DNA from: Trueperaceae bacterium
GTDB lineage: Bacteria > Deinococcota > Deinococci > Deinococcales > Trueperaceae
NCBI GenBank assembly: GCA_034520945.1
Contig: JAXHNB010000010.1
Location: forward strand, 96,001-160,000
DNA length: 64,000 bases
Reading direction: 5' to 3'
Position numbers and translations under genes: made by a program. A model generated the notes under the pieces. It did no database searches, was not told the DNA's origin, and saw nothing but the letters and a program-made list of their open reading frames with translations. Below, one piece after another: positions 1-64,000 of the stretch (position 1 is the first letter of the stretch; each line of letters opens with the position of its first letter).

Positions 1-1
1 G

Positions 2-1867
2 GACGGCCGGTTCAGCGTGCCGGTGCCCACCAACTGGGAGGCCCGGACGGAGGACGGCCGCGTGGTGCTGAGCGATCCTGAGGGGACCCTTCGCGTCGAC
101 ACCCTCGCGATCGAGGGCGCCACGGTCGAGGAGGCGATCGCGGAGGCGTGGACGCGCGTCGACCCTGCGTTCGACCGTGAGCCCGTGCGGACGGACGAGC
201 CGCCCGCCCGTGGCGGCTACGAGCGGATCGTGCAGCACACCTACAGCGAACCCGGCGACGAACGGTCGGCGCTGGCGGTGGGACGCCTGCACCAGGACAC
301 GGTGTACGTGCAACTGGTCGAGGGGCCGACGGCCGCGATGCAGCGCCGCTCGTCGCAGGTGAACATCGCCGTGAGCGGCCTCGAGGTGCACGCCATTCAA
401 GAGGAGACGCTGTCGCCGGATCAGGTTCGCGCGTTGGACGAGGAACGCTTGCAGCAGCTGGAGGCGTACGTCGAGGAGGTCAGGGAGCGCTTCGACGTGC
501 CGGGTGCCACGGTGTCGGTGGTGCAGGACGGGCGGACCGTGTACGCCCGCGGCTTCGGCACCACCGGACCTGAGGGGCGCGAGGTGCGCGCCTCGACGCG
601 GATGATGATCGGGTCGACCACCAAGACGCTGACGACCATGATGATGGGCGTGCTCGTCGATCGCGGCGAGCTGTCTTGGGACACGCCGGTCGTGGACGTC
701 CTGCCGAACTTCGCCGTGGCCGACCCGGAGATCACCCGCAGCCTCACGGTGGAGAACCTGGTGTGCGCCTGCACCGGCGTGCCCCGCCGCGACTACGAGT
801 TGTTCTTCCAGGGCGAGGGGCTGGACGCCGAGGGCGTGATCGCGTCGTTGGCCGACTTCGAGTTCTTCACCGAGGTCGGCGAGGCGTTCCAGTACAGCAA
901 CCAGATGGTCGCGGTCGGTGGGTACGCGGCCGCGGCCGCCGCCGCCGGCGCCGCGCAGGGGGATCTCTACGGCGGCTACGTCCGCGCAATGCGGCGTCAC
1001 GTGCTGGAACCGATGGGACTGGCCGCGTCGACGTTCTCGTTCGATCGGGTGCGGGACGAGCAGCAGCACGCCATGCCACACGCCCTCGACGCGTCGATGG
1101 TGTACCGGCCGATCCCGCTCGAGGACGAGGCGTTCGTCACGCCGGTCGCGCCGGCCGGCGCGCTGTGGTCCAACGCCGTCGACATGGGCCGCTACCTGAT
1201 CACGTTGCTGAACCGCGGCGTCGCGCCCGACGGCCGGCGCGTCGTGTCGGAGGAGGCGCTGGACAGGTTGTGGACGCCGCAGGTGTCGATCTCGTCCGAC
1301 ACCAGCTACGGCCTCGGCTGGATCATCGGCGAGTACGACGGACTCCGCCTGGCGACGCATGGCGGCAACACGCTCGGCTTCACCTCGGATCTGGCGCTGT
1401 TGCCGGGCGCCGGGCTCGGCGTCAGCGTCCTCGCCAACGCGGGCAACGCCAACGCCTTCACGCAGGCGGTGCGCACGCGCGTGTTCGAGCTGGCGTTCGA
1501 CCAGGCGCAGGACTTCGATCAGGAAGCGACCTTCATGCGGGACTCGTTGCGCCGCAGCTTCGAGGACATCTTCGGCGATCTGGAGGAACGCGTCGAGGCC
1601 GCGACGGTCGCGGACTTCACCGGCCGGTACCGCGAGCCGTCGCTCGGCGAGATCGAGCTTCGCCACGAGGAGGGGCGCCTGATCCTGGACGCCGGCGAGT
1701 TCCGCACGCGGTTGTTGCACGATCCCGAGGAGGAGGTGCCCACCTTCATGACCGGCGATACCCCGCTGCTGGGCGTGCAGGTCCAACTCCGCGAAGGTGA
1801 GGAAGGCACGCCGCGCGTGGTGCTGGGTCAGGGGGCGACCACCTACGGCTTCGAGCCCGTTCCCTGA
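2..1867 (+). CDS. Serine hydrolase, beta-lactamase/class C-like family (5' end outside window)
   Basis: SxxK (GSTTK), YxN (FQYSN) and HGG motifs; frame is open to the window edge. Confidence 0.85.
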   Translation, partial: DGRFSVPVPTNWEARTEDGRVVLSDPEGTLRVDTLAIEGATVEEAIAEAWTRVDPAFDREPVRTDEPPARGGYERIVQHTYSEPGDERSALAVGRLHQDTVYVQLVEGPTAAMQRRSSQVNIAVSGLEVHAIQEETLSPDQVRALDEERLQQLEAYVEEVRERFDVPGATVSVVQDGRTVYARGFGTTGPEGREVRASTRMMIGSTTKTLTTMMMGVLVDRGELSWDTPVVDVLPNFAVADPEITRSLTVENLVCACTGVPRRDYELFFQGEGLDAEGVIASLADFEFFTEVGEAFQYSNQMVAVGGYAAAAAAAGAAQGDLYGGYVRAMRRHVLEPMGLAASTFSFDRVRDEQQHAMPHALDASMVYRPIPLEDEAFVTPVAPAGALWSNAVDMGRYLITLLNRGVAPDGRRVVSEEALDRLWTPQVSISSDTSYGLGWIIGEYDGLRLATHGGNTLGFTSDLALLPGAGLGVSVLANAGNANAFTQAVRTRVFELAFDQAQDFDQEATFMRDSLRRSFEDIFGDLEERVEAATVADFTGRYREPSLGEIELRHEEGRLILDAGEFRTRLLHDPEEEVPTFMTGDTPLLGVQVQLREGEEGTPRVVLGQGATTYGFEPVP

Positions 1868-1886
1868 GGCGGGCGCGCGGAACACG

Positions 1887-1985
1887 AAAATAACCCCCCT
1901 GGGTTGACGGTGGCCTAGGCGGTCACGCGCTCCGGGGGGTTTGTATCAGGAGGTGGAGCGAGCCTGCGGTGCTCCCTCCTGAACC
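1887..1985. ncRNA. Putative structured RNA element, copy 1 (two hairpins)
   Basis: AACCCCCC..GGGGGGTT stem, linker TGTA, TCAGGAG..CTCCTGA stem; minus strand has a TAAGCT -10-like box (1992-1997) upstream and TTATTTT downstream. Confidence 0.5.
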
Positions 1986-2095
1986 ACCCGTAGCTTAGCG
2001 AGTCCGCTCGGCAGGCTGCAGGGACGAACGTCCCCGCGGGTCGAACCTCGCGCGTGCGCGCCCACGGGCGCAATGCGAGACCGCAGCACATGAAT

Positions 2096-2178
2096 CACCC
2101 CCTGGCGCGTCGCGGCCTCTCGGCCACCCCGCCAGGGGGTTGCATCAGGTGGACGCGGGCGCTGCCCGCGTCCCCTGA
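2096..2178. ncRNA. Putative structured RNA element, copy 2 (two hairpins)
   Basis: ACCCCCTGGCG..CGCCAGGGGGT stem, TGCA linker, TCAGG-TGGACGCGGGC..GCCCGCGTCC-CCTGA stem; same architecture as copy 1. Confidence 0.5.
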
Positions 2179-2261
2179 GTGCGGCGATTGATAGCGGCTA
2201 CCCGGGCCGGGCGACAGGGGCGAATGTCCCGGTTCGTCGGCCTGGGTGGCAGGTGTACGGT

Positions 2262-3755
2262 TCAGTCCGCTGGTGCCGCCTCCGTGCTGGCCGTACCGGC
2301 GGCGGCCAGCGCCCGCTCGACGCGGCGGCCGTAGTCCTCGTCCGCGCGGTAGAGGTGCGCGACCCACCGTTCTTGGACCTCGGTGCGGGCCTGTGACAGA
2401 CCTTCGGCGGTGCGGGCGGCGACGCGGTCGCGGTGGGCGTCGTCGAACATGCGGTACAGGTCGCCGGCCTGCGTGTAGTCGTCCTGGTCCTGGTAGGCGT
2501 CCCAGCGGTCCACCACCACCTGGCCCAGGTCCCAGGCGGGGTCGCGCTCGTCGGGCGCGTCCTTCGGTGCGCCGGACACGCTGTTGGGGTGGTAGTTGGG
2601 GTGCGCGTGCGGGTTGGGCTGCGCCATCAAGCCGTCGCGGGTGTAGGTGTTCACCTCGGTGCGGGGGCGGTTCACGTCCAGCTTGTCGTGGTTCACGCCC
2701 AAGCGGTAGGCCTGCGTGTCGGCGTAGCTCATCAGGCGTGCCTGCAGCATCTTGTCGGGGCTGGCCCCGATGCCGGGCACCAGCGCGCTGGGCTTGAAGG
2801 CGGCCTGCTCGACCTCGGCGAAGTAGTCGACCGGGTTGCGGTTCAGGGTCAGGCGCCCTACCTCGATCAGCGGGAACTCGGCGTGCGGCCACACCTTGGT
2901 GAGATCGAACGGGTTCCAGCGGAAGGCGTCGGCCTGCTCCTGGGTCATGACCTGGATCTTGAGCGTCCAGGAGGGATGATCGCCGCGTTCGATCGCGCCG
3001 TACAGGTCGCGTTGGTGCGACTCGCGGTCGCCGCCTACGATGGTGGCGGCCTCGTCGTCCATCAGGTTGCGGACGCCCTGGTCGGTCTTCCAGTGGAACT
3101 TGACCCAGATGCGCTCACCGGCGTCGTTGATCAGCGAGTAGGTGTGGCTGCCGTAGCCGTTCTGGTGCCGGTAGCTGGCCGGCAGGCCGCGGTCGCTCAT
3201 CAGGATGGTGACCTGGTGCAGCGACTCGGGCGACATCGACCAGAAGTCCCACTGCATGTCCATGTCCCGCACGTGCGTGCGGGGGTGGCGCTTCTGCGAG
3301 TGGATGAACGACGCGAACTTGAGGGGGTCGCGCGCGAAGAACACCGGCGTGTTGTTGCCGACCAGGTCCCAGTTTCCCTCTTCGGTGTAGAGCCGTACGC
3401 TGAAGCCGCGCACGTCCCGCTCGGCGTCGGCCGCGCCGCGCTCGCCGGCCACGGTGGAGAAGCGCACGAAGGCGTCGGTGGTCTTCCCCACCTCGCGCAG
3501 GCAGGCCGCCTTGGTGTAGCGACTGACGTCGTTCGTCACCGTGAACGTGCCGTAGGCGCCGGAGCCCTTGGCGTGGACGACGCGTTCTGGGATGCGTTCG
3601 CGGTTGAAGTGCTGCATCTGCTCGAGCAGTTGGACGTCCTGCATCAGCAGTGGGCCGCGTGGGCCGGCGGTCTGGCTGTTCTTCTGGTCGGCGATGGGGG
3701 CGCCGGTCTTGGTGGTGAGGGTGGGGCGATCGTCGCGGGCGTCGTCGTTGGACAT
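2262..3755 (-). CDS. katA: Monofunctional heme catalase (small subunit)
   Basis: FNRERIPERVVHAKGSGA, RFSTVAGE, VGNNTPVFF and RLMSYADTQ signatures. Confidence 0.97.
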   Translation of the reverse strand: MSNDDARDDRPTLTTKTGAPIADQKNSQTAGPRGPLLMQDVQLLEQMQHFNRERIPERVVHAKGSGAYGTFTVTNDVSRYTKAACLREVGKTTDAFVRFSTVAGERGAADAERDVRGFSVRLYTEEGNWDLVGNNTPVFFARDPLKFASFIHSQKRHPRTHVRDMDMQWDFWSMSPESLHQVTILMSDRGLPASYRHQNGYGSHTYSLINDAGERIWVKFHWKTDQGVRNLMDDEAATIVGGDRESHQRDLYGAIERGDHPSWTLKIQVMTQEQADAFRWNPFDLTKVWPHAEFPLIEVGRLTLNRNPVDYFAEVEQAAFKPSALVPGIGASPDKMLQARLMSYADTQAYRLGVNHDKLDVNRPRTEVNTYTRDGLMAQPNPHAHPNYHPNSVSGAPKDAPDERDPAWDLGQVVVDRWDAYQDQDDYTQAGDLYRMFDDAHRDRVAARTAEGLSQARTEVQERWVAHLYRADEDYGRRVERALAAAGTASTEAAPAD

Positions 3756-3887
3756 GGATCCTCCGGGGTGTCGGGATCGGCGTGGGTTCCGGGCATCGGG
3801 GCCGCACGGGCCGGTCCGGCCGTGGGCGTACGTGCCTAGCCTACCGACTCGCGCGCCATTGGTCCAATCGAACGTGCGCAGTATACG

Positions 3888-3902
3888 ATAGTATGCATCT
3901 AT
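3888..3902. promoter_or_regulatory. OxyR/LysR-type operator ATAG-N7-CTAT overlapping the leaderless oxyR promoter
   Basis: ATAG TATGCAT CTAT in the divergent katA-oxyR gap; TAGTAT -10 lies 6 nt before the oxyR ATG. Confidence 0.7.
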
Positions 3903-4830
3903 GGGCCGACCCGCCGGCGAGGTGACCTTTCAGCAACTCCGCTACCTGGTGGCGCTGGTGGACCACGGCCACTTCGGGCGCGCCGCCGCATCGTGCCGCG
4001 TCAGCCAACCCACGCTCAGCACCCAGCTCCGACGCTTGGAGGAACGTCTGGGGGCGTCCTTGGTGGACCGTGCCGCGTCGCCCCCCTCGGCCACGCCGTT
4101 GGGTGCGCGGGTCGCCGCCCTAGCGCGCGGGTTGCTGCTGGGACGCGAAGAGTTGATCGGTACCGCGCGCCAGGAGGCGGAGGCGCTGCGCGGCCCGATC
4201 CGCTTGGGGGTCATTCCCACCCTGGCGCCCTACCTTCTGCCGGCCCTGGCGCCGCAGGTGCGTCAACGCTGGCCGGAGGTGACGATGGAGGTGGTCGAGC
4301 GGCCCACGCACGATCTGACCGAGCTCCTCCGGCAGGGCGCGCTGGACGTGGCGCTGGTGGCCACCCGTGAGCACGACCCGTCGTGGAGCGGACGCGTGCT
4401 CGGGTACGAGCCGTTCGTGTGTTACCTCGCGCCGGCGCATCCCCTGCTTCGCTTCGACACGGTGGACGCGGCCGCGTTGCCGCACGACGAACTCTGGCTC
4501 CTCAGGGACGGGCACTGCTTCCGCGATCAGGTGCTGGCAGCGTGCGGCGCCGACGGGGCCGGGATGGTGGGCGGCGTCCGCATCGAGAGCGGCGCGCTCG
4601 GCACCTTGGGGCGCATGGTCGACACGGCGGGCGGTCTGACGCTGTTGCCGCGCATGGCGGTGGCCGCCATGGGACCGGACGAACGGGCGCGCGTCCGGCC
4701 GTTCGCGCCGCCGCGGCCCGGTCGCACGCTCCGGGCGCTGGTCCGGCGGGCGTACGCCAAGCGCGCCGTCGTGGAGGCCTTCATCGGGGCGGCGGCCGAG
4801 ACGATCGCGCGTTACGAAAAAGCGGACTGA
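3901..4830 (+). CDS. oxyR: Hydrogen peroxide-sensing LysR regulator OxyR
   Basis: LysR HTH (HFGRAAASCRVSQPTLS), GVIPTLAPYLLP, and the redox Cys pair GHCFRDQVLAAC; divergent from catalase. Confidence 0.92.
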   Translation: MGRPAGEVTFQQLRYLVALVDHGHFGRAAASCRVSQPTLSTQLRRLEERLGASLVDRAASPPSATPLGARVAALARGLLLGREELIGTARQEAEALRGPIRLGVIPTLAPYLLPALAPQVRQRWPEVTMEVVERPTHDLTELLRQGALDVALVATREHDPSWSGRVLGYEPFVCYLAPAHPLLRFDTVDAAALPHDELWLLRDGHCFRDQVLAACGADGAGMVGGVRIESGALGTLGRMVDTAGGLTLLPRMAVAAMGPDERARVRPFAPPRPGRTLRALVRRAYAKRAVVEAFIGAAAETIARYEKAD

Positions 4831-4861
4831 GAACCGATCCCGCCCGCTGCGACGTGCCTGT

Positions 4862-5395
4862 TCAGCAGCAGTTCTGGGCGGCGACGGCCGCGTCCTGTTC
4901 GGGGTCCCGTCCTTCGGGCGCAGCCGGCCCGCAACACCCGCCGGCGCTGGCCGGCTGTGCCACGGGGAGGTCGCCGACCGATCGGTCGATCGCCTTGCAG
5001 GCCACGCCCGGGGCCTCGAGGCGAACGCGCAATCCCCCCGCGGCGTCGCGCGTCACGCCTTGGACCAGGTAGGAGATCGCGGCATTCCCGGGCCTGCCCG
5101 TCTCGACCCGGACGGGGGCGTCCGGTTCGAGCGGGACGGCGCCCGCGACCTGGCGGTAGATCCCCATGAACTTCTCCGCCGTCATCGCGTGCGCTTCGGG
5201 CTCGGCCGGGGGCACGACCTGCAGCACGGTCTCGTTCCACGCGTTGGTGCGGCCGCCGCAGTCGACCGAGTGCACGCGGACCGACTTGAACTCGGTGACG
5301 TGGTAGCCGGGCGGGACGGTCCAGTCGTCGGTGACGAAGTGCAGGGAGGCGTCGGGCTGGTTGCGAAGCGCGGACAGAAAGTCTTGGGTGGTCAT
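4862..5395 (-). CDS. DUF6428-like protein (Cys-rich C-terminus)
   Basis: VPPGYHVTEFK and VDCGG..W.ET motifs, ACKA, GGCCG, terminal CC; RBS GGAAGGA before ATG 5395. Confidence 0.7.
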   Translation of the reverse strand: MTTQDFLSALRNQPDASLHFVTDDWTVPPGYHVTEFKSVRVHSVDCGGRTNAWNETVLQVVPPAEPEAHAMTAEKFMGIYRQVAGAVPLEPDAPVRVETGRPGNAAISYLVQGVTRDAAGGLRVRLEAPGVACKAIDRSVGDLPVAQPASAGGCCGPAAPEGRDPEQDAAVAAQNCC

Positions 5396-5450
5396 GACGC
5401 GTTCCTTCCAGGTCGTGGGCGTGATGGCATTGTCCTTGATCGTACGTGAC

Positions 5451-5470
5451 GCATCGACGGACGTCAATGC
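5451..5470. promoter_or_regulatory. Inverted repeat, putative ArsR/SmtB-type operator
   Basis: GCATCGACG-GA-CGTCAATGC (9-2-9, one mismatch) upstream of the DUF6428-like gene. Confidence 0.45.
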
Positions 5471-5545
5471 ACTGAACGTCATGGCCAATCGCGCCGCGCC
5501 CCGCCCTGACGGTGCGCAGCGCGCCGCACGCGGCGCGCCCGGCCG

Positions 5546-6517
5546 TCAGAGCGCCTCTTCGCGCCGATCGTGGGCCGGGGGGACCTCGGGCGTGAGGGCG
5601 GAGATCTCGTCGCGCATCCGCTCGGTCATCTCGAACTCGGCCGCCGCCAGGGCCGGCGCCAGCTGCTCCGTGTCACGCGCGCCCAGGATGGGGGCCGTCA
5701 CGGCCGGGTGCGATCCCACCCACGCCACGGCCAGGGTGACGGGATGCACGCCCTGCTCCTGGGCGTAGGCCGTGAACCGTTCGGCCACCTGGTAGTCGGT
5801 GTCGCGGCCGTAGCGACGCGCGTACTGGTCGCTCTCCACCAGCCGCCCTCGGTCCGGCCGGGTGTCGGGCCCGTACTTGCCGCTCAGCAATCCTCCGCCG
5901 ACGGGGCTGTAAGGAAACACCGCCAGCCCCTCCGACGCCGCCAGGGGAAGGATCTCGACCTCCGCCTGGCGCTTGACCAGGTTGTACATCGGTTGGACCG
6001 CCTCGAATCGCGCCAGGCCCTCCGCCGCGGAGGCGCCCAGCGCCTTGGCGATCTGCCAGGCCGCCCAGTTGCTGACGGCGGGGTACAGGATCAGGCCGTC
6101 ACGCACCAGGTCGTCCAGCGCGCGCAGGGTTTCCTCGATCGGCACGTCCGGGTCGAACTGGTGCAGGTAGTACAGGTCCAGCCGGTCGGTGCCGAGGCGC
6201 CGCAGCGACTGCTCGACCGCGCGGGTGACGTGCCGGCGGGACAGCCCCTGGTCGTTCGGGCCCTCCCCCATGCGGCCGAACACCTTGCTGGCGATCACCA
6301 GGTCGTCGCGCATCTCTTTGATCAGGCCGCCCAGGATCCGTTCCGAGCGGCCCTGGCCGTAGACGTTGGCGGTGTCGAACATGTCGATGCCCGCGTCCAG
6401 GCAGGCATGGAACATCGCGGCGGAGGCGTCCTCGTCGGCCGTGGTGCCGAACGACATGGTGCCGAAGCAGAGCGAGGAGACGCGAACGCCGGTGCGGCCC
6501 AACAGTCGGTGGTCCAT
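5546..6517 (-). CDS. Aldo/keto reductase
   Basis: LGRTGVRVSSLCFGTM, FDTANVYG, SLRRLGTDRLDLYYLH, YSPVGGGLL; TACACT 5 nt before ATG. Confidence 0.93.
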   Translation of the reverse strand: MDHRLLGRTGVRVSSLCFGTMSFGTTADEDASAAMFHACLDAGIDMFDTANVYGQGRSERILGGLIKEMRDDLVIASKVFGRMGEGPNDQGLSRRHVTRAVEQSLRRLGTDRLDLYYLHQFDPDVPIEETLRALDDLVRDGLILYPAVSNWAAWQIAKALGASAAEGLARFEAVQPMYNLVKRQAEVEILPLAASEGLAVFPYSPVGGGLLSGKYGPDTRPDRGRLVESDQYARRYGRDTDYQVAERFTAYAQEQGVHPVTLAVAWVGSHPAVTAPILGARDTEQLAPALAAAEFEMTERMRDEISALTPEVPPAHDRREEAL

Positions 6518-6639
6518 GCCCGAGTGTACCGGGGCGGGCGGCACGCCGGAGGCGTCCGCTCAGGGACGCCGTACGGCCCTGAGCCGCGCTGTCGTCCACG
6601 CGGGGTTCACGCACCGAGGATCGTGGTACGAAGCCACGC

Positions 6640-7290
6640 ATGAGCTGCGGTCGCTGCTACGGCCAGGACGCCATGTTCGATGCGCGCGTGGCGCGCGCCG
6701 ACCTGCGCCGCTTTCGCCGCCGTGGCCCCTCCCGTGCCACGAGGCGGCTGGTGGACGCCCTCCGCGCCGAGGGCGTCGAGAACGTGCAGCTGTTGGACGT
6801 CGGTGGCGGGGTCGGGGCCGTCGCGTTTTTGTTATTGGCCGCAGGTGCGCGGGCCGTCACCGCGGTGGACGCCTCCCGTGCCTACCTGCAGGTGGCCGAA
6901 GAGGAGGCCGTCCGACGCAATGTGCACGAGCGAATCTCGTTCCATCACGGCGACCTCGTCGCCCTGGCGCCGGACCTGGGGGACGCGGACGTGACCACGC
7001 TGGACCGCGTGCTGTGCTGCGACCCGGACATGGCCGGGCTGATTCAGGCGTCGACCGGCCGCACCCGCGATTTGTACGGCGTCGTGTACCCGCGCCAGGC
7101 CTTCTGGACCCGCTGGGGCGTCGCCGCGATCAACCTGGCGTTGCGGCTGCGGGGCTCGGCCATGCGCGTGTTCGTGCACGACCCCGGCGCCATCCGGCGT
7201 CACATCGAGGCGGCGGGGTTCCGGCGCCGCTTCGCCCAGCCGGGCGCGTTGTGGCGCGTGGAGGTGTACCAGCGGGTCTCGCCTGCTTGA
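6640..7290 (+). CDS. Class I SAM-dependent methyltransferase
   Basis: LLDVGGGVG motif I, VDAS, LDRVLCC. Confidence 0.8.
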   Translation: MSCGRCYGQDAMFDARVARADLRRFRRRGPSRATRRLVDALRAEGVENVQLLDVGGGVGAVAFLLLAAGARAVTAVDASRAYLQVAEEEAVRRNVHERISFHHGDLVALAPDLGDADVTTLDRVLCCDPDMAGLIQASTGRTRDLYGVVYPRQAFWTRWGVAAINLALRLRGSAMRVFVHDPGAIRRHIEAAGFRRRFAQPGALWRVEVYQRVSPA

Positions 7291-7305
7291 GGCGCACGGC
7301 GGTCG

Positions 7306-7914
7306 TCACGACAGCCACTGCAAGGCAGGCTCGGCCAGGAACGCCAGTGCGATGTTGAACACCAGGTTGCCGAACGCGAGCGGCACCATCACCCGCACGA
7401 ACGGGTAGCGCGCCACGCCCATCGTCACCCCCACCAGGTCGTTCGAGAACGGCGCCACGGCGCCGTACACGAAGAAGAACGCGGGAACCAGGCGCGGAAA
7501 GCGACGCAGGAAGTGGTACAGACGTTGCGCCGCTGAGCGCATCCGCGGCGGCACGACCGCCTGCCCCTGATAGCCCAGCGCGTACGACACCGAATCGCCC
7601 GCCATCACGGCCGACGCCGCGGTCAGGCCCAGCAGCCACGGGTTCATGCCGCCCAGCGCCAGGGTCACCACCACCAAATGGTAGGGGGTGGCGCCGAACA
7701 GGCTGAGGCCGCTCACGAAGGCGAGTCCGAACAGGAGCAGGTACGCGTTCTCTGGCCCGACCCGCGCCACCAGCGCCTCCGGGGAGATGTTGAGGAGCAG
7801 TACCGTTCCCCCGGCCACGAAGGCCACGAGCAGCACCAGCGGCAAATACCGCGCCACGCGCTGCCACCTCGTGGCTCGCGTATGGGGCTCGTCGGGGGCG
7901 TTCCTCTCCAACAT
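7306..7914 (-). CDS. DedA/VTT-like membrane protein
   Basis: Several hydrophobic helices; GDSVSYALG and PFSNDLV..MG..RYP pattern. Confidence 0.65.
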   Translation of the reverse strand: MLERNAPDEPHTRATRWQRVARYLPLVLLVAFVAGGTVLLLNISPEALVARVGPENAYLLLFGLAFVSGLSLFGATPYHLVVVTLALGGMNPWLLGLTAASAVMAGDSVSYALGYQGQAVVPPRMRSAAQRLYHFLRRFPRLVPAFFFVYGAVAPFSNDLVGVTMGVARYPFVRVMVPLAFGNLVFNIALAFLAEPALQWLS

Positions 7915-8020
7915 CCGGGTCAGTATCGCACCTGCACGGGCTCCGGGCGGAACGACGCTCGTCGCTGGCCACGTCCGTGCGTTTCGGGCCGGCGCTACCG
8001 CCCGCGCCGCCTGCCGGCGA

Positions 8021-8227
8021 TCAACGCCTGGCCAGTCCGATCAGGACCAGCGCGCCCACGACCATGCATATCCCCCCGGCCCACGTCCAGAACTGCGTTC
8101 CCGTCATGGGACTGCCGCCCAACACGCCGACGCCCTGCAACGTCCACACGGCCCCGATCAGAAGCAAGACGATCCCGAGGATGGCGCGGACTGCCGGTCG
8201 GTTCATATCCATTCCTCCCGTCCCCAT
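8021..8227 (-). CDS. Small two-TM membrane protein
   Basis: GAVWTLQGVGVLGGSPMTG..FW pattern; true start may be the internal ATG after GGAGG. Confidence 0.6.
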   Translation of the reverse strand: MGTGGMDMNRPAVRAILGIVLLLIGAVWTLQGVGVLGGSPMTGTQFWTWAGGICMVVGALVLIGLARR

Positions 8228-8427
8228 CGTGGGACGCCTCGAGGGTAGCGCACGAGGGGCGACCGAGCTGCTGGGATGCGCCGCAGCGCCGCCGGCCTAT
8301 GCGCCTTCATTGCCTCCGTCTTCATCGCGGACCTGCTCCGATGTGTGAACACGCCCTATGCCAAGGGTTCGGGCACCGAGATGGATGTCCCTACCCGCCG
8401 CCGGGCGCCAAGCCTGACAATCGGACT

Positions 8428-8766
8428 ATGGAATGGGCCCGCACGTGCGTTGGTACCCGTAGAGAGGTAGAGGGCCGCGGCGAGACGTGCCACGACGCCG
8501 GCGTTTGCCCCCTGAGCGCGCTGGCGTGCGGCGCCGGGGGCACGGTCGTGCAGCTACCCGAGAACCCGCGCGTCGCCCGCCGCCTGTCGGCGCTGGGCAT
8601 TCGACCCAGCATCGCGTGTCACGTGCTGGGGCGTACGCCCCTCGGGGGGCCGATCCACCTTCGGGCCGGCTCCGTCCACCTCATGCTCCGTACCTGCGAA
8701 GCGGCCGGCGTGCTGGTCGTGCCGGACGGGACGCCCGACCCAGACGATGTCCTGCCCGCGCTGTAG
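8428..8766 (+). CDS. feoA: Ferrous iron transport protein A
   Basis: RRLSALGIRP..GRTPLGGPIHL..LMLR..EA SH3-like pattern; directly upstream of feoB; ATG 6 nt after GACAAT. Confidence 0.8.
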   Translation: MEWARTCVGTRREVEGRGETCHDAGVCPLSALACGAGGTVVQLPENPRVARRLSALGIRPSIACHVLGRTPLGGPIHLRAGSVHLMLRTCEAAGVLVVPDGTPDPDDVLPAL

Positions 8767-10900
8767 CCTCAAGGGCACCTGCCCCAGCAGCTGCCTCCCC
8801 CAACCGGCAGAGGGCGCATGTCCGCCCCGCTGGTACATGGTCGGAACCCCGAACGTGGGCAAGACGAGCCTCGTCAACGCCCTGGCCGGGAGTCGCTTGG
8901 ACATCGGCAACTGGCCCGGCACCACGGTCGAGGTCGCGTCCGCGGTGGCCCAGCTTCCCTGTGGTCGGGTCACCATGATCGATCTTCCTGGCGCCTACAC
9001 GCTGGCGGGGACCGCGCCGGACGAGGAGGTGCTCCTCCCCGCCCTGAACGCCGACCCCGAGGCGTTCATCGTGAACGTCGTCGACGCCACCAACCTCGCT
9101 CGGGACCTGACGTTGACGCTGGAGTTGGCCGAACTCGGTCGTCCCATGGTCGTGGCGCTCAACCTGGCCGACCGAGCCGCCGCGCGCGGCACGCGGGTGG
9201 ATGCGGCCACCCTGCAACGCCGCTTGGGCGTCCCCGTCGTGGCCGTCCGGGCGCACCTCGGGACGGGCGCGTCCGACATCGTGGCGGCCGTGCGGCGCGC
9301 CTCCGCGTCGCCCTTCCGCGTGCGCTACCCCGCCGCGCTGGACGCGGCGGCCGAACGGCTGTCCACACGCGCGCCGAGCCGCTGGCACGCGGTGGCGGCC
9401 CTCGCGGACGAACTTCCCGTGGCCCCGACGGCCGCCCCCGGCAGGCACGGCGGGCACGCGTCCATCCGCCTTCGGGGCCATGATCGCGACACCTGGACGG
9501 CGGCCGCACAGCGCGAGCGGGACGCGCTCCAGGAGGCCGGCATCGACGCCTTCCTGAGCGTCGTGGAGGCGCGCCACCAGGCGGCGCACGCGTTGGCGAC
9601 GCAGGCCACGAGCGGGGCGAACCTGGGCCGAGACCCGAGCGACCGCATCGACCGCGTGCTGTTGCATCCCGTGGTCGGGCCACTGGCGCTGGTGGCGGGC
9701 CTCGGCGTCGTGTTCCACGCCACCTTCGCGTTGTCGGACCCGTGGGTGGCGTTCCTCGGGACCGTGCAGGCGGTGCTGGCGGGCTGGATCGTCGCGCTGC
9801 CGCTGCCCCCGTTGCTGGGGAGTTTCCTGGCCGGCGCGCTGGTCGAGGGCGTCGGCACGGTGGTGGCGTTCGTGCCGGTCCTGTTCACGCTGTACGCCAT
9901 CCTCGGGTTCCTCGAGAATGCGGGGGTGCTGGCGCGCGTGGCGTACCTGGCCGACGGGCTGATGCGCGCCATCGGCCTGCCGGGGCGTGCGGTGCTGCCG
10001 ATGGTGCTGTCCTTGGGGTGCACCGTGCCGGCGGTGCAGTCCACGCGCATGCTGGAGCGTCGCAGCGACCGGCTGCGGGTGGCCTTGGCCATCCCCTCGA
10101 TTCCCTGCGGGGCGCGGTTGCCGGTGTTCGTACTGCTGGCGGCCGCGTTCGTGCCCGCCTACGCGGGCATGGTCGTCACGGGCCTGTACCTGCTCGGCTT
10201 CGCGATCGCGGTGGCGTCGGCGTTCGCGTTTCGGCGCTTGCTGCCCGGCGACGCCGGCAGCACCGCGATGGAGCTGCCGGCCTACCGCCTGCCGCCCGCC
10301 AGCCTGGTGCTGCGCCTGGCGTGGGTTCGGACGCGCGCCTTCCTGGCCGGCGCGGGCGGCCCGATCCTGGTGGCCGTCGTGATCGTGTGGGCGCTGCTGA
10401 CGCTGAACCTGCCGAACGGCACCAGCGTGTTCGAGGCCGTGGCGCGAACCCTCGCGCCGGCCTTCGCGCCGCTGGGGCTGAACGACTGGCGCGTGGTGGG
10501 GGCGCTGATCCCCGGCGCCGTGGCGAAGGAGGTGGTGATCGGCAGCCTGGCGCTGACGTTCACGGGCGCAGGGGGCACCGAAGCGATGGGGCTCGGATCG
10601 GGGCTGGCCACGATCGGCACGGGCCTTCTGGCCGCCGTGCGGGACACGCTCACGGCGCTGTGGGGCTCGGCACTCGCGACCGAGGCGCCGGACGGCGCCC
10701 TGGGGGCGCGGCTGTCGGCGGCCGTATCCACCGCCGGGGCGCTGGCGTTGATGACGTTCACGCTGCTGTACGTGCCCTGCGTCGCGACCCTCGCCGCCAT
10801 CCGCAAGACGTTCGGTACGCGCTGGGCCCTGTTGTCCGCCGCGCACCAACTGACGGTCGCCTACCTGGCCGCCTGGTTGGTGTTCGTGCTGGCCTCCTGA
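8747..10900 (+). CDS. feoB: Ferrous iron transport protein B
   Basis: G1 GTPNVGKT, G2 GNWPGTTVE, G3 DLPGAY; gate motifs GCTVPA, PCGARLPV, MELPAY, AKEVV, YVPCVAT. Confidence 0.93.
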   Translation: MSCPRCSLKGTCPSSCLPQPAEGACPPRWYMVGTPNVGKTSLVNALAGSRLDIGNWPGTTVEVASAVAQLPCGRVTMIDLPGAYTLAGTAPDEEVLLPALNADPEAFIVNVVDATNLARDLTLTLELAELGRPMVVALNLADRAAARGTRVDAATLQRRLGVPVVAVRAHLGTGASDIVAAVRRASASPFRVRYPAALDAAAERLSTRAPSRWHAVAALADELPVAPTAAPGRHGGHASIRLRGHDRDTWTAAAQRERDALQEAGIDAFLSVVEARHQAAHALATQATSGANLGRDPSDRIDRVLLHPVVGPLALVAGLGVVFHATFALSDPWVAFLGTVQAVLAGWIVALPLPPLLGSFLAGALVEGVGTVVAFVPVLFTLYAILGFLENAGVLARVAYLADGLMRAIGLPGRAVLPMVLSLGCTVPAVQSTRMLERRSDRLRVALAIPSIPCGARLPVFVLLAAAFVPAYAGMVVTGLYLLGFAIAVASAFAFRRLLPGDAGSTAMELPAYRLPPASLVLRLAWVRTRAFLAGAGGPILVAVVIVWALLTLNLPNGTSVFEAVARTLAPAFAPLGLNDWRVVGALIPGAVAKEVVIGSLALTFTGAGGTEAMGLGSGLATIGTGLLAAVRDTLTALWGSALATEAPDGALGARLSAAVSTAGALALMTFTLLYVPCVATLAAIRKTFGTRWALLSAAHQLTVAYLAAWLVFVLAS

Positions 10901-11009
10901 AGCCGCCTTCGGCCCAGGCCCACCCACCTGGGGTGAGGGGCGCCAGCCAACGCCGCCCCTGCGGGACCGCGCCGTCGTCGCATGCGAGCGAGCGGGTAGG
11001 ATCCGGCCC

Positions 11010-11927
11010 GTGTCCCTGGTCGCCAGCGCCCTCGTCCCCCTCACCGTGCTGATCGTTCTGGGCATCGCGCTGAAGCGGAGCCGGTTCCTGCCCGACACGT
11101 TCTGGCCGGGCCTGGACCGGTTGAACTACTGGGTGTTCTTCCCCTCGCTGATCTTCGTGAGCCTGGCCACGACCGAAGGCGGACTGGCGGGCAGCGGGCC
11201 GGTCGCGCTTTCCGTGTGGGGCGGCCTGGGCCTGGTCGCGATCGCGGCGCTGGCGCTGCGCACGCGGCTCGCGGCGGACGGACCGGCGTTCACCTCGGTG
11301 TTCCAGGGGTCGATCCGCTTCAACAGCTACGTCGCCTTCATCGTGCTACCGGTCCTCTACCCGGGGAGCGAGGGGCTGACCGCCCTGCTGGTGGCGCTGA
11401 CGGTGCCGGTCGTGAACGTGCTGTGCGTGAGCGTGCTGGCGCGGCACGGCGCGGGGGCGGCGCTGCGCTGGCGGACGCTGCTGGGCTCCATCGTCACCAA
11501 CCCGCTGATCGTGGCGTCCGTGCTGGGCGTGATCATGGGCCGGTTGGACGTGCCGCTGGGGCCGCTGGCGTCGTCGCTGCAGATGCTGGGCCAGGCCGCG
11601 CTGGCGGCGGGGCTGTTGTCGGTCGGGGCGACGCTGCGGTTCCGGAACGTGCGCAGCGGTTGGCGCCAGGTGCTGGCGTCGATGGCGCTGAAGTTCGCGG
11701 GGCTGCCGCTGGCGACCTGGGCGGTGGCGTCGCTTCTGGGCGTTCGCCCGGAGCTGCTCGGGCCGCTGCTGCTGTTCCAGGCCATGCCGACCGCATCCGC
11801 GTCGTACGTCCTGGCGCGCGCCATGCGCGGCGACGAACGACTGATGGCGGCGATCCTGGCGGTCCACACCCTCGCGGCGCTGGCGTGGTTGCCGGTGGTG
11901 GCTTGGTGGGCCCGCATCGTGGCATGA
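11010..11927 (+). CDS. AEC (auxin efflux carrier) family transporter
   Basis: LNYWVFFPSL, FQGSIRFN, NPLI, MPTA..YVLARAM.GD; many TM helices. Confidence 0.85.
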   Translation: MSLVASALVPLTVLIVLGIALKRSRFLPDTFWPGLDRLNYWVFFPSLIFVSLATTEGGLAGSGPVALSVWGGLGLVAIAALALRTRLAADGPAFTSVFQGSIRFNSYVAFIVLPVLYPGSEGLTALLVALTVPVVNVLCVSVLARHGAGAALRWRTLLGSIVTNPLIVASVLGVIMGRLDVPLGPLASSLQMLGQAALAAGLLSVGATLRFRNVRSGWRQVLASMALKFAGLPLATWAVASLLGVRPELLGPLLLFQAMPTASASYVLARAMRGDERLMAAILAVHTLAALAWLPVVAWWARIVA

Positions 11928-12013
11928 GCGCCGGTCGGCGCCCCTGCCTCCGTGGACCGGCGCCGATCGAGGCGCCGGAGGGGCATCGTACGCCCCTCCG
12001 ACGTGCGGGCGGT

Positions 12014-12325
12014 TCAGTCGTCGTCCGTGACGTCTCCGATCCACGTCAGGGCCCGCATCATGACCGGGAACCCCATGGTGCTGGCGGTCAGGAAGGCGAC
12101 GTGGCGCAACGCATCCTCGCTGATGCCGTCGTCCAGCGCCTGGCGGGCATGGCTGTGCGTCGCGCCCTCGGACCCGGACGCGATCGCGATGGCCAGCTTG
12201 ACCAACCGCCGCTCCCGGTCGTTCAGCGGCCCGGCTTCATGCGCTACCGACGCGAAACGTTCGTAGGCTTCGATCAGTTCCGGGTGGTCGCGTTGTAGGG
12301 CGAGGTACGGCTCGGGCTTGCTCAT
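12014..12325 (-). CDS. Carboxymuconolactone decarboxylase/AhpD-like protein
   Basis: GPLNDRERRLVKLAIAIA..EGATHSH..A...G, GFP; RBS AAGGAGG. Confidence 0.85.
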   Translation of the reverse strand: MSKPEPYLALQRDHPELIEAYERFASVAHEAGPLNDRERRLVKLAIAIASGSEGATHSHARQALDDGISEDALRHVAFLTASTMGFPVMMRALTWIGDVTDDD

Positions 12326-12631
12326 GATGCCTCCTTCTGGTTCTGGCGCGGGGCCGCGTCGCAGGTGGGCGCCGGCGCGCGAGGCCTGGCTGCGCTTGCA
12401 GCGTCGGCCTGAGGTTCACGGTCCGCCGCCGGGACCGGCACGGCGAGCATACGCCCCAGGCAACGCCGAACGAAACGGGACGCACGTCCACGGGGCGGGC
12501 TCCCCGATGCCACGGCCCGTCCGGCCAGCATGACCGCCCGAGTGTAGGGTGCGTGAAGGCCCGTCGACGACCCTGGGCCGGGATGGGGAGAACGCGGTGA
12601 TCACGCCTTGCACGCGTGGCGATCCGCCGGC

Positions 12632-13570
12632 ATGACGAGTCCTGAAGGCACCGCGTGTGCCGGCGGGGCTCGCCGCGCGCTGGCCATCGTCAACCCCGCG
12701 ACGGGCCGAAGGAAGGTCGAGCGCGTTGAGGCCGAGATCGTACAGGCGGCGCTCGGCCACGGACTCGACGTCGAGGTGCGCCGAACGCAACGGCTCGGCG
12801 ACGCGGAGCGGTGGGCGGCCGCAGCGCGGGGCGAGGGGTTCGATCTGCTCATCGTGGCGGGTGGCGACGGCACCGTAGCCGCCGCGCTGGGAGGTTCGGT
12901 CCAGGTCGACGATCCGCTGGCGATCGCCATCGTGCCCCTCGGTACGGGCAACGGACTCGCCCGGGCCCTCCGGATCCCGTTCCGTCCGGGGCCGGCCCTC
13001 CACGCCACGCTGGACGGCCGGGTGGTGGCGCACGACGTCGCGTCGATCGAGCCGTTCGGACACCGCTTCGTCATGTTCTTCGGCGCCGGCTACGACGCGG
13101 ACGTGAACGCCGACGCCAACCGTCACGACAAGCGGAGGTTCGGCTTCATCGCCTACGTGCGGGCGGGGTTGGTGCGCTTGACCGACCGGCGACATCACCG
13201 CGTCACCCTGACGTTGGACGGCCGCACCGTCCGCACCCGCGCGCACACGATCAGCGTGTTCAACGCCGGATCGTTCGCCTTCGGCGACGTGGTCCTGGGC
13301 CCACGTGTGCGGCCCGACGACGGACTTCTCGACGTCACGGTCCTGCGTGAGCCGGGCGCGTGGGGGACCCTGCGGGACGTGACGCGCTTGATCCTCGGGC
13401 GAAGCCGCGATGGCACCTCCTGGCAGGCGCGCAGCATACGCGTGGCGGCGGAACCGCCCTTGCCCGTGCACGCCGACGGCGAGGTGCTGGGCCGAACGCC
13501 GGTCGCCATCACGGTGCTGCCCGTCCGGGCGCGCTTGCTGGCGCCCGTCTCGGGCCGCGCGTCCTCGTGA
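12632..13570 (+). CDS. Diacylglycerol/lipid kinase family (YegS-like)
   Basis: IVNP..G, AGGDGT, PLGTGNGLAR, HADGE. Confidence 0.9.
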   Translation: MTSPEGTACAGGARRALAIVNPATGRRKVERVEAEIVQAALGHGLDVEVRRTQRLGDAERWAAAARGEGFDLLIVAGGDGTVAAALGGSVQVDDPLAIAIVPLGTGNGLARALRIPFRPGPALHATLDGRVVAHDVASIEPFGHRFVMFFGAGYDADVNADANRHDKRRFGFIAYVRAGLVRLTDRRHHRVTLTLDGRTVRTRAHTISVFNAGSFAFGDVVLGPRVRPDDGLLDVTVLREPGAWGTLRDVTRLILGRSRDGTSWQARSIRVAAEPPLPVHADGEVLGRTPVAITVLPVRARLLAPVSGRASS

Positions 13571-13634
13571 GCATGGCGGCCCGCGCCTGGTTGCGCGCTG
13601 GCAGCGGACCCGGGCGACTCTACGGGCGTGGTCC

Positions 13635-14765
13635 CTACGGGCGCGGCACCAACCGCCACACTGAGCCTCGATAGTCGGCGATCAGCAGCTCGCCGTTCGG
13701 CTCCCGTCCGAAGCTGGAGATCGGGAACCCGGCGTCCAGCAGAACCTCCGCCTCCCACCGTTGCGTGTCGACGCTCGACAAAAGGCCCTGGGGACGCGCC
13801 ACCAGGACCTTGCCACCCACGAAGTCGCCGAACAGGTACGACCCCACCAGCTCGGGGATCCGATCGCCAGCGTAGACGTAGCCACCGGTGACGGCGCGGC
13901 CCCAACCGCGTTCGCGGTCGTACGCGATCACGGGGAGGACGGTGCCCTCGGGCGAGCACCCGGGCCACCCGAAACAGGTATCGCCCTCCCACACGTTCCA
14001 GCCGTAGTTGCGTCCACCTCTGCTGCCGGGGGGCTCGCGGTTCACCTCCTCGACCGAGGCTTGTCCGACGTCGGCGATCCACAATGCGCCCTCGGGCCCG
14101 AACGAGAAGCGCCACGGGTTGCGCAGCCCGTACGCCCAGATTTCGTCGCGCGCATTGGCGTGGCCCACGAAGGGGTTGTCGGGCGGGACGCCGTAGGGTA
14201 CCTCGCGCACGTCCAAACGCAGGATGGATCCGTGCAACGTGGCCGGATTCTGCCCGTTTCCGTCGGGGTCGCCCCCGGCTCCCCCGTCGCCGAGCGCCAT
14301 GTACAGGTACCCATCCGGCCCGAACGCCAGCTGCCCGCCGTTGTGGATGGCGCTCGGTTGCGACAGTTGCAGCATGGGGGTCGCCTTTGCGAGCTGGGCG
14401 CGACCGTCGGCCACCGGCATGCGTTGCAGCATGGTGTCCCCGTTCACGTCGGTGTAGTGCACGAACACCTCGGGGGTGTCCGGGGAGTCCGGGTGGAACG
14501 CCAGGCCCAGCAACCCTCGTTCCGTGCTGACGGAGACGTGGTCGCGGAGGTCGAGGAACGGCTCGGGCGCGACCGTGCCGTTCTCGATCACGCGTACCGC
14601 GCCGGTCTGCTCGAGCACGTAGGTGCGGTCGACATCGCTTCCATCGGTGACGATGCCCACCGGACGTTCGAATCCGGTCGCGACGCGTTGGAGGCCGACC
14701 TGCTGCGCTCCCGCGCTGGCGCCGAACGGCCAAGCGCACAAAAGGAGAAGCGGGATCGTGCGCAC
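13635..14765 (-). CDS. PQQ-dependent glucose/sorbosone dehydrogenase (start uncertain)
   Basis: ERGLLGLAFHP, HNGGQLAFGPDG.LY..GDGG, WAYGLRNPWRFSF, ADVGQ; signal peptide from GTG 14765. Confidence 0.88.
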   Translation of the reverse strand: MRTIPLLLLCAWPFGASAGAQQVGLQRVATGFERPVGIVTDGSDVDRTYVLEQTGAVRVIENGTVAPEPFLDLRDHVSVSTERGLLGLAFHPDSPDTPEVFVHYTDVNGDTMLQRMPVADGRAQLAKATPMLQLSQPSAIHNGGQLAFGPDGYLYMALGDGGAGGDPDGNGQNPATLHGSILRLDVREVPYGVPPDNPFVGHANARDEIWAYGLRNPWRFSFGPEGALWIADVGQASVEEVNREPPGSRGGRNYGWNVWEGDTCFGWPGCSPEGTVLPVIAYDRERGWGRAVTGGYVYAGDRIPELVGSYLFGDFVGGKVLVARPQGLLSSVDTQRWEAEVLLDAGFPISSFGREPNGELLIADYRGSVWRLVPRP

Positions 14766-14964
14766 CCACCGACGAGCGTGACGGGGCCAGCGCGCGCGCC
14801 GCACCGGCGGCGCTGCGGCGAGAACCGACGAGGCGAAACGCGTGCTCCATGCATGGCTCGGCGTTGGTGTCACCGTGGACCTCCAGGTTGGGGTTCGTCG
14901 CGCGGCCGGAGGCGGAACGCGGCTTCGGCTGCTGTCGCGACATGCGCGACGATGACACGTACGT

Positions 14965-17900
14965 TCAGTCGGCCGTGCTGGGCTGCTCGTCCAGGAGCTC
15001 GAGGAAGGCCGCGACGATCCGTGGATCGAAGTGTGCGCCTGCTTCGCGCTCGATGTGCTCGTACGCCTGTGCGCGACTCCACGCGGCACGGTACGGCCGG
15101 TCGCTGGTCAGGGCGTCGTACACGTCCGCCACGGCGAAGATGCGTGCGGGCAGCGGGATGTCCTCGCCGAGGAGCCCGCGCGGGTAGCCGCTGCCGTCCC
15201 ACCTCTCGTGGTGGGCGTAGGGAATGTCGAGGGCACGCTCGAGGAACGGGACGCCGGCCAGGAAATCGCGGGCGTGGACCGGATGGCGCTTGATGATCTC
15301 CCACTCTTCGGCGTCCAGTTTGCCGGGTTTCAGGAGGATCGCGTCGGGAATCCCCATTTTTCCGATGTCGTGCAGCAGCGCGCCGCGGCGGACGTCGGCC
15401 AGGGCCTCGCCGCTGAAGCCGAGCTTCCAAGCGAGATCCACGGTGAGTTTGGTGACGCGCTGCGAGTGGCCCGCGGTTTCCTCGTCCTTGAGGTCCAACG
15501 CCCGGGCCCACCCTTCGATGGTTCGGTCGTAGCTCAGTTGAAGCTCGTCCCTGGAGCGCTGCAGGTCGGCGAACAGCTGGGCGTGGTCGATCGCGATGGC
15601 CGCCTGGCGCCCGAGGTCGGCCGCCATGTCGCACCAGGCCTCCTCCATCGCGAGCGGGGAGCGGTGATGCGCCCCGAGAACGCCCTGCAGCTCCCCCTTC
15701 GAGATGAGCGGCACGGCGTAGTACGACACGAACCCTTCCTGTTCGACCAGCTCCTTCGGCACGTCCGGCAGGGCGCTCGTGGACAGGTCGGGCACGCCGA
15801 GCGGTTCGGAATGCAACGCGGCCTGGCCGGCCAGGCCGCTGCCGAGAGCCAAGGGCGTGCCGCGGGGGAGGTGCGTGCGGAAGCCGGCGCCGGCTCCGTA
15901 CCGCAGGTTCGAGGTGACGGGGTCGTACAGGAACACGTCCGCGGCGTCGACCTCGAGCACGCGTTGCGCCTGGGCCACGATCACGTCGAGCGTGGGCTCC
16001 AGGTCCGCGGCCTTGAGGATCGCCTCGTCGATCTTGCTGAAGCGCGCCGATCCGGGAGACCTGCGCGGAGAGATCCCGCGTCAGCGCCTCGTTGCGCCGC
16101 TTCGCCTCGCGCCGTTCGAGGTAGGTGCGCAGCATCTCCGCCAAGGAATCCAAAAGCGCTTGCTCTTCAGAAAGGAACGGGCCGTTCTCGTCTTCGGACG
16201 GCGGAGGCTCTCGCAGGTACGCGACGCGAAGCCGGCCACGCCCTCCAATGTGGGTGACGCAGTCGCTCTCCTGCATCCAGGGGGTTTCGCGGAAGGAAGG
16301 CGTTGCCGCCTCGAAAGCACTGCCGTCCACCTCGTGAAACTCGAAGTGGGCGGCGGTGTGGCGCGGAAAACGCAAGGCCTGCGGCAGGTCGCGGATCAGC
16401 TCGTCGAGTATGGCCTGGAGCGGGGCCTCCTCGTCGCGCAGCAGGACCGACGCTCGGTGCAGCATGCGGAGCTCCTTGACCCGTTCGCCCAGTTCGACCA
16501 GGAGAGCCTTGCGTTCCTCTTCGGCCCGCTTGGGCTCGGTGATGTCGGTGGACGCGCCGAGAAAGACCATGGAGCCGTCGTCGCGGATGGCCCGCGTGAT
16601 GGCTGGTCCAGGTCGGAATGGTGGCACTATCCTTGGTGATCGCCTCGAGTTCGCCGGCCCAGCTGCCCGTTGTCACGACCGTTTCCAAGGCGCGCCGGGT
16701 CTCGGTCGAGGCGTGGGGTGGCACCGTCAGGTCCACCATGCTCTTCCCGAACGCTTCTTGGCGGGTGTAGCCGTACAGGCGTTCGGCGTGCTCGTTCCAG
16801 TAGATGACGCGTTCATCCTGATCTGCGGCGATGACGGCGGTCTCGACCTGCGCCAACAACGAGGCCTGGAACGCCACCTGACGCAGCGCGTCGTGGCGCT
16901 CGGTCATGTCGAGGCCCATCCCGACCACGAACGCGGCGTCGTCCAGCTCGAACCGCCGCGCCGTCACGTAGTACGGGATCGCCGTGCCATCGGCGGCCCG
17001 ATAGTGCGCCTCGACTTCCGCCGCGCCGTCGCGGAACACCCGCTGAATCGCGTCCGCGACCGCGACGCGCTCCTGCAGGAGGTGGCCGGGATCGGTGTCG
17101 GTCAGCTGCGTGGCGGTGCGTCCTGATACGGCCTCAAGCGTTGCGGTTCCACATGACCAGCCGCGCATCTTCGTTCAACAGGATGAACACGCCCGGGAAG
17201 CTGTCGATGGCGGCCTCCAGGATGCGCTTGTGCCACTGACTCTCGGCCTCGGCGCGCTTACGCTCGTCGATGTCGCGCGTGTTCACCACGATGGCGCCTA
17301 CGGCAGGATCGTCCAGCAGGTTGGTGGCGACGGCCTCGCGCCACGCCCATGCGCCGGACGCCTGCAGGAAGCGGTAGGTGAGCGTTCGGGCTGTGCTGCT
17401 GCCGCGGGGCATGGCGTCCAAGGCCTCCCGCACGGCGTCCCGATCGCCTGGATGGATGTACGCGAGCAGGTCCTCCCCTTCCAAGACGTCCGGGGAGAAG
17501 CTCGTGTGCCGCCGGGTCGCATCCCCAAGGTGGATCGTGATCATGCGATAGGCGTGGTCCATGAGCACGATCACGTCGGAACTGTGCTCGATCATGGCGC
17601 GGAACTTGCGTTCGCGGGCCGCGATCGCCTGGTCCTTGCGGCTGCGCTCCAGCGCGTACCCGATCACGCGTGTCAGCACCAGGGCGGTCAACTCACCCTT
17701 GGGCAGGTAGTCCTGCGCGCCCTTGCGGACGGCCTCCAAGGCGACACGGTGGTCGTCCAGGCCGGTCAGGATCACGATCGGCAGGTCCGGCGCCCAACCC
17801 TGTGCGGTGGTGAAGGTCTCCAGCCCTTGGCTGTCGGGGAGCGACAAATCCACCAGAACGATGTCCGGTGGGTCCGATGCCAGTGATCGTTGGGCTGCGG

Positions 17901-18072
17901 CCAGCGTCTCGACGTGGTCCAGCGCGTACGCCGGCTCGCGTTGGTCGCCCAGGAACTCCCGGACCAGGTAGGCGTCGGCGGGGTTGTCCTCGACGAGGAG
18001 GACCCGGATCACGTCAGGCGCGCCACGGTCCGACCCCGCGGCGCCCTGGTGGTCCGAGTGCGGCGGTCGCAC
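14965..18072 (-). CDS. REC-PAS(x3)-GAF-HD-GYP c-di-GMP phosphodiesterase, split by three apparent +1 frameshifts
   Basis: REC (VLLVEDNP, DLSLPDSQG, AQDYLPK) in 17134-18072; PAS segments; HD-GYP (GHSQRV, LHDIGK, HHERWDGSGYP) in 14965-15984; homology continues across shifts at about 17138, 16602 and 16036. Confidence 0.75.
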
Positions 18073-18166
18073 GGCTATCGGACCAGCCCCCGGCGTGGCG
18101 CGCGCACTGCGCGCCTCCTTGCACGTGCCGGCCCGGTGCTCGAGGGGCGGCGGGGGGAACGGAGCG

Positions 18167-18622
18167 TCATGGCGGCCCGTCCCGTGAGGGAAGCCGGACG
18201 GTGCTGAACCAGAAGTCCTCGAGCGTATGCACGACCTGCATGAACTGTTCGTACCCGATGGGCTTGATGATGTAGCTGTTCGCGTGCTGATCGTAGCTTC
18301 GCAGGACGTCCGCTTCTTGGTCGGAGGTGGTGAGCACGACCACGGGAATGCGGCGCAACTCGGGATCGTTCTTGATCTCGACCAGCACCTCGGCGCCGCC
18401 CATCTTCGGCAGGTTCAGGTCGAGGAGCACCAGGTCCGGTTGGACGGCATTCTCGTACCCGGGCGCCCGTCGAAGGTGATCCATGGCGGCCTGGCCGTCC
18501 TGAACGACATGCAGGGTGCAGGGGATCCGGCTCTCTTCGAAGATCTCCTCCACCAGCGTGATGTCGGCCGGGCTGTCCTCCACCAGCAGAATCTCGGCGG
18601 GTCGTGACGCGGTCGAACTCAT
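18167..18622 (-). CDS. Single-domain response regulator (Rcp1-like)
   Basis: ILLVEDSPAD, LLDLNLPK, IPVVVLTTS, ANSYIIKP. Confidence 0.92.
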   Translation of the reverse strand: MSSTASRPAEILLVEDSPADITLVEEIFEESRIPCTLHVVQDGQAAMDHLRRAPGYENAVQPDLVLLDLNLPKMGGAEVLVEIKNDPELRRIPVVVLTTSDQEADVLRSYDQHANSYIIKPIGYEQFMQVVHTLEDFWFSTVRLPSRDGPP

Positions 18623-19713
18623 ACGGCCTCTCCCCCCAGGGTGAAGGCGAAGGTGGCGCCTTCGCCGGGTGCCGAACGCACCCAGATCGTCCCGCCGTGG
18701 TGCTCAGCGATGCGGCGGCACAGGGAAAGTCCGATGCCGCTGCCCTCCGAATGCGTGCCCGGATGCAGTCGTTGGAAGATCGCGAAGATGCGCTCATGGT
18801 AGCGCGGATCGATCCCCGGCCCGTTGTCGCGTACCTCGATCTGCCAGACGTCGCGGGTGCGTTCGGCCGTGACGTGAATTTCGGGCACGGCGTCGCCTCG
18901 GTACTTGATGGCGTTGGCGATCAGGTTCTGGAACAGGAGCGCGATCAGCCGCGGGTGCATGCGTAGCGTGGGCAGCGGGTCGTGCGTCACGCGGGTGCCC
19001 GTCTCTTCGATCAGGTCGGACAGGGGCGTCAGCGCCTCCGCCAACGCGGCCTCCAGCGGCGCCACCTCGGCCGGCTCGTCGCTGCGCGTAACCCGGGAGA
19101 ACGCCAGCAGGTCCTTGATGAGGTGCTGCATCCGGTGGGCCGCCTCGGTCATGAAGCGGATGTAGGTCTGCGCCTTGTCGTCCAACTGCCCTTCGTACCG
19201 TCGGGCGAGGAGTTCTGCGAAGCTGCTGACGGTTCGAAGCGGTTCTTGCAGGTCGTGCGACGCGACGTACGCGAACTGCTCGAGGTCGCGGTTGGAGCGT
19301 TCGAGGTCCCGCGCGTGGGCCTCCAACGCCTTGCGCACTTCACGTTCGCGGGTGATGTCCTCGATCGCGACCAGGATGCGGGCCGGACCCCGTTCCGTGA
19401 GCCGGAGCCGCCGCGCGTTCACGATCATGACCTTGGGCCCGATGCCGGGAAAGTCGTGGCTGACCTCATAATCCTCGACGGTGTCTCCAGCCGAGAGCAC
19501 GTCGTGGTCCAACATCCGCCTCAGGCTGGGGATGTCCCATTGGCCGTTGCCGAGGTCGAACACGAAGCACCCGAGCACGTCGGCCTCTTGCACGGCGAAG
19601 GTCCTGTAGAACGCCCGATTGGCCGTGTCGACGCGGAGATCCTCGTCGAGAAGAAGGATCGGTTGTCGGATCGTCTGTACGATCGCTTCAGCGTACTTCG
19701 GCATGCGCTTCAT
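18619..19713 (-). CDS. PAS sensor histidine kinase
   Basis: H-box FAYVASHDLQEPLR, NLIANAIKY, DNGPGI, FQRLH, GSGIGLS; N-terminal PAS (LGNGQWDIP). Confidence 0.92.
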   Translation of the reverse strand: MKRMPKYAEAIVQTIRQPILLLDEDLRVDTANRAFYRTFAVQEADVLGCFVFDLGNGQWDIPSLRRMLDHDVLSAGDTVEDYEVSHDFPGIGPKVMIVNARRLRLTERGPARILVAIEDITREREVRKALEAHARDLERSNRDLEQFAYVASHDLQEPLRTVSSFAELLARRYEGQLDDKAQTYIRFMTEAAHRMQHLIKDLLAFSRVTRSDEPAEVAPLEAALAEALTPLSDLIEETGTRVTHDPLPTLRMHPRLIALLFQNLIANAIKYRGDAVPEIHVTAERTRDVWQIEVRDNGPGIDPRYHERIFAIFQRLHPGTHSEGSGIGLSLCRRIAEHHGGTIWVRSAPGEGATFAFTLGGEAV

Positions 19714-19859
19714 CTCGTCCACTCCGCCCCAGTACGCATGGCGCTCCCGACCCGAAAAGCATTCGAATCCGTTTAACTGATTGTAGCATGCACGAACCGC
19801 ATAGTCCGTGACCGGGCCAAGGTACGAATCCGCCGTGCCATGCTGTGTCCTTTGCCCGC

Positions 19860-20048
19860 TCAGGCCAGCGGAATGACCATCCCGCTCAGCGTCACGTCGC
19901 CGCCCCCGAACAGGCTCATCGCCAGCCATACGATCAGCCCGATCGCCAGCAAGCCCAGCAGGCCCTTCATCAAGAAGGCCCCGACGCGGAACGCCACGTA
20001 GATCACCACGATCAGAACGACCACACCGACGATGTTCGAAGCTTCCAT
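19860..20048 (-). CDS. Small two-TM membrane protein
   Basis: 62 aa hydrophobic ORF with RBS GAGGAGG. Confidence 0.6.
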   Translation of the reverse strand: MEASNIVGVVVLIVVIYVAFRVGAFLMKGLLGLLAIGLIVWLAMSLFGGGDVTLSGMVIPLA

Positions 20049-20192
20049 GTTGCCTCCTCTGCCCCACCGTACGGCAGACGAGGGGGTGACCGTCGCAGGC
20101 CGGGGGACGGGAGGGCGCCTCCGGACGACGGCGGGTTCGGTGCGCCGAGTATCATCACGACCGAGCGAGATCGTTCGCGGCGAGGAGGAGGC

Positions 20193-21074
20193 ATGCATTC
20201 GATCGACGTCCGCATCGCGCACGCCTTCATGGACGGGGAGGACGGCGGCAACCCTGCCGGCATCGTGCTGGACGCAGATGGATTGTCCGAAGCCGCCATG
20301 CAGGCCGTCGCGACCCGCGTGGGCCTGTCCGAAACCGCGTTCGTGTCGCGTTCCCGCATCGCGACGCGGAGGCTGTCGTTCTTCACGCCCACCCGCCGCA
20401 TCGCGCACTGCGGGCATGCGACGGTCGCGTCGTTCGCGCTGTTGGCCGAGCGTCGCGAGCTGGGCGACGGCGAAGTGAGCCACGAAACCGTCGACGGCGT
20501 GCGCCGCATCGTGCTGGATGGCGGTTCGACGTTTCTGGAGCAAGCGGCGCCCTCGTACCGGCCTACGCCCGTGAGCCCGGCGCGCATCATGGGCGCCCTC
20601 GGGGTGCACGCGGACGCGCTGGCGGACGACGCGGACCCGATGGTGGTCAGCACGGGCCTGCCTTTCCTCCTCGTACCCATGCGGGACGTCGCGACGCTGG
20701 CCGCGGTGCGCCCAGACGCCAGTGCCCTGGAGGTCCTGAGCGAGGACCTCGACCTCGTCGGCGTGTACGCCTTCACCGATACGTCGACGACCGTGGGCCG
20801 ACACGCGACCGCGCGCATGTTCGCGCCCCGTTACGGCATCGCCGAAGAGGCCGCCACCGGCATGGCCGCAGGCCCCTTGGCGGCCTACCTTCATGACGTG
20901 GCGGGCGTGCAGGACGCGCGCCTGTGGATCGAGCAGGGCGCGCTGATGCCGGCGCCCTCGCCCAGCCTGCTGGAGGTGCGTCTGGACGTGCGGGACGGCC
21001 GTGTGGCGGGGCTCATGGTTGGGGGTCGGGCCCGGCAGACCGGTCGCGTCCGGGTGACGCTCGACGCGGCCTGA
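20193..21074 (+). CDS. PhzF family isomerase
   Basis: AF..GGNPAG, LSETAF, FFTP...CGHAT, ARMFAPRYGI.EE.ATG; RBS GAGGAGG. Confidence 0.92.
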   Translation: MHSIDVRIAHAFMDGEDGGNPAGIVLDADGLSEAAMQAVATRVGLSETAFVSRSRIATRRLSFFTPTRRIAHCGHATVASFALLAERRELGDGEVSHETVDGVRRIVLDGGSTFLEQAAPSYRPTPVSPARIMGALGVHADALADDADPMVVSTGLPFLLVPMRDVATLAAVRPDASALEVLSEDLDLVGVYAFTDTSTTVGRHATARMFAPRYGIAEEAATGMAAGPLAAYLHDVAGVQDARLWIEQGALMPAPSPSLLEVRLDVRDGRVAGLMVGGRARQTGRVRVTLDAA

Positions 21075-21144
21075 GGCGCGTTGCGCGGGCCGCGGTATCC
21101 TGCCCGGCCAGCTGACGCGTCTAGCCTTGCCAGGAGCCATCCCC

Positions 21145-23104
21145 ATGCACCCATCGCCCCGCCCCCCGCGCGAAGCCCCGTACGGACACTGGTCCTCGCC
21201 CCTGGACGCGGCCCGCGTGGCCGCCGCCGCGCCCGCCTTCGGCGACGCTGCCTTCGACGGCGACGCCGTGCTGTGGAGCCAATCGAGGCCCGAAGAGCGC
21301 GGCCGCACCACCCTGTACCGGCGCGAAGCGAACGGCGAGGTGCACGAGGTGACGCCCGCGCCGTTCGACGTGCGCACCTCCGTGCACGAGTACGGCGGGG
21401 GCGCCTGGGCCGTCCGGGACGGCGCGATCGTGTTCGCGCACCACGCCGATCAGCGCCTGTACGTCGCCGAGCCGGACCGAGAACCGCGCCCGTTGACGCC
21501 TGAGAGCGACCGCCTGCTCCGCTACGCCGACCTGGCGTGGACGCCGGATGGGACCGCCGTGCTGGCGGTGCGCGAGGACCACCGCGCCCACGACCGCGAG
21601 CCCGTGAACACGCTGGTGTCGGTGCCCCTGTCGGGAGGGCCCGAGGAGGGCGCCGTCCTGGCCGAGGGGTGCGACTTCTACGCCAGCCCCACGCCGTCGC
21701 CGGACGGCCGACGGCTGGCCTGGACCGAGTGGGACCACCCGAACATGCCCTGGGACGGCACCCGCCTGCGGATGGCCGCCCTGAACGGCGCCGGCCGGCC
21801 GGGCCCGGCGGAGCGCGTGGCCGGCGGTCCCGACGAAGCCGTGCAGCAGCCGCGGTTTCTGCCTGACGGGGCGCTGGCGTTCGTGTCCGACCGCTCGGGC
21901 TGGTGGAACCTCTACCTGCACCAGGGGGACGAGGTGCGGGCCTTGTGGCCGTGCGAGCAGGAGTTCGGGCAGCCGGCGTTCGCGTTGGGTCTCGCCACGA
22001 TGGACGCCGCGGGCAATGATCACGTGGTCGCCGCCTTCGGGCGCGGACGCCCCTCGCGCCTGGCCGTCGTGCCCGCGTCGCGGCGGCGAGGGGCGTGAGC
22101 TGGACCTTCCCTACCGCACGCTGAGCAGCGTGCGCGCCGCACCGGACGGGCGCACGGCCCTGATGGTCGCCGGCGCCCCCACGCGGCCGGACGCGCTGCT
22201 GCGGGTCGACCTGCACACCGGCGCACACCAGGAGCTCGCCACCGCCGGGCCCCTGCCCGTAGATGCGGCCTACCTGAGCGAACCGGAGACGCTGACGTTT
22301 CCGAGTACCGAGGGGCGGACCGTCCACGCCCACCTGTACCGGCCCGCCAACCCCGACCACGCCGCCCCCGAGGGCACGCGACCGCCGCTGTTGGTGAATG
22401 CGCACGGCGGGCCCACCAGCAGCGCCCGGTTGGGCCTGGACTTGAAGATCCACTACTGGACCAGCCGCGGCTTCGCCTACCTCGACGTCGATTACGGCGG
22501 CAGCGGCGGGTACGGCCGCGCGTACCGGCAGGCCCTGGAGGGCCGGTGGGGCGAGGTGGACGTCGACGACTGCGGCGCGGCGGCCCGCGCGCTGGTGGCG
22601 CGCGGCGAGGTGGATCCGGACCGGTTGGCCATTCGCGGCGGCAGCGCCGGTGGGTACACCACCCTGGCGGCGCTGGCGTTCCGGGACGTGTTCCACGCCG
22701 GCGTCAGCTACTACGGCGTCAGCGACCTGGAGATGCTGGCGCAGGAGACCCACAAGTTCGAGAGCCGCTACTTCGAGGGGCTCGTCGGGCCCTACCCCGA
22801 GGCGCAACCGATCTACCGCGCGCGGTCGCCGTTGCATCACGTGTCCGGCATCACGCGGCCGGTCCTGTTCCTGCAAGGCGAGGACGACGCGGTCGTGCCT
22901 CCGAACCAGGCCGAGATGATGGTGGACGCCCTCCGGGCCGCCGGCGTGCCGGTCGCCTACCTGTCGTTCGAGGGCGAGGCGCACGGGTTTCGGCGCGCCG
23001 ACACGATCCGGGCGGCGCTGGAAGCGGAGGCGTCGTTCTACGCGCAGGTGTTCGGCCTCGAACCGGCCGATGCCGTCGCACCGCTCCGGGTGGACGGCCT
23101 GTAG
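21145..23104 (+). CDS. S9 family peptidase, apparent +1 frameshift at about 22081
   Basis: APYGHWSSP, VHEYGGG and HPNMPWD in the first frame; HGGPT, GGSAGG, QGEDD.VV and GEAHGFR in the second. Confidence 0.85.
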
Positions 23105-23180
23105 CGCCCTCCGCCCTGCACCTGCGCCGCGTGCGTGCGGCGCACGTCGCCCGGCGGGCGTTCTCGGTATCGTCGAAGGC

Positions 23181-24650
23181 GTGAGCAGGCACGAAGGCTC
23201 CACCACGGCGCGACCCTCCGTCACGATCATTGGTGCCGGACCGAACGGCTTGGCCGCGGCCGCCCTGTTGGCGCGCGAGGGGGCCCGCCCGCGCCTGTTC
23301 GAGGCGCACGACACCATCGGCGGCGGCCTACGTTCCGCCGAGGTGACGCGGCCCGGCTTCGTGCACGACCTGTGCGCCTCGGTGCTGCCGCTCGCCGTCG
23401 GCTCGCCGTTCCTGAGCGGGCTGCCGCTGGCGGACCACGGCCTGGCGTGGGTGCACCCAGGCGCGCCGTTGGCGCACCCCCTGGATGGCGGCAGTGCGGT
23501 GATGCTGGAGCGCGACCTCGACGCCACCGCCGCGGGCTTGGGCCCGGACGGGCCCGCCTACCGGGCCCTGGTGGAACCGCTGGCCGAAGCGTGGCCGGCG
23601 TTGGCCGAGGAGGTGTTGGGACCGGTGGCGCACCTGCCGCGTCACCCCTGGGCGTTGGCCCGCTTCGGCATGCGGGCGCCGTGGCCGGCGCGGTTCCTGG
23701 CCGAGCGGGCGTTCACGGGGCCCCGCGCCCGCGCCCTGTTCGCTGGCCTGGCGGCGCACGGCATGATTCCGCTCGGCGCGCCCGCCAGCAGCGCCATCGG
23801 GCTGGTGCTGGCCGCCACGGGGCACGCCGTCGGCTGGCCGTTCGTGCGCGGGGGCGCGCAGAAGCTGGCGGACGCGCTGGCCGCGGAGGTGCGGGCGCAC
23901 GGCGGCGAGATCGTGACGGGCCACCGCGTCGACGACGTGGACGCGGTGGCGGAGGGTTCGGTGGTGTTGTTCGACCTCACCCCGCGCGAATTGCTGCGCG
24001 TGGCGGGGCCCCGCTTCTCGGGCGGCTACCGCCGCGCGCTGGAGCGCTACCGCTACGGCCCCGGCACCTTCAAGATCGACTACGCCCTGAGCGGGCCGAT
24101 CCCCTGGGCGGCGGACGCCTGCCGGCGCGCCGGCACCGTCCACCTGGGCGGCACCCTGGAGGAGATCGCCGCCGCCGAAGCGGCCGTCGCGCGGGGGGAG
24201 ATGCCGGAGCGGCCGTTCGTGCTGCTGGCGCAACCGACGCTGTTCGACCCCACGCGCGCGCCGGAGGGCCGCCACGTGGCGTGGGCGTACGCGCACGTGC
24301 CGGCCGGTTCGGACGTGGACGCGAGCGACCGCATCGAGGCGCAGATCGAACGGTTCGCGCCCGGGTTCCGTGAGCGCGTGCTGGCGCGACACACCCGCAA
24401 CGCCGTCGAGACCGAAGCGTACGACCCGAACTTCGTGGGCGGAGACGTGAACGGGGGCCTGCTCAGCCTGCGGCAGATCGTGGCGCGGCCCGCCTGGCGC
24501 GCCGACCCCTACGGCACCTCGGACCCCGACCTGTTCGTCGGTTCGGCGGCGACCCCGCCGGGCGGCGGGGTGCACGGCATGGCCGGCTATCACGCCGCCC
24601 GGTCGGTGCTGCGGCGCCTCCGCGCTCAGGGGGCCTTCCCGGGGGCGTAG
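23181..24650 (+). CDS. NAD(P)/FAD oxidoreductase, phytoene dehydrogenase-like
   Basis: IIGAGPNGLAAA, HDLCASV, TPPGGGVHGMAGY. Confidence 0.85.
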   Translation: MSRHEGSTTARPSVTIIGAGPNGLAAAALLAREGARPRLFEAHDTIGGGLRSAEVTRPGFVHDLCASVLPLAVGSPFLSGLPLADHGLAWVHPGAPLAHPLDGGSAVMLERDLDATAAGLGPDGPAYRALVEPLAEAWPALAEEVLGPVAHLPRHPWALARFGMRAPWPARFLAERAFTGPRARALFAGLAAHGMIPLGAPASSAIGLVLAATGHAVGWPFVRGGAQKLADALAAEVRAHGGEIVTGHRVDDVDAVAEGSVVLFDLTPRELLRVAGPRFSGGYRRALERYRYGPGTFKIDYALSGPIPWAADACRRAGTVHLGGTLEEIAAAEAAVARGEMPERPFVLLAQPTLFDPTRAPEGRHVAWAYAHVPAGSDVDASDRIEAQIERFAPGFRERVLARHTRNAVETEAYDPNFVGGDVNGGLLSLRQIVARPAWRADPYGTSDPDLFVGSAATPPGGGVHGMAGYHAARSVLRRLRAQGAFPGA

Positions 24651-24655
24651 GCGTC

Positions 24656-26095
24656 ATGCCGGAGTTGTTCGACGCCACCACGGCCTGGTACGCCCGCTTC
24701 GCGGTCCAGCGGCTGTTGGGCCTGACCTACCTGATCGCGTTCCTGTCGGCGGCGCACCAGTTCGTGCCGCTGCTGGGCGAACGGGGACTCGAGCCGATCG
24801 GACGCCGCGTCGACCGGCGCCTGATGCGCGCGCGGCCCAGTCTGTTCCACCTGCACTACTCGGACCGGTTCTTCCAGGGGGTGGCGTGGTTCGGCGTCGC
24901 GCTGGCGGCCGCCGCCACCCTCGGCGTGATCGACGCCGGGCCGGCGTGGGCGTCGATGCTGGGGTGGTTCCTGCTGTGGGCGGCGTACCAGTCGATCGTG
25001 AACGTCGGCGGCACCTTCTACGGCTTCGGGTGGGAGACGCTGCTGCTGGAGGTGGGGTTCCTCGCCATCTTCCTCGGTCCCAGCGGGGTGCAGGTGCCGC
25101 TCACCATGATGCTGCTGTTGCGCTGGGTGCTGTTCCGGGTCGAGTTCGGCGCTGGCCTGATCAAGATCCGCGGCGACCCGTGCTGGCGCGACCTCACCTG
25201 CCTGGCGTACCACCACGAGACGCAACCGCTGCCCAACCCGTTCAGCTGGTTCGCGCACCACCTGCCGCGCGGGTTCCACCGGCTCGAGACGGGCGCCAAC
25301 CACCTGGTGCAGTTGGGGGTGCCGTTCGCGCTGTTCCTGCCGCAACCGTGGGCGTCGGCGGCGGGCCTGGCGATCGTGGCGACCCAGGGGTGGCTGATGT
25401 TCAGCGGCAACTTCGCCTGGTTGAACTTCCTGACGATGACGTTGGCGTTCTCCGCCTTCGGGGACGGCGCGGTGCAGGCGGTCTTGGGCCTGCCGGACCC
25501 GTCCCTGGCGGCGCGGCCGCTGTACCTGGACGTCGCCGTGGTGGCGGTGACCGCGCTGGTGTTGGCGTTGAGCATCCGCCCGGTGCGGAACCTGCTGTCG
25601 CGCCGGCAGTTGATGAACGCCAGCTTCGACCCGCTGCACCTGGTGAACACCTACGGCGCGTTCGGCTCCGTCACACGCGAGCGGGACGAGATCGAACTGG
25701 AGGGCATGGACGACAGCGGCACCTGGCGTCCGTACGCCTTCAAGGCCAAGCCGGGCGACCCGGCGCGCCGCCCGCCGCAGGTCGCGCCCTACCACCTGCG
25801 GTTGGACTGGCTGATGTGGTTCGCGGCGCTGTCCAGCCCGGCGCACCACCCGTGGTTCCTGACCCTGGTGGTGCGGCTCCTGGAGGGCGACCACGGCATC
25901 CGGCGGCTGATGGGCCGCGACCCGTTCGAGGGCCGGCCTCCCGCGCGCATGCGGGCGCGCTTCTACCGCTACCGCTTCACCACGCCGGAGGAGCGTCGCC
26001 GCACGGGTCACTGGTGGTCCCGCACCCTGCGCGGCGAGATCCTCCCACCGGTGCGGCTGGGTCCAGACGGGCGCTTGATTCAAGACGCGCCATGA
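24656..26095 (+). CDS. Lipase maturation factor family membrane protein
   Basis: FYGFGWETLLLEVGFL, GLIKIRGDPCWRDLTCL.YHHETQPLPNP, APYHLRLDWLMWFAA. Confidence 0.9.
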   Translation: MPELFDATTAWYARFAVQRLLGLTYLIAFLSAAHQFVPLLGERGLEPIGRRVDRRLMRARPSLFHLHYSDRFFQGVAWFGVALAAAATLGVIDAGPAWASMLGWFLLWAAYQSIVNVGGTFYGFGWETLLLEVGFLAIFLGPSGVQVPLTMMLLLRWVLFRVEFGAGLIKIRGDPCWRDLTCLAYHHETQPLPNPFSWFAHHLPRGFHRLETGANHLVQLGVPFALFLPQPWASAAGLAIVATQGWLMFSGNFAWLNFLTMTLAFSAFGDGAVQAVLGLPDPSLAARPLYLDVAVVAVTALVLALSIRPVRNLLSRRQLMNASFDPLHLVNTYGAFGSVTRERDEIELEGMDDSGTWRPYAFKAKPGDPARRPPQVAPYHLRLDWLMWFAALSSPAHHPWFLTLVVRLLEGDHGIRRLMGRDPFEGRPPARMRARFYRYRFTTPEERRRTGHWWSRTLRGEILPPVRLGPDGRLIQDAP

Positions 26096-26153
26096 GTCGG
26101 CGCTATCGGGCCCAGGGCCGGGGCCGCGCGCCGCTTGGGAAGGAACGCCCGCC

Positions 26154-27414
26154 CTACCCGAACAAGCGCACGCCGTCCAGGTAGGCGTCGGCGATGAGCG
26201 CCGCCGCCGCGCTCCAGCCCATGGGATGCGTGCCCTCCGGCTCGAAGGTGCGGCCGTGCAGGTACTCCGAGAACGACCACGGCCGGCCGTCCCGCGGCCG
26301 CCGGTTGGCGGCGTGGATGGCGTCCCGGTAGCGTCGCGCCGCCTGGTGGCGTCCCCGGCGCGCCAGCGGCGGCCGCGTGGAACGCGGTCACCAGCGGCCA
26401 CAACCCGCCGTTGTGGTACGCGTACGGTTGGTTCTTGAAGGTGTGCGAGAACGACATCTGCAGGTCGTCCCAGTACTCGTCGCGGGGGGTGATGACCGGA
26501 TCGAAGGCGGGCACCAGCATGACGTCCTCGTGCACCAGCTCCTCGGCGATGTAGGCGTCGACCGCGTCGTCCCGCGACGCGTCGGCCACGCCGAACAGGG
26601 ACGCCAGCCCGTTGGCCATGCCGTCGAAGCGGGTGCCGTACCCCAACGGCGAGAAGAACGGCATCCAGTACCGGCCCCGGCAGTGCCCCGCCGCCTCGCG
26701 CCCCTTGCGGTACAGCACCGGGTGGTAGGCGTCGTTGGGGATCTCGTCCCCCTCGTCCGGGTCGAACCAGTAGTTCGCTTCGATCAGGTGGCACAGCCGC
26801 GCGATGCGCTCGCCGAGCGCGTGGTCGACCCCGCCGTGCAGGGCTTCGTGCAGGTGGGCGATGCCGCGTTGCGCCTGCAGGTACAGCAGCTGGTCGTACA
26901 GCACGTACCCGCTCTGAACGTACTCGTCCGCCCAGTCGCCGGTCGGCGGGACGTACAGCAACCCCCGCGCGTTGAACTCCCACGCGCCCAGGATCCACCG
27001 CAGGCGCTCCAACGGTTCCAGCATCTCGTGCAGGAAGGTCTCGTTCTGCGTGTACCGCCAGTACTCGGCGCAGGCGACCGCGAACCACAGGCCGGCGTCG
27101 ACCCGCCCGGCCGTGCCGCCGTACGACACGCGGCCGGTGGCGGGATCGACGTTGCTGGGGATCTCGCCGCGCGGACCCTGGTGCTCCGCCAGGGTGACCA
27201 GGGTTCGGCGCGCCGCGTCGATCAGCTCCTCGTCGCCGCTGGCCAGCGCCGCCAGCCCCATGATCGACCCGTCCCGTCCCCACACCCGGCGGTAGTTGGC
27301 ATGCGTCGCCGGCGAGGCCAGGAAGCCGGCCTCGGTGGCGCACGACCGCAGGACGTTCAGCGCCTCCGCGTGGCCCTCGTCCGCGATGTCGCTTCGTGTC
27401 TGGTGCGTCGTCAT
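26154..27414 (-). CDS. Glycoside hydrolase, GH100 (neutral invertase)-like; apparent +1 frameshift at about 26367
   Basis: WGRDG, VDAGLWF, DWADEY, YHNGGLWP; shifted frame continues FSEYLHG..MGWSAAA to a stop at 26154. Confidence 0.7.
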
Positions 27415-27604
27415 GGTTGCCTCGTCTTCCGCTCCGGACCGTGCGACGTGACCGCCGCCGGCCCCCTGCACGCGCATGCGTCACCGGCGGCGCCCGCCGT
27501 CGTCACCATAGAACCGTCCGTTTCGTACGCGTGTCACCGGGTGCTACGCGCGCCCCGCGGGCACGACGACGCGGACGGGCCCGCGCCGCCGGTATCGTTC
27601 GCGC

Positions 27605-28786
27605 ATGGTCGCTCCTCGTCGCACCGGTTGGCTCGCCGCGGTCCACCCGGCCGCCACCACGCTCAGCCCGACGCGGGACACGGTGGTGGCGTTCGACCTG
27701 GAGGGACGACCGAGCAGCTGGCTGACGGGCGGCGATACCTTCAAGCGCTCGCTGGCATCGGACGTGTACGGCCGCCGCACCGTGCACGGCACGCGGCGGC
27801 GGTGGCGGGTGGCGCCCGACCGCGCACACGCGCTGTTCGAGCGGGCGTTGGAGGTCGCGACCGAGGCCCGTCGCGCGCTGGCGGGGGGCGAGCGCCTGAC
27901 CGACCCGGCGCACGAAGCCGAGCTGACCTCCAGGCTGGAGCGGATCGCCGCCTGGACGCCCGGCGTCCTCCAGGACGAACGGCACCGCTTCGCGCGGGCG
28001 TACGCGCCGCTCAGCATCCTGCCGCCGGACCAGTACGGCGCGGTGGTGCTGCAGGCCACCTTCGGGTGCAGTTGGAACCGTTGCACCTACTGCACCTTCT
28101 ACCAGGGGCGCCCGTTCCAGGTGAGGCCGCTGGACGCGTTCGACGCGCACGTCGCCGAGGTGCGCGCGCTGCTGGGCCGCGCCGCCGCGGGGCGCGCCGG
28201 CGTGTTCCTCGCCGACGGCAACGCGTTGGTGCTCAGCAACGACCGGCTTCGGCCGTTGTTCGAGGCCGCGACGGCGACGTTTCCGGACCGGCCGGTCGCG
28301 GGGTTCGTCGACGTGTTCAGCGGCGAACGCAAGCCGCGCGAGGCGTGGCGTGAGCTGCGCGAGCTGGGGTTACGCCGCGTCGCGATCGGCGTGGAGACGG
28401 GACACGATCCGCTGCTGGCGTACGTGAACAAGCCCGGCAGCGCCGCCGATGCGGCGGACTTCGTGCACCTGCTGAAGGAGGCCGGCCTGGAGGTGGCCGT
28501 CATTCTCATGGTCGGCGTCGGCGGACGACGCTACGCCGAGGGGCACGCGCGCGACAGCGCCCGCCTGTTGGCACGCCTGCCGCTCGGCACGGGGGACATC
28601 GTGTACCTCTCCCCCTTCGTCCGGCACGAGGACGCCCCCTACGCTCAGCGGGCCGAGGCCGACGGGCTGGAAGACCTGAGCGACGCCGAGCGCCAGGCGC
28701 AGGAGCACACCCTGCGGCAGGCGGCCCGCGAGGCCGTGCCGGCCGCACGCGTGGCGCGCTACCACATCGACGAGTTCGTGTACTGA
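27605..28786 (+). CDS. Radical SAM protein
   Basis: CxxxCxxC (GCSWNRCTYC), FLADGNAL, IGVETG. Confidence 0.88.
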   Translation: MVAPRRTGWLAAVHPAATTLSPTRDTVVAFDLEGRPSSWLTGGDTFKRSLASDVYGRRTVHGTRRRWRVAPDRAHALFERALEVATEARRALAGGERLTDPAHEAELTSRLERIAAWTPGVLQDERHRFARAYAPLSILPPDQYGAVVLQATFGCSWNRCTYCTFYQGRPFQVRPLDAFDAHVAEVRALLGRAAAGRAGVFLADGNALVLSNDRLRPLFEAATATFPDRPVAGFVDVFSGERKPREAWRELRELGLRRVAIGVETGHDPLLAYVNKPGSAADAADFVHLLKEAGLEVAVILMVGVGGRRYAEGHARDSARLLARLPLGTGDIVYLSPFVRHEDAPYAQRAEADGLEDLSDAERQAQEHTLRQAAREAVPAARVARYHIDEFVY

Positions 28787-28883
28787 CGCGCGCGCCGGCC
28801 GTGTCCCGTGCGGCCACGCCTGACGAAGCACGCGGGCGTCGCGACCGACCCTGGCCCGCAGGCCGACGCCGTACCCTGGGCCC

Positions 28884-30090
28884 ATGATGTCCGATGTTGC
28901 GACCGACGCCCGCCCGTTCGACCTGATCGTATGGGGCGCGACCGGCTACACCGGCCGGCTGGTCGCCCGATCCGTCACCGACCGTCAACCCGCTGGCTTC
29001 CGGTGGGCGCTTGGGCGGCCGCGACCGGGAACGGCTCGAGGCCGTGCGGCGCGACCTGGGGGCGCCTGCCGAGATCGTCGTGGCGGACGCCCTGGACGGG
29101 GACGCCATGGCCGCCATGGCACGTCGCACGCACGCGGTCGTGTCCACGGTGGGACCGTACGCCCGCTACGGCACGCCGCTGGTCGCCGCGTGCGCTGACG
29201 CCGGCACCGACTACGCCGACCTGACCGCCGAAGCGCTGTGGATGCGCAGCACCGTCGACGCGTTCCACGACCGCGCCGTCCAGAGCGGCGCGCGGATCGT
29301 GCACGCCTGCGGCTTCGACAGCCTCCCCTCCGACCTGGGGACGTGGCGGCTGCACACCGAAGCGCTGCAGCGCTACGGTCGCCCCTGCCGGCAGGTGGTG
29401 CACGCCTTCGGACCGATGGCGGGGGGACTCAGCGGTGGAACGGTCGCCTCGGCGTTCGACCTGATCGCCCAGGCGGCGCGCGACCCGGAGACGCGACGCG
29501 CGCTCATGGATCCCGACCTGTTGGCGCCCGGCGCCCCTGCTTCGCCCGACCCGCTCGGGCCGTGGTGGCCGCAGCGACATGCCGGCTTGGACGGCTGGAC
29601 CACGCCCTTCGTGATGGCGGCCAGCAACGCCAAGGTGGTGCGGCGCACGCGGGCGCTGCTGGGCGAGCCGTGGGGGGACGACGTCCGGTACCTCGAGCGG
29701 CTTCGCGTGCCGACCTGGGCGCGGGCCGCCACGGTCGGCCTAATGAGTGTCGCCGCCCCCGTGCTGCTGGCCCCTGCGTTCGTGCGACGCCTTGCTGCCG
29801 GCGTCCTCCCCGAGCCTGGCCAGGGCCCGAGCGAGGCCGTGCGCAAGCGCGGGTACTTCCGGTCCACGCTCGTCGGCCACGTCGATGGCGTGCGCGAGCC
29901 CGTGGTCGGGCATACCCGCGCCGACCTCGACCCAGGCTACGGCGCGACCGCACGCATGTTGGCGGAGGTCGGCCTCGGACTGGCCCAGCGCGAGTTCGAC
30001 GTAGGCGGCGGCGTGCTCACCCCGGCCGTGGTCGGCGGGCAGCGCCTGGTCGATCGTCTCGGCGAAGTCGGCATTCGGATCGGTACGTAG
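28884..30090 (+). CDS. Saccharopine dehydrogenase-like/trans-acting enoyl reductase; apparent +1 frameshift at about 29013
   Basis: FDLIVWGATGYTG in the first frame, then GGRD, STVGPY..YG, CGFDSLPSDLG and DPGYGATA in the next. Confidence 0.8.
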
Positions 30091-30307
30091 GGCCTCCTCT
30101 CCAGTCGAGGCAGGAGAAGCTCTGCCGCTTCTGCACGCCGGAGCTCCGAAACCTCGCCTCGACGCATGCGGCCGCGGCGCGGCGGGCGGCCGGCCCTGCG
30201 GCGCGCGCCTCGGTCTCGATGCTCAGCATGTCGACGTGGCACCCTATGCGCGCCGGCCAGGGGTCTTGGTCGGTCATGGGAACGGTGGCTCGGCGCTGGC
30301 CGTGACG

Positions 30308-31096
30308 TCAGACGTCCACGCCTCCGTGCGCCCGCACCTCCACCCCCGCCCCTTCGAGCGCCTCGCGCACCGCCGCTGCGATGTCGGGCGCGCGGGGGCC
30401 GTCCCCGTGAATGCACAACGTCTCGGCCTCGACCCGCGTGGAGCCGCCGTCGACGGCCGGCACCTCGCCCCGGGTCACCATCGCCACGGCCCGCGCCGCC
30501 ACCTCGTCGGGGTCGTGCACCAGCGCGCCGGGCATGGTCCTCGGTGCCAGGGTGCCGCTTGCTAAGTAGGCGCGGTCGGGGAAGGCCTCGCGGATGGTTC
30601 GCAATCCATGAGCCTGCGCTGCCTGCTGCATGACCGTTCCACCGGGGCCGCCCAGCACCACGAACGGCACGTCCGCGCTTACGTCCCGGATCGCCCGCGC
30701 GACGGCGTCGGCGGCGGCCTCGTCCTGGGTGACGCGGTGGTGCAGGGCGCCGTGCGGTTTGACGTGGTGCAGCGCGAGGCCCTCCGCGCGTAGGATGCCG
30801 CTCAGGGCGCCGAGCTGGTACAGCACGTCGGCATGGACCTGCTCGGGGTCGACGGCCATGTCGCGCCGACCGAAGCCGACCAGGTCCGGGTAGCCCGGGT
30901 GCGCTCCGATCGCGACGCCGTGCTCGCGTGCCAGCCGCACGGTGCGAAGCATGGTCGCCGGGTCGCCGGCGTGGAAGCCGCAGGCGACGTTGACGCTGCT
31001 GAGTGCAGGAAACAACCGCGTGTCGGCGCCCATCGGCCACGCGCCGAACGACTCGCCGGCGTCGGCATTCAGGTCCACGCGCACCCCCTCGTCCAC
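30308..31096 (-). CDS. pxpA: LamB/YcsF family, 5-oxoprolinase subunit A-like
   Basis: DLNADAGESFG, NVACGFHAGDP, GAHPGYPDL.GFGRR, HVKPHGAL, TLCIHGD. Confidence 0.88.
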   Translation of the reverse strand: MDEGVRVDLNADAGESFGAWPMGADTRLFPALSSVNVACGFHAGDPATMLRTVRLAREHGVAIGAHPGYPDLVGFGRRDMAVDPEQVHADVLYQLGALSGILRAEGLALHHVKPHGALHHRVTQDEAAADAVARAIRDVSADVPFVVLGGPGGTVMQQAAQAHGLRTIREAFPDRAYLASGTLAPRTMPGALVHDPDEVAARAVAMVTRGEVPAVDGGSTRVEAETLCIHGDGPRAPDIAAAVREALEGAGVEVRAHGGVDV

Positions 31097-31149
31097 GTCG
31101 TCCTCCCCTCCGTTCGCGTCGGGCACGGCGTCCACCCCTGGCGCCCGCC

Positions 31150-32052
31150 TCAGCCCCACTCGAAGCCGGTGGCCAGGCGTACGCCCTCCCCCACCAGCGC
31201 GTGCTGGGCGGTTTGGTACGTCATGCGGGTCAGGTTCCGGGCGAGGCTCAGACCGGCCGCGTTCAGTGCGTCCGTCGTCGGCTCACGGCGCGGCGCGTCC
31301 ATGAACACCGGCGCGCCGTCCAAGGCGGTGGCGGCGGCGCGGAGCAGCGCCGCGAACGCCGCGTCGCTCGAGGCCACCGCCGGGCCGAGGTGCCAGTGCG
31401 TCCGGCCGGGCCGCAGCCAGGCGTGCCCCGTAGGGCCGTCATCGTCGCGGGTCACCCAGGCGCGCACGTCCGGCTCGTCCGCCAGGTGCTGCAACAAGGC
31501 GCTGCGGTCCACCTCCAGTACGCGGCGGTCCAGCGCGGAGACGGCGGCAAGGTCCGAAGCGCGAAGCGCGTCGGCCTGCAGCGCGCCCCGTGCCGCGTGC
31601 GCATCCATCCGCTGGGCCGCGTCCGAACCCTGCAGGTGGCCCGACCAGCGGTCGATGGGTCCGACGGGCACGAAGCCGTTCCGGCGGTACAACCCCGCCC
31701 CGTACTCCGTCGCGTCCAGCCCCACGCACGCAGGTTGGGCGGCCAGGGAGGCCTCCATCAGGCGCCCGAAGATGGCGCCGCCCACGCCACGCCCGCGGTA
31801 GGCCGGGTCGACCAGCACCATGCCGATCCAGTGCACGGCGCGCCCGAAGGCGACGTAGGTGGCGCTGGCGATCAAGCGCCCCTCGTGCCAAGCGCCCAGC
31901 GCCCCTTCGGGCTGCAGGTCCAGCAATCGGCGCCAGTCGCCTTCGGTCTGGTTCCAGCCCGCCTGATCGGAGAGGTGCAGCGCGTCCGGCACGTCTTGGG
32001 ATCGGAGCGCGGCGAACCGCAGGTCGTCCGGCGCGTTCGATGGGCGCGTCAT
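31150..32052 (-). CDS. GNAT acetyltransferase (two-domain)
   Basis: GWNQT..DW, IGMVLVDPAYRGRGVG, LDAT..G..LY...GF. Confidence 0.85.
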   Translation of the reverse strand: MTRPSNAPDDLRFAALRSQDVPDALHLSDQAGWNQTEGDWRRLLDLQPEGALGAWHEGRLIASATYVAFGRAVHWIGMVLVDPAYRGRGVGGAIFGRLMEASLAAQPACVGLDATEYGAGLYRRNGFVPVGPIDRWSGHLQGSDAAQRMDAHAARGALQADALRASDLAAVSALDRRVLEVDRSALLQHLADEPDVRAWVTRDDDGPTGHAWLRPGRTHWHLGPAVASSDAAFAALLRAAATALDGAPVFMDAPRREPTTDALNAAGLSLARNLTRMTYQTAQHALVGEGVRLATGFEWG

Positions 32053-32089
32053 GCGCCGCGGCGGGCGGAGCGCGGGCGGCCGGCGCCCT

Positions 32090-33151
32090 TCACGCCAGCC
32101 ACGTGTCCAGGTGGGCCGCGACGAACGCGTCGTCGTGCAGCTCCGGGTACTGGCGGTAGACGCGGTCGATCTCCTCCTTCTGGCCGGGCGAAAGGCCCTC
32201 GTCGGGGTCCAGGCACCACACCCCTTCGAGAAGCCCCTGACGGCGCAGCACCTCGTGCACGCCCGCGATCACGCCGTGAAACCCGTTGGCCGCGTCGAAC
32301 ACCGCCGCGTTCACGTCGGTCCAGGCGGCGTTGCGGCGCAGCAGGTCCGCCGGCACGCTATCGCCGTCACGAACGGCGCGGATCTCCTCCATCAACGCCA
32401 CGGCCGACCGGGTCCACACCGCCCATTGCCCCAGCAGCCCGCCGACGATGCGCTTGTCGATCGTGCCGCCCTCTACGGGGATCCGGAACGGCGTCAGCAG
32501 GTCGGCCACGATGTTGTCGTCGTTGCCGGTGTAGAGCGCGATCTCGTCGCGGCGGCTGGAGGCGCACACCGCCCGGACCACGTCCAGCGTGCGGTAGCGG
32601 TCGAACGGTGCGATCTTGATCGCCAGCACGCCGGGGATCTCGGCGAACGCCCGCCAGAATGCGTAGCTGAGCACGCGTCCGCCGACGGCGGTCTGCAGGT
32701 AGAAGCCGACCAGGGGGATCACCTCGGCCACCGCCCGCGCGTGCACCAATAGGTCGTCCTCGGACCACTCATTCAGCCCGCCGAAACTCAGCAACCCCAG
32801 GTCGTAGCCGAGGTCGGCGGCCAGCTCGGCTTCGCGCACCGCCTGGTCCGTCGCGCCGCGGACACCGGCGATCTTCAGGAACGTCCGGTCGCCGGCCGCC
32901 TGGTCGGCGGTCTCGGCGGCCAGGCGCAGGACCGGCTCGAACAGGCCGACGGCGGGGTCGCGGATGGCGAACTGCGTGGTGTGCACGCCCACGGCGACGC
33001 CGCCCGCCCCCGCGGCGACGTAGTAGCGGGTCAGCGCCCGCTGCCGGCGTTCGTCCAGGCGCCGCTGCGCGGTCAACGCCAGAGGATGGGCGGGGATGAG
33101 CGTGCCCTCGTCGAGCAGCGCACGCTTGTCGGCTGAAAGCGTACGGGCCAC
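32090..33151 (-). CDS. Dihydrodipicolinate synthase (DapA)-like family protein
   Basis: IPAHPLAL, GVAVGVHTTQF, FYLQ, IKIAPF; TIM-barrel aldolase pattern. Confidence 0.75.
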   Translation of the reverse strand: MARTLSADKRALLDEGTLIPAHPLALTAQRRLDERRQRALTRYYVAAGAGGVAVGVHTTQFAIRDPAVGLFEPVLRLAAETADQAAGDRTFLKIAGVRGATDQAVREAELAADLGYDLGLLSFGGLNEWSEDDLLVHARAVAEVIPLVGFYLQTAVGGRVLSYAFWRAFAEIPGVLAIKIAPFDRYRTLDVVRAVCASSRRDEIALYTGNDDNIVADLLTPFRIPVEGGTIDKRIVGGLLGQWAVWTRSAVALMEEIRAVRDGDSVPADLLRRNAAWTDVNAAVFDAANGFHGVIAGVHEVLRRQGLLEGVWCLDPDEGLSPGQKEEIDRVYRQYPELHDDAFVAAHLDTWLA

Positions 33152-34177
33152 CTAGAACGCCCCCGTGCGCTCTTGAAAGTGCGTGGGCTTGTCCAGCGTC
33201 TCGCCGCCGTGGCGCACCCAGGCCGCCACCCAGTCGATCATGCGTCCCAGCGTCACCTTGGGGTAGCCGAACGCCTGGTGGCACTTCGTGGCGTTGTTCA
33301 GCAGGGCGGTCTCTTGTTCCTCGTGCACGAAGCTCGGTTCCACCCCGAAGCGCGCGCCGAACGCCTCCGCCAACCAGCGGACCGACGTCATTTCGGGGCC
33401 GGTCAGGTTCAGGACGAACGGCGGGACGTCACAGTGCAGCAGCGAGCGGAGGGCGACCTCGTTGGCGTCCCCCTGCCAAATCACGTTCACGTGGCCCATC
33501 CGCAGGTCCACCGGCTGCCCGTTGGCGACGGCGCGGGCGACGTCCAGCAGCACGCCGTAGCGCAGCTCGTTGGCGTAGTTCAGGCGCAGCAGGGCGACGG
33601 GGGTGCCGTCTCGTTCGGCGAAGTGCTCGAAGATCCGTTCGCGGCCGAGGACGGACTGGGCGTACTCACCTACGGGGCCAGTCGGGTCGTGCTCGGTGGG
33701 ACCGCCGCGCGTGAGGGGGGTGAGGGGGTACACGTTTCCGCTGGAGAAGGCGACGATGCGCGCGCCGCGAAACCGTTCCGCCACCCGGCCGGGCAGGTAG
33801 GCGTTCATCGCCCAGGTGAGGTGCTCGCGCCCGACGGTGCCGAACTTCATGGCCGCCATGTAGATCAGGTTCGGAACGTCCGGCAGGTCGCGCAGTTGGG
33901 CCTCGTCCAACAGGTCCGCGCGGACCGTGTCCACGCCCGCGGCCTGCAGCCTCGCCTCCACCTGGCCGCTCGAGAAGCGCGACACGGCGACGACCCGCGC
34001 CTCGGAGCCCGCCTGGCGCAAGGCGTTCTTCGCCAGCATCGCCAGGCTGGGCCCCATCTTGCCGGCCGCGCCCAGCACCATGACGTCGCCCTCCACGCGC
34101 GCCATGTCCTCGACGAGCTCGGGCGAGGGCTCGGCCAGGACGGACTCCAGCTGCTCAGTCGTCAGGATGTCGTGCAT
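33152..34177 (-). CDS. NAD-dependent epimerase/dehydratase
   Basis: LGAAGKMG, FSSGNVY, GEYAQS..GRE, LRLNYA. Confidence 0.8.
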   Translation of the reverse strand: MHDILTTEQLESVLAEPSPELVEDMARVEGDVMVLGAAGKMGPSLAMLAKNALRQAGSEARVVAVSRFSSGQVEARLQAAGVDTVRADLLDEAQLRDLPDVPNLIYMAAMKFGTVGREHLTWAMNAYLPGRVAERFRGARIVAFSSGNVYPLTPLTRGGPTEHDPTGPVGEYAQSVLGRERIFEHFAERDGTPVALLRLNYANELRYGVLLDVARAVANGQPVDLRMGHVNVIWQGDANEVALRSLLHCDVPPFVLNLTGPEMTSVRWLAEAFGARFGVEPSFVHEEQETALLNNATKCHQAFGYPKVTLGRMIDWVAAWVRHGGETLDKPTHFQERTGAF

Positions 34178-34250
34178 GGGCTGCCTCCACGGGTGCTGGG
34201 CTCGGCACGCCAGCATCCGGGCGGCCGCGTCGGTCGTGCGTGTGGGCGGC

Positions 34251-35093
34251 TCAGGCGCGCCATGCCAAGGCCTCCTCGAGGCCCTGCAGATAGCCGATGG
34301 CGCGCGCCGCCGTGGTGGGGCCGTCCGGCTCGTACACGAACGGTTCCACGCTGACCGCGCCCGCGTAGTGGTGCCGCCTCAGGGCGTCCAGGACGCCTGC
34401 GAACGGATCGTCCCCCTGGCCGGGGCCGTGCCGGTTCTGATCGTTGAGGTGAACGTGCCGGATCATGCCGGCGGGCAGCCACCGGTCCAGCAACGCCTCG
34501 ACGGGCGTGTCGGGTTCGCTGATGCGGGCGGCGCGGCAGTCGACCATGGTGCGCACGGCGGGGCTGTCGATTTCGTCCACCAGCTCGGCCGCCTCCGCGA
34601 CGGTGTTGATGAATCGTGTCTCTCGGGTGGACAGCGGCTCGATGCAGTAGGTGACGCCGGCGGCCTCGGCGTGCGGCGCGATGGTCGCGAAGGCCTCGCG
34701 GCCACGGGCGGCGTCGCCTTCGGGGTCGGACGGGTCCAGGGCGCGCTGCTTCGGCGATCCGTGCACCAGCACGCGTCCCCCCAGGCCGGCGCACAGGTCG
34801 ATCAGGCCGCGCATCACGTCGAGGGTCCGCTGCCGGATCGCGGGGTCGGCCGTGGTGATGGAGAGCCCCTCGGGCGCCGTGAGCAGCCAATGCAGGCTCA
34901 CCACGCCGATGCCGGCGTCGGCGGCGTCGCGCCGGACGCGTTCCACCGTGGCGTCGGGCAGGCGGTGCGGCTCGTCGCCGAGGGTGAACGGGGCGATCTC
35001 GAGGCCGTCGTAGCCCAGCGAGGCGGCCAGGTCGCACTGCGCGGCGAACTCCAGGTCGCGCAGCACTTCATTGCAAAGTAGGCGTTCGATCAC
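34251..35093 (-). CDS. Sugar phosphate isomerase/epimerase (xylose isomerase-like TIM barrel)
   Basis: GYDGLEIAP, IEPL..ET.FINT, HVHLND, SVEPF. Confidence 0.85.
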   Translation of the reverse strand: MIERLLCNEVLRDLEFAAQCDLAASLGYDGLEIAPFTLGDEPHRLPDATVERVRRDAADAGIGVVSLHWLLTAPEGLSITTADPAIRQRTLDVMRGLIDLCAGLGGRVLVHGSPKQRALDPSDPEGDAARGREAFATIAPHAEAAGVTYCIEPLSTRETRFINTVAEAAELVDEIDSPAVRTMVDCRAARISEPDTPVEALLDRWLPAGMIRHVHLNDQNRHGPGQGDDPFAGVLDALRRHHYAGAVSVEPFVYEPDGPTTAARAIGYLQGLEEALAWRA

Positions 35094-35168
35094 GAGCTCC
35101 TTTCGGTAGGGGCACGGCAGGGTGGCAGACAGGCGCCCTTCAACGTTCCCGGTCCGACGACGAAGGCG

Positions 35169-36692
35169 TCAGCCGTCACCCTTCCCTTCTTCCTTGCTGC
35201 CGAACAGCTTGGCCCAAAGGCGGCCGATCCACGGCATGCCCAGCAGGAAGGTCACCAGGATGCTGCCCCACAGCGCGATGCTGATGGGGCGGGTGAAGAA
35301 CGGCTCCAGCGAGCCGCCCGAGAGCACCAGGCCGCGCCGCAGGTTCTCGTCCAGGATGGGACCCAGCACGACGCCCAGGATCAGCGGCGCCATCGGGAAG
35401 CCGCGCTCGCGCAGCACGAAGCCGAGGATGCCGAACAGCAGCATCACCCAGATGTCGAAGGTGCGGCTGGCGATCGCGAACGCGCCGACGGTGCACAGGA
35501 CGAAGATGATCGGCATCAGCTTGTTGCGGGGGGCGCGCAGCACCAGCAGCAGCGGCTTGGTCAGCAACAGCCCGAACAACAGCGTCGCCAGGCTGGCGAA
35601 CATGACCATGGCCGTCACCTCGTACACGAAGCTGGGCGACTCGATCATGATCAGCGGGCCGGGCCGGATGCCGTGAATGAACAGCGCCGCCAGCAGCACC
35701 GCGGCGGGGGCGGATCCGGGCACCGCCAGGGTGAGCACCGGGATCAGCGCGCCCGGCACGGCCGCGTTGTTGCCGGCCTCGGCGCTCATCAGGCCTTCGA
35801 TCGATCCCTTGCCGTACTTCTCCTTCTCCTTGCTGCTGCTGCGGGCCAGCGCGTAGGACACCCAGGCGCCCATGTCCTCGCCCACGCCGGGGATCAGCCC
35901 CATCAGGGTGCCGGTCACGCCGGAGCGGATGATGGTCTTCCAGTGCTGCAGCACCTCGCGAATGCGCGGGATCACGGAGTCGGCCGCGTCCTTGACGACC
36001 TCGTACGCGGGGTTCTTCATCACCATCAGGATCTCGGCGAACCCGAACAGGCCGACCAGCACCGGCAGCAGGTCGAAGCCGCCCGCCAGGTTGGTGTCGC
36101 CGTAGGCGAAGCGCGCGTAGGCGTAGACCGTTTCCTGCCCCACCATCGCCACCAGCAGCCCCAGGAACCCCGCGATCCAGCCCTTGAGCGGATCGTCGAG
36201 GGCGGTCAAGCGGCCGGAGATCACCACCCCGAACACCGCCAGCCAGAAGAACTCGAACGACTGGAACCGCAGCGCCGCTTCGGCCAGCAGGGGGGCGATG
36301 GTGGCCAGCAGGACCATGCCGATGAGCGAACCCAGCACGGAGCCCGAGGTGGCGATGCCCATCGCCCGTCCGGCCTTGCCCTGCCGGGCCAAGGGGAAGC
36401 CGTCCAACGCCGTGGCGGCATTCGCTGGCGTTCCCGGGATGTTGAGCAGGATGGCGCTGCGGCTGCCGCCGTAGATGGCGCCGACGTACATGCAGATCAA
36501 GATCAGGATCGCGTCGTTGGTGGGCAGCCCGAACGTCAGGGTGGTCAAGAGCGCCACCCCCAGCGTGGCGGTCAGGCCGGGCAGCATCCCGACGCTGATA
36601 CCGAGCAGCGTGGCCCACAACACGTTGAAGATAGACTCGAAGCCGAGAAAGCTGACGACGGCTGCAGCGAAATAGCCTAGTCCCTCGAACAC
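35169..36692 (-). CDS. tctA: Tripartite tricarboxylate transporter permease
   Basis: GMLPGLTAT, YGGSRSAILLNIPGTP, DGFPLA..G, AEAGNNA, LAVPGS. Confidence 0.92.
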   Translation of the reverse strand: MFEGLGYFAAAVVSFLGFESIFNVLWATLLGISVGMLPGLTATLGVALLTTLTFGLPTNDAILILICMYVGAIYGGSRSAILLNIPGTPANAATALDGFPLARQGKAGRAMGIATSGSVLGSLIGMVLLATIAPLLAEAALRFQSFEFFWLAVFGVVISGRLTALDDPLKGWIAGFLGLLVAMVGQETVYAYARFAYGDTNLAGGFDLLPVLVGLFGFAEILMVMKNPAYEVVKDAADSVIPRIREVLQHWKTIIRSGVTGTLMGLIPGVGEDMGAWVSYALARSSSKEKEKYGKGSIEGLMSAEAGNNAAVPGALIPVLTLAVPGSAPAAVLLAALFIHGIRPGPLIMIESPSFVYEVTAMVMFASLATLLFGLLLTKPLLLVLRAPRNKLMPIIFVLCTVGAFAIASRTFDIWVMLLFGILGFVLRERGFPMAPLILGVVLGPILDENLRRGLVLSGGSLEPFFTRPISIALWGSILVTFLLGMPWIGRLWAKLFGSKEEGKGDG

Positions 36693-36710
36693 GGGTGCAC
36701 GACTCCTGCG

Positions 36711-37214
36711 CTAGGGAAGGTTGACGAGGAAGATCTCCTCGAACACGAATGCCACGCCGAAGGCGACGGGGAGCGCCACGGCGACCGCGACGGCCAAGCG
36801 CCGCAGCCGAACGCCGAGGGGGTCGCCGGCCTGCCAGTCGAACGCGGCGACGGCTACGAACACGAACACGAACGTGGCCAGCCAGAACGGCATCCGGCCG
36901 ACCAGCCCGCCGGCGTACCCGACGCTCAAGGCGAGCATGAGCAGAAGGCGGCGGGCGCCTTCGCCCGTGCCGCCTTCCTGCTCACCTGCCGGGCCGGCGT
37001 CGTCTCGGAGCGCCCCCTGCCGAAGGGAGCGCACCAGCATCACCAGCCCGAACGCTGCGATCACGAGGCCGAGGAGGCCGGGGACCAGGCCCGGCGCGGT
37101 GGCCAGGCTGCCGCCGATTTGTTCGAAGCGTGGCATGCGCCACGATTCGACGGTGACGGCGACGCCGAACGCGGTCAGCACCAGTGAGGTGACGAAGTCG
37201 GTCTTGGCGTTCAC
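36711..37214 (-). CDS. tctB: Tripartite tricarboxylate transporter small subunit
   Basis: Four TM helices, terminal F...FLVNLP; lies between tctC and tctA. Confidence 0.85.
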   Translation of the reverse strand: MNAKTDFVTSLVLTAFGVAVTVESWRMPRFEQIGGSLATAPGLVPGLLGLVIAAFGLVMLVRSLRQGALRDDAGPAGEQEGGTGEGARRLLLMLALSVGYAGGLVGRMPFWLATFVFVFVAVAAFDWQAGDPLGVRLRRLAVAVAVALPVAFGVAFVFEEIFLVNLP

Positions 37215-37268
37215 TGTTGCCTACACGTCCTCCTGCACGTACGTCCCTCGGCCTCGGCGCTCAGGGCG

Positions 37269-38288
37269 TCACTCCGGGCGCGGGATGCCGACTTCGCTAG
37301 GCTCGATGGGGGCCTTGTCCCCGTCGTACAGCGTCCAGGCCTGATGCTGGATGCTGGGCCATGCCTTCTCTGCGGCCTCTTCGCCGTAGATGGGCGTGAA
37401 CAGCGCGCCGCGCTCCTGGGCGTAGCTCTGCAGCGCCTCGGAGTTCACGATGACGTCCTCCCACACCTGGTTCATGGTCTCGACGACCTCGTCGGGGATG
37501 CCGACGGGCGCCCAGATGCCGAAGTAGTTCATCGGGATCGACATGTCGGGCAGCCACTGCGTGATCGGGGGGATCTCGCCGTAGCCCTCGATGGTGAGCG
37601 GCTGGTCGCTGTACGCCGCCAAGGGGCGGATTCGGTCGGCGCGGATCATTTCGGCCTGTTCGACGGCCAGCTGGGTGGTGACCTCGGCCTCGCCGGAGAC
37701 GGTCGCGATCACGGCCGGGTTGCCGCCGTCGTAGGAGACGTGGTTGTACTCGACGCCGGTGGCCTGCGCGATGTTCTCCATCACGGTGTGCCCGGCGGAG
37801 GACAGGCCGGCCGTGGCGACGGACACCTCGCCGGGGTTGGCTTCCATCGCGTCCAGCAGGTCCTGGAAGTCCTCGTAGGGCGTGCCCGGGTTCACGCCGA
37901 CGACGCCGGTGTTGGCGACGTCGAAGTAGAGGTGCCAGTCGTCGATGCTGGTGTTCAACATGTCCAGCACAGGGTAGGTCCCGAGGTCGCGCACGGCGCC
38001 GGCGGCCCAGGTGTAGCCGTCGCGGTCGGCCTCCCAGGCGTTGGTGGTGCCGATCGAGCCGCTGGCGCCGGGTTGGTTGACGACCACGACGCTGGTACCG
38101 AGGGCGCCTTCGAGTTCGGACGCCACGATGCGGGTCACCTGGTCGGTCGAGCCGCCGGCGGCCCAGGGCACGATGATGTTGATCGGTCGGGTCGGCTCCC
38201 AGGGGTAGTCGTTCTGGGCGAGGGCAGCGCCGGACACCAGTCCGACCGCCACCATGAGTGCGAATGCCGTCTTGATCAGTCGTTGCAC
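37269..38288 (-). CDS. tctC: Tripartite tricarboxylate transporter substrate-binding protein
   Basis: Signal peptide, P.RPINIIVPWAAGGSTD, VVNQPGASG, YDGG. Confidence 0.9.
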   Translation of the reverse strand: MQRLIKTAFALMVAVGLVSGAALAQNDYPWEPTRPINIIVPWAAGGSTDQVTRIVASELEGALGTSVVVVNQPGASGSIGTTNAWEADRDGYTWAAGAVRDLGTYPVLDMLNTSIDDWHLYFDVANTGVVGVNPGTPYEDFQDLLDAMEANPGEVSVATAGLSSAGHTVMENIAQATGVEYNHVSYDGGNPAVIATVSGEAEVTTQLAVEQAEMIRADRIRPLAAYSDQPLTIEGYGEIPPITQWLPDMSIPMNYFGIWAPVGIPDEVVETMNQVWEDVIVNSEALQSYAQERGALFTPIYGEEAAEKAWPSIQHQAWTLYDGDKAPIEPSEVGIPRPE

Positions 38289-38343
38289 GTGGGTCTCCTT
38301 CTTGCCTCTCGGCAGATGGGAATGGCTCGGCGTTTCTCCGTCC

Positions 38344-38358
38344 AAGCGTTAACGTTCA
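38344..38358. promoter_or_regulatory. Putative LacI-family operator
   Basis: Near-palindrome AGCGTTAACGTT about 55 nt upstream of tctC. Confidence 0.4.
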
Positions 38359-38739
38359 CGCGTCGCGCGCGGTCCAGCACTGATCCAGGCGCATCGCCTC
38401 CCTTCCCGGTCGCTCGCTACGTGCCACGAAGGTAGCATCCGAACGTGCTCGCACGTCGATCCGCGGGGATCGCTTCCGTACAAGACAACAAGAGGGAAGT
38501 CGTGAACGACCGGGACGACTTCGTATCGTCGCCGCTCGAACCTTCTGCCACGCTTCCGTTCTTGAGGAGCGAAGATATCACGGCGGGATCGGGCGGTCAA
38601 CGCACCCGCACGCCCGCGCGACACGTGGGATCGGTTGCCGTCACCGGGGCGCAGGGATCGAGCTCGAAGCCGGCGCGCCGTCGCGAATTCGGCTCTGCGG
38701 GTTCGAGGCGCCTCGAAAACGACCTTGGAACGTCCGGGG

Positions 38740-39087
38740 TCAGGGACCGTCGCTGCCCAGCACCTCTCCGCGGTGCACGATGCCGGCCACGCGGGGGACG
38801 TCGAGCAGGAACACGATGCCCTTGCCGGGCTCGTCCAGCTTGCCGGCCTTCACCATCGCGTTCAGCACCGAATCGGCCACGGCGTTGGACACCAACACCA
38901 GCAGGACGTCCTTTTCCGGTTCGATCGGCAGGCCGAACAGCTTTTGACCTTCGTGCACGCCGGTGCCGCGTCCGGGCACGATGGTCGCGCCCTCCGAGCC
39001 GGCCTTCTTGGCGGCCTCGACCAACGGACCGTAGCGGCCTTGCGGCACGATGGCGACGAGCAGCTTGAAACGGGCAGCGTCAGACAT
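38740..39087 (-). CDS. P-II-like protein
   Basis: AAKKAGSEGATI..GRGTG, EPEKD, PGKGIVF. Confidence 0.85.
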   Translation of the reverse strand: MSDAARFKLLVAIVPQGRYGPLVEAAKKAGSEGATIVPGRGTGVHEGQKLFGLPIEPEKDVLLVLVSNAVADSVLNAMVKAGKLDEPGKGIVFLLDVPRVAGIVHRGEVLGSDGP

Positions 39088-39802
39088 GGTTGTCCCTCCG
39101 GCGGAGTGCGAGGCTCAGCGCGAGCATGGTGATGATCGGCCCGAGGGCGATGATGCCCACCACCCCGAACCCGAGCGACCCGACGTCCTGGCCCCACAGG
39201 CCCATCGCCATGCCGGTGGTGAGCGGCAGTACGAAGTTCACGGCGACCGGGCCGGTGGCGACGGCCCCCGCGTCGAAGGCGGCCGGTACCAGGTCGCGGG
39301 GCGCCAGCAGGGTGAGCACGATCACCAGCGCATAGCCCGGCGTCAGCACCGCGGTCAGCGGCAGGCCCGCCGTGATCCGCACCACGGCGACCGCGATCGC
39401 AAGGCCGACGCCGAGGGCGATCGCCGCCGTGACCACGCGCCTGCGCATCGAGCCGGCGGAGACGTCCTCGATCTCCAGCGCCAGGATCCGCACGGCCGGC
39501 TCTGCCAGCGCCACGGCCGTGCCCAGAATGAAGGCGAACCCCACCACGCTGAGCAGCGGCGCGTCGACCAGGCGTTCGCCGATCGCGACGCCCATGGGGA
39601 TCAGGCTCATCTTCGCCCCTACGATGAACAGGAAGAAGCCGACCATCGCCATTGCGATGCCGGTGATTACGGCTCGGGGGTTTCGTACGCCGCTGCGCAG
39701 CACCACGAACTGGAAGAAGGCGATCAGGACCAGGACCGGCACGGTGGCCTCGATCACTTCGATTCCGGCGTCCAGCACGATGTGCGCGATGTCGGTGGTC
39801 AT
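39080..39802 (-). CDS. DUF1538 membrane protein
   Basis: AEPAV, PGY, AFDAGAVATGP, GFG. Confidence 0.85.
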   Translation of the reverse strand: MTTDIAHIVLDAGIEVIEATVPVLVLIAFFQFVVLRSGVRNPRAVITGIAMAMVGFFLFIVGAKMSLIPMGVAIGERLVDAPLLSVVGFAFILGTAVALAEPAVRILALEIEDVSAGSMRRRVVTAAIALGVGLAIAVAVVRITAGLPLTAVLTPGYALVIVLTLLAPRDLVPAAFDAGAVATGPVAVNFVLPLTTGMAMGLWGQDVGSLGFGVVGIIALGPIITMLALSLALRRRDNHV

Positions 39803-40503
39803 CCGCTCCCTCCGAACATGCCCCAGAGGAGGACCATGAGCACGGGGCCGATCGATGCGATGGCCATCAGGCCGAAGCTGGACCCCATGCGGCTCCGCCC
39901 GCCCAGCACCGCGGACACGCCGACGCCCAGGGCGATCAGGAACGGCACCGTCATCGGCCCGGTCGTCACCGCGCCCAGATCGAAGGCCTGCGTGACGACG
40001 TCGTCGCGGGCGAACCAGCTGAGCGCCACCACGAGCACGTAGCCGGGCACGAGGAAATACGCGATCGGGATCGCGAACGCGTTTCGGATCAGCGCCAGCA
40101 CCGAGAACAGGCCCAGACCCGCGGCCGCCGCAGCGATCAACGCGCCGCGGTTCACGGCGTCACCGACGGATTCCTGCAGTTGAAAGGTCAGCAGGCGCAC
40201 GTCCGGTTCGGCGACGGTCAGCACGATGCCGAGCAGGAACCCGAACACCAGCAACAGCGTGAACGCGCGGCGTTGGATGAAGGCCGAGCCGATCCCTTCG
40301 CCCAGGGGGAGCAGCCCGAGCTTGGCCCCCTGCAGGAACAGCACGAAGCCGGTGACGGTGCAGACCAGTCCGACCAGGACCTGGGCGAATTCGGCCGCCG
40401 GCATGCGAAGCACGAAGACCTGCGCCGCGATCATGAACGCGATCGCGGGCGCCAAAGAGACGGAGGTTTCGATCAGTTCGCGCCGGAGGTCGCCGAAGCT
40501 CAT
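39799..40503 (-). CDS. DUF1538 membrane protein
   Basis: AEPDV, AFDLGAVTTGPMTVPFLIALGVG, SFGL.A.ASIGP. Confidence 0.87.
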   Translation of the reverse strand: MSFGDLRRELIETSVSLAPAIAFMIAAQVFVLRMPAAEFAQVLVGLVCTVTGFVLFLQGAKLGLLPLGEGIGSAFIQRRAFTLLLVFGFLLGIVLTVAEPDVRLLTFQLQESVGDAVNRGALIAAAAAGLGLFSVLALIRNAFAIPIAYFLVPGYVLVVALSWFARDDVVTQAFDLGAVTTGPMTVPFLIALGVGVSAVLGGRSRMGSSFGLMAIASIGPVLMVLLWGMFGGSG

Positions 40504-40680
40504 GCCGGACGCGCGTAGCCACGCGTCGGCGGTCGCCGTCCGGCGTCACGCACCGCCTGCCGTCCAGGTGCCACACGCAGTCGCTCCGCGTGACCCGTTG
40601 GAGTCTGCATACGCCTCCCCTCGCGCTACATTCTAGCGTGCGAGGGGCCGACGCGATCGACGTACGTCAGCGCCGCGACG

Positions 40681-40896
40681 TCAGGCGTCGCGCCGTACGT
40701 TGCGGCCGGTACGAACCCCGAACAGGGTGTATAGGGGACAGAACCCCGCCGCCGCCGTGACGAGAAGCACCGCCCCGACGATGCCGATGGCCCAACTCCA
40801 TCCCAGCGGCACCACGCCCACGAGCGCCACTACGAGCGCAATGGCCCCCAGAAGGGCACGGATTCCTCGGTCCAGGCCAGCCATGTTTCGCGTCAT
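40681..40896 (-). CDS. DUF2892 (YgaP-like) membrane protein
   Basis: NM...DR.IR..G, T...GFCPLY..FG..T; RBS AAGGAGG. Confidence 0.85.
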   Translation of the reverse strand: MTRNMAGLDRGIRALLGAIALVVALVGVVPLGWSWAIGIVGAVLLVTAAAGFCPLYTLFGVRTGRNVRRDA

Positions 40897-41017
40897 GGGT
40901 GTCCTCCTTCGAGGTCGACGATAGAACGCACACGCACGCCTCGTAAGGGCCAAAAGGCCTTGTCGAGCGGGGAGGCGTGGGGGGTACGCAGCGTCCGCGC
41001 CCAGGACGTATAGCCCC

Positions 41018-41046
41018 TTGCCACCCCACCGGGGGTGGGTTAACCT
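41018..41046 (+). promoter_or_regulatory. copA promoter with CsoR-like operator
   Basis: TTGCCA-17-TAACCT with palindrome CCACCCC-ACCG-GGGGTGG (41021-41038) spanning the spacer. Confidence 0.65.
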
Positions 41047-41110
41047 CACAGCACGACGGACGGGACGGCACGCCCCACGACGGGGCCGCCGGAGTCCCCT
41101 GGGAGGTCAA

Positions 41111-43612
<2,502 letters not shown>

Positions 43613-43623
43613 GGGGCCGCCTC

Positions 43624-43794
43624 GAGCCACGCCTGCGCGCGGCGGATGAAGCGCACCCGTTCCGCTGCAGCCGCGGGAAAGGTGCGGTACCCACGGGCGC
43701 TGCGCTGGGCCTGCAACGCCCCGCGTTCCTTTCAATAGCGCAACGTCTTGACGCTCTCGCCGGTTTCGCGTGCACGCTGTCCGATCGGCTTCAT
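43624..43794 (-). pseudogene. MerR-family regulator remnant
   Basis: MKPIGQRARETGESVKTLRY*KERGALQAQRSARGYRTF...ERVRFIRRAQA; in-frame TGA at 43732-43734 and no effector domain. Confidence 0.75.
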
Positions 43795-43947
43795 GGGCGC
43801 ATTGCGCCACCGTTGCTGGCCTCCTGCAGTGCGCGGGCCAGCGTCCGCCGGCTGGGCCATCCGCGCAGGTACAGGAGCTCGACCTGGATCATGCCGCGAG
43901 GCTACGGCTCCCCCGCGGGGGAGCGTCGAGCGCCCGTGGCCCAGCGG

Positions 43948-44553
43948 TCAGTCCGCCCAGCCGTCCAAGTGCGCGTGATCGTTGATGGACACGAAGGTGA
44001 CGCCGCGTGCCTCGAAGCGCAGGCGCGAGATGCTGGTGTTCCTGGGCGCGATGCGCCACGCGCCGTCCTTGGGGTGCCCGAGGATGCCGTACAGGGCGCT
44101 CACGATGGCGCCGCCGTGGCTGAACGCCGCGAAACGGCCCTGCTCGGGCAGGTCGTGCAGGAAGGCACGCACCCGCCCGGCAAGATCGCCGAACGACTCG
44201 CCACCTGGAACGCGCCGCGCGACCGGATCCTCGCGCCAGTGCCGGGCCTGCGCGGCCAGCTCGTCGCTCAGGGCGTCCCAGCGCTGGCCTTCCAGCACGC
44301 CGTACGACAGCTCCCGGAGGCGCGCGTCGCACCGGATCGCCGCGCCCGGCAGCGCGGTCTCTGCGGTCACGCGGGCGCGCTCGAGGTCGGACGCGAACAC
44401 CTCGTCGAACGTCACCGATCCCAGGCGGCACGCCAACGACCGGGCCTGTGCCAACCCCGTCGCGTTCAGCGGCACGTCGGACGCGCCCTGGATCCGCCCG
44501 TTCAGGTTCCAGTCGGTCTCGCCGTGCCGAATCAACCACACCTCTCGCACCAT
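43948..44553 (-). CDS. Histidine phosphatase family protein
   Basis: LIRHGETDWN, SDLERA..TA, LRE..YG, PGGES, SHGG. Confidence 0.92.
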   Translation of the reverse strand: MVREVWLIRHGETDWNLNGRIQGASDVPLNATGLAQARSLACRLGSVTFDEVFASDLERARVTAETALPGAAIRCDARLRELSYGVLEGQRWDALSDELAAQARHWREDPVARRVPGGESFGDLAGRVRAFLHDLPEQGRFAAFSHGGAIVSALYGILGHPKDGAWRIAPRNTSISRLRFEARGVTFVSINDHAHLDGWAD

Positions 44554-44719
44554 CGCTCCCGCGTGCAGCCCTGGCCCGCGACTGCGGCGGCATCCTACCG
44601 CACCCCCGCCGGGGCGCGCGGCCCGATCGGGGCCCGGTCAAGCCGCTTACATGATCGAGCTTGTCAGCTTCTTAGGGTGGGCGCATGTCTCGTCGTTCCC
44701 CGTCCCCCGCGACGCCGCC

Positions 44720-45553
44720 ATGAGCGGCGCCCCCGACCTCCGCGTGTTCGTGTCGGCCCAGGAGGCCCGCGCCCTGGCCGAGGCCGAGCCGGTCCAGTTC
44801 GTCGACGCCCGCAGCCCCCGCGCCTACCGCGAGGAACACCTGCCCGGCGCGATCAACCTGGCCGCTCGCGAGCTGAACCCCACCGAGGACGGGGTCCGGA
44901 CCCTCGTCACGGCGGAACGGTTGGCCGAGCGGCTCGCGGACCTCGGCCTCGGCGCGACCCCCGTGATCGTGTACGCCGCCGCGGGCGGCGCGGACGCCGC
45001 GCACGTGTGGTGGACGCTGGACGCCTTCGGCCATCGCGCCGTCCACCTCTTGGACGGCGGGATGCGGGCCTGGCGCGGGGCCAACCTGCCCGTCGAGGAC
45101 GGGACGCCGGCGGCGGCGCCGGAGGGACCACGCTTCGAGCCTCGTCTCGACGACGCCCGGCGCATCGAACTGCCCGAACTCCGGGACCGCCTGGAAGACG
45201 AGGATCTGCGGATCCTGGACACGCGCTCGTGGGACGAGTTCACCGGCTCGATGGTCGCGGCGCGACGCGGCGGCCACGTGCCCGGCGCCGAGCACCTCGA
45301 TTGGGAGGACCTGCTGGACCCCGAGGGCCGGCTGCGGCCCCGTGACGCACTCCAGCGCGCCCTGCGGCGCTACCTGGAGGCACCGGAGGTGGCGGTGTAC
45401 TGCCAGAGCGGCGTCCGCGCTGCGCACACCTGCGGCGTGCTGCGGGAGCTCGGCCACGCCGGCGCGCGGCTGTACCTGGGGTCGTGGGGCGAGTGGGGCA
45501 ACCGCTCCGACACGCCCGTCGTCACCGAAACCCCCGAGGAGGTGGGATCGTGA
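44720..45553 (+). CDS. Two-domain sulfurtransferase (rhodanese)
   Basis: HLPGA, LLDGG..AW, GHVPGA, active loop YCQSGVRA, LYLGSWGEW. Confidence 0.9.
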   Translation: MSGAPDLRVFVSAQEARALAEAEPVQFVDARSPRAYREEHLPGAINLAARELNPTEDGVRTLVTAERLAERLADLGLGATPVIVYAAAGGADAAHVWWTLDAFGHRAVHLLDGGMRAWRGANLPVEDGTPAAAPEGPRFEPRLDDARRIELPELRDRLEDEDLRILDTRSWDEFTGSMVAARRGGHVPGAEHLDWEDLLDPEGRLRPRDALQRALRRYLEAPEVAVYCQSGVRAAHTCGVLRELGHAGARLYLGSWGEWGNRSDTPVVTETPEEVGS

Positions 45554-46740
45554 ATCGTCGCGAGTTCTTGAAGGTGTCCGCCGCCGGCGTGGCCTTGGCC
45601 AGTGTCGGCCCGTTGGGCCACGTCTGGGCGCAGGGCCAGGACGGTCGCCGCGACCTGATCGTGGTGTCCAACGGCGGCGACGCCGACACCGAACCGAGCG
45701 TCAGTTTGATCGACCCCGAGACCTTGCAGGTGCTGGCGACCCTTCCCCTTGCGGACGGGTTCTCGCTCCCAGCCACGCGGTGGCACTTCGCACGCGACGA
45801 AATCTGGACGGGCGGCCCCAACGACGCGGTCAGCGTCTACCGCCTCTCCAGCGGCGGCAAGGTCACCGAGCTGGTCACCGGCTCCAGCCAGAACTACACC
45901 GAGATCACGCCGGACGGCCGCTTCGTGATCGACGCGGCGCGCTTCGAGGATCGGTACCTCAAGATCGTCGCCGACCCCAATGATCCCGAGTATGGCCGCC
46001 CGGCCGCGCAGTTCGACACCTACGACGGCGCCAGCCCCTGCGACATGACCATGACCCGCGACGGCCGCTACGCCTACGTGCCCGACCGGGGCGGCGACAC
46101 CCTGTCGGTGCTGCGCATCGACCCGTTCGAGCGCATCGCCGTGATCCCCATGGAGTCGTTCACGGGCGCGCCGCTGGAGCCGTACATGGCGACGGTGTCG
46201 CCCGATGGGCACTACCTGCTGGTCGAGAACGCCAAGGTGGAGGGCGGCTCGGAGACCGGAAGCGAGTCGGTGTTCGACCTGTCCGACCCCGAAAACCCCG
46301 TCGAGGTCGCCCGTCTCACGCCCGAGGATGGGCTCGGCGTGGGGCCCATCACCAGCGAGTTCACCCCGGACGGCCGCTACGGCATCGTCATCTGCCGCGA
46401 CTCCTCGGAACTGTCGATCATCGAGCTAAAGACGGCGTCGGTGGTGCAGAGCGTGACCTTCCCCGAAGGGTCGAACCCGATCACCGGCACGTTCGCCTAC
46501 CGGCCGTCGGCCGAGACGTTCTTCGTCCCGCTGCCGGGCCGTGACGCGGTGGCGGCGGTGACGCTCCCCGACTTCCAGGTCGCCACTCTGATCCCGGTCG
46601 GCGCGCGTCCCGTCGGCGTGGTGTACCTGGAGGCGTCCGTGCCCGAGCGTAGCGAGGCGGGGCACCTCTTGGGCGTGGCGTTGGCGTCGGGCCGCACCTT
46701 CCCCGCGGGCTGCCCCGACCGTTGCTGCGGACCGGTGTGA
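45550..46740 (+). CDS. Tat-exported YncE/YVTN-like beta-propeller protein
   Basis: NRREFLK twin-arginine signal; repeated TPDGR/SPDGH/TRDGR blades; C-terminal GCPDRCCGPV. Confidence 0.75.
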   Translation: MNRREFLKVSAAGVALASVGPLGHVWAQGQDGRRDLIVVSNGGDADTEPSVSLIDPETLQVLATLPLADGFSLPATRWHFARDEIWTGGPNDAVSVYRLSSGGKVTELVTGSSQNYTEITPDGRFVIDAARFEDRYLKIVADPNDPEYGRPAAQFDTYDGASPCDMTMTRDGRYAYVPDRGGDTLSVLRIDPFERIAVIPMESFTGAPLEPYMATVSPDGHYLLVENAKVEGGSETGSESVFDLSDPENPVEVARLTPEDGLGVGPITSEFTPDGRYGIVICRDSSELSIIELKTASVVQSVTFPEGSNPITGTFAYRPSAETFFVPLPGRDAVAAVTLPDFQVATLIPVGARPVGVVYLEASVPERSEAGHLLGVALASGRTFPAGCPDRCCGPV

Positions 46741-47660
46741 GCACGGCCGGCGCGTCCCGCCGCGGCGCCGTGGCGCGGGGCGTCGAAGCGGTCCTGGCGG
46801 CGGCGTTGCTGGCGGCGGCCGGCCTGGGCCTGTACAGCGTGAACCGCCCCCTGCCGAACGCCGACGCGCTGCTGACCGACAGCGTGCCGGCGGGCGCCGT
46901 CGTGGTGGACGCCCGCGGCTCGCTGGCGTACCGCCAGGGACACCTGCCCGGCGCGCGCTCGGTGTGGTCGCGGTCGTTGCTCTCGTTCGACGGGGCGGTG
47001 CCCGGGATGCTGGCCGCGCCTGAGGCCCTGGCCGAGGAACTCCGTGCGGCCGGTCTGACGCCGAACGACCGGGTGGTCGTGTATGACGACGGCGACGGGC
47101 GCGATGCGCCGCTGGTGCTGTTGGTGTTGCGCGCCTTCGGCCTGGACGCGCGCCTCCTGGACGGCGGGCTGGAGGGCTGGCGCGCTGCGGGGGGTGCGCC
47201 CCAGAGCGGCGGGCCCGGAGAGGTGACGCCCAGCGACGCCCCCTTCACCTTCGACACGCAGCTGGTGGTGTCTGGCGATGAGGCGGCCGAGCACCTGGCC
47301 GACGACGCCATCGCGCCGGTCGACGTGCGCGCCGCGGGCGCGTACGGCGCCGAACACCTGGAAGGCGCCATACGGTTGGACGCCGAGGCCCTGCTTCCGG
47401 ACGGGTCGTTGCCACGCTTCTCCACGCTGGACGCGCAACTCCGGCAGGTCCGCCTGACCCGCGACACGCACCCGCTGATCTACGGCGCCGACGTGCGCCA
47501 GGCGGCGCGCGCGTGGCTGACCCTCGCCGCGTATGGGACCGAGCACCTGCACGTCTACCGCGGTCCCTTCGAGGGCCTGGCGCAGGCCGGCCTGCCCCTG
47601 TCCCGAACCGCGGCCGCCCAGGCGACCAGCACCCGGTCCAGCAGCGTATGTTGGCGCTGA
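46737..47660 (+). CDS. Membrane-anchored tandem rhodanese-fold protein lacking the active-loop Cys
   Basis: N-terminal hydrophobic helix; VDAR..Y..GHLPGA, LLDGGLEGW, HLEGA; only Cys is in the C-terminal SSSVCWR. Confidence 0.75.
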   Translation: MSTAGASRRGAVARGVEAVLAAALLAAAGLGLYSVNRPLPNADALLTDSVPAGAVVVDARGSLAYRQGHLPGARSVWSRSLLSFDGAVPGMLAAPEALAEELRAAGLTPNDRVVVYDDGDGRDAPLVLLVLRAFGLDARLLDGGLEGWRAAGGAPQSGGPGEVTPSDAPFTFDTQLVVSGDEAAEHLADDAIAPVDVRAAGAYGAEHLEGAIRLDAEALLPDGSLPRFSTLDAQLRQVRLTRDTHPLIYGADVRQAARAWLTLAAYGTEHLHVYRGPFEGLAQAGLPLSRTAAAQATSTRSSSVCWR

Positions 47661-47733
47661 CGCTGGCACGGACCAGCGTCGGACGGCCTACGCCGGTGCG
47701 CGACCGGCCGTCCCTGTCGGGCGGGCGCGGCCG

Positions 47734-48759
47734 ATGCTGAGCGTGCTGGCCTCGGGCCTGGCGGTGGGGCTGGCGTTCGGCTACGCCCTGCAGCGCGGCC
47801 GCTTCTGCACCAACACCGGTTTCCGCGACGCGCTGTTGATCAACGACGGCACGTTGTTGCGGGCCTGGGCGTTGGCGGTGGTGGTGCAGCTGCTGGGCGT
47901 GACGGCATTGTCCGGCGCGGGCCTGCTGCCCGTGTCGGTGCCGCCGTTCTGGTGGGCCGCCAACGTGCTGGGCGGCGTCACGTTCGGTGTCGGCATGGTG
48001 CTGGCCGGCGGCTGCTCCAGCGGGACCTGCTACCGCGTCGGCGAGGGGCTGGCCGGGTCGCTGGTCGCGCTGATCGCGTTCGGCGTCGGGATCGTGGTGA
48101 TGGCGCGCGGCGCGCTGGCGCCGCTGCAGGACGCACTGCAAGGCTACGAGATCGGCGCCGAGGGCGGCTCGTTGACGGTGGCCAACCTGCTGGGCGTCTC
48201 GCCATGGGTGGTGGTGGTGCCGGTGACGATCGGCGCCGCCGTCTGGTTCTGGCGGGCCGGGGCCAGCCGCTACCGCAGCGGCGGCTGGGATTGGCGTGCC
48301 GCCGGCGCGTCCCTGGGCCTGATCGGCATCGCCGCCTGGTTGGCGTCCAGCGGCACGGGCCGCCCCTTCGGGCTGTCCATGACCGGCCCGCTACGGAGCT
48401 GGTTCGAGGGCCTGTTCGCGGGGGACCTGGTGGTGGACTGGGGCAGCATGCTGATCGTGGGCCTGCTGCTGGGCTCGTTCCTGTCCGCCTGGTCCAACGG
48501 CGAGCTCCGCTGGCGCGTCCCCAAGGGTGGGCGGCTGTTGCAGTCCGGCGTCGGTGGGCTGGCGATGGGGTTCGGCGCGCAACTGGCGGGCGGCTGCACC
48601 ATCGGGCACAGCCTCACCGGCCTGTCGGTGTTGTCGGTCGGCAGCATCGTCACCACCCTGGGCATCGTGGCCGGCGCGTGGGGCATGGCGACCTGGCTGT
48701 TCGTACTGCCCGCCCGCCGCATGCAGCGCGAGATGGCCGCGCCGGCCGCGACCGACTGA
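47734..48759 (+). CDS. YeeE/YedE family sulfur-compound transporter
   Basis: QRGRFC, LAGGCSSG and LAGGCTIGH (the three conserved Cys); multiple TM helices. Confidence 0.9.
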   Translation: MLSVLASGLAVGLAFGYALQRGRFCTNTGFRDALLINDGTLLRAWALAVVVQLLGVTALSGAGLLPVSVPPFWWAANVLGGVTFGVGMVLAGGCSSGTCYRVGEGLAGSLVALIAFGVGIVVMARGALAPLQDALQGYEIGAEGGSLTVANLLGVSPWVVVVPVTIGAAVWFWRAGASRYRSGGWDWRAAGASLGLIGIAAWLASSGTGRPFGLSMTGPLRSWFEGLFAGDLVVDWGSMLIVGLLLGSFLSAWSNGELRWRVPKGGRLLQSGVGGLAMGFGAQLAGGCTIGHSLTGLSVLSVGSIVTTLGIVAGAWGMATWLFVLPARRMQREMAAPAATD

Positions 48760-48842
48760 CCCCGGCCCGTTGGCGTCACGACCGTGCGCAACGTGCGCGC
48801 ATCGCCGGCGGTCACGACCGTGCACCCCGACGAGGAGGCTTC

Positions 48843-49073
48843 ATGTCCGACACCACCACGCTCGACGTCCGCGGCGAGATCTGCCCCTACCCCCTGTTCG
48901 AAACCAAGAAGGAGCTCGAAGCGCTCCCCTCCGGCGCGACGCTGGAGGTGCTGATCGACTACCCCCTGGCGTTGGACAACGTGACGCGCTGGGCGGAGAG
49001 CGCCGGCCACGAGGTGACCCGCGTCGAGGAGCTCGGCGCCTCGGAGTGGCGGATCGTGCTGACGCGCGCATGA
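48843..49073 (+). CDS. TusA-family sulfur carrier (YeeD/YedF-like)
   Basis: LDVRGEICPYP, LEVLID; RBS GAGGAGG. Confidence 0.9.
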   Translation: MSDTTTLDVRGEICPYPLFETKKELEALPSGATLEVLIDYPLALDNVTRWAESAGHEVTRVEELGASEWRIVLTRA

Positions 49074-49123
49074 CGCCTCGGGCCGGCGCTCGTCTCCCGG
49101 CGCTCGTCCCCAGGCGCGGCGAC

Positions 49124-50128
49124 TCACCCGGCGAACAGGTCGTCGCCGGTGATCGCCTTCGCCTTGCGGGCGTACGCCGTAGGGCGCTTGTGGAAGAAGT
49201 CGACGTGCTTGGCGGCGTGCAGCTCCTCCTCGAACCACAGGCACGCCCCGACCGCCTCCGGGTCGGGATTCCACATCGGCGCCGAGCCGACCGCCTCCAG
49301 GGCCGCGTCGAAGCGGTGCTGCAGGAACGCCTCGATCGTCGACACGGGCAGGAACGCCAATTCGCCCTCCGCGAAGATCCACGCCAGGATGGCGCGCTCC
49401 GCGTCGAAGCCCTGCCGGCATGCCTGGCGCACCTCTGCCTCGAAGGTGGCGTCGAACCAGTGGGGGCGTTCCTCGCGCAGGAGACGGATCAGTTGGTAGC
49501 CGAACAGGCCGTGAATCTGCTCCTCGGCGCTGGTGGCGTCGACCACGTTGGCGACGCCCTTGAACAGGTTCCGCTCGCGCTGGAACGCCTTCATGATCAA
49601 AAACTGCCCGAACAGGCTGACGTGCTCCACGAACGCGCTGAAGGTCAGCAGCGTCCGCGCGAAGGCGCGGCCATCGCGCTCCTCGTCGCCGGTCGGGCGG
49701 GTGGCGAGGGCGTTCTCTAGGAAGGCCAGGCGCGTCCGCATGGCGGGCACGCGGTCCAGGCCGGCGAAGGCGTCTTCCAGGCCGAGGAGGCGCAGCAGGT
49801 GCGCGTAGGCGTCCTGGTGCCGCACTTCGGACTCGGCGAAGGTGTAGCCGACGGCGCCCACTTCGGGTTTGGGGTAGCGCTTCATCAGGTCGCCCCAGAA
49901 CGTCTTGACCGCCACCTCCACCTGCGCGATGGCCAACATGGTGCGGGTGATGGCGGTTCGTTCCGGCGCGGAGACGCGGGCATGGAAGTCCTGCACGTCG
50001 CCTTCGAGATTGAACTCGGTGTGCAGCCAGTAGGCGTGCCTGATGGCGTCCCGGTACGGCAACAGTTCCGGGTACTCGACCGGCCGCAGTTGGACGCGTC
50101 GTTCCAGCAGCGATCGGGCGGCCGGCAT
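49124..50128 (-). CDS. nrdB: Class I ribonucleotide reductase beta subunit
   Basis: W.HTEF....D..D, ESEVRH..AY, FVE..SLF..F, EEQIH, DFF.KRPT.Y. Confidence 0.92.
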   Translation of the reverse strand: MPAARSLLERRVQLRPVEYPELLPYRDAIRHAYWLHTEFNLEGDVQDFHARVSAPERTAITRTMLAIAQVEVAVKTFWGDLMKRYPKPEVGAVGYTFAESEVRHQDAYAHLLRLLGLEDAFAGLDRVPAMRTRLAFLENALATRPTGDEERDGRAFARTLLTFSAFVEHVSLFGQFLIMKAFQRERNLFKGVANVVDATSAEEQIHGLFGYQLIRLLREERPHWFDATFEAEVRQACRQGFDAERAILAWIFAEGELAFLPVSTIEAFLQHRFDAALEAVGSAPMWNPDPEAVGACLWFEEELHAAKHVDFFHKRPTAYARKAKAITGDDLFAG

Positions 50129-51834
50129 CACGCCTCGCACGCGGAGCAGGTCAGCAGCTCGCGACTGAATTCCTGCGCCGCATTGAGCGAGTGCTGGTAG
50201 TACAACGTCTTCACGCCCCGTTCCCACGCCTCCAGGTGCAGGGCGTTCAGGTCGCGCGCCGGCGTGGCCGGATGCACCATCAGATTCAGCGACTGGCTCT
50301 GATCCAGGTGCTCCTGCCGCTGGGCGGCCTGCACGATCAGGTCCAGCTGGCTCACCTCGCCGAAGGTGGCGAAGACGCGCTTCTCCTCGTCGCTGAGGAC
50401 GTCCAGCTGCTGCACGCTGCCGCCGTGATGCAGGACGTCGCGCCACACCTTCGGCGTGTCGGCGCCCCGCTCCGCCAGGGTCTCCTGCAGGGCGGGATTG
50501 CGGAAGGTGGTGACCGACTTGGCGAGGTCGCGGACGTGGTAGTTGGAGCGGAACGGCTCGATGGATGGCGACACCTGGCCCATGATGAACGAGCTCGACG
50601 TGGTCGGGGCGACCGCCGTCAGGGTGGCGTTGCGACGGCCGTAGCCCTCCAGCAGCGCCGGCTCGCCGTAGCGGCGGGCCAGCTCGGCGGAGGCCTCCTC
50701 GGCCGCCGCGCGCAGGGTGCGAAACGCCTCGCGGTTCATCGCGGCGGCGGGGAGGCTCCCCAGCGGGATGCGGTGCGCCTGCAGGTAGCTGTGCCAGCCC
50801 AACACCCCGATGCCCAGGGCGCGGTGACGCTGCGCGAAGCGCCGGGCGCGCGCCAGGTGCGGCACCGAGGCGGACCGCTCGATGAACTCGCTCATCACCG
50901 CGTCCAGGAAGTAGGTGAGCAGCTGGACGGCGTCGGTGTCCTTCCACTCGTCGTAGTGGGCGAGGTTCATGCTGGACAGGTCGCACACGAACGACTCGTC
51001 CTCCTGGACGGGCAGCATGATCTCGCTGCACAGGTTGCTGGAGCGGATCTCCAGGCCGCGGTCGCGGTACACGTCGGGCGCGCCGCGCGCCGCGTTGCCG
51101 GCGAACAGGACGTAGGGCATGCCCACCTCGCTGCGGCACTGCAGGACCCGCGCCCAGGTGGCCCGCTTGTCCGGATCGCCGTCCCGCATGGCTCGAAGCC
51201 AGTCGTCGGGCACCACCACGCCGAAGAACAGGTTCTGGATGGGGTGCCCGTCGCTGCGGATCCGAAGGAACTCCTCGACGTCCGGATGGTCGATCGGCAG
51301 GTACGCCGCGAACGATCCCCGGCGGGTGGCGCCCTGCTTGGTGACGTCGATGAGCGCGTCGAACAGGCGCATGAAGGTGACGGCCCCTTCGGAGCAGCCG
51401 TTGTCGCGGATGGGTGCGCCGCGCCCGCGCAGGTCGCCGAAGTAGGCGCTGGTGCCTCCGCCGTACTTGCTCATCATGCCCACCTCGGCGGCGGTGCCCA
51501 GGATGCCGTCCATGCTGTCCGGCACGTAGGACCCGAAGCAGGAGATCGGCAGGCCGCGCCGCAACCCGAAGTTGGCCCAGATCGGCGAAGCCAGCGAGTA
51601 CCAGCCGCGCGCCAGGTAGTCGTAGAACCGCTCCGCGAAGCGGTCCATGCCGGGCAGCAGCGCTTCGGCGCGCTGGGCGATCTGCCATAGGCGCGCTTCG
51701 GGCGTGACGCCGGGCAGCAGGTAGCCGCGTTGCAGGAAGGTGCGGGCGTCGGCGTTCAGCCAGGCGAACGGGGGACGATCGGCGTGCTGCGGAACGCGTG
51801 ACGGCGCGTGGCTGCGTGCACGTGCGGAATACAT
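50128..51834 (-). CDS. nrdA: Class I ribonucleotide reductase alpha subunit (short, no ATP cone)
   Basis: SPIWANFG..RGLPISCF, RRGS, SNLCSEI, APTTSSS, KTLYY, C-terminal CSACEA. Confidence 0.93.
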   Translation of the reverse strand: MYSARARSHAPSRVPQHADRPPFAWLNADARTFLQRGYLLPGVTPEARLWQIAQRAEALLPGMDRFAERFYDYLARGWYSLASPIWANFGLRRGLPISCFGSYVPDSMDGILGTAAEVGMMSKYGGGTSAYFGDLRGRGAPIRDNGCSEGAVTFMRLFDALIDVTKQGATRRGSFAAYLPIDHPDVEEFLRIRSDGHPIQNLFFGVVVPDDWLRAMRDGDPDKRATWARVLQCRSEVGMPYVLFAGNAARGAPDVYRDRGLEIRSSNLCSEIMLPVQEDESFVCDLSSMNLAHYDEWKDTDAVQLLTYFLDAVMSEFIERSASVPHLARARRFAQRHRALGIGVLGWHSYLQAHRIPLGSLPAAAMNREAFRTLRAAAEEASAELARRYGEPALLEGYGRRNATLTAVAPTTSSSFIMGQVSPSIEPFRSNYHVRDLAKSVTTFRNPALQETLAERGADTPKVWRDVLHHGGSVQQLDVLSDEEKRVFATFGEVSQLDLIVQAAQRQEHLDQSQSLNLMVHPATPARDLNALHLEAWERGVKTLYYQHSLNAAQEFSRELLTCSACEA

Positions 51835-51883
51835 CGGTCACCACCTTCTGCCCTTCGACCGAGGGCGCGAGGAGCGGAACCGT

Positions 51884-52000
51884 GCAGCGGGTACTCGGGC
51901 TCGACGCCAGGTGGCGCCTTACCGTTGCGGGACAGCGCCGGATTCGCACCGGCTTCCCCCGTCGTCCGTCGCGGACGCCCCTCCCTGCCAGGAGGGCGGC
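51884..52000 (-). ncRNA. Cobalamin riboswitch
   Basis: GGGAAGCCGGTGCGAATCCGGCGCTGTCCCGCAACGGT core (51921-51958) and B12 box GAGCCCGAGTACCCGC upstream of nrdA. Confidence 0.9.
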
Positions 52001-52017
52001 ACGGTCGTGACCTACCC

Positions 52018-52055
52018 CTAGTAGGTCTTGGGCGTGAGCCTACAACATATGGGGG
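52018..52055. promoter_or_regulatory. Tandem NrdR-box-like sites
   Basis: CTACAACATATGGGGG (52040-52055) and a weaker CTAGTAGGTCTTGGGC (52018-52033) resemble acaCwAtATaTwGtgt. Confidence 0.6.
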
Positions 52056-52091
52056 GCGTGGGGGCAACCCGTGACCGGTCGGCCGCGAGTA

Positions 52092-54329
52092 TCAATGGAA
52101 GTCGATCCGCTGGTTTGTGCCGGTGATGCGCCAGTAGCCGCCGACGGTGCTCGTCAGCGGGCCCGTGTGGCGGCCCGACCAACTTCCGACCTCGCCGAAC
52201 GTCATGTCCGCTGCCTGCAGCAGTACCCCGTCGGGGTCGGACCGGTCGGGCCGCTCGTCGGAGAGACTCCATGCGGTGCCCTGGGCGCGTTCGAGGACGT
52301 TGTTTCCTGGATCGCCGGGCGTGCCGAAGTCCAGCATGGCCGGTTCGTCGCGGATCTGGACGTTGTCGGCGAGGTTCGCCCGGAAGTCGCTGCCGCGCAC
52401 GCGGAGCTCACCGCCGTCCGCTGCGTAGGCCAGGCCGTTGTTCGCGTTGTCCCGTACGGTGACGCCCTCCAGGGTCAGGTCGCCGTCCGTGACGTAGAAG
52501 CCGTTGTGATTCTCGGCGTAGGTTCCGCCTTCGACCTGCACGTCCGCGCTGGTGCTCACGTAGGCGCCGGCGCCGGGATCGGGCGCGCCGCGTGAGGTGA
52601 CGTTCCGGAACGTGGCCGCGGCGGCGCCGGTCACGACGAGATTGTCCTGGCCGTTGTCGCGTACGGTGGCGCCGTCCACGATCAGGTCGCTGGGGCCGCC
52701 GGCGAAGATGCCCGCCCGGTCGGTGAACTGCGCGGGGTTGGCCTGGCCGTTCTCCGCGTATCGGCCGCCGCTCACCTCGAGTTGTCCCTCGTGGGCGCGC
52801 GCGCCCGAGAACCCGTTCTGCTCGACCGTGGCGTCGATCAGCACCACCTGGGAGTCATCACTTCCGTCCAGCAACACGCCGTGCTCGCTGCTGTCGCGAA
52901 TGGTGGCGTCCCGAACGCGAACGGCCGCATCCTCGACGAGGACGCCGGTCCCGTTGCCGACCAGTCGGCTCCCACTACGTACGGCCACGGGCGTGTCGTC
53001 GTCGGGGGCCAGCCAGGCGTGCACGCCGACGTCGTTGTTCTCGAGCGTCACGTTCGCCAGCGTGAAGCCGGCCGCCATCGCGCGAACGCCCGCGCCGTAG
53101 GCACGGACGGTGGTGGAATCGATGCGGTGCTCGCGCCCGATCATCGAGAACCCGTTGCCGCTTCCGTCGCCTACGGCCAGGCTGTCGCGCACCACCAAGG
53201 TGCCGCCGGGCACCGGGAGGAATCCGGCCGCGTCGCCGGTCGAGGCGCACGGCGCCGCCCCGTCGCAGCGGACGCGGGTGAGGTAGCCCGCGGTGTCGCC
53301 GTCCGGTAGGTGCAGCCCGCGCCCCGAGGTTTCGAGGGTGAGGTCCTGGAGGAACAGCTTCAGCGTCCCCTCGGCGTCGTTCGGTCGTTCCAAGCTGAGC
53401 ACGTCGCTTCTGCCGGCGTCCAGCACCACCCCGTCGCGGCTCTCCCCTTCCACGAACAGGGAGCGCCGCACCGTATAGTCGTACGGCTCGCTGTCGTACC
53501 GCCCGTCGAACAAAAAGACCTGCCCCACGTCCTGCGTGTCGGCCACCTCGAGGGCGCGCTCCACGGTGGCGACCGGCGCCTCGCGCGTGCCGGGGTCGCC
53601 GTCGTCCCCCTCGGGGCTCACGTAGACGGTGTTGCTGGGCGTGCCGGGATCGGCGCTCACCGTGACGCGGTCGCTGGCGGTTTCCTCGCCGTCCGACACC
53701 GTCACCTGCAGGGTGTAGGCGCCGCTGTCCTCCGGCGTGAAGGTCGGGGTGGGCGTATCGCCGCCGTTCAGGTCGGGCGCGTCGCCGGGCGCGGTGACGA
53801 AGCTCCAGGCGAAGTTGAGGTCGTCGCCGTCCGGGTCGCTCGAGCCGGTCGCGTCCAACGTCACGGACTCCCCCACGGTGACGTCCCGGTCCGTGCCCGC
53901 GTCGGCGTTCGGCGGCTGGTTCGGGTCGGAATCGTCCTGGGAGGCGGTGATCTCCGTGGTGGCCCGGTCCTCGGCGTCCCCATCGGAGACGCGCACGCGC
54001 ACCGTATAGCCCCCGGCCACGTCGGGCGTGAGTTCGGTCGTGGTGCCGCCCGCCGCGGACAGCGAGGCAGTGCTGGCCGCGGGCGCGTCCGTGAGGTCCC
54101 AGGCGAACGTCAGCCCGTCTCCGTCGGGGTCGGTGGAGCCGCTGGCGTCCAGCGTCACGGTGTCGCCGACCGTCGCGGCCTGGTCCGGGCCGAGGCGGGC
54201 CTCTGGAGGGCGATTGCCACCGTTCGATCCACCCGAGCCGCCGCATGCGGCCACGAGCACCAGGATGGAGGCTACGGCGCCGATCCATCCGGCGTGCCGC
54301 ACGCCGACGACGCCATCGCCGCGCGTCAT
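52092..54329 (-). CDS. Lipoprotein with two PKD/Ig-like repeats and a right-handed beta-helix domain
   Basis: VAAC lipobox; two N.PP.A..G.D..V..G..VTLDA.GS.DPDGD.L.FAW repeats; YVSP.GDD..PGT..AP followed by beta-helix repeats. Confidence 0.8.
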   Translation of the reverse strand: MTRGDGVVGVRHAGWIGAVASILVLVAACGGSGGSNGGNRPPEARLGPDQAATVGDTVTLDASGSTDPDGDGLTFAWDLTDAPAASTASLSAAGGTTTELTPDVAGGYTVRVRVSDGDAEDRATTEITASQDDSDPNQPPNADAGTDRDVTVGESVTLDATGSSDPDGDDLNFAWSFVTAPGDAPDLNGGDTPTPTFTPEDSGAYTLQVTVSDGEETASDRVTVSADPGTPSNTVYVSPEGDDGDPGTREAPVATVERALEVADTQDVGQVFLFDGRYDSEPYDYTVRRSLFVEGESRDGVVLDAGRSDVLSLERPNDAEGTLKLFLQDLTLETSGRGLHLPDGDTAGYLTRVRCDGAAPCASTGDAAGFLPVPGGTLVVRDSLAVGDGSGNGFSMIGREHRIDSTTVRAYGAGVRAMAAGFTLANVTLENNDVGVHAWLAPDDDTPVAVRSGSRLVGNGTGVLVEDAAVRVRDATIRDSSEHGVLLDGSDDSQVVLIDATVEQNGFSGARAHEGQLEVSGGRYAENGQANPAQFTDRAGIFAGGPSDLIVDGATVRDNGQDNLVVTGAAAATFRNVTSRGAPDPGAGAYVSTSADVQVEGGTYAENHNGFYVTDGDLTLEGVTVRDNANNGLAYAADGGELRVRGSDFRANLADNVQIRDEPAMLDFGTPGDPGNNVLERAQGTAWSLSDERPDRSDPDGVLLQAADMTFGEVGSWSGRHTGPLTSTVGGYWRITGTNQRIDFH

Positions 54330-56395
54330 TGCCCGAGCCCCTGGACCGCGGTTTCCACGGCGGCGCTGGCGCTGTCCGCCGTTTCACCTTCGGCGCGGAC
54401 ACGCAGGTCCAGGGCGTGGAAGCCGCTTCCGATCGCGACGTCGTTGCAGCTCAGCTCGAGCGTCGCCTGCCGTCCCGTGCCGAAGTCGACCGTGCCGGCG
54501 CCGAGGTCGTAGCTCCAGATCAGGTCGCTATCGTCCACGCTGGCGCTGGCCTGCGCCTCTACCTCGATGCGGTGGCACGGGTCGGTGGTGGGGAGCAGGT
54601 CGTACCTCCTGCCCTCGTTCGGCTCGCGGATCGTGACGACGGGATCGGCGTTCGGGTCGAACGGGCCGACCTCCACGGTCGTGGTGTCTTGCGCCGTCGC
54701 GCCGTGCTGGTCCTGATAGCTCAGCGTGACGGTCTTGCTGCCCTGCGCGGTGAACGAGGCGAGGATGCCGGCCCCGGAACCGCCGAGGCCGTCCTCCAGG
54801 TCCCAGACCAAGCGGTCGAGGTTCACCTGCGTTCCCTCCGGGTCTTCGCAGGTGGGATCGGTCGCGGTCCCGCGGAACGCAGCGTCGTTGCCTTCGCCGA
54901 CGCGATCGGGCGCTTCGACGATGGTCACCTCGGGCGCGGCGTTGGTGATGGTCACCGTCACCTGGGCGCTGGCGGTCGCGCCCTGCGCGTCGGTCGCCGT
55001 GGCGGTGACGGTGTGGTCGCCGGGGCATAGGTCGTTCACGGTGAACGTCGCGCCGCTGCCGCTCGGGTCGCGCCCCTCGACCCGCCACGACACGCTCGGG
55101 TCCCCTTCCGCGTCGCTGGCGTCGGCCTCGAAGGCGATGTCGGTCGCTTCGGGGAAGGTTTCGCCGTCGGACGGGTCGACGATGGCGATGTCGGGCGCGT
55201 TGTTGTCGGCGCAGGCGATCTCTTCGCGCAGCTCGGCGAAGACCTCGTCGTAGCTGGCCAGTTGCACGTCGATGACGGGCACGCTCACCTGATAGCCGTA
55301 GCTGGCGTTCAGTCCGCCGTAGACGCACCAGAGCGGGAAGCCGCGGGTCTGCGCCTCGGCGTCCAGGAAGGCGCGCCCGGTGATGGTTCCCGCCGCGCCC
55401 TGTTCGCCGTACAGCCCCACGGCGACGCGCGAACCGGCCGCGACCCGGGCCTCTGCGCTGGCTTCGAAGGTGGGCACGTCGTGGGTGAAGGAGCTGTGGG
55501 TTTCGTTGATGCCGCTCCAACCGTCCGAGCGTCGGTATCGACCCCCGACCTGCAGCGATGCGCTTTGCGCGACCCGGGTGGTCACCTCCGCCGTGAGCGT
55601 GCCGTCGAACTGCAGGAAGAAGGTCAGGTCGGCGGCGATGACGACGGGCACGGGCCCGATCAGGAACTCGATGCTGGCGATGTTGAGGGTCTTGAGTTCC
55701 TTCTCGGCCGAACGGTCGATCGTGCCCTCGGCCGAGAGCGTCAGGTCGATCTCTTCCTCGAGGGCGGCGGCCGCCTCGAAGCGCCGAACCCAGGTCTTGG
55801 GCTTCAGGGGTTGGGACTTGTCGATGCTCAGCTCGAAGATGAGCTCGGCGGCCGCGTCCACTTCGCCGTCGACACGCACCTGCGCGTCTTCGACGGAGAC
55901 GAGCACCTCGGACATGTCGAGTCCGAACGGCTTGTCGCCCTGTTGCGCGACGAATTGGGCGCCGCCCACGTGGCTCTGCGTGTTGGCGACATCGTCGGCT
56001 TCGAGCTGTCGGCGGAACTCGATGTCGGCGTGGTCGATCGCCTGCGTCAGGGTGGCCTGCTCGGTCTGGAGCACGACCTCGCCGCTTCCCTGCGCGTCGA
56101 TGTCGGTCACCGTTCGCAGGAAGCCGTCCGGCGCAGCGCCTTCGACGATCCCGGCCACCAGGACGTCCTCCTCTTGGAGCGAGGCCAGCACGTCCGTCTC
56201 GCGGGCGAAGCGCAGCGTCCCGTCGGCCTCCACGGCCGTGAGGGCGTCCGCGGTGTCGTCGTCCACGATCTTGGTGGTGTCCGGCACCACCACCTCTTGC
56301 TCGTCGGGCCCACTCCCGCCGGTGCCGCAAGCAGCCAGTAGTATCAGGGGAAGGACGGAGGTGACGATCGGCAGCCAACGTCGCGCGTGGTGCAT
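54326..56395 (-). CDS. Acidic surface lipoprotein with C-terminal PKD/Ig-like domains
   Basis: LAAC lipobox; N.AP...I..P.DG, G.HTVTATATD..G; IGPVPVV beta-rich region. Confidence 0.75.
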   Translation of the reverse strand: MHHARRWLPIVTSVLPLILLAACGTGGSGPDEQEVVVPDTTKIVDDDTADALTAVEADGTLRFARETDVLASLQEEDVLVAGIVEGAAPDGFLRTVTDIDAQGSGEVVLQTEQATLTQAIDHADIEFRRQLEADDVANTQSHVGGAQFVAQQGDKPFGLDMSEVLVSVEDAQVRVDGEVDAAAELIFELSIDKSQPLKPKTWVRRFEAAAALEEEIDLTLSAEGTIDRSAEKELKTLNIASIEFLIGPVPVVIAADLTFFLQFDGTLTAEVTTRVAQSASLQVGGRYRRSDGWSGINETHSSFTHDVPTFEASAEARVAAGSRVAVGLYGEQGAAGTITGRAFLDAEAQTRGFPLWCVYGGLNASYGYQVSVPVIDVQLASYDEVFAELREEIACADNNAPDIAIVDPSDGETFPEATDIAFEADASDAEGDPSVSWRVEGRDPSGSGATFTVNDLCPGDHTVTATATDAQGATASAQVTVTITNAAPEVTIVEAPDRVGEGNDAAFRGTATDPTCEDPEGTQVNLDRLVWDLEDGLGGSGAGILASFTAQGSKTVTLSYQDQHGATAQDTTTVEVGPFDPNADPVVTIREPNEGRRYDLLPTTDPCHRIEVEAQASASVDDSDLIWSYDLGAGTVDFGTGRQATLELSCNDVAIGSGFHALDLRVRAEGETADSASAAVETAVQGLGQ

Positions 56396-56564
56396 GGGCG
56401 CTTCCTTCCTTCTTCGGCGTTGCAGCGTTGCGTGTGCGCATGGCTTCGCCTGCCCCTCGTGCTCAGGCGAGGGACCCTCGGCGCATCGCGCACATCTACG
56501 TAGCCCGCCACCGTGTCACATGAGAACGAAACGTGTCAAACGCGACCGAGGTGCGATGACGCGG

Positions 56565-58940
56565 TCATTGCCCTGGCCGAAACGGCCCCGCCGCCAGCAC
56601 GTCCGGCACGCGGTCGGCCGGTACGGGCGGGCTCAGCAGGTAGCCCTGCGCTTCGTGCGCGCCCTCCCGCACCAGGGTCTTCCACGTCTCCAGGTCCTCG
56701 ACGCCTTCCGCCACCACGCGCAGCCCGAGCGCACGGCCGAGCACCGCGACGGTGCGCACGATGGCAAGGTCACGCGCGGCGCTCTCGGCAGATTCGGCGC
56801 GAAGTCCACGCACGAAGGCGCGGTCGATCTTCAGGGTGTCCAGCGGGAGCACGCGCAGGTGCGACAGGGTGCCGTGACCGCGGCCGAACCCGGCCAGGGC
56901 CACGCGGACGCCGGCGCGGCGGAGGTCGGCCAACCGCGCAGCGCGCGACGCGACGTCCGTCAGGGCGGCCCGTTCCAGCACCTCCAACTCCAGCGCCTCG
57001 GGGGGAAGGCGAGCCCCGTGCAGGATCTCCTCGATCTCGCGTACCAGATTCGCTCGTTCCAAATGGCGGGCGGCGATGGTGACGGCCACGCGCACGCCTG
57101 GCGCGCCACCTTCGCGCCAGCCCCGGGCTTCGCGGGCCGCCATCTCCAGGGCGCGGTCCTCGAGGGGCCGCAGAAGATGGGCGCGGTCGGCGACGTCGAG
57201 GAACGCTTCGGGCGTGAGCAGGCCCCGTTCGGGGTGCCGCCAGCGAAGCATCGCCTGAAGGAGCACGATGCGTCCCGTGGCCATGTCGACGCGCGGTTGG
57301 TAGTGCAGCTCGAACTCGTTTCGGTCCAGGGCGCGCCGGAGCGCCTCCTCGAGCGTCAACGACGCGCGCCGCGCCATCTCCATGGGAGGTGTGAACGTCC
57401 GCACGTCGCCCTTGCTCTGCGTCTTGGCCTCGTACATCGCCATGTCGGAGCGGCGCAGCAGGTCCTCCGCGCTGTGGCCGTCCTGGGGGGCACGACTGAT
57501 GCCGATGCTGGCGCCGATGTGAAGCTGGTGCGTACCGGATTGGACGGGCGCGTCGAGCGCCGCCAGGATCCCATCGGCACGTTCCTGGGCGTCGCCCGCC
57601 GTCGGGCCCGTGAGCATGACCGTGAACTCGTCGCCGCCGAGACGGGCCACCAGGCCGTCCTCGCCGATCACGCCCGTCAGGCGCTGTGCGACCGCGCGCA
57701 GCACGTCGTCGCCCGCGCGGTGCCCCAACGAGTCGTTGATCGGCTTCAGGTCGTCCAGGTCGACGAAGAGGACGGCGACGCGCGTGTCGCGAGGCGCGGA
57801 GGCGAGCGTGTCGTCCAGCGCTTCGACGAAGTGTCCGCGGTTGGCGAGGCCCGTCAGCGCGTCGTGGTAGGCGAGCTCGTGCAACTCGGCCTCCAGCGCG
57901 AAGCGCCGGAACAGCGTCGCCGCGTGCGCCCCGAAGATGCGGGCCATTTCGGTCGCTTCGCCACTGAACGCGCGGTGCGAGCTGAAGGAGTCCAACGTCA
58001 GCACCGCCGTGGGCACGCCGTCGATCACGATGGGGATCGCCAGGACGCAGCGGATCTCCTCGGTGCGGCCGACCGTTCGTAGGATCTCACCATGGACGAC
58101 GGTCGCCGGCGGCGGGGGCAACGGACCCTCGATGATGGCGGGGCGCACCTCCTTGTGCAACCTGCCGAATCCTGCGTTCTTGGGCGGGAAGCGCACCACC
58201 CGCAAGGCGTCCAGGTCGTACCCGACCGCCGCGACGAAGTCGAACATCCCATCCGCACTGCGCATCATCAAGGAGCCGGCTTCAGCACCATCGATCACGG
58301 CGACCGCACGCTCCAGCATGTGCTGGTAGAACGCCTCCGGGTCGCGGGTGGCCAGCCCCTGTTCGACGAGCTCCATCACGCTCCTGCGGAACTCCGTCAT
58401 GCGGGCCAGGTGACGTTCGCGCTCGCGGAGCGCTTCGCTCTGCAACACCAACGCGTGCACGTCGATGATGGTGCCGATGTGCCCCAGGTAGGTGCCGCCC
58501 GCGTCGAACCGGGGGCGCCCGCTGTCGTTCACCCAGCGGTGGGACCCGTCGCGGTGCAAGAGGCGGTAGTCGTACTTGAAGGCGCGTTGATCGTCGATGG
58601 CGCTCTGGTACTGCGCCCGGATCGCTTCGACGTCGTCGGGGTGCAGCACGTCGGTCCAGTCGCCGTGCAGGCTGTCGTGCCGGCTTTGGCCCGTCGACTC
58701 GTACCAGGCGCGGCTGAAGTAGGTCATGCGGCCGTCCGGCGCGGACAGCCACAGCACCGCAGGTGCGGCATCGGCGACGTCCGCGAAGTGACGTTCGCGT
58801 GCCGAAAGGTTCGTCTGGTGGCCGTCGCGGCGATCGCCGGACGGGTCGCTCCCCTCGCCTTCGTGCTCGTCGTCGAATGCCATGGCGTACCCCACCCTGT
58901 TCACATCCTCACGGTTGGACGTCTCAGCCCTACCGTTCAT
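56565..58940 (-). CDS. PAS-GAF-GGDEF-EAL(degenerate) diguanylate cyclase
   Basis: HDALTGLANR, DLDDLK.IND.LGH..GD, RLGGDEF; EAL replaced by QAM and DDFGTG by AGFGRG; TACCCT 6 nt before ATG. Confidence 0.88.
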   Translation of the reverse strand: MNGRAETSNREDVNRVGYAMAFDDEHEGEGSDPSGDRRDGHQTNLSARERHFADVADAAPAVLWLSAPDGRMTYFSRAWYESTGQSRHDSLHGDWTDVLHPDDVEAIRAQYQSAIDDQRAFKYDYRLLHRDGSHRWVNDSGRPRFDAGGTYLGHIGTIIDVHALVLQSEALRERERHLARMTEFRRSVMELVEQGLATRDPEAFYQHMLERAVAVIDGAEAGSLMMRSADGMFDFVAAVGYDLDALRVVRFPPKNAGFGRLHKEVRPAIIEGPLPPPPATVVHGEILRTVGRTEEIRCVLAIPIVIDGVPTAVLTLDSFSSHRAFSGEATEMARIFGAHAATLFRRFALEAELHELAYHDALTGLANRGHFVEALDDTLASAPRDTRVAVLFVDLDDLKPINDSLGHRAGDDVLRAVAQRLTGVIGEDGLVARLGGDEFTVMLTGPTAGDAQERADGILAALDAPVQSGTHQLHIGASIGISRAPQDGHSAEDLLRRSDMAMYEAKTQSKGDVRTFTPPMEMARRASLTLEEALRRALDRNEFELHYQPRVDMATGRIVLLQAMLRWRHPERGLLTPEAFLDVADRAHLLRPLEDRALEMAAREARGWREGGAPGVRVAVTIAARHLERANLVREIEEILHGARLPPEALELEVLERAALTDVASRAARLADLRRAGVRVALAGFGRGHGTLSHLRVLPLDTLKIDRAFVRGLRAESAESAARDLAIVRTVAVLGRALGLRVVAEGVEDLETWKTLVREGAHEAQGYLLSPPVPADRVPDVLAAGPFRPGQ

Positions 58941-58998
58941 GGTGCCAGGGTATCCATTGGCCGCAACGGGGATCTTACTTCTGGCGAGGGGGCGTGGG

Positions 58999-60054
58999 TC
59001 AGTAGCGGCGAGCTGGGTCGTACACGTTGCGGAGGGGACGGCCGTCGAGGTAGCGCGTCAGGTTGTCGCAGAACAGCTCGACCAAGCGATCGTTCTCCTT
59101 GCGCGACGTGCTGGCCGAGTGCGGAAACAGGATCACGTTGTCCAGCGTCCACAACGGATGGTTGGACGGGAGGGGCTCCTGCGGCGCGACGTCCAGGACC
59201 GCGCCTGCCAAGGGACCTTGCTTCAGCGCATGCAACAGGGCCATCTCCTCGACCACGGCGCCACGACCGATGTTGATCAGCACGCTGCCTTGCTTCATGG
59301 CGCCGAAGGCCGCGGCATCGATCATGCCTTGCGTCTCGGGCGTCAGCGGCGTCGCGACGACGACGTAGTCCGCGCCTTCCAGCATGCGGTGCAGGTCGTG
59401 CGGAGCGTACAGCGCATCGACCCCGAGCACGTGAGGATCGACCTCGTGCGCGTGCCGCTTGGTGGCTGTGACCCGAACGCCGAACGGCCGAACCAGACGG
59501 GCAATTTCCCGCCCGATGCTGCCGAGACCGACGATCGCCAGGGACGACCCTTCGAGGTCGTCGTTGTGGAACCGTTCCCAGACCCGCGCCTCGCGTTGCC
59601 GGCGTGCGCGGGGGTAGTTCTTTGCGAACGCCAGCATCCCGAACAGGACGAACTCGGCCAGGGGCCGTGCGTGCACGCCGGCGGCGGTCGTGAGCGTGGC
59701 GCCCAAACCGTCCAGGCGGTAGCGCTGGACCAGCCCTCCGATGCCGGCACTGCTTAGCTGAATCCAACGAACCGCCTGCGCAGCGCGCATGAACCCTTCG
59801 ACGTCATGATAGTCCACGTCGAACGCGACCTCGGCCGTCGCCAGCATTTCGCGCCAGCAGCGTTGCGCGTCGTCGTCCCGCTGCGGTGGATCGCCGATAT
59901 GGTCGGCCTCGTACCGGGGCGTGGGTAGCAGCTCCGGGTGATGGTGCACCTGCAACCGTGGGGACACCCGCCGGATGCGCTCTACGTGCGATGCGTGCAA
60001 GGGGCTGACGATCGCCACGTCGACACCGTCGCCGGCTGGTCGTTCTCGGCTCAT
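58999..60054 (-). CDS. D-isomer-specific 2-hydroxyacid dehydrogenase
   Basis: IVGLGSIGR, PLTPET, INIGRG, LDV..EPLP, PH. Confidence 0.9.
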   Translation of the reverse strand: MSRERPAGDGVDVAIVSPLHASHVERIRRVSPRLQVHHHPELLPTPRYEADHIGDPPQRDDDAQRCWREMLATAEVAFDVDYHDVEGFMRAAQAVRWIQLSSAGIGGLVQRYRLDGLGATLTTAAGVHARPLAEFVLFGMLAFAKNYPRARRQREARVWERFHNDDLEGSSLAIVGLGSIGREIARLVRPFGVRVTATKRHAHEVDPHVLGVDALYAPHDLHRMLEGADYVVVATPLTPETQGMIDAAAFGAMKQGSVLINIGRGAVVEEMALLHALKQGPLAGAVLDVAPQEPLPSNHPLWTLDNVILFPHSASTSRKENDRLVELFCDNLTRYLDGRPLRNVYDPARRY

Positions 60055-60178
60055 GGAGCCGGCCTCCTCTCGTTCCCGGGCGGAACCGTGGCGGGCCGAC
60101 GCTGGTCAAGGACGACCGTTCCTCCCGTCGCTCGTTGCTTCTTCCCTGCCGTGCGTCGAGGTTGCGCGGTCGATTGGC

Positions 60179-61102
60179 TCACACCGCGCGAACGCCGGCG
60201 TCCAGCGACAGGCCGACGCGCTGTACGGTGCGTTCCAACTCAGCGACGGTGCGCGCGTCGAGCGTCGCGCCGGGCGCACGCACGTGCGCGGAGGCGAACA
60301 CGCCCCGCTTCTGGTAGACGTGCTTACGGAACGCCAGGCCAATGCGGGGCTGAAACTCGTAGCGGATCAAACCCACGTAGCGGTAGAACGTTCGCGTCGC
60401 CCCCTCGTGATCGCCGGCGTCGAACTGCTCGAAGATGCGCACCAGCACTTCGGGAAACGCGAACCCCGTCATGATGCCGACCGCGCCGCGCTCCAGCTCT
60501 TCCAGGAAGTACTGGCCGCCCAGCCCCCCGAACACACCGATGGTCCCTTCGGACGCGTCGAGCACGTCGCTGAGTTTTTGGAGTACGGGGGGATCCTCGA
60601 GCTTGATGTAGGGCGCGAACCCATCACGCGCCAAGCGGCCGATGAGGTGCGGCGACAGCGTGATTCCGAACGAGGCAGGGTAGTCGTGCAGGATCAGCGG
60701 GATGCCTACCGCTTCGGCGACGCGGCGGTAGTGCGCGTACAACGAGGCGTCGCTCTGCGGGGCGATCGGCGCCACGAACACGGCGGCTGCGCCCCGCGCT
60801 TCCGCCTCCTGCGCTTGCTCGATCGCGCCGGCGGTCCCGAAGGCCCGCACGCCGACCCACACCGGGAAGCGGCCGTCTGCGCGCTCGACGACCGTGTCGA
60901 CGACCTGACGGCGCTCTTCGCCCGTGAGCTTGTGCGCTTCGCCCAGAAACCCGAGGATGGCGACGCCGTGGGCGCCGGCCTCGATCTGAAAGTCGATCAG
61001 GCGGCGAAGGCTGGCAAGGTCGAGGGTGCCGTCGTCCTTGAAGGGGGTGGGAAGGATCGGGTTGACGCCCCGCAACGCCGGTTTTTCATGGGCGCCCCTC
61101 AC
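60179..61102 (-). CDS. DapA-like aldolase/dehydratase family protein
   Basis: GV.PILPTPF, LGFLGEA.KL..EER, HDYP, IKLEDPP. Confidence 0.85.
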   Translation of the reverse strand: MRGAHEKPALRGVNPILPTPFKDDGTLDLASLRRLIDFQIEAGAHGVAILGFLGEAHKLTGEERRQVVDTVVERADGRFPVWVGVRAFGTAGAIEQAQEAEARGAAAVFVAPIAPQSDASLYAHYRRVAEAVGIPLILHDYPASFGITLSPHLIGRLARDGFAPYIKLEDPPVLQKLSDVLDASEGTIGVFGGLGGQYFLEELERGAVGIMTGFAFPEVLVRIFEQFDAGDHEGATRTFYRYVGLIRYEFQPRIGLAFRKHVYQKRGVFASAHVRAPGATLDARTVAELERTVQRVGLSLDAGVRAV

Positions 61103-61149
61103 GAGTGGCGCTTTTCGGTGTGCGCGAAGCGTTCATGCCGTCGGTGGCC

Positions 61150-61180
61150 ATCATACTGCGTAGCGAAACGTTGTTTCATT
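61150..61180 (-). promoter_or_regulatory. Promoter with IclR/KdgR-like operator
   Basis: AATGAAACAACGTTTCG (GAAAC-N3-GTTTC) upstream of a TATGAT -10, ahead of the DapA-like gene. Confidence 0.55.
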
Positions 61181-61267
61181 CTCATCGCTCGGCCAGTATG
61201 ACACGGGGGACATGGTCGGGTCGCGGGCGGAAGGAGACCTGCGCGGCGACCACGGCCGCCGCGCGGA

Positions 61268-61637
61268 CTACGGGGTGCGGGCTCGCTCGGATGTTCCGAT
61301 GCCGTACGCCCGCCACAGCGGCGGAACGACCCCTCGCATGCGCTCCTGCCCTGCGGGGCAGGTGCAGGAGGTCGCCCGCCGTCAACCGGTGGATTTCGCC
61401 TTCAGCGGTGAGGGCAAGTACGCCCCCGACGACCAAGAACGTCGCCTCCTCCCGGGTGTGGTGGTGCGGTACGGGCGGACCCGACGCGCCGGGCGCCACC
61501 TCGAAGGTGCAGATGGACACCGGCGCGCCGTGGTGCGCCTCGAGGTGGAGGCGAATGCGAACCCTGCCGGAGACGAGGACCCTCGCGCGGTCGGCGTGAA
61601 CCACCACGGGCCGGGGCGTGCTGGATGCGTCGCTCAT
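61268..61637 (-). pseudogene. Cupin-domain gene, probably disrupted
   Basis: Cupin motif 1 PHHH..EE.F.V..G and the start of motif 2 GDLLHLP, then loss of homology; a +1 frame gives a short ..LWRAYGI tail. Confidence 0.45.
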
Positions 61638-61712
61638 GCCTCGAGCGTACGGGGGGTGCGCCGTGATGGCCATGAGGCGACGCGCCACCGTATTGGCATG
61701 ACGCGTCACGCC

Positions 61713-62705
61713 TCAGGTGGGGGCACGCCTGCGCGCTCGTGATGGCGGCGCGCCCGTCCAGCGCGTGTACGCCCGCGTGAAACTGGGCGGGTCGGCGTAG
61801 CCCAGCAGGTAGGCGATCTCGCCCACGGCGAGACGCGCCTCGGCGACGTGGTGGATGCCCCGCTCGCGCCGCACGTCCTCGGTGAGCGATCGAAACGCCC
61901 ATCCGCGCCGGTGCAGCCGCCGCTGCAGCGTGCGCGTACCCATAGCGAGCCGTGCGGCGACGTCGGCCAGGCGCGGCGTGCCCCCCGGCAGGTGCGTGGC
62001 GATCTCGGCGCGCACCACGTCCACGAAATCACGGTCCATGCCGGACCGAAGCCGTGCCACCTCGCGCCGCAACAGGGGCTGAAGGCCGCGGTAGCGACCG
62101 GGCAGGGGTTGGTCCAGCACGTCCCCGGCGTACGCCAGCCGGTTGCGTGGCGCGTCGAAGTGCACGTCGCACCCGAGCGCGTTCACGTAGCGGGCGGGTG
62201 CATCGAACGGCGGTCCCGCGAGCTCGGCTCGGATCGGCCGAGCGCCGTAGCGTCCGGTCATGCGCGCCAAGCCGGTCAACGCGTAGTCCCGTACCTGCTC
62301 TGGAATCGAGCCCCCGTAGCACAGGGCGCCCGCGTCGAGGTCGTAGACGAGGGTGGTGTGCCCACCGCTGACGACCGGGAAGGCGTGCGCGATGGCGGCG
62401 AGCCCCGCCCGCACCGTGTCGGCACTCGCGAACACGTACTCGAGGAGCCCTTGTGCGCCCTCCGGCAGGGCCTCGCCGGCGTGGAGGCCGAGGCCCGGCT
62501 TCGCCCACTGGACCTGCGCGGCCGGCCAGATGCGGGCCGTGGCGCTCAGCGGTATCCGCGCGTCCGGGTCGGCGAGGGCCGCCGCGTCGATGCCGGCCTC
62601 GCGGCGAATGCGGTCGTCGTCCAGACCCAGCGCCGTGAACGCCGATAGGCACGCGCGCAGGGCCAAGCACCACAGGGTCCCGGTCGGTGAACCTGCTCCC
62701 GCGAT
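61713..62705 (-). CDS. AraC family regulator (start uncertain)
   Basis: DPDARIP N-domain; VAARLAMGTRTLQRRL, EIAYLLGYAD..SF.RA..RWTG.PP. Confidence 0.82.
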   Translation of the reverse strand: MAGAGSPTGTLWCLALRACLSAFTALGLDDDRIRREAGIDAAALADPDARIPLSATARIWPAAQVQWAKPGLGLHAGEALPEGAQGLLEYVFASADTVRAGLAAIAHAFPVVSGGHTTLVYDLDAGALCYGGSIPEQVRDYALTGLARMTGRYGARPIRAELAGPPFDAPARYVNALGCDVHFDAPRNRLAYAGDVLDQPLPGRYRGLQPLLRREVARLRSGMDRDFVDVVRAEIATHLPGGTPRLADVAARLAMGTRTLQRRLHRRGWAFRSLTEDVRRERGIHHVAEARLAVGEIAYLLGYADPPSFTRAYTRWTGAPPSRARRRAPT

Positions 62706-62961
62706 GCTGGGACGCGGCCGGTGTAAAGGCGCCGGGCCTTCCTCGCGTCGGACGGAACGCTCTGCCTTGTTCGCGCAGCAGCATAGCCCGCGCCCCTTGC
62801 GCGGGTCGGCCGCCGGGGCGCTGGTGGCGGCGTGGTCGTGCCTCGGTAACGCCCCCAGTGCTGAGGTGGGGACGGTCGCACGCCATCTCCCGTACGACGA
62901 GCGATCGGTGCTCGTGTGCGACGTTGCCCACTCCCGCGGCGTGCGGAGCCTGGAGGTACGA

Positions 62962-64000
62962 ATGCGCACCATGACCGGCCTGGCGCTGAGCATCGCGGCC
63001 CTCTTCGTGTTGGCCGCGTGTGGTCAGCCGTCGGGTGGCCCACCGGACGAGCAACCGCCCAGTGAGGACGAAGTTCTGATCCCGGACACCACCAAGGTGC
63101 TGGACGCGGAAGCCCGAACCGCCCTCGTCGACGTAGGTGAGGACGGAACCCTGCGTTTCGCGTCCTCCGCCGGTGTGATCGCCGACCTCGAAACGGACGA
63201 CGTCATCGCCAGCGAACCGGCGAACGCCGCCCCCAACGGCCTGTTGCGCAAGGTGGTGAGCGTCCGCGAGGAGGGCGGCCAGACCGTGGTGGAGACCACC
63301 GGCGCCGAGATCCGCGAAGCCATCCATCAGGGCAGCCTCAGTGTCAGCATCGACCTGGACGAAGCCGACCTGGAGGAGTCGCTGGCGCTCCAATCCGGCG
63401 TCCGGGTGCAGGGCCTGCGACACGACCTGGACACCGACTTCGGCACCGACGGGCGGGTACGGGCCACCGGCACGGTCGAGATCGACCCCGTCCTCGACTT
63501 CGACATGGGCATCTCCTGCGACCGCAAGGTGCTCGGCGTCTGCGCCGAGATTCCCGACCTGAACGTGTTGGTCAAACTCGGCGTCGAGGAGTCCGCCGAC
63601 GTCGCGTTGGAGGGGGAGGACGCCACCGACTTCGACGAGGAGTTCCCGATCGCGCTCCACCAGTTCTCGCCCATCACGTTCAGCATCGGGCCGGTGCCCG
63701 TCGTCCTCACCCCCCAGCTGGAGATCTACCTCGGCGCGGAAGGCGAACTGAGCGCCAGCCTCTCGTTCCGGACGACGCAGGAGCTCACGCTGGCCGGGGG
63801 CTTCGAGTTCGACTCGGACGCGGGCTTCCGCAACATCTCGGAGCGCAGCACCGACTTCGAGGTCCGCACCATCGACGTCGAGGCCAGCGCCGAGGCCCGC
63901 GCGTTCGTGGGCGGACGCTACCAGGTGCACCTCTACGGCGTGATCGGCCCGTTCGGGGCGCTGGAGGCCGGCCCCAGCCTCGAGGCCGACCTACAGGGCC
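62962..64000 (+). CDS. Acidic lipoprotein, paralog of 54326-56395 (runs off window; absent from the ORF track)
   Basis: RBS GGAGG; MRTMTGLALSIAALFVLAAC lipobox; PDTTK, DGTLRF, AAPNGLLR.V, IGPVPVV shared with the paralog. Confidence 0.85.
   Translation, partial: MRTMTGLALSIAALFVLAACGQPSGGPPDEQPPSEDEVLIPDTTKVLDAEARTALVDVGEDGTLRFASSAGVIADLETDDVIASEPANAAPNGLLRKVVSVREEGGQTVVETTGAEIREAIHQGSLSVSIDLDEADLEESLALQSGVRVQGLRHDLDTDFGTDGRVRATGTVEIDPVLDFDMGISCDRKVLGVCAEIPDLNVLVKLGVEESADVALEGEDATDFDEEFPIALHQFSPITFSIGPVPVVLTPQLEIYLGAEGELSASLSFRTTQELTLAGGFEFDSDAGFRNISERSTDFEVRTIDVEASAEARAFVGGRYQVHLYGVIGPFGALEAGPSLEADLQG

Follow-up and report, generated by a model that had tools for sequence, protein, structure and literature searches.

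A possible extension of the YeeE/YeeD sulfur importer by two cysteine-tailed, predicted exported proteins in Trueperaceae

Thiosulfate is known to be taken up by the YeeE/YeeD pair (PMC11073785). The general idea that a periplasmic cysteine carrier feeds a YeeE-like importer has already been proposed in a model for Hyphomicrobium denitrificans, in which SoxYZ delivers to the importer SoxT1A (PMC11582611), and an exported propeller hydrolase, TetH, has been proposed to work with a YeeE importer in Sulfolobaceae (PMC11323534). Here a sulfur import channel of the known type is found paired with two undescribed, predicted exported proteins whose C-terminal tails carry conserved cysteines. A preliminary description of this DNA knew of no account of the architecture, and our literature searches likewise found no description in print.

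The locus and its rhodanese, channel and carrier

Five intact genes lie co-oriented on the + strand at 44720-49073 of the window (the whole stretch of 64,000 nucleotides analysed), as had been proposed. The start formerly placed at 44685 has to be given up: the ATG there is not in the reading frame of the rhodanese and opens a 12-codon ORF that terminates in ATGA on the true gene 1 start, 44720. The stop/start overlaps reported for genes 1-3 are present as GTGA at 45550-45553 and 46737-46740, provided that GTG starts are used; an alternative start for gene 3 is the TTG at 46722. The arrangement is more than chance, because the same order recurs in records from Trueperaceae, Alphaproteobacteria and Candidatus Bipolaricaulia and in 9/9 metagenome loci seeded with gene 3.

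Gene 1 (44720..45553, 277 aa) encodes an active cytoplasmic tandem rhodanese, in agreement with the preliminary description. The protein has no signal peptide, matches Pfam Rhodanese (PF00581) in two stretches with 120.9 bits, and combines the fold of a catalytic rhodanese with a cysteine (Cys228) that starts the active-site loop of the C-terminal domain. This loop, YCQSGVRAAH, is identical in 10/10 cassette loci examined. The NCBIfam SseA profile is matched with 103.3 bits, under its equivalog cut-off of 250.

Gene 4 (47734..48759, 341 aa) encodes a YeeE/TsuA-type channel, which covers positions 1-309 of the 310 of Pfam Sulf_transp (PF04143; 251.3 bits, cut-off 27) and aligns with YeeE of Spirochaeta thermophila (6LEO) at E 7.5e-51. 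Three cysteines had been attributed to it, and the three of the family are indeed in place: Cys25, Cys94 and Cys288 align with C22, C91 and C293 of the S. thermophila protein and are kept in 11/11 cassette copies. The total is four, the additional Cys99 (GGCSSGTC) occurring in 11/11 bacterial cassette copies and in 0/7 comparators. Judged by its profile scores, the channel is TsuA-like and not a named equivalog, since it falls below both TsuA equivalog cut-offs (NF052577, 234.8 vs 400; NF041049, 179.2 vs 645); the TsuA score exceeds that for YedE/FdhT (86.7 bits), all of these scores being under their cut-offs.

The TusA/YeeD-like cytoplasmic sulfur carrier encoded by gene 5 (48843..49073, 76 aa) carries the expected CPYP motif with Cys14 and matches Pfam TusA (PF01206) with 84.4 bits (cut-off 28.6). 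Its similarity extends to TM0983 (E 9.8e-19) and to YeeD as it occurs fused to YeeE in S. thermophila (8J4C; E 1.7e-11), where GEVCPIP aligns with GEICPYP of gene 5. GEICPYPL is kept in the carriers of 10/10 cassette loci, and the TsuB equivalog cut-off of 147.5 is not reached (44.8 bits).

Two predicted exported proteins with cysteine-bearing ends

Gene 2 (45550..46740, 396 aa) encodes a seven-bladed YVTN/lactonase-type propeller with a Tat signal, ending in GCPDRCCGPV as previously noted. Export is predicted from the N-terminus NRREFLK, which matches the twin-arginine signal profile TIGR01409 with 20.7 bits (cut-off 16.7); the Pfam TAT_signal score of 19.1 stays under its cut-off of 22.7. 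The YVTN repeat is matched with 39 bits (cut-off 27.85), and PDB 1L0Q is both the top Foldseek match and a profile match at E 2.5e-31. The protein contains five cysteines (164, 282, 388, 392 and 393), the last three of which form a C-terminal C-x3-CCG tail. The terminal cysteines, on which the preliminary description had built its reading, are conserved: C-x3-CCG stands at the C-terminus in 93/99 of the closest homologue clusters, a twin-arginine (RR) motif is present in 82/99, and C164, D165, M213, E226, C392 and C393 do not vary across 88 sequences. From P0110 on, the relatives that come next in the homologue list have a PRGVIVR end that contains no cysteine. The tail is predicted to be the flexible end of an otherwise confident AlphaFold2 model (mean pLDDT 91.4; about 45 over the final six residues). 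Two other identities were considered and rejected: a Pfam search at E up to 0.01 gave gene 2 neither a PQQ-repeat family, as for tetrathionate hydrolase (TetH), nor the HdrB-type CCG domain (PF02754), with which it has only the tripeptide CCG in common.

Gene 3 (46737..47660, 307 aa) encodes a membrane-anchored tandem rhodanese fold without catalytic cysteine. Two rhodanese domains are recognized (Pfam Rhodanese, 90.7 bits), and the best Foldseek matches are MST, TST, SseA and YnjE (E 5.7e-15 against human MST, with bovine TST among the others). The loop reads IYGADVRQ in place of the YCQSGVR of gene 1, so that a glycine occupies the catalytic position, and 21/21 family members aligned with the active rhodanese P0001 have Gly, Ser or Ala there. 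Gene 3 therefore encodes a rhodanese-fold protein and not a canonical sulfurtransferase, the active-site-loop cysteine being absent in spite of the fold. Its sole cysteine, Cys305, lies on a Ser/Thr-rich C-terminal tail (SSSVCWR), as had been read from the letters, and 37/37 clusters of Cys-less rhodaneses contain a single cysteine per protein, always in a C-terminal C-W. In the AlphaFold2 model (mean pLDDT 92.8) the tail is predicted to be a flexible, low-confidence end, with residues 302-307 below 50.

The protein looks exported, with its N-terminus inside and C-terminus outside, because arginines precede an N-terminal helix (residues 8-36), distant family members have twin-arginine (RR) N-termini and the haloarchaeal counterparts carry Tat lipoprotein signals. 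Of the two possibilities that the preliminary description had kept in mind, a cytoplasmic location is thus not borne out, and a decaying pseudogene it is not: the model is confident and the family occurs in several phyla. A SoxY-type carrier identity was also rejected for genes 2 and 3, which have other folds and only the principle of a C-terminal cysteine in common with SoxY; in the whole genome there was no match to SoxY (PF13501).

Linkage of the five genes and their surroundings

The order rhodanese-propeller-pseudo-rhodanese-YeeE-TusA was found in 6/18 propeller-seeded genome loci, namely L002-L004 in Trueperaceae, L011 and L018 in Alphaproteobacteria and L017 in Bipolaricaulia; these counts are not independent, several genome loci and G handles being the same assemblies and L024/L025 being near-identical. 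In metagenome loci seeded with the pseudo-rhodanese, the propeller lies directly upstream in 9/9, YeeE and TusA lie downstream in the 7/7 that reach that far, and the active rhodanese lies upstream in the 6/6 that reach it. Only these five genes are common to all 11 cassette loci compared. Within 121 Trueperaceae genomes the Cys-less rhodanese occurs in five, always with the propeller and a P0004-type YeeE as neighbours; this YeeE type is confined to the same five and one decayed remnant, all adjacent, and these are also the only matches among the 301 genomes of the phylum. The pseudo-rhodanese is strictly linked to the propeller and the P0004-type YeeE.

The co-occurrence with yeeE/tusA on which the earlier proposal depended consequently stands in full for the Cys-less rhodanese (5/5 genomes; 7/7 metagenome loci reaching downstream) and only in part for the propeller, which keeps the full order in 6/18 genome loci and is found without rhodanese, YeeE and TusA in the other 12/18. 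PF04143 is matched in 9/20 propeller-bearing Trueperaceae genomes (11/20 have none) and in 44/101 others. Occurring also without the other cassette genes, the propeller must have a function independent of them, and since one genus has the propeller in 8/10 genomes and PF04143 in 0/10 while retaining the propeller tail, the role of the tail cannot be only the feeding of YeeE.

Homologous propellers with a C-x4-C-x-C-G tail are encoded on plasmids of the haloarchaea Natrononativus amylolyticus and Halorubrum salinarum. Their genes overlap those of Cys-less tandem rhodaneses that end in GDFSCTG, both proteins bear Tat lipoprotein signals, and YeeE, TusA and a small rhodanese lie nearby, the parts being rearranged relative to bacteria. 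The clusters further include a cysKM-family enzyme, a SAMP-like ThiS/MoaD protein, a UbaA E1 (469 bits) and a desampylase (139 bits), the last two over cut-off, and a DsrE-like protein that scores best to the non-SAO branch of the SaoD/DsrE family; the YedE/FdhT profile gives the YeeE a higher score (170.4 bits) than the TsuA profile does (141.7 bits). Judged by these neighbours, the haloarchaeal context points to sulfur assimilation.

Around the bacterial cassettes, tusA is followed in L002, L003 and L024 by a gene for a membrane-anchored CPPC thioredoxin, and in L028 it directly adjoins a DsbD gene; these neighbours fit exported cysteines that need to stay reduced. In the window (41018-43612) and in L017 the cassette has genes for HMA-domain P-type ATPases in its vicinity. 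No cysteine-synthesis genes were found in the flanks of bacterial cassettes. A sulfite-reductase domain was not found in this genome, which is non-discriminating because only 23/121 family genomes have one, the cassette genome G020 included.

Possible function and relation to known systems

The reading that we tentatively favour, and that we hold to be close to an even matter, is that of an extended YeeE/YeeD sulfur-acquisition module with extracytoplasmic, cysteine-armed partners. The five genes would form one functional, horizontally exchanged unit extending the importer on both sides of the membrane. The propeller, exported by Tat in folded form, would capture or act on external sulfur compounds, for example polysulfide, elemental sulfur, a polythionate or thiosulfate, through its conserved face (Cys164, Asp165, Met213 and Glu226) and the tri-cysteine arm at its mobile C-terminus; the pseudo-rhodanese, tethered to the membrane, would take the sulfur over on its single tail cysteine and present it to the channel; YeeE would pass it through the membrane to Cys14 of the TusA/YeeD-like protein; and the active rhodanese (Cys228) would hand it on, most likely to the assimilation of cysteine and thiolated cofactors. 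The substrate, the inward direction, the protein contacts and the covalent carriage on the tails are what we infer. Counted against this reading are that the three tail cysteines, Cys164, Met213, the acidic residues and Tat export also fit a metal or cluster site, that the solved YeeE moves free thiosulfate without an outside partner, that the propeller is not tied to YeeE, and that it is two haloarchaeal plasmids that supply the assimilation context.

An alternative is an enzyme and a binding protein acting without covalent relay, an explanation that we consider unlikely while giving it real weight. The propeller would then be a periplasmic cofactor or metal enzyme that makes thiosulfate from a sulfur compound, its tail cysteines and Cys164 binding the cofactor or forming a redox disulfide; the pseudo-rhodanese would act like a substrate-binding protein on a tether, its Cys-less cradle retaining the anion without a covalent bond, and its tail cysteine would be structural or regulatory, for instance in a disulfide to a partner. 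The Tat signal in 82/99 clusters, the six residues invariant across 88 sequences and the retention of the tail in genomes without a YeeE-family gene are consistent with this, as are the Foldseek neighbours of the propeller, which include the cofactor-bearing propeller enzymes NosZ, thiocyanate dehydrogenase, cd1 nitrite reductase and NirN. YeeE homologues are described as carrying free thiosulfate (PMC11073785), and the TetH and YeeE proposal for Sulfolobaceae (PMC11323534) runs along similar lines. However, the propeller lacks any conserved His, in contrast to copper propellers, Pfam and NCBIfam profile searches gave no match to a cofactor-binding family, and the tail is predicted to be flexible instead of packed; a lone cysteine three residues from the end in 37/37 pseudo-rhodanese clusters is hard to call structural, and the thioredoxin and DsbD neighbours suit exposed, cycling thiols.

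Vicinal and clustered thiols also bind selenium, and the cysteine tails could capture selenite-derived selenotrisulfides (or tellurium), with YeeE, TusA and the rhodanese delivering toward selenophosphate synthetase. SelD is present in this genome (359 bits, over cut-off) and in 4/5 cassette genomes, the carrier scores slightly higher for YedF (46.2 bits) than for TsuB (44.8), and the haloarchaeal YeeE leans toward YedE/FdhT (170.4 vs 141.7 bits). This option is weakened, to the point of being very unlikely, because SelD finds no match in G020, a cassette genome assembled as one contig and 98% complete, and the window channel is nearer TsuA than YedE (234.8 vs 86.7 bits, both under cut-offs); SelD is found anyway in 62/121 family genomes, here lies on another contig, and the haloarchaeal clusters adjoin cysteine-synthase-like and SAMP genes, not selenium genes. 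Also very unlikely is an outward or protective role, in which the module would export or present reactive sulfur, or the tri-cysteine arm would detoxify by binding a soft metal (Cu, Hg or As) in the periplasm, sulfur being supplied from inside by YeeE, TusA and the rhodanese. Mercuric reductase has C-terminal Cys-Cys arms, which speaks for it, as do the ATPase genes near the cassette in the window and L017 and the haloarchaeal DsrE-like neighbour, nearest to a non-SAO branch that is described as adjoining metal-transport genes (bioRxiv 10.1101/2022.07.06.499078). Yet the ATPase gene is not conserved along with the cassette, no regulator or chaperone of metal resistance was found linked to it, and the solved homologues are described as importers (PMC11073785).

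The propeller shares its fold and repeat signature with YVTN/YncE/lactonase propellers, whereas none of the relatives listed has its tri-cysteine tail or PCD motif, and no function is transferable from these families. It resembles TetH of Sulfolobaceae only as an exported propeller with a YeeE importer for a neighbour (PMC11323534). Gene 3 has the two-domain fold of SseA/TST/MST and the periplasmic YnjE, of which gene 1 is a regular active member; it differs in that the catalytic cysteine is replaced family-wide, the only cysteine lies on a disordered tail, and the protein is predicted to be membrane-anchored or Tat-exported. SAMP/UbaA genes, belonging to protein-thiocarboxylate sulfur assimilation in haloarchaea, adjoin the haloarchaeal versions of the module, a tie to the importer by neighbourhood only and without linkage to the bacterial cassette. 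CysO/CysM/Mec of mycobacteria is another such system. The proposed SoxYZ-SoxT1A-Rhd442/TusA route resembles the module in passing from a C-terminal-cysteine carrier through an importer to a cytoplasmic rhodanese and TusA (PMC11582611), but here the exported folds are a propeller and a tandem rhodanese, the tails are C-x3-CCG and S-x-C-W, and the cassette has no constant sox or sHdr neighbours. Genes 4 and 5 are homologous to YeeE/YeeD (TsuA/TsuB) of E. coli and S. thermophila, with aligned channel and carrier cysteines and an adjacency like that of tsuA-tsuB in E. coli; the fourth channel cysteine (GGCSSGTC) and scores under the NCBIfam equivalog cut-offs set them apart, and whereas the known system consists of two genes and no extracytoplasmic partner, three further genes are here fixed to the pair.

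Layout and linkage of the five-gene cassette

Five plus-strand genes (44720-49073) sit in DNA of high G+C content (0.70-0.74 around the locus), flanked on the minus strand by a histidine-phosphatase gene (43948-44553) that diverges from them and a ribonucleotide-reductase pair (49124-51834) that converges on them. The first encodes a tandem rhodanese of 277 aa that carries the loop YCQSGVR and lacks a signal peptide (44720-45553), the second a YVTN/lactonase propeller of 396 aa that begins NRREFLK and ends GCPDRCCGPV (45550-46740), and the third a protein of 307 aa in which Arg residues and a single hydrophobic helix accompany two rhodanese domains (46737-47660), here called the pseudo-rhodanese. 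They are followed by genes for a YeeE-family protein of 341 aa (47734-48759; Sulf_transp, 251 bits) and a TusA-family protein of 76 aa with a CPYP motif (48843-49073), and stop and start codons overlap as GTGA at the junctions of genes 1 and 2 and of genes 2 and 3. The preliminary description of the five genes was accurate, except that it let the cassette start at 44685, where the ATG is out of frame and opens a 12-codon ORF, and that it gave the YeeE protein three Cys instead of four. The short ORF, MSRRSPSPATPP (44685-44723, plus strand), is situated inside a 166-nt leader, with an ATGA overlap between its stop codon and the start of the rhodanese gene, and could be a chance product of G+C-rich DNA. 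No RNA family of Rfam was matched between 43500 and 49500, no promoter-like site was found around the cassette, and terminator-like sites there did not exceed chance level.

Several other genes of the surroundings can be recorded here. An HMA-domain P-type ATPase with two HMA domains (41018-43612, plus strand) adjoins a small YgaP-like transmembrane-domain protein (40681-41049, minus strand), and a similar ATPase is found 3 kb from the cassette in another compared locus, L017. On the minus strand of the window there are also a pair of adjacent DUF1538 membrane-protein genes (39080-40503) and an ORF of 745 aa (52092-54329), in which repeated segments rich in Asp, Gly and Thr come after a hydrophobic stretch at the N-terminus.

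The order rhodanese, propeller, pseudo-rhodanese, YeeE, TusA recurs, as far as contigs reach, in 6 of the 18 genome loci retrieved with the propeller, some of which are the same assemblies as the genomes scanned below, so that the linkage counts overlap; by their titles, three of the six are Trueperaceae, two Alphaproteobacteria and one Candidatus Bipolaricaulia. Metagenome loci retrieved with the pseudo-rhodanese have the propeller directly upstream in 9/9 cases, YeeE and TusA downstream in all seven that extend far enough, and the active rhodanese upstream in 6/6, the metagenome loci L024 and L025 being near-identical. Among 121 Trueperaceae genomes scanned, the propeller occurs in 20 (a tally that, like those of SelD and of the YeeE/YedE family profile PF04143 below, takes in one unpublished genome, G033) and the pseudo-rhodanese in five. 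The window-type YeeE is present in the same five genomes, with a decayed remnant in a sixth, and a scan of 301 genomes of the phylum returned these five and the remnant as its only matches. The five genes are also the only gene content common to the 11 cassette loci that were compared. A decayed cassette, L038 (G036:C1:1583826-1587089), retains complete rhodanese and TusA genes but has lost the pseudo-rhodanese, and its propeller and YeeE are reduced to residues 1-120 and 18-101, respectively.

A membrane-anchored CPPC thioredoxin is encoded directly after tusA in three related loci (L002, 11589-12188, plus strand; L003; L024), and in a further locus, L028, a DsbD gene (3175-5481, minus strand) converges on tusA. 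Being periplasmic thiol-reducing proteins, these neighbors fit exported cysteines that cycle.

Cysteines of the channel and of the two exported proteins

Genes 4 and 5 are homologous to the structurally solved YeeE-YeeD pair of S. thermophila (E = 7.5e-51 and 1.7e-11), and each functional Cys has its counterpart in the alignment. The fourth Cys of YeeE, Cys99 (GGCSSGTCYRV), lies five residues past the central channel Cys and is present in 11/11 bacterial cassette copies; the position is taken by Trp, Leu or Val in seven comparators, namely E. coli TsuA, the proteins of Paracoccus, Moellerella and S. thermophila, and three haloarchaeal YeeE. The active-rhodanese loop, YCQSGVRAAH, is identical in 10/10 cassette loci examined. 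Elsewhere in the genome of the window, a second, split YeeE-like pair with PmpA/PmpB-like halves (L021, G000:C6:532145-535450) adjoins a gene for a CsoR/CstR-family repressor.

The propeller starts with a twin-arginine signal (TIGR01409, 20.7 bits vs a cut-off of 16.7) and matches YVTN/lactonase propeller families. Its homologs were listed as 120 clusters, and in the 99 closest (E up to 4e-64), where the tail was counted, the motif C-x3-C-C-G plus one to four residues forms the C-terminus in 93; the six exceptions are three C-terminally short proteins, one whose end has diverged, one in which Gly replaces the first Cys, and one divergent protein. An RR motif is found near the start in 82 of these 99. 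Down to 33% identity, all 88 aligned members share Cys164, Asp165, Met213, Thr215, Glu226, Asp274, Cys392 and Cys393. The AlphaFold2 model has a mean pLDDT of 91.4 and loses confidence only in the signal peptide and at its final residues (about 45), and fold searches with Foldseek and the ESM Atlas retrieved only generic seven-bladed propellers. An identity of the tail with the CCG domain of HdrB was considered and dropped, as no profile matched. C-terminal Cys arms are known from mercuric reductase and thioredoxin reductase, which may offer an analogy.

In the pseudo-rhodanese, the only Cys sits in the tail ATSTRSSSVCWR. Its family comprises 37 clusters and is sharply set apart, with E-values up to 3e-25 followed by ordinary SseA-like proteins. 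Exactly one Cys is present in 37/37 clusters, always in a terminal C-W and mostly within S-S-V-C-W-R/Q, and the position of the catalytic Cys is occupied by Gly, Ser or Ala in all 21 members aligned with the active rhodanese. A profile search of 1.84 billion representatives yielded more distant pseudo-rhodaneses with the tails RSTCW, GSLCW and STTCW, several of which start with twin-arginine motifs. The model (mean pLDDT 92.8) shows a helix spanning residues 8-36, and its tail is disordered; its nearest solved folds are MST, TST, SseA and YnjE. No fused forms were seen among the longer proteins, an observation of little weight. The idea of a quinohemoprotein amine dehydrogenase, prompted by the likeness of the propeller to a beta subunit and by the C-W dipeptide as a possible cofactor precursor, was abandoned because TIGR03907 scored 21 bits vs a cut-off of 223 and Foldseek gave one generic match only.

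Propellers outside the cassette and a haloarchaeal counterpart

In 12 of the 18 genome loci, none of rhodanese, YeeE and TusA is encoded within 8 kb of the propeller, which there occurs in settings that include one conserved neighbor set, one ribosomal-protein-gene site and one cas3 site. The neighbor set, shared by six loci (L007-L010, L012 and L013) whose propellers are close relatives in the propeller tree, consists of an LVIVD protein, a flavoprotein, a creatininase, a cupin, a URO-D-like protein and an FAA hydrolase; it gave no functional lead, and these neighbors look unrelated. Across the Trueperaceae, there is no enrichment of PF04143 with the propeller (9 of 20 propeller-bearing genomes vs 44 of 101 others), and in one genus the propeller is present in 8/10 genomes and PF04143 in 0/10. 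In a quickly built maximum-likelihood tree with an archaeal root, stand-alone bacterial copies are nested among cassette-linked ones, and well-supported branches force at least three changes between the two states; the sample is small, and SH-aLRT was the only measure of support. Stand-alone propellers retain both Tat signal and tail, and the propeller therefore has an activity independent of YeeE.

Looking for YeeE genes on plasmids, we came upon a 12-gene cluster of Natrononativus amylolyticus (L043, NZ_CP101459.1) and then upon an 11-gene cluster of Halorubrum salinarum (L044, NZ_CP053942.1). Both encode a propeller homolog that bears a Tat lipoprotein signal, shares the motifs PCDMT, VEN, GSES and ITSE, and has the tail C-x4-C-x-C-G, and in both the gene overlapping it encodes a Tat-lipoprotein tandem rhodanese with the Cys-free loop YGDDNVD and the end GDFSCTG. 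Common to the two clusters are also a second YncE-like propeller, a SaoD/DsrE-family protein, a divergent YeeE, a TusA-family protein, a GlpE-like rhodanese, a cysKM-family PLP enzyme (227 bits, below its cut-off), a SAMP-like ThiS/MoaD protein, the E1 enzyme UbaA (469 bits) and a desampylase (139 bits), the last two over their cut-offs. This gene context points to sulfur assimilation. Other haloarchaeal propellers, about 43% identical, stand alone, and their neighbors include a TauE-type exporter, a peroxiredoxin, an AhpD-like protein, FAD oxidoreductases or a DUF3179 protein. The DUF3179 gene recurs near propellers, in the Trueperaceae locus L002 (14720-15964, minus strand) as well as in the haloarchaeal loci L044 (from 13094) and L046 (8615-9676, minus strand).

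Candidate function, alternatives and known systems

The cassette may be understood as an importer of the YeeE-YeeD type that has been extended at both ends, with a cytoplasmic rhodanese acting downstream of the carrier and, upstream of the channel, two extracytoplasmic proteins. That the pseudo-rhodanese depends strictly on both the propeller and the window-type YeeE suggests that it serves as an adaptor between them, and its membrane tether and lone Cys on a flexible Ser/Thr-rich tail lend themselves to the same reading; the propeller, with its invariant polar face and mobile tri-Cys arm, is likely the mobilizing or catalytic part. We infer which substrate is handled, that transport runs inward, that the proteins contact one another and that sulfur is carried covalently; a relay of this kind is a plausible, putative mechanism. 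More broadly, we tentatively consider it possible that YeeE-family channels are fed by dedicated extracytoplasmic proteins carrying sulfur covalently on flexible C-terminal Cys arms, the cassette and its haloarchaeal counterpart representing an undescribed class of partners in Bacteria and Archaea. The tri-Cys-armed propeller would then mobilize insoluble or polymeric sulfur, the pseudo-rhodanese would act as adaptor, and YeeE would import protein-delivered sulfane sulfur and not free thiosulfate alone.

The Tat export, the invariant Cys, Met and acidic residues and the stand-alone copies of the propeller would also fit an enzyme in which the tail and Cys164 bind a metal or a cluster, or else make a redox disulfide, next to a pseudo-rhodanese that would act as a tethered anion-binding protein; we regard this as rather unlikely. 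Capture and import of selenium by the cassette seem quite improbable: the genome of the window has a SelD gene on another contig (G000:C2:425887-426813, minus strand, 359 bits), but one cassette genome is devoid of SelD and 62 of the 121 family genomes have it regardless, so that the linkage does not discriminate. For a protective or metal-related role, which we think hardly probable at all, the one supporting observation is the presence of HMA-type ATPase genes near two of the loci. Neither SoxY nor a sulfite-reductase domain was found in the genome of the window, and the missing sulfite reductase does not discriminate as an explanation for the cassette, since only 23 of the 121 Trueperaceae genomes searched have the domain, none being shown in the other 98.

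The question addressed here is the route by which extracellular sulfur reaches YeeE-type importers, and the cassette offers a compact five-gene test case, with two exported proteins bearing conserved Cys, a channel with a cassette-specific extra Cys and an archaeal version to match. Sulfur carriage on the tails, if real, would show that YeeE-type channels accept protein-bound sulfur; two protein families now listed in databases as hypothetical, YncE-like or SseA-like would receive names, and the finding would bear on sulfur acquisition by heterotrophs of salt pans and sediments. A full-text literature search of a limited collection returned no published description of the two tailed families or of the five-gene set. 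The solved system takes free thiosulfate: YeeE-YeeD of S. thermophila takes up thiosulfate, a process that requires YeeD, which is modified on its Cys (PMC11073785). A periplasmic Cys carrier feeding a YeeE-like channel has already been put forward, as a proposal only, for SoxYZ and SoxT1A of sulfur oxidizers (PMC11582611), and an exported propeller hydrolase working with YeeE has been proposed for Sulfolobaceae (PMC11323534). Set beside these systems, the importer core of the cassette is already known, and the five-gene module, unnamed in print, is real and conserved.
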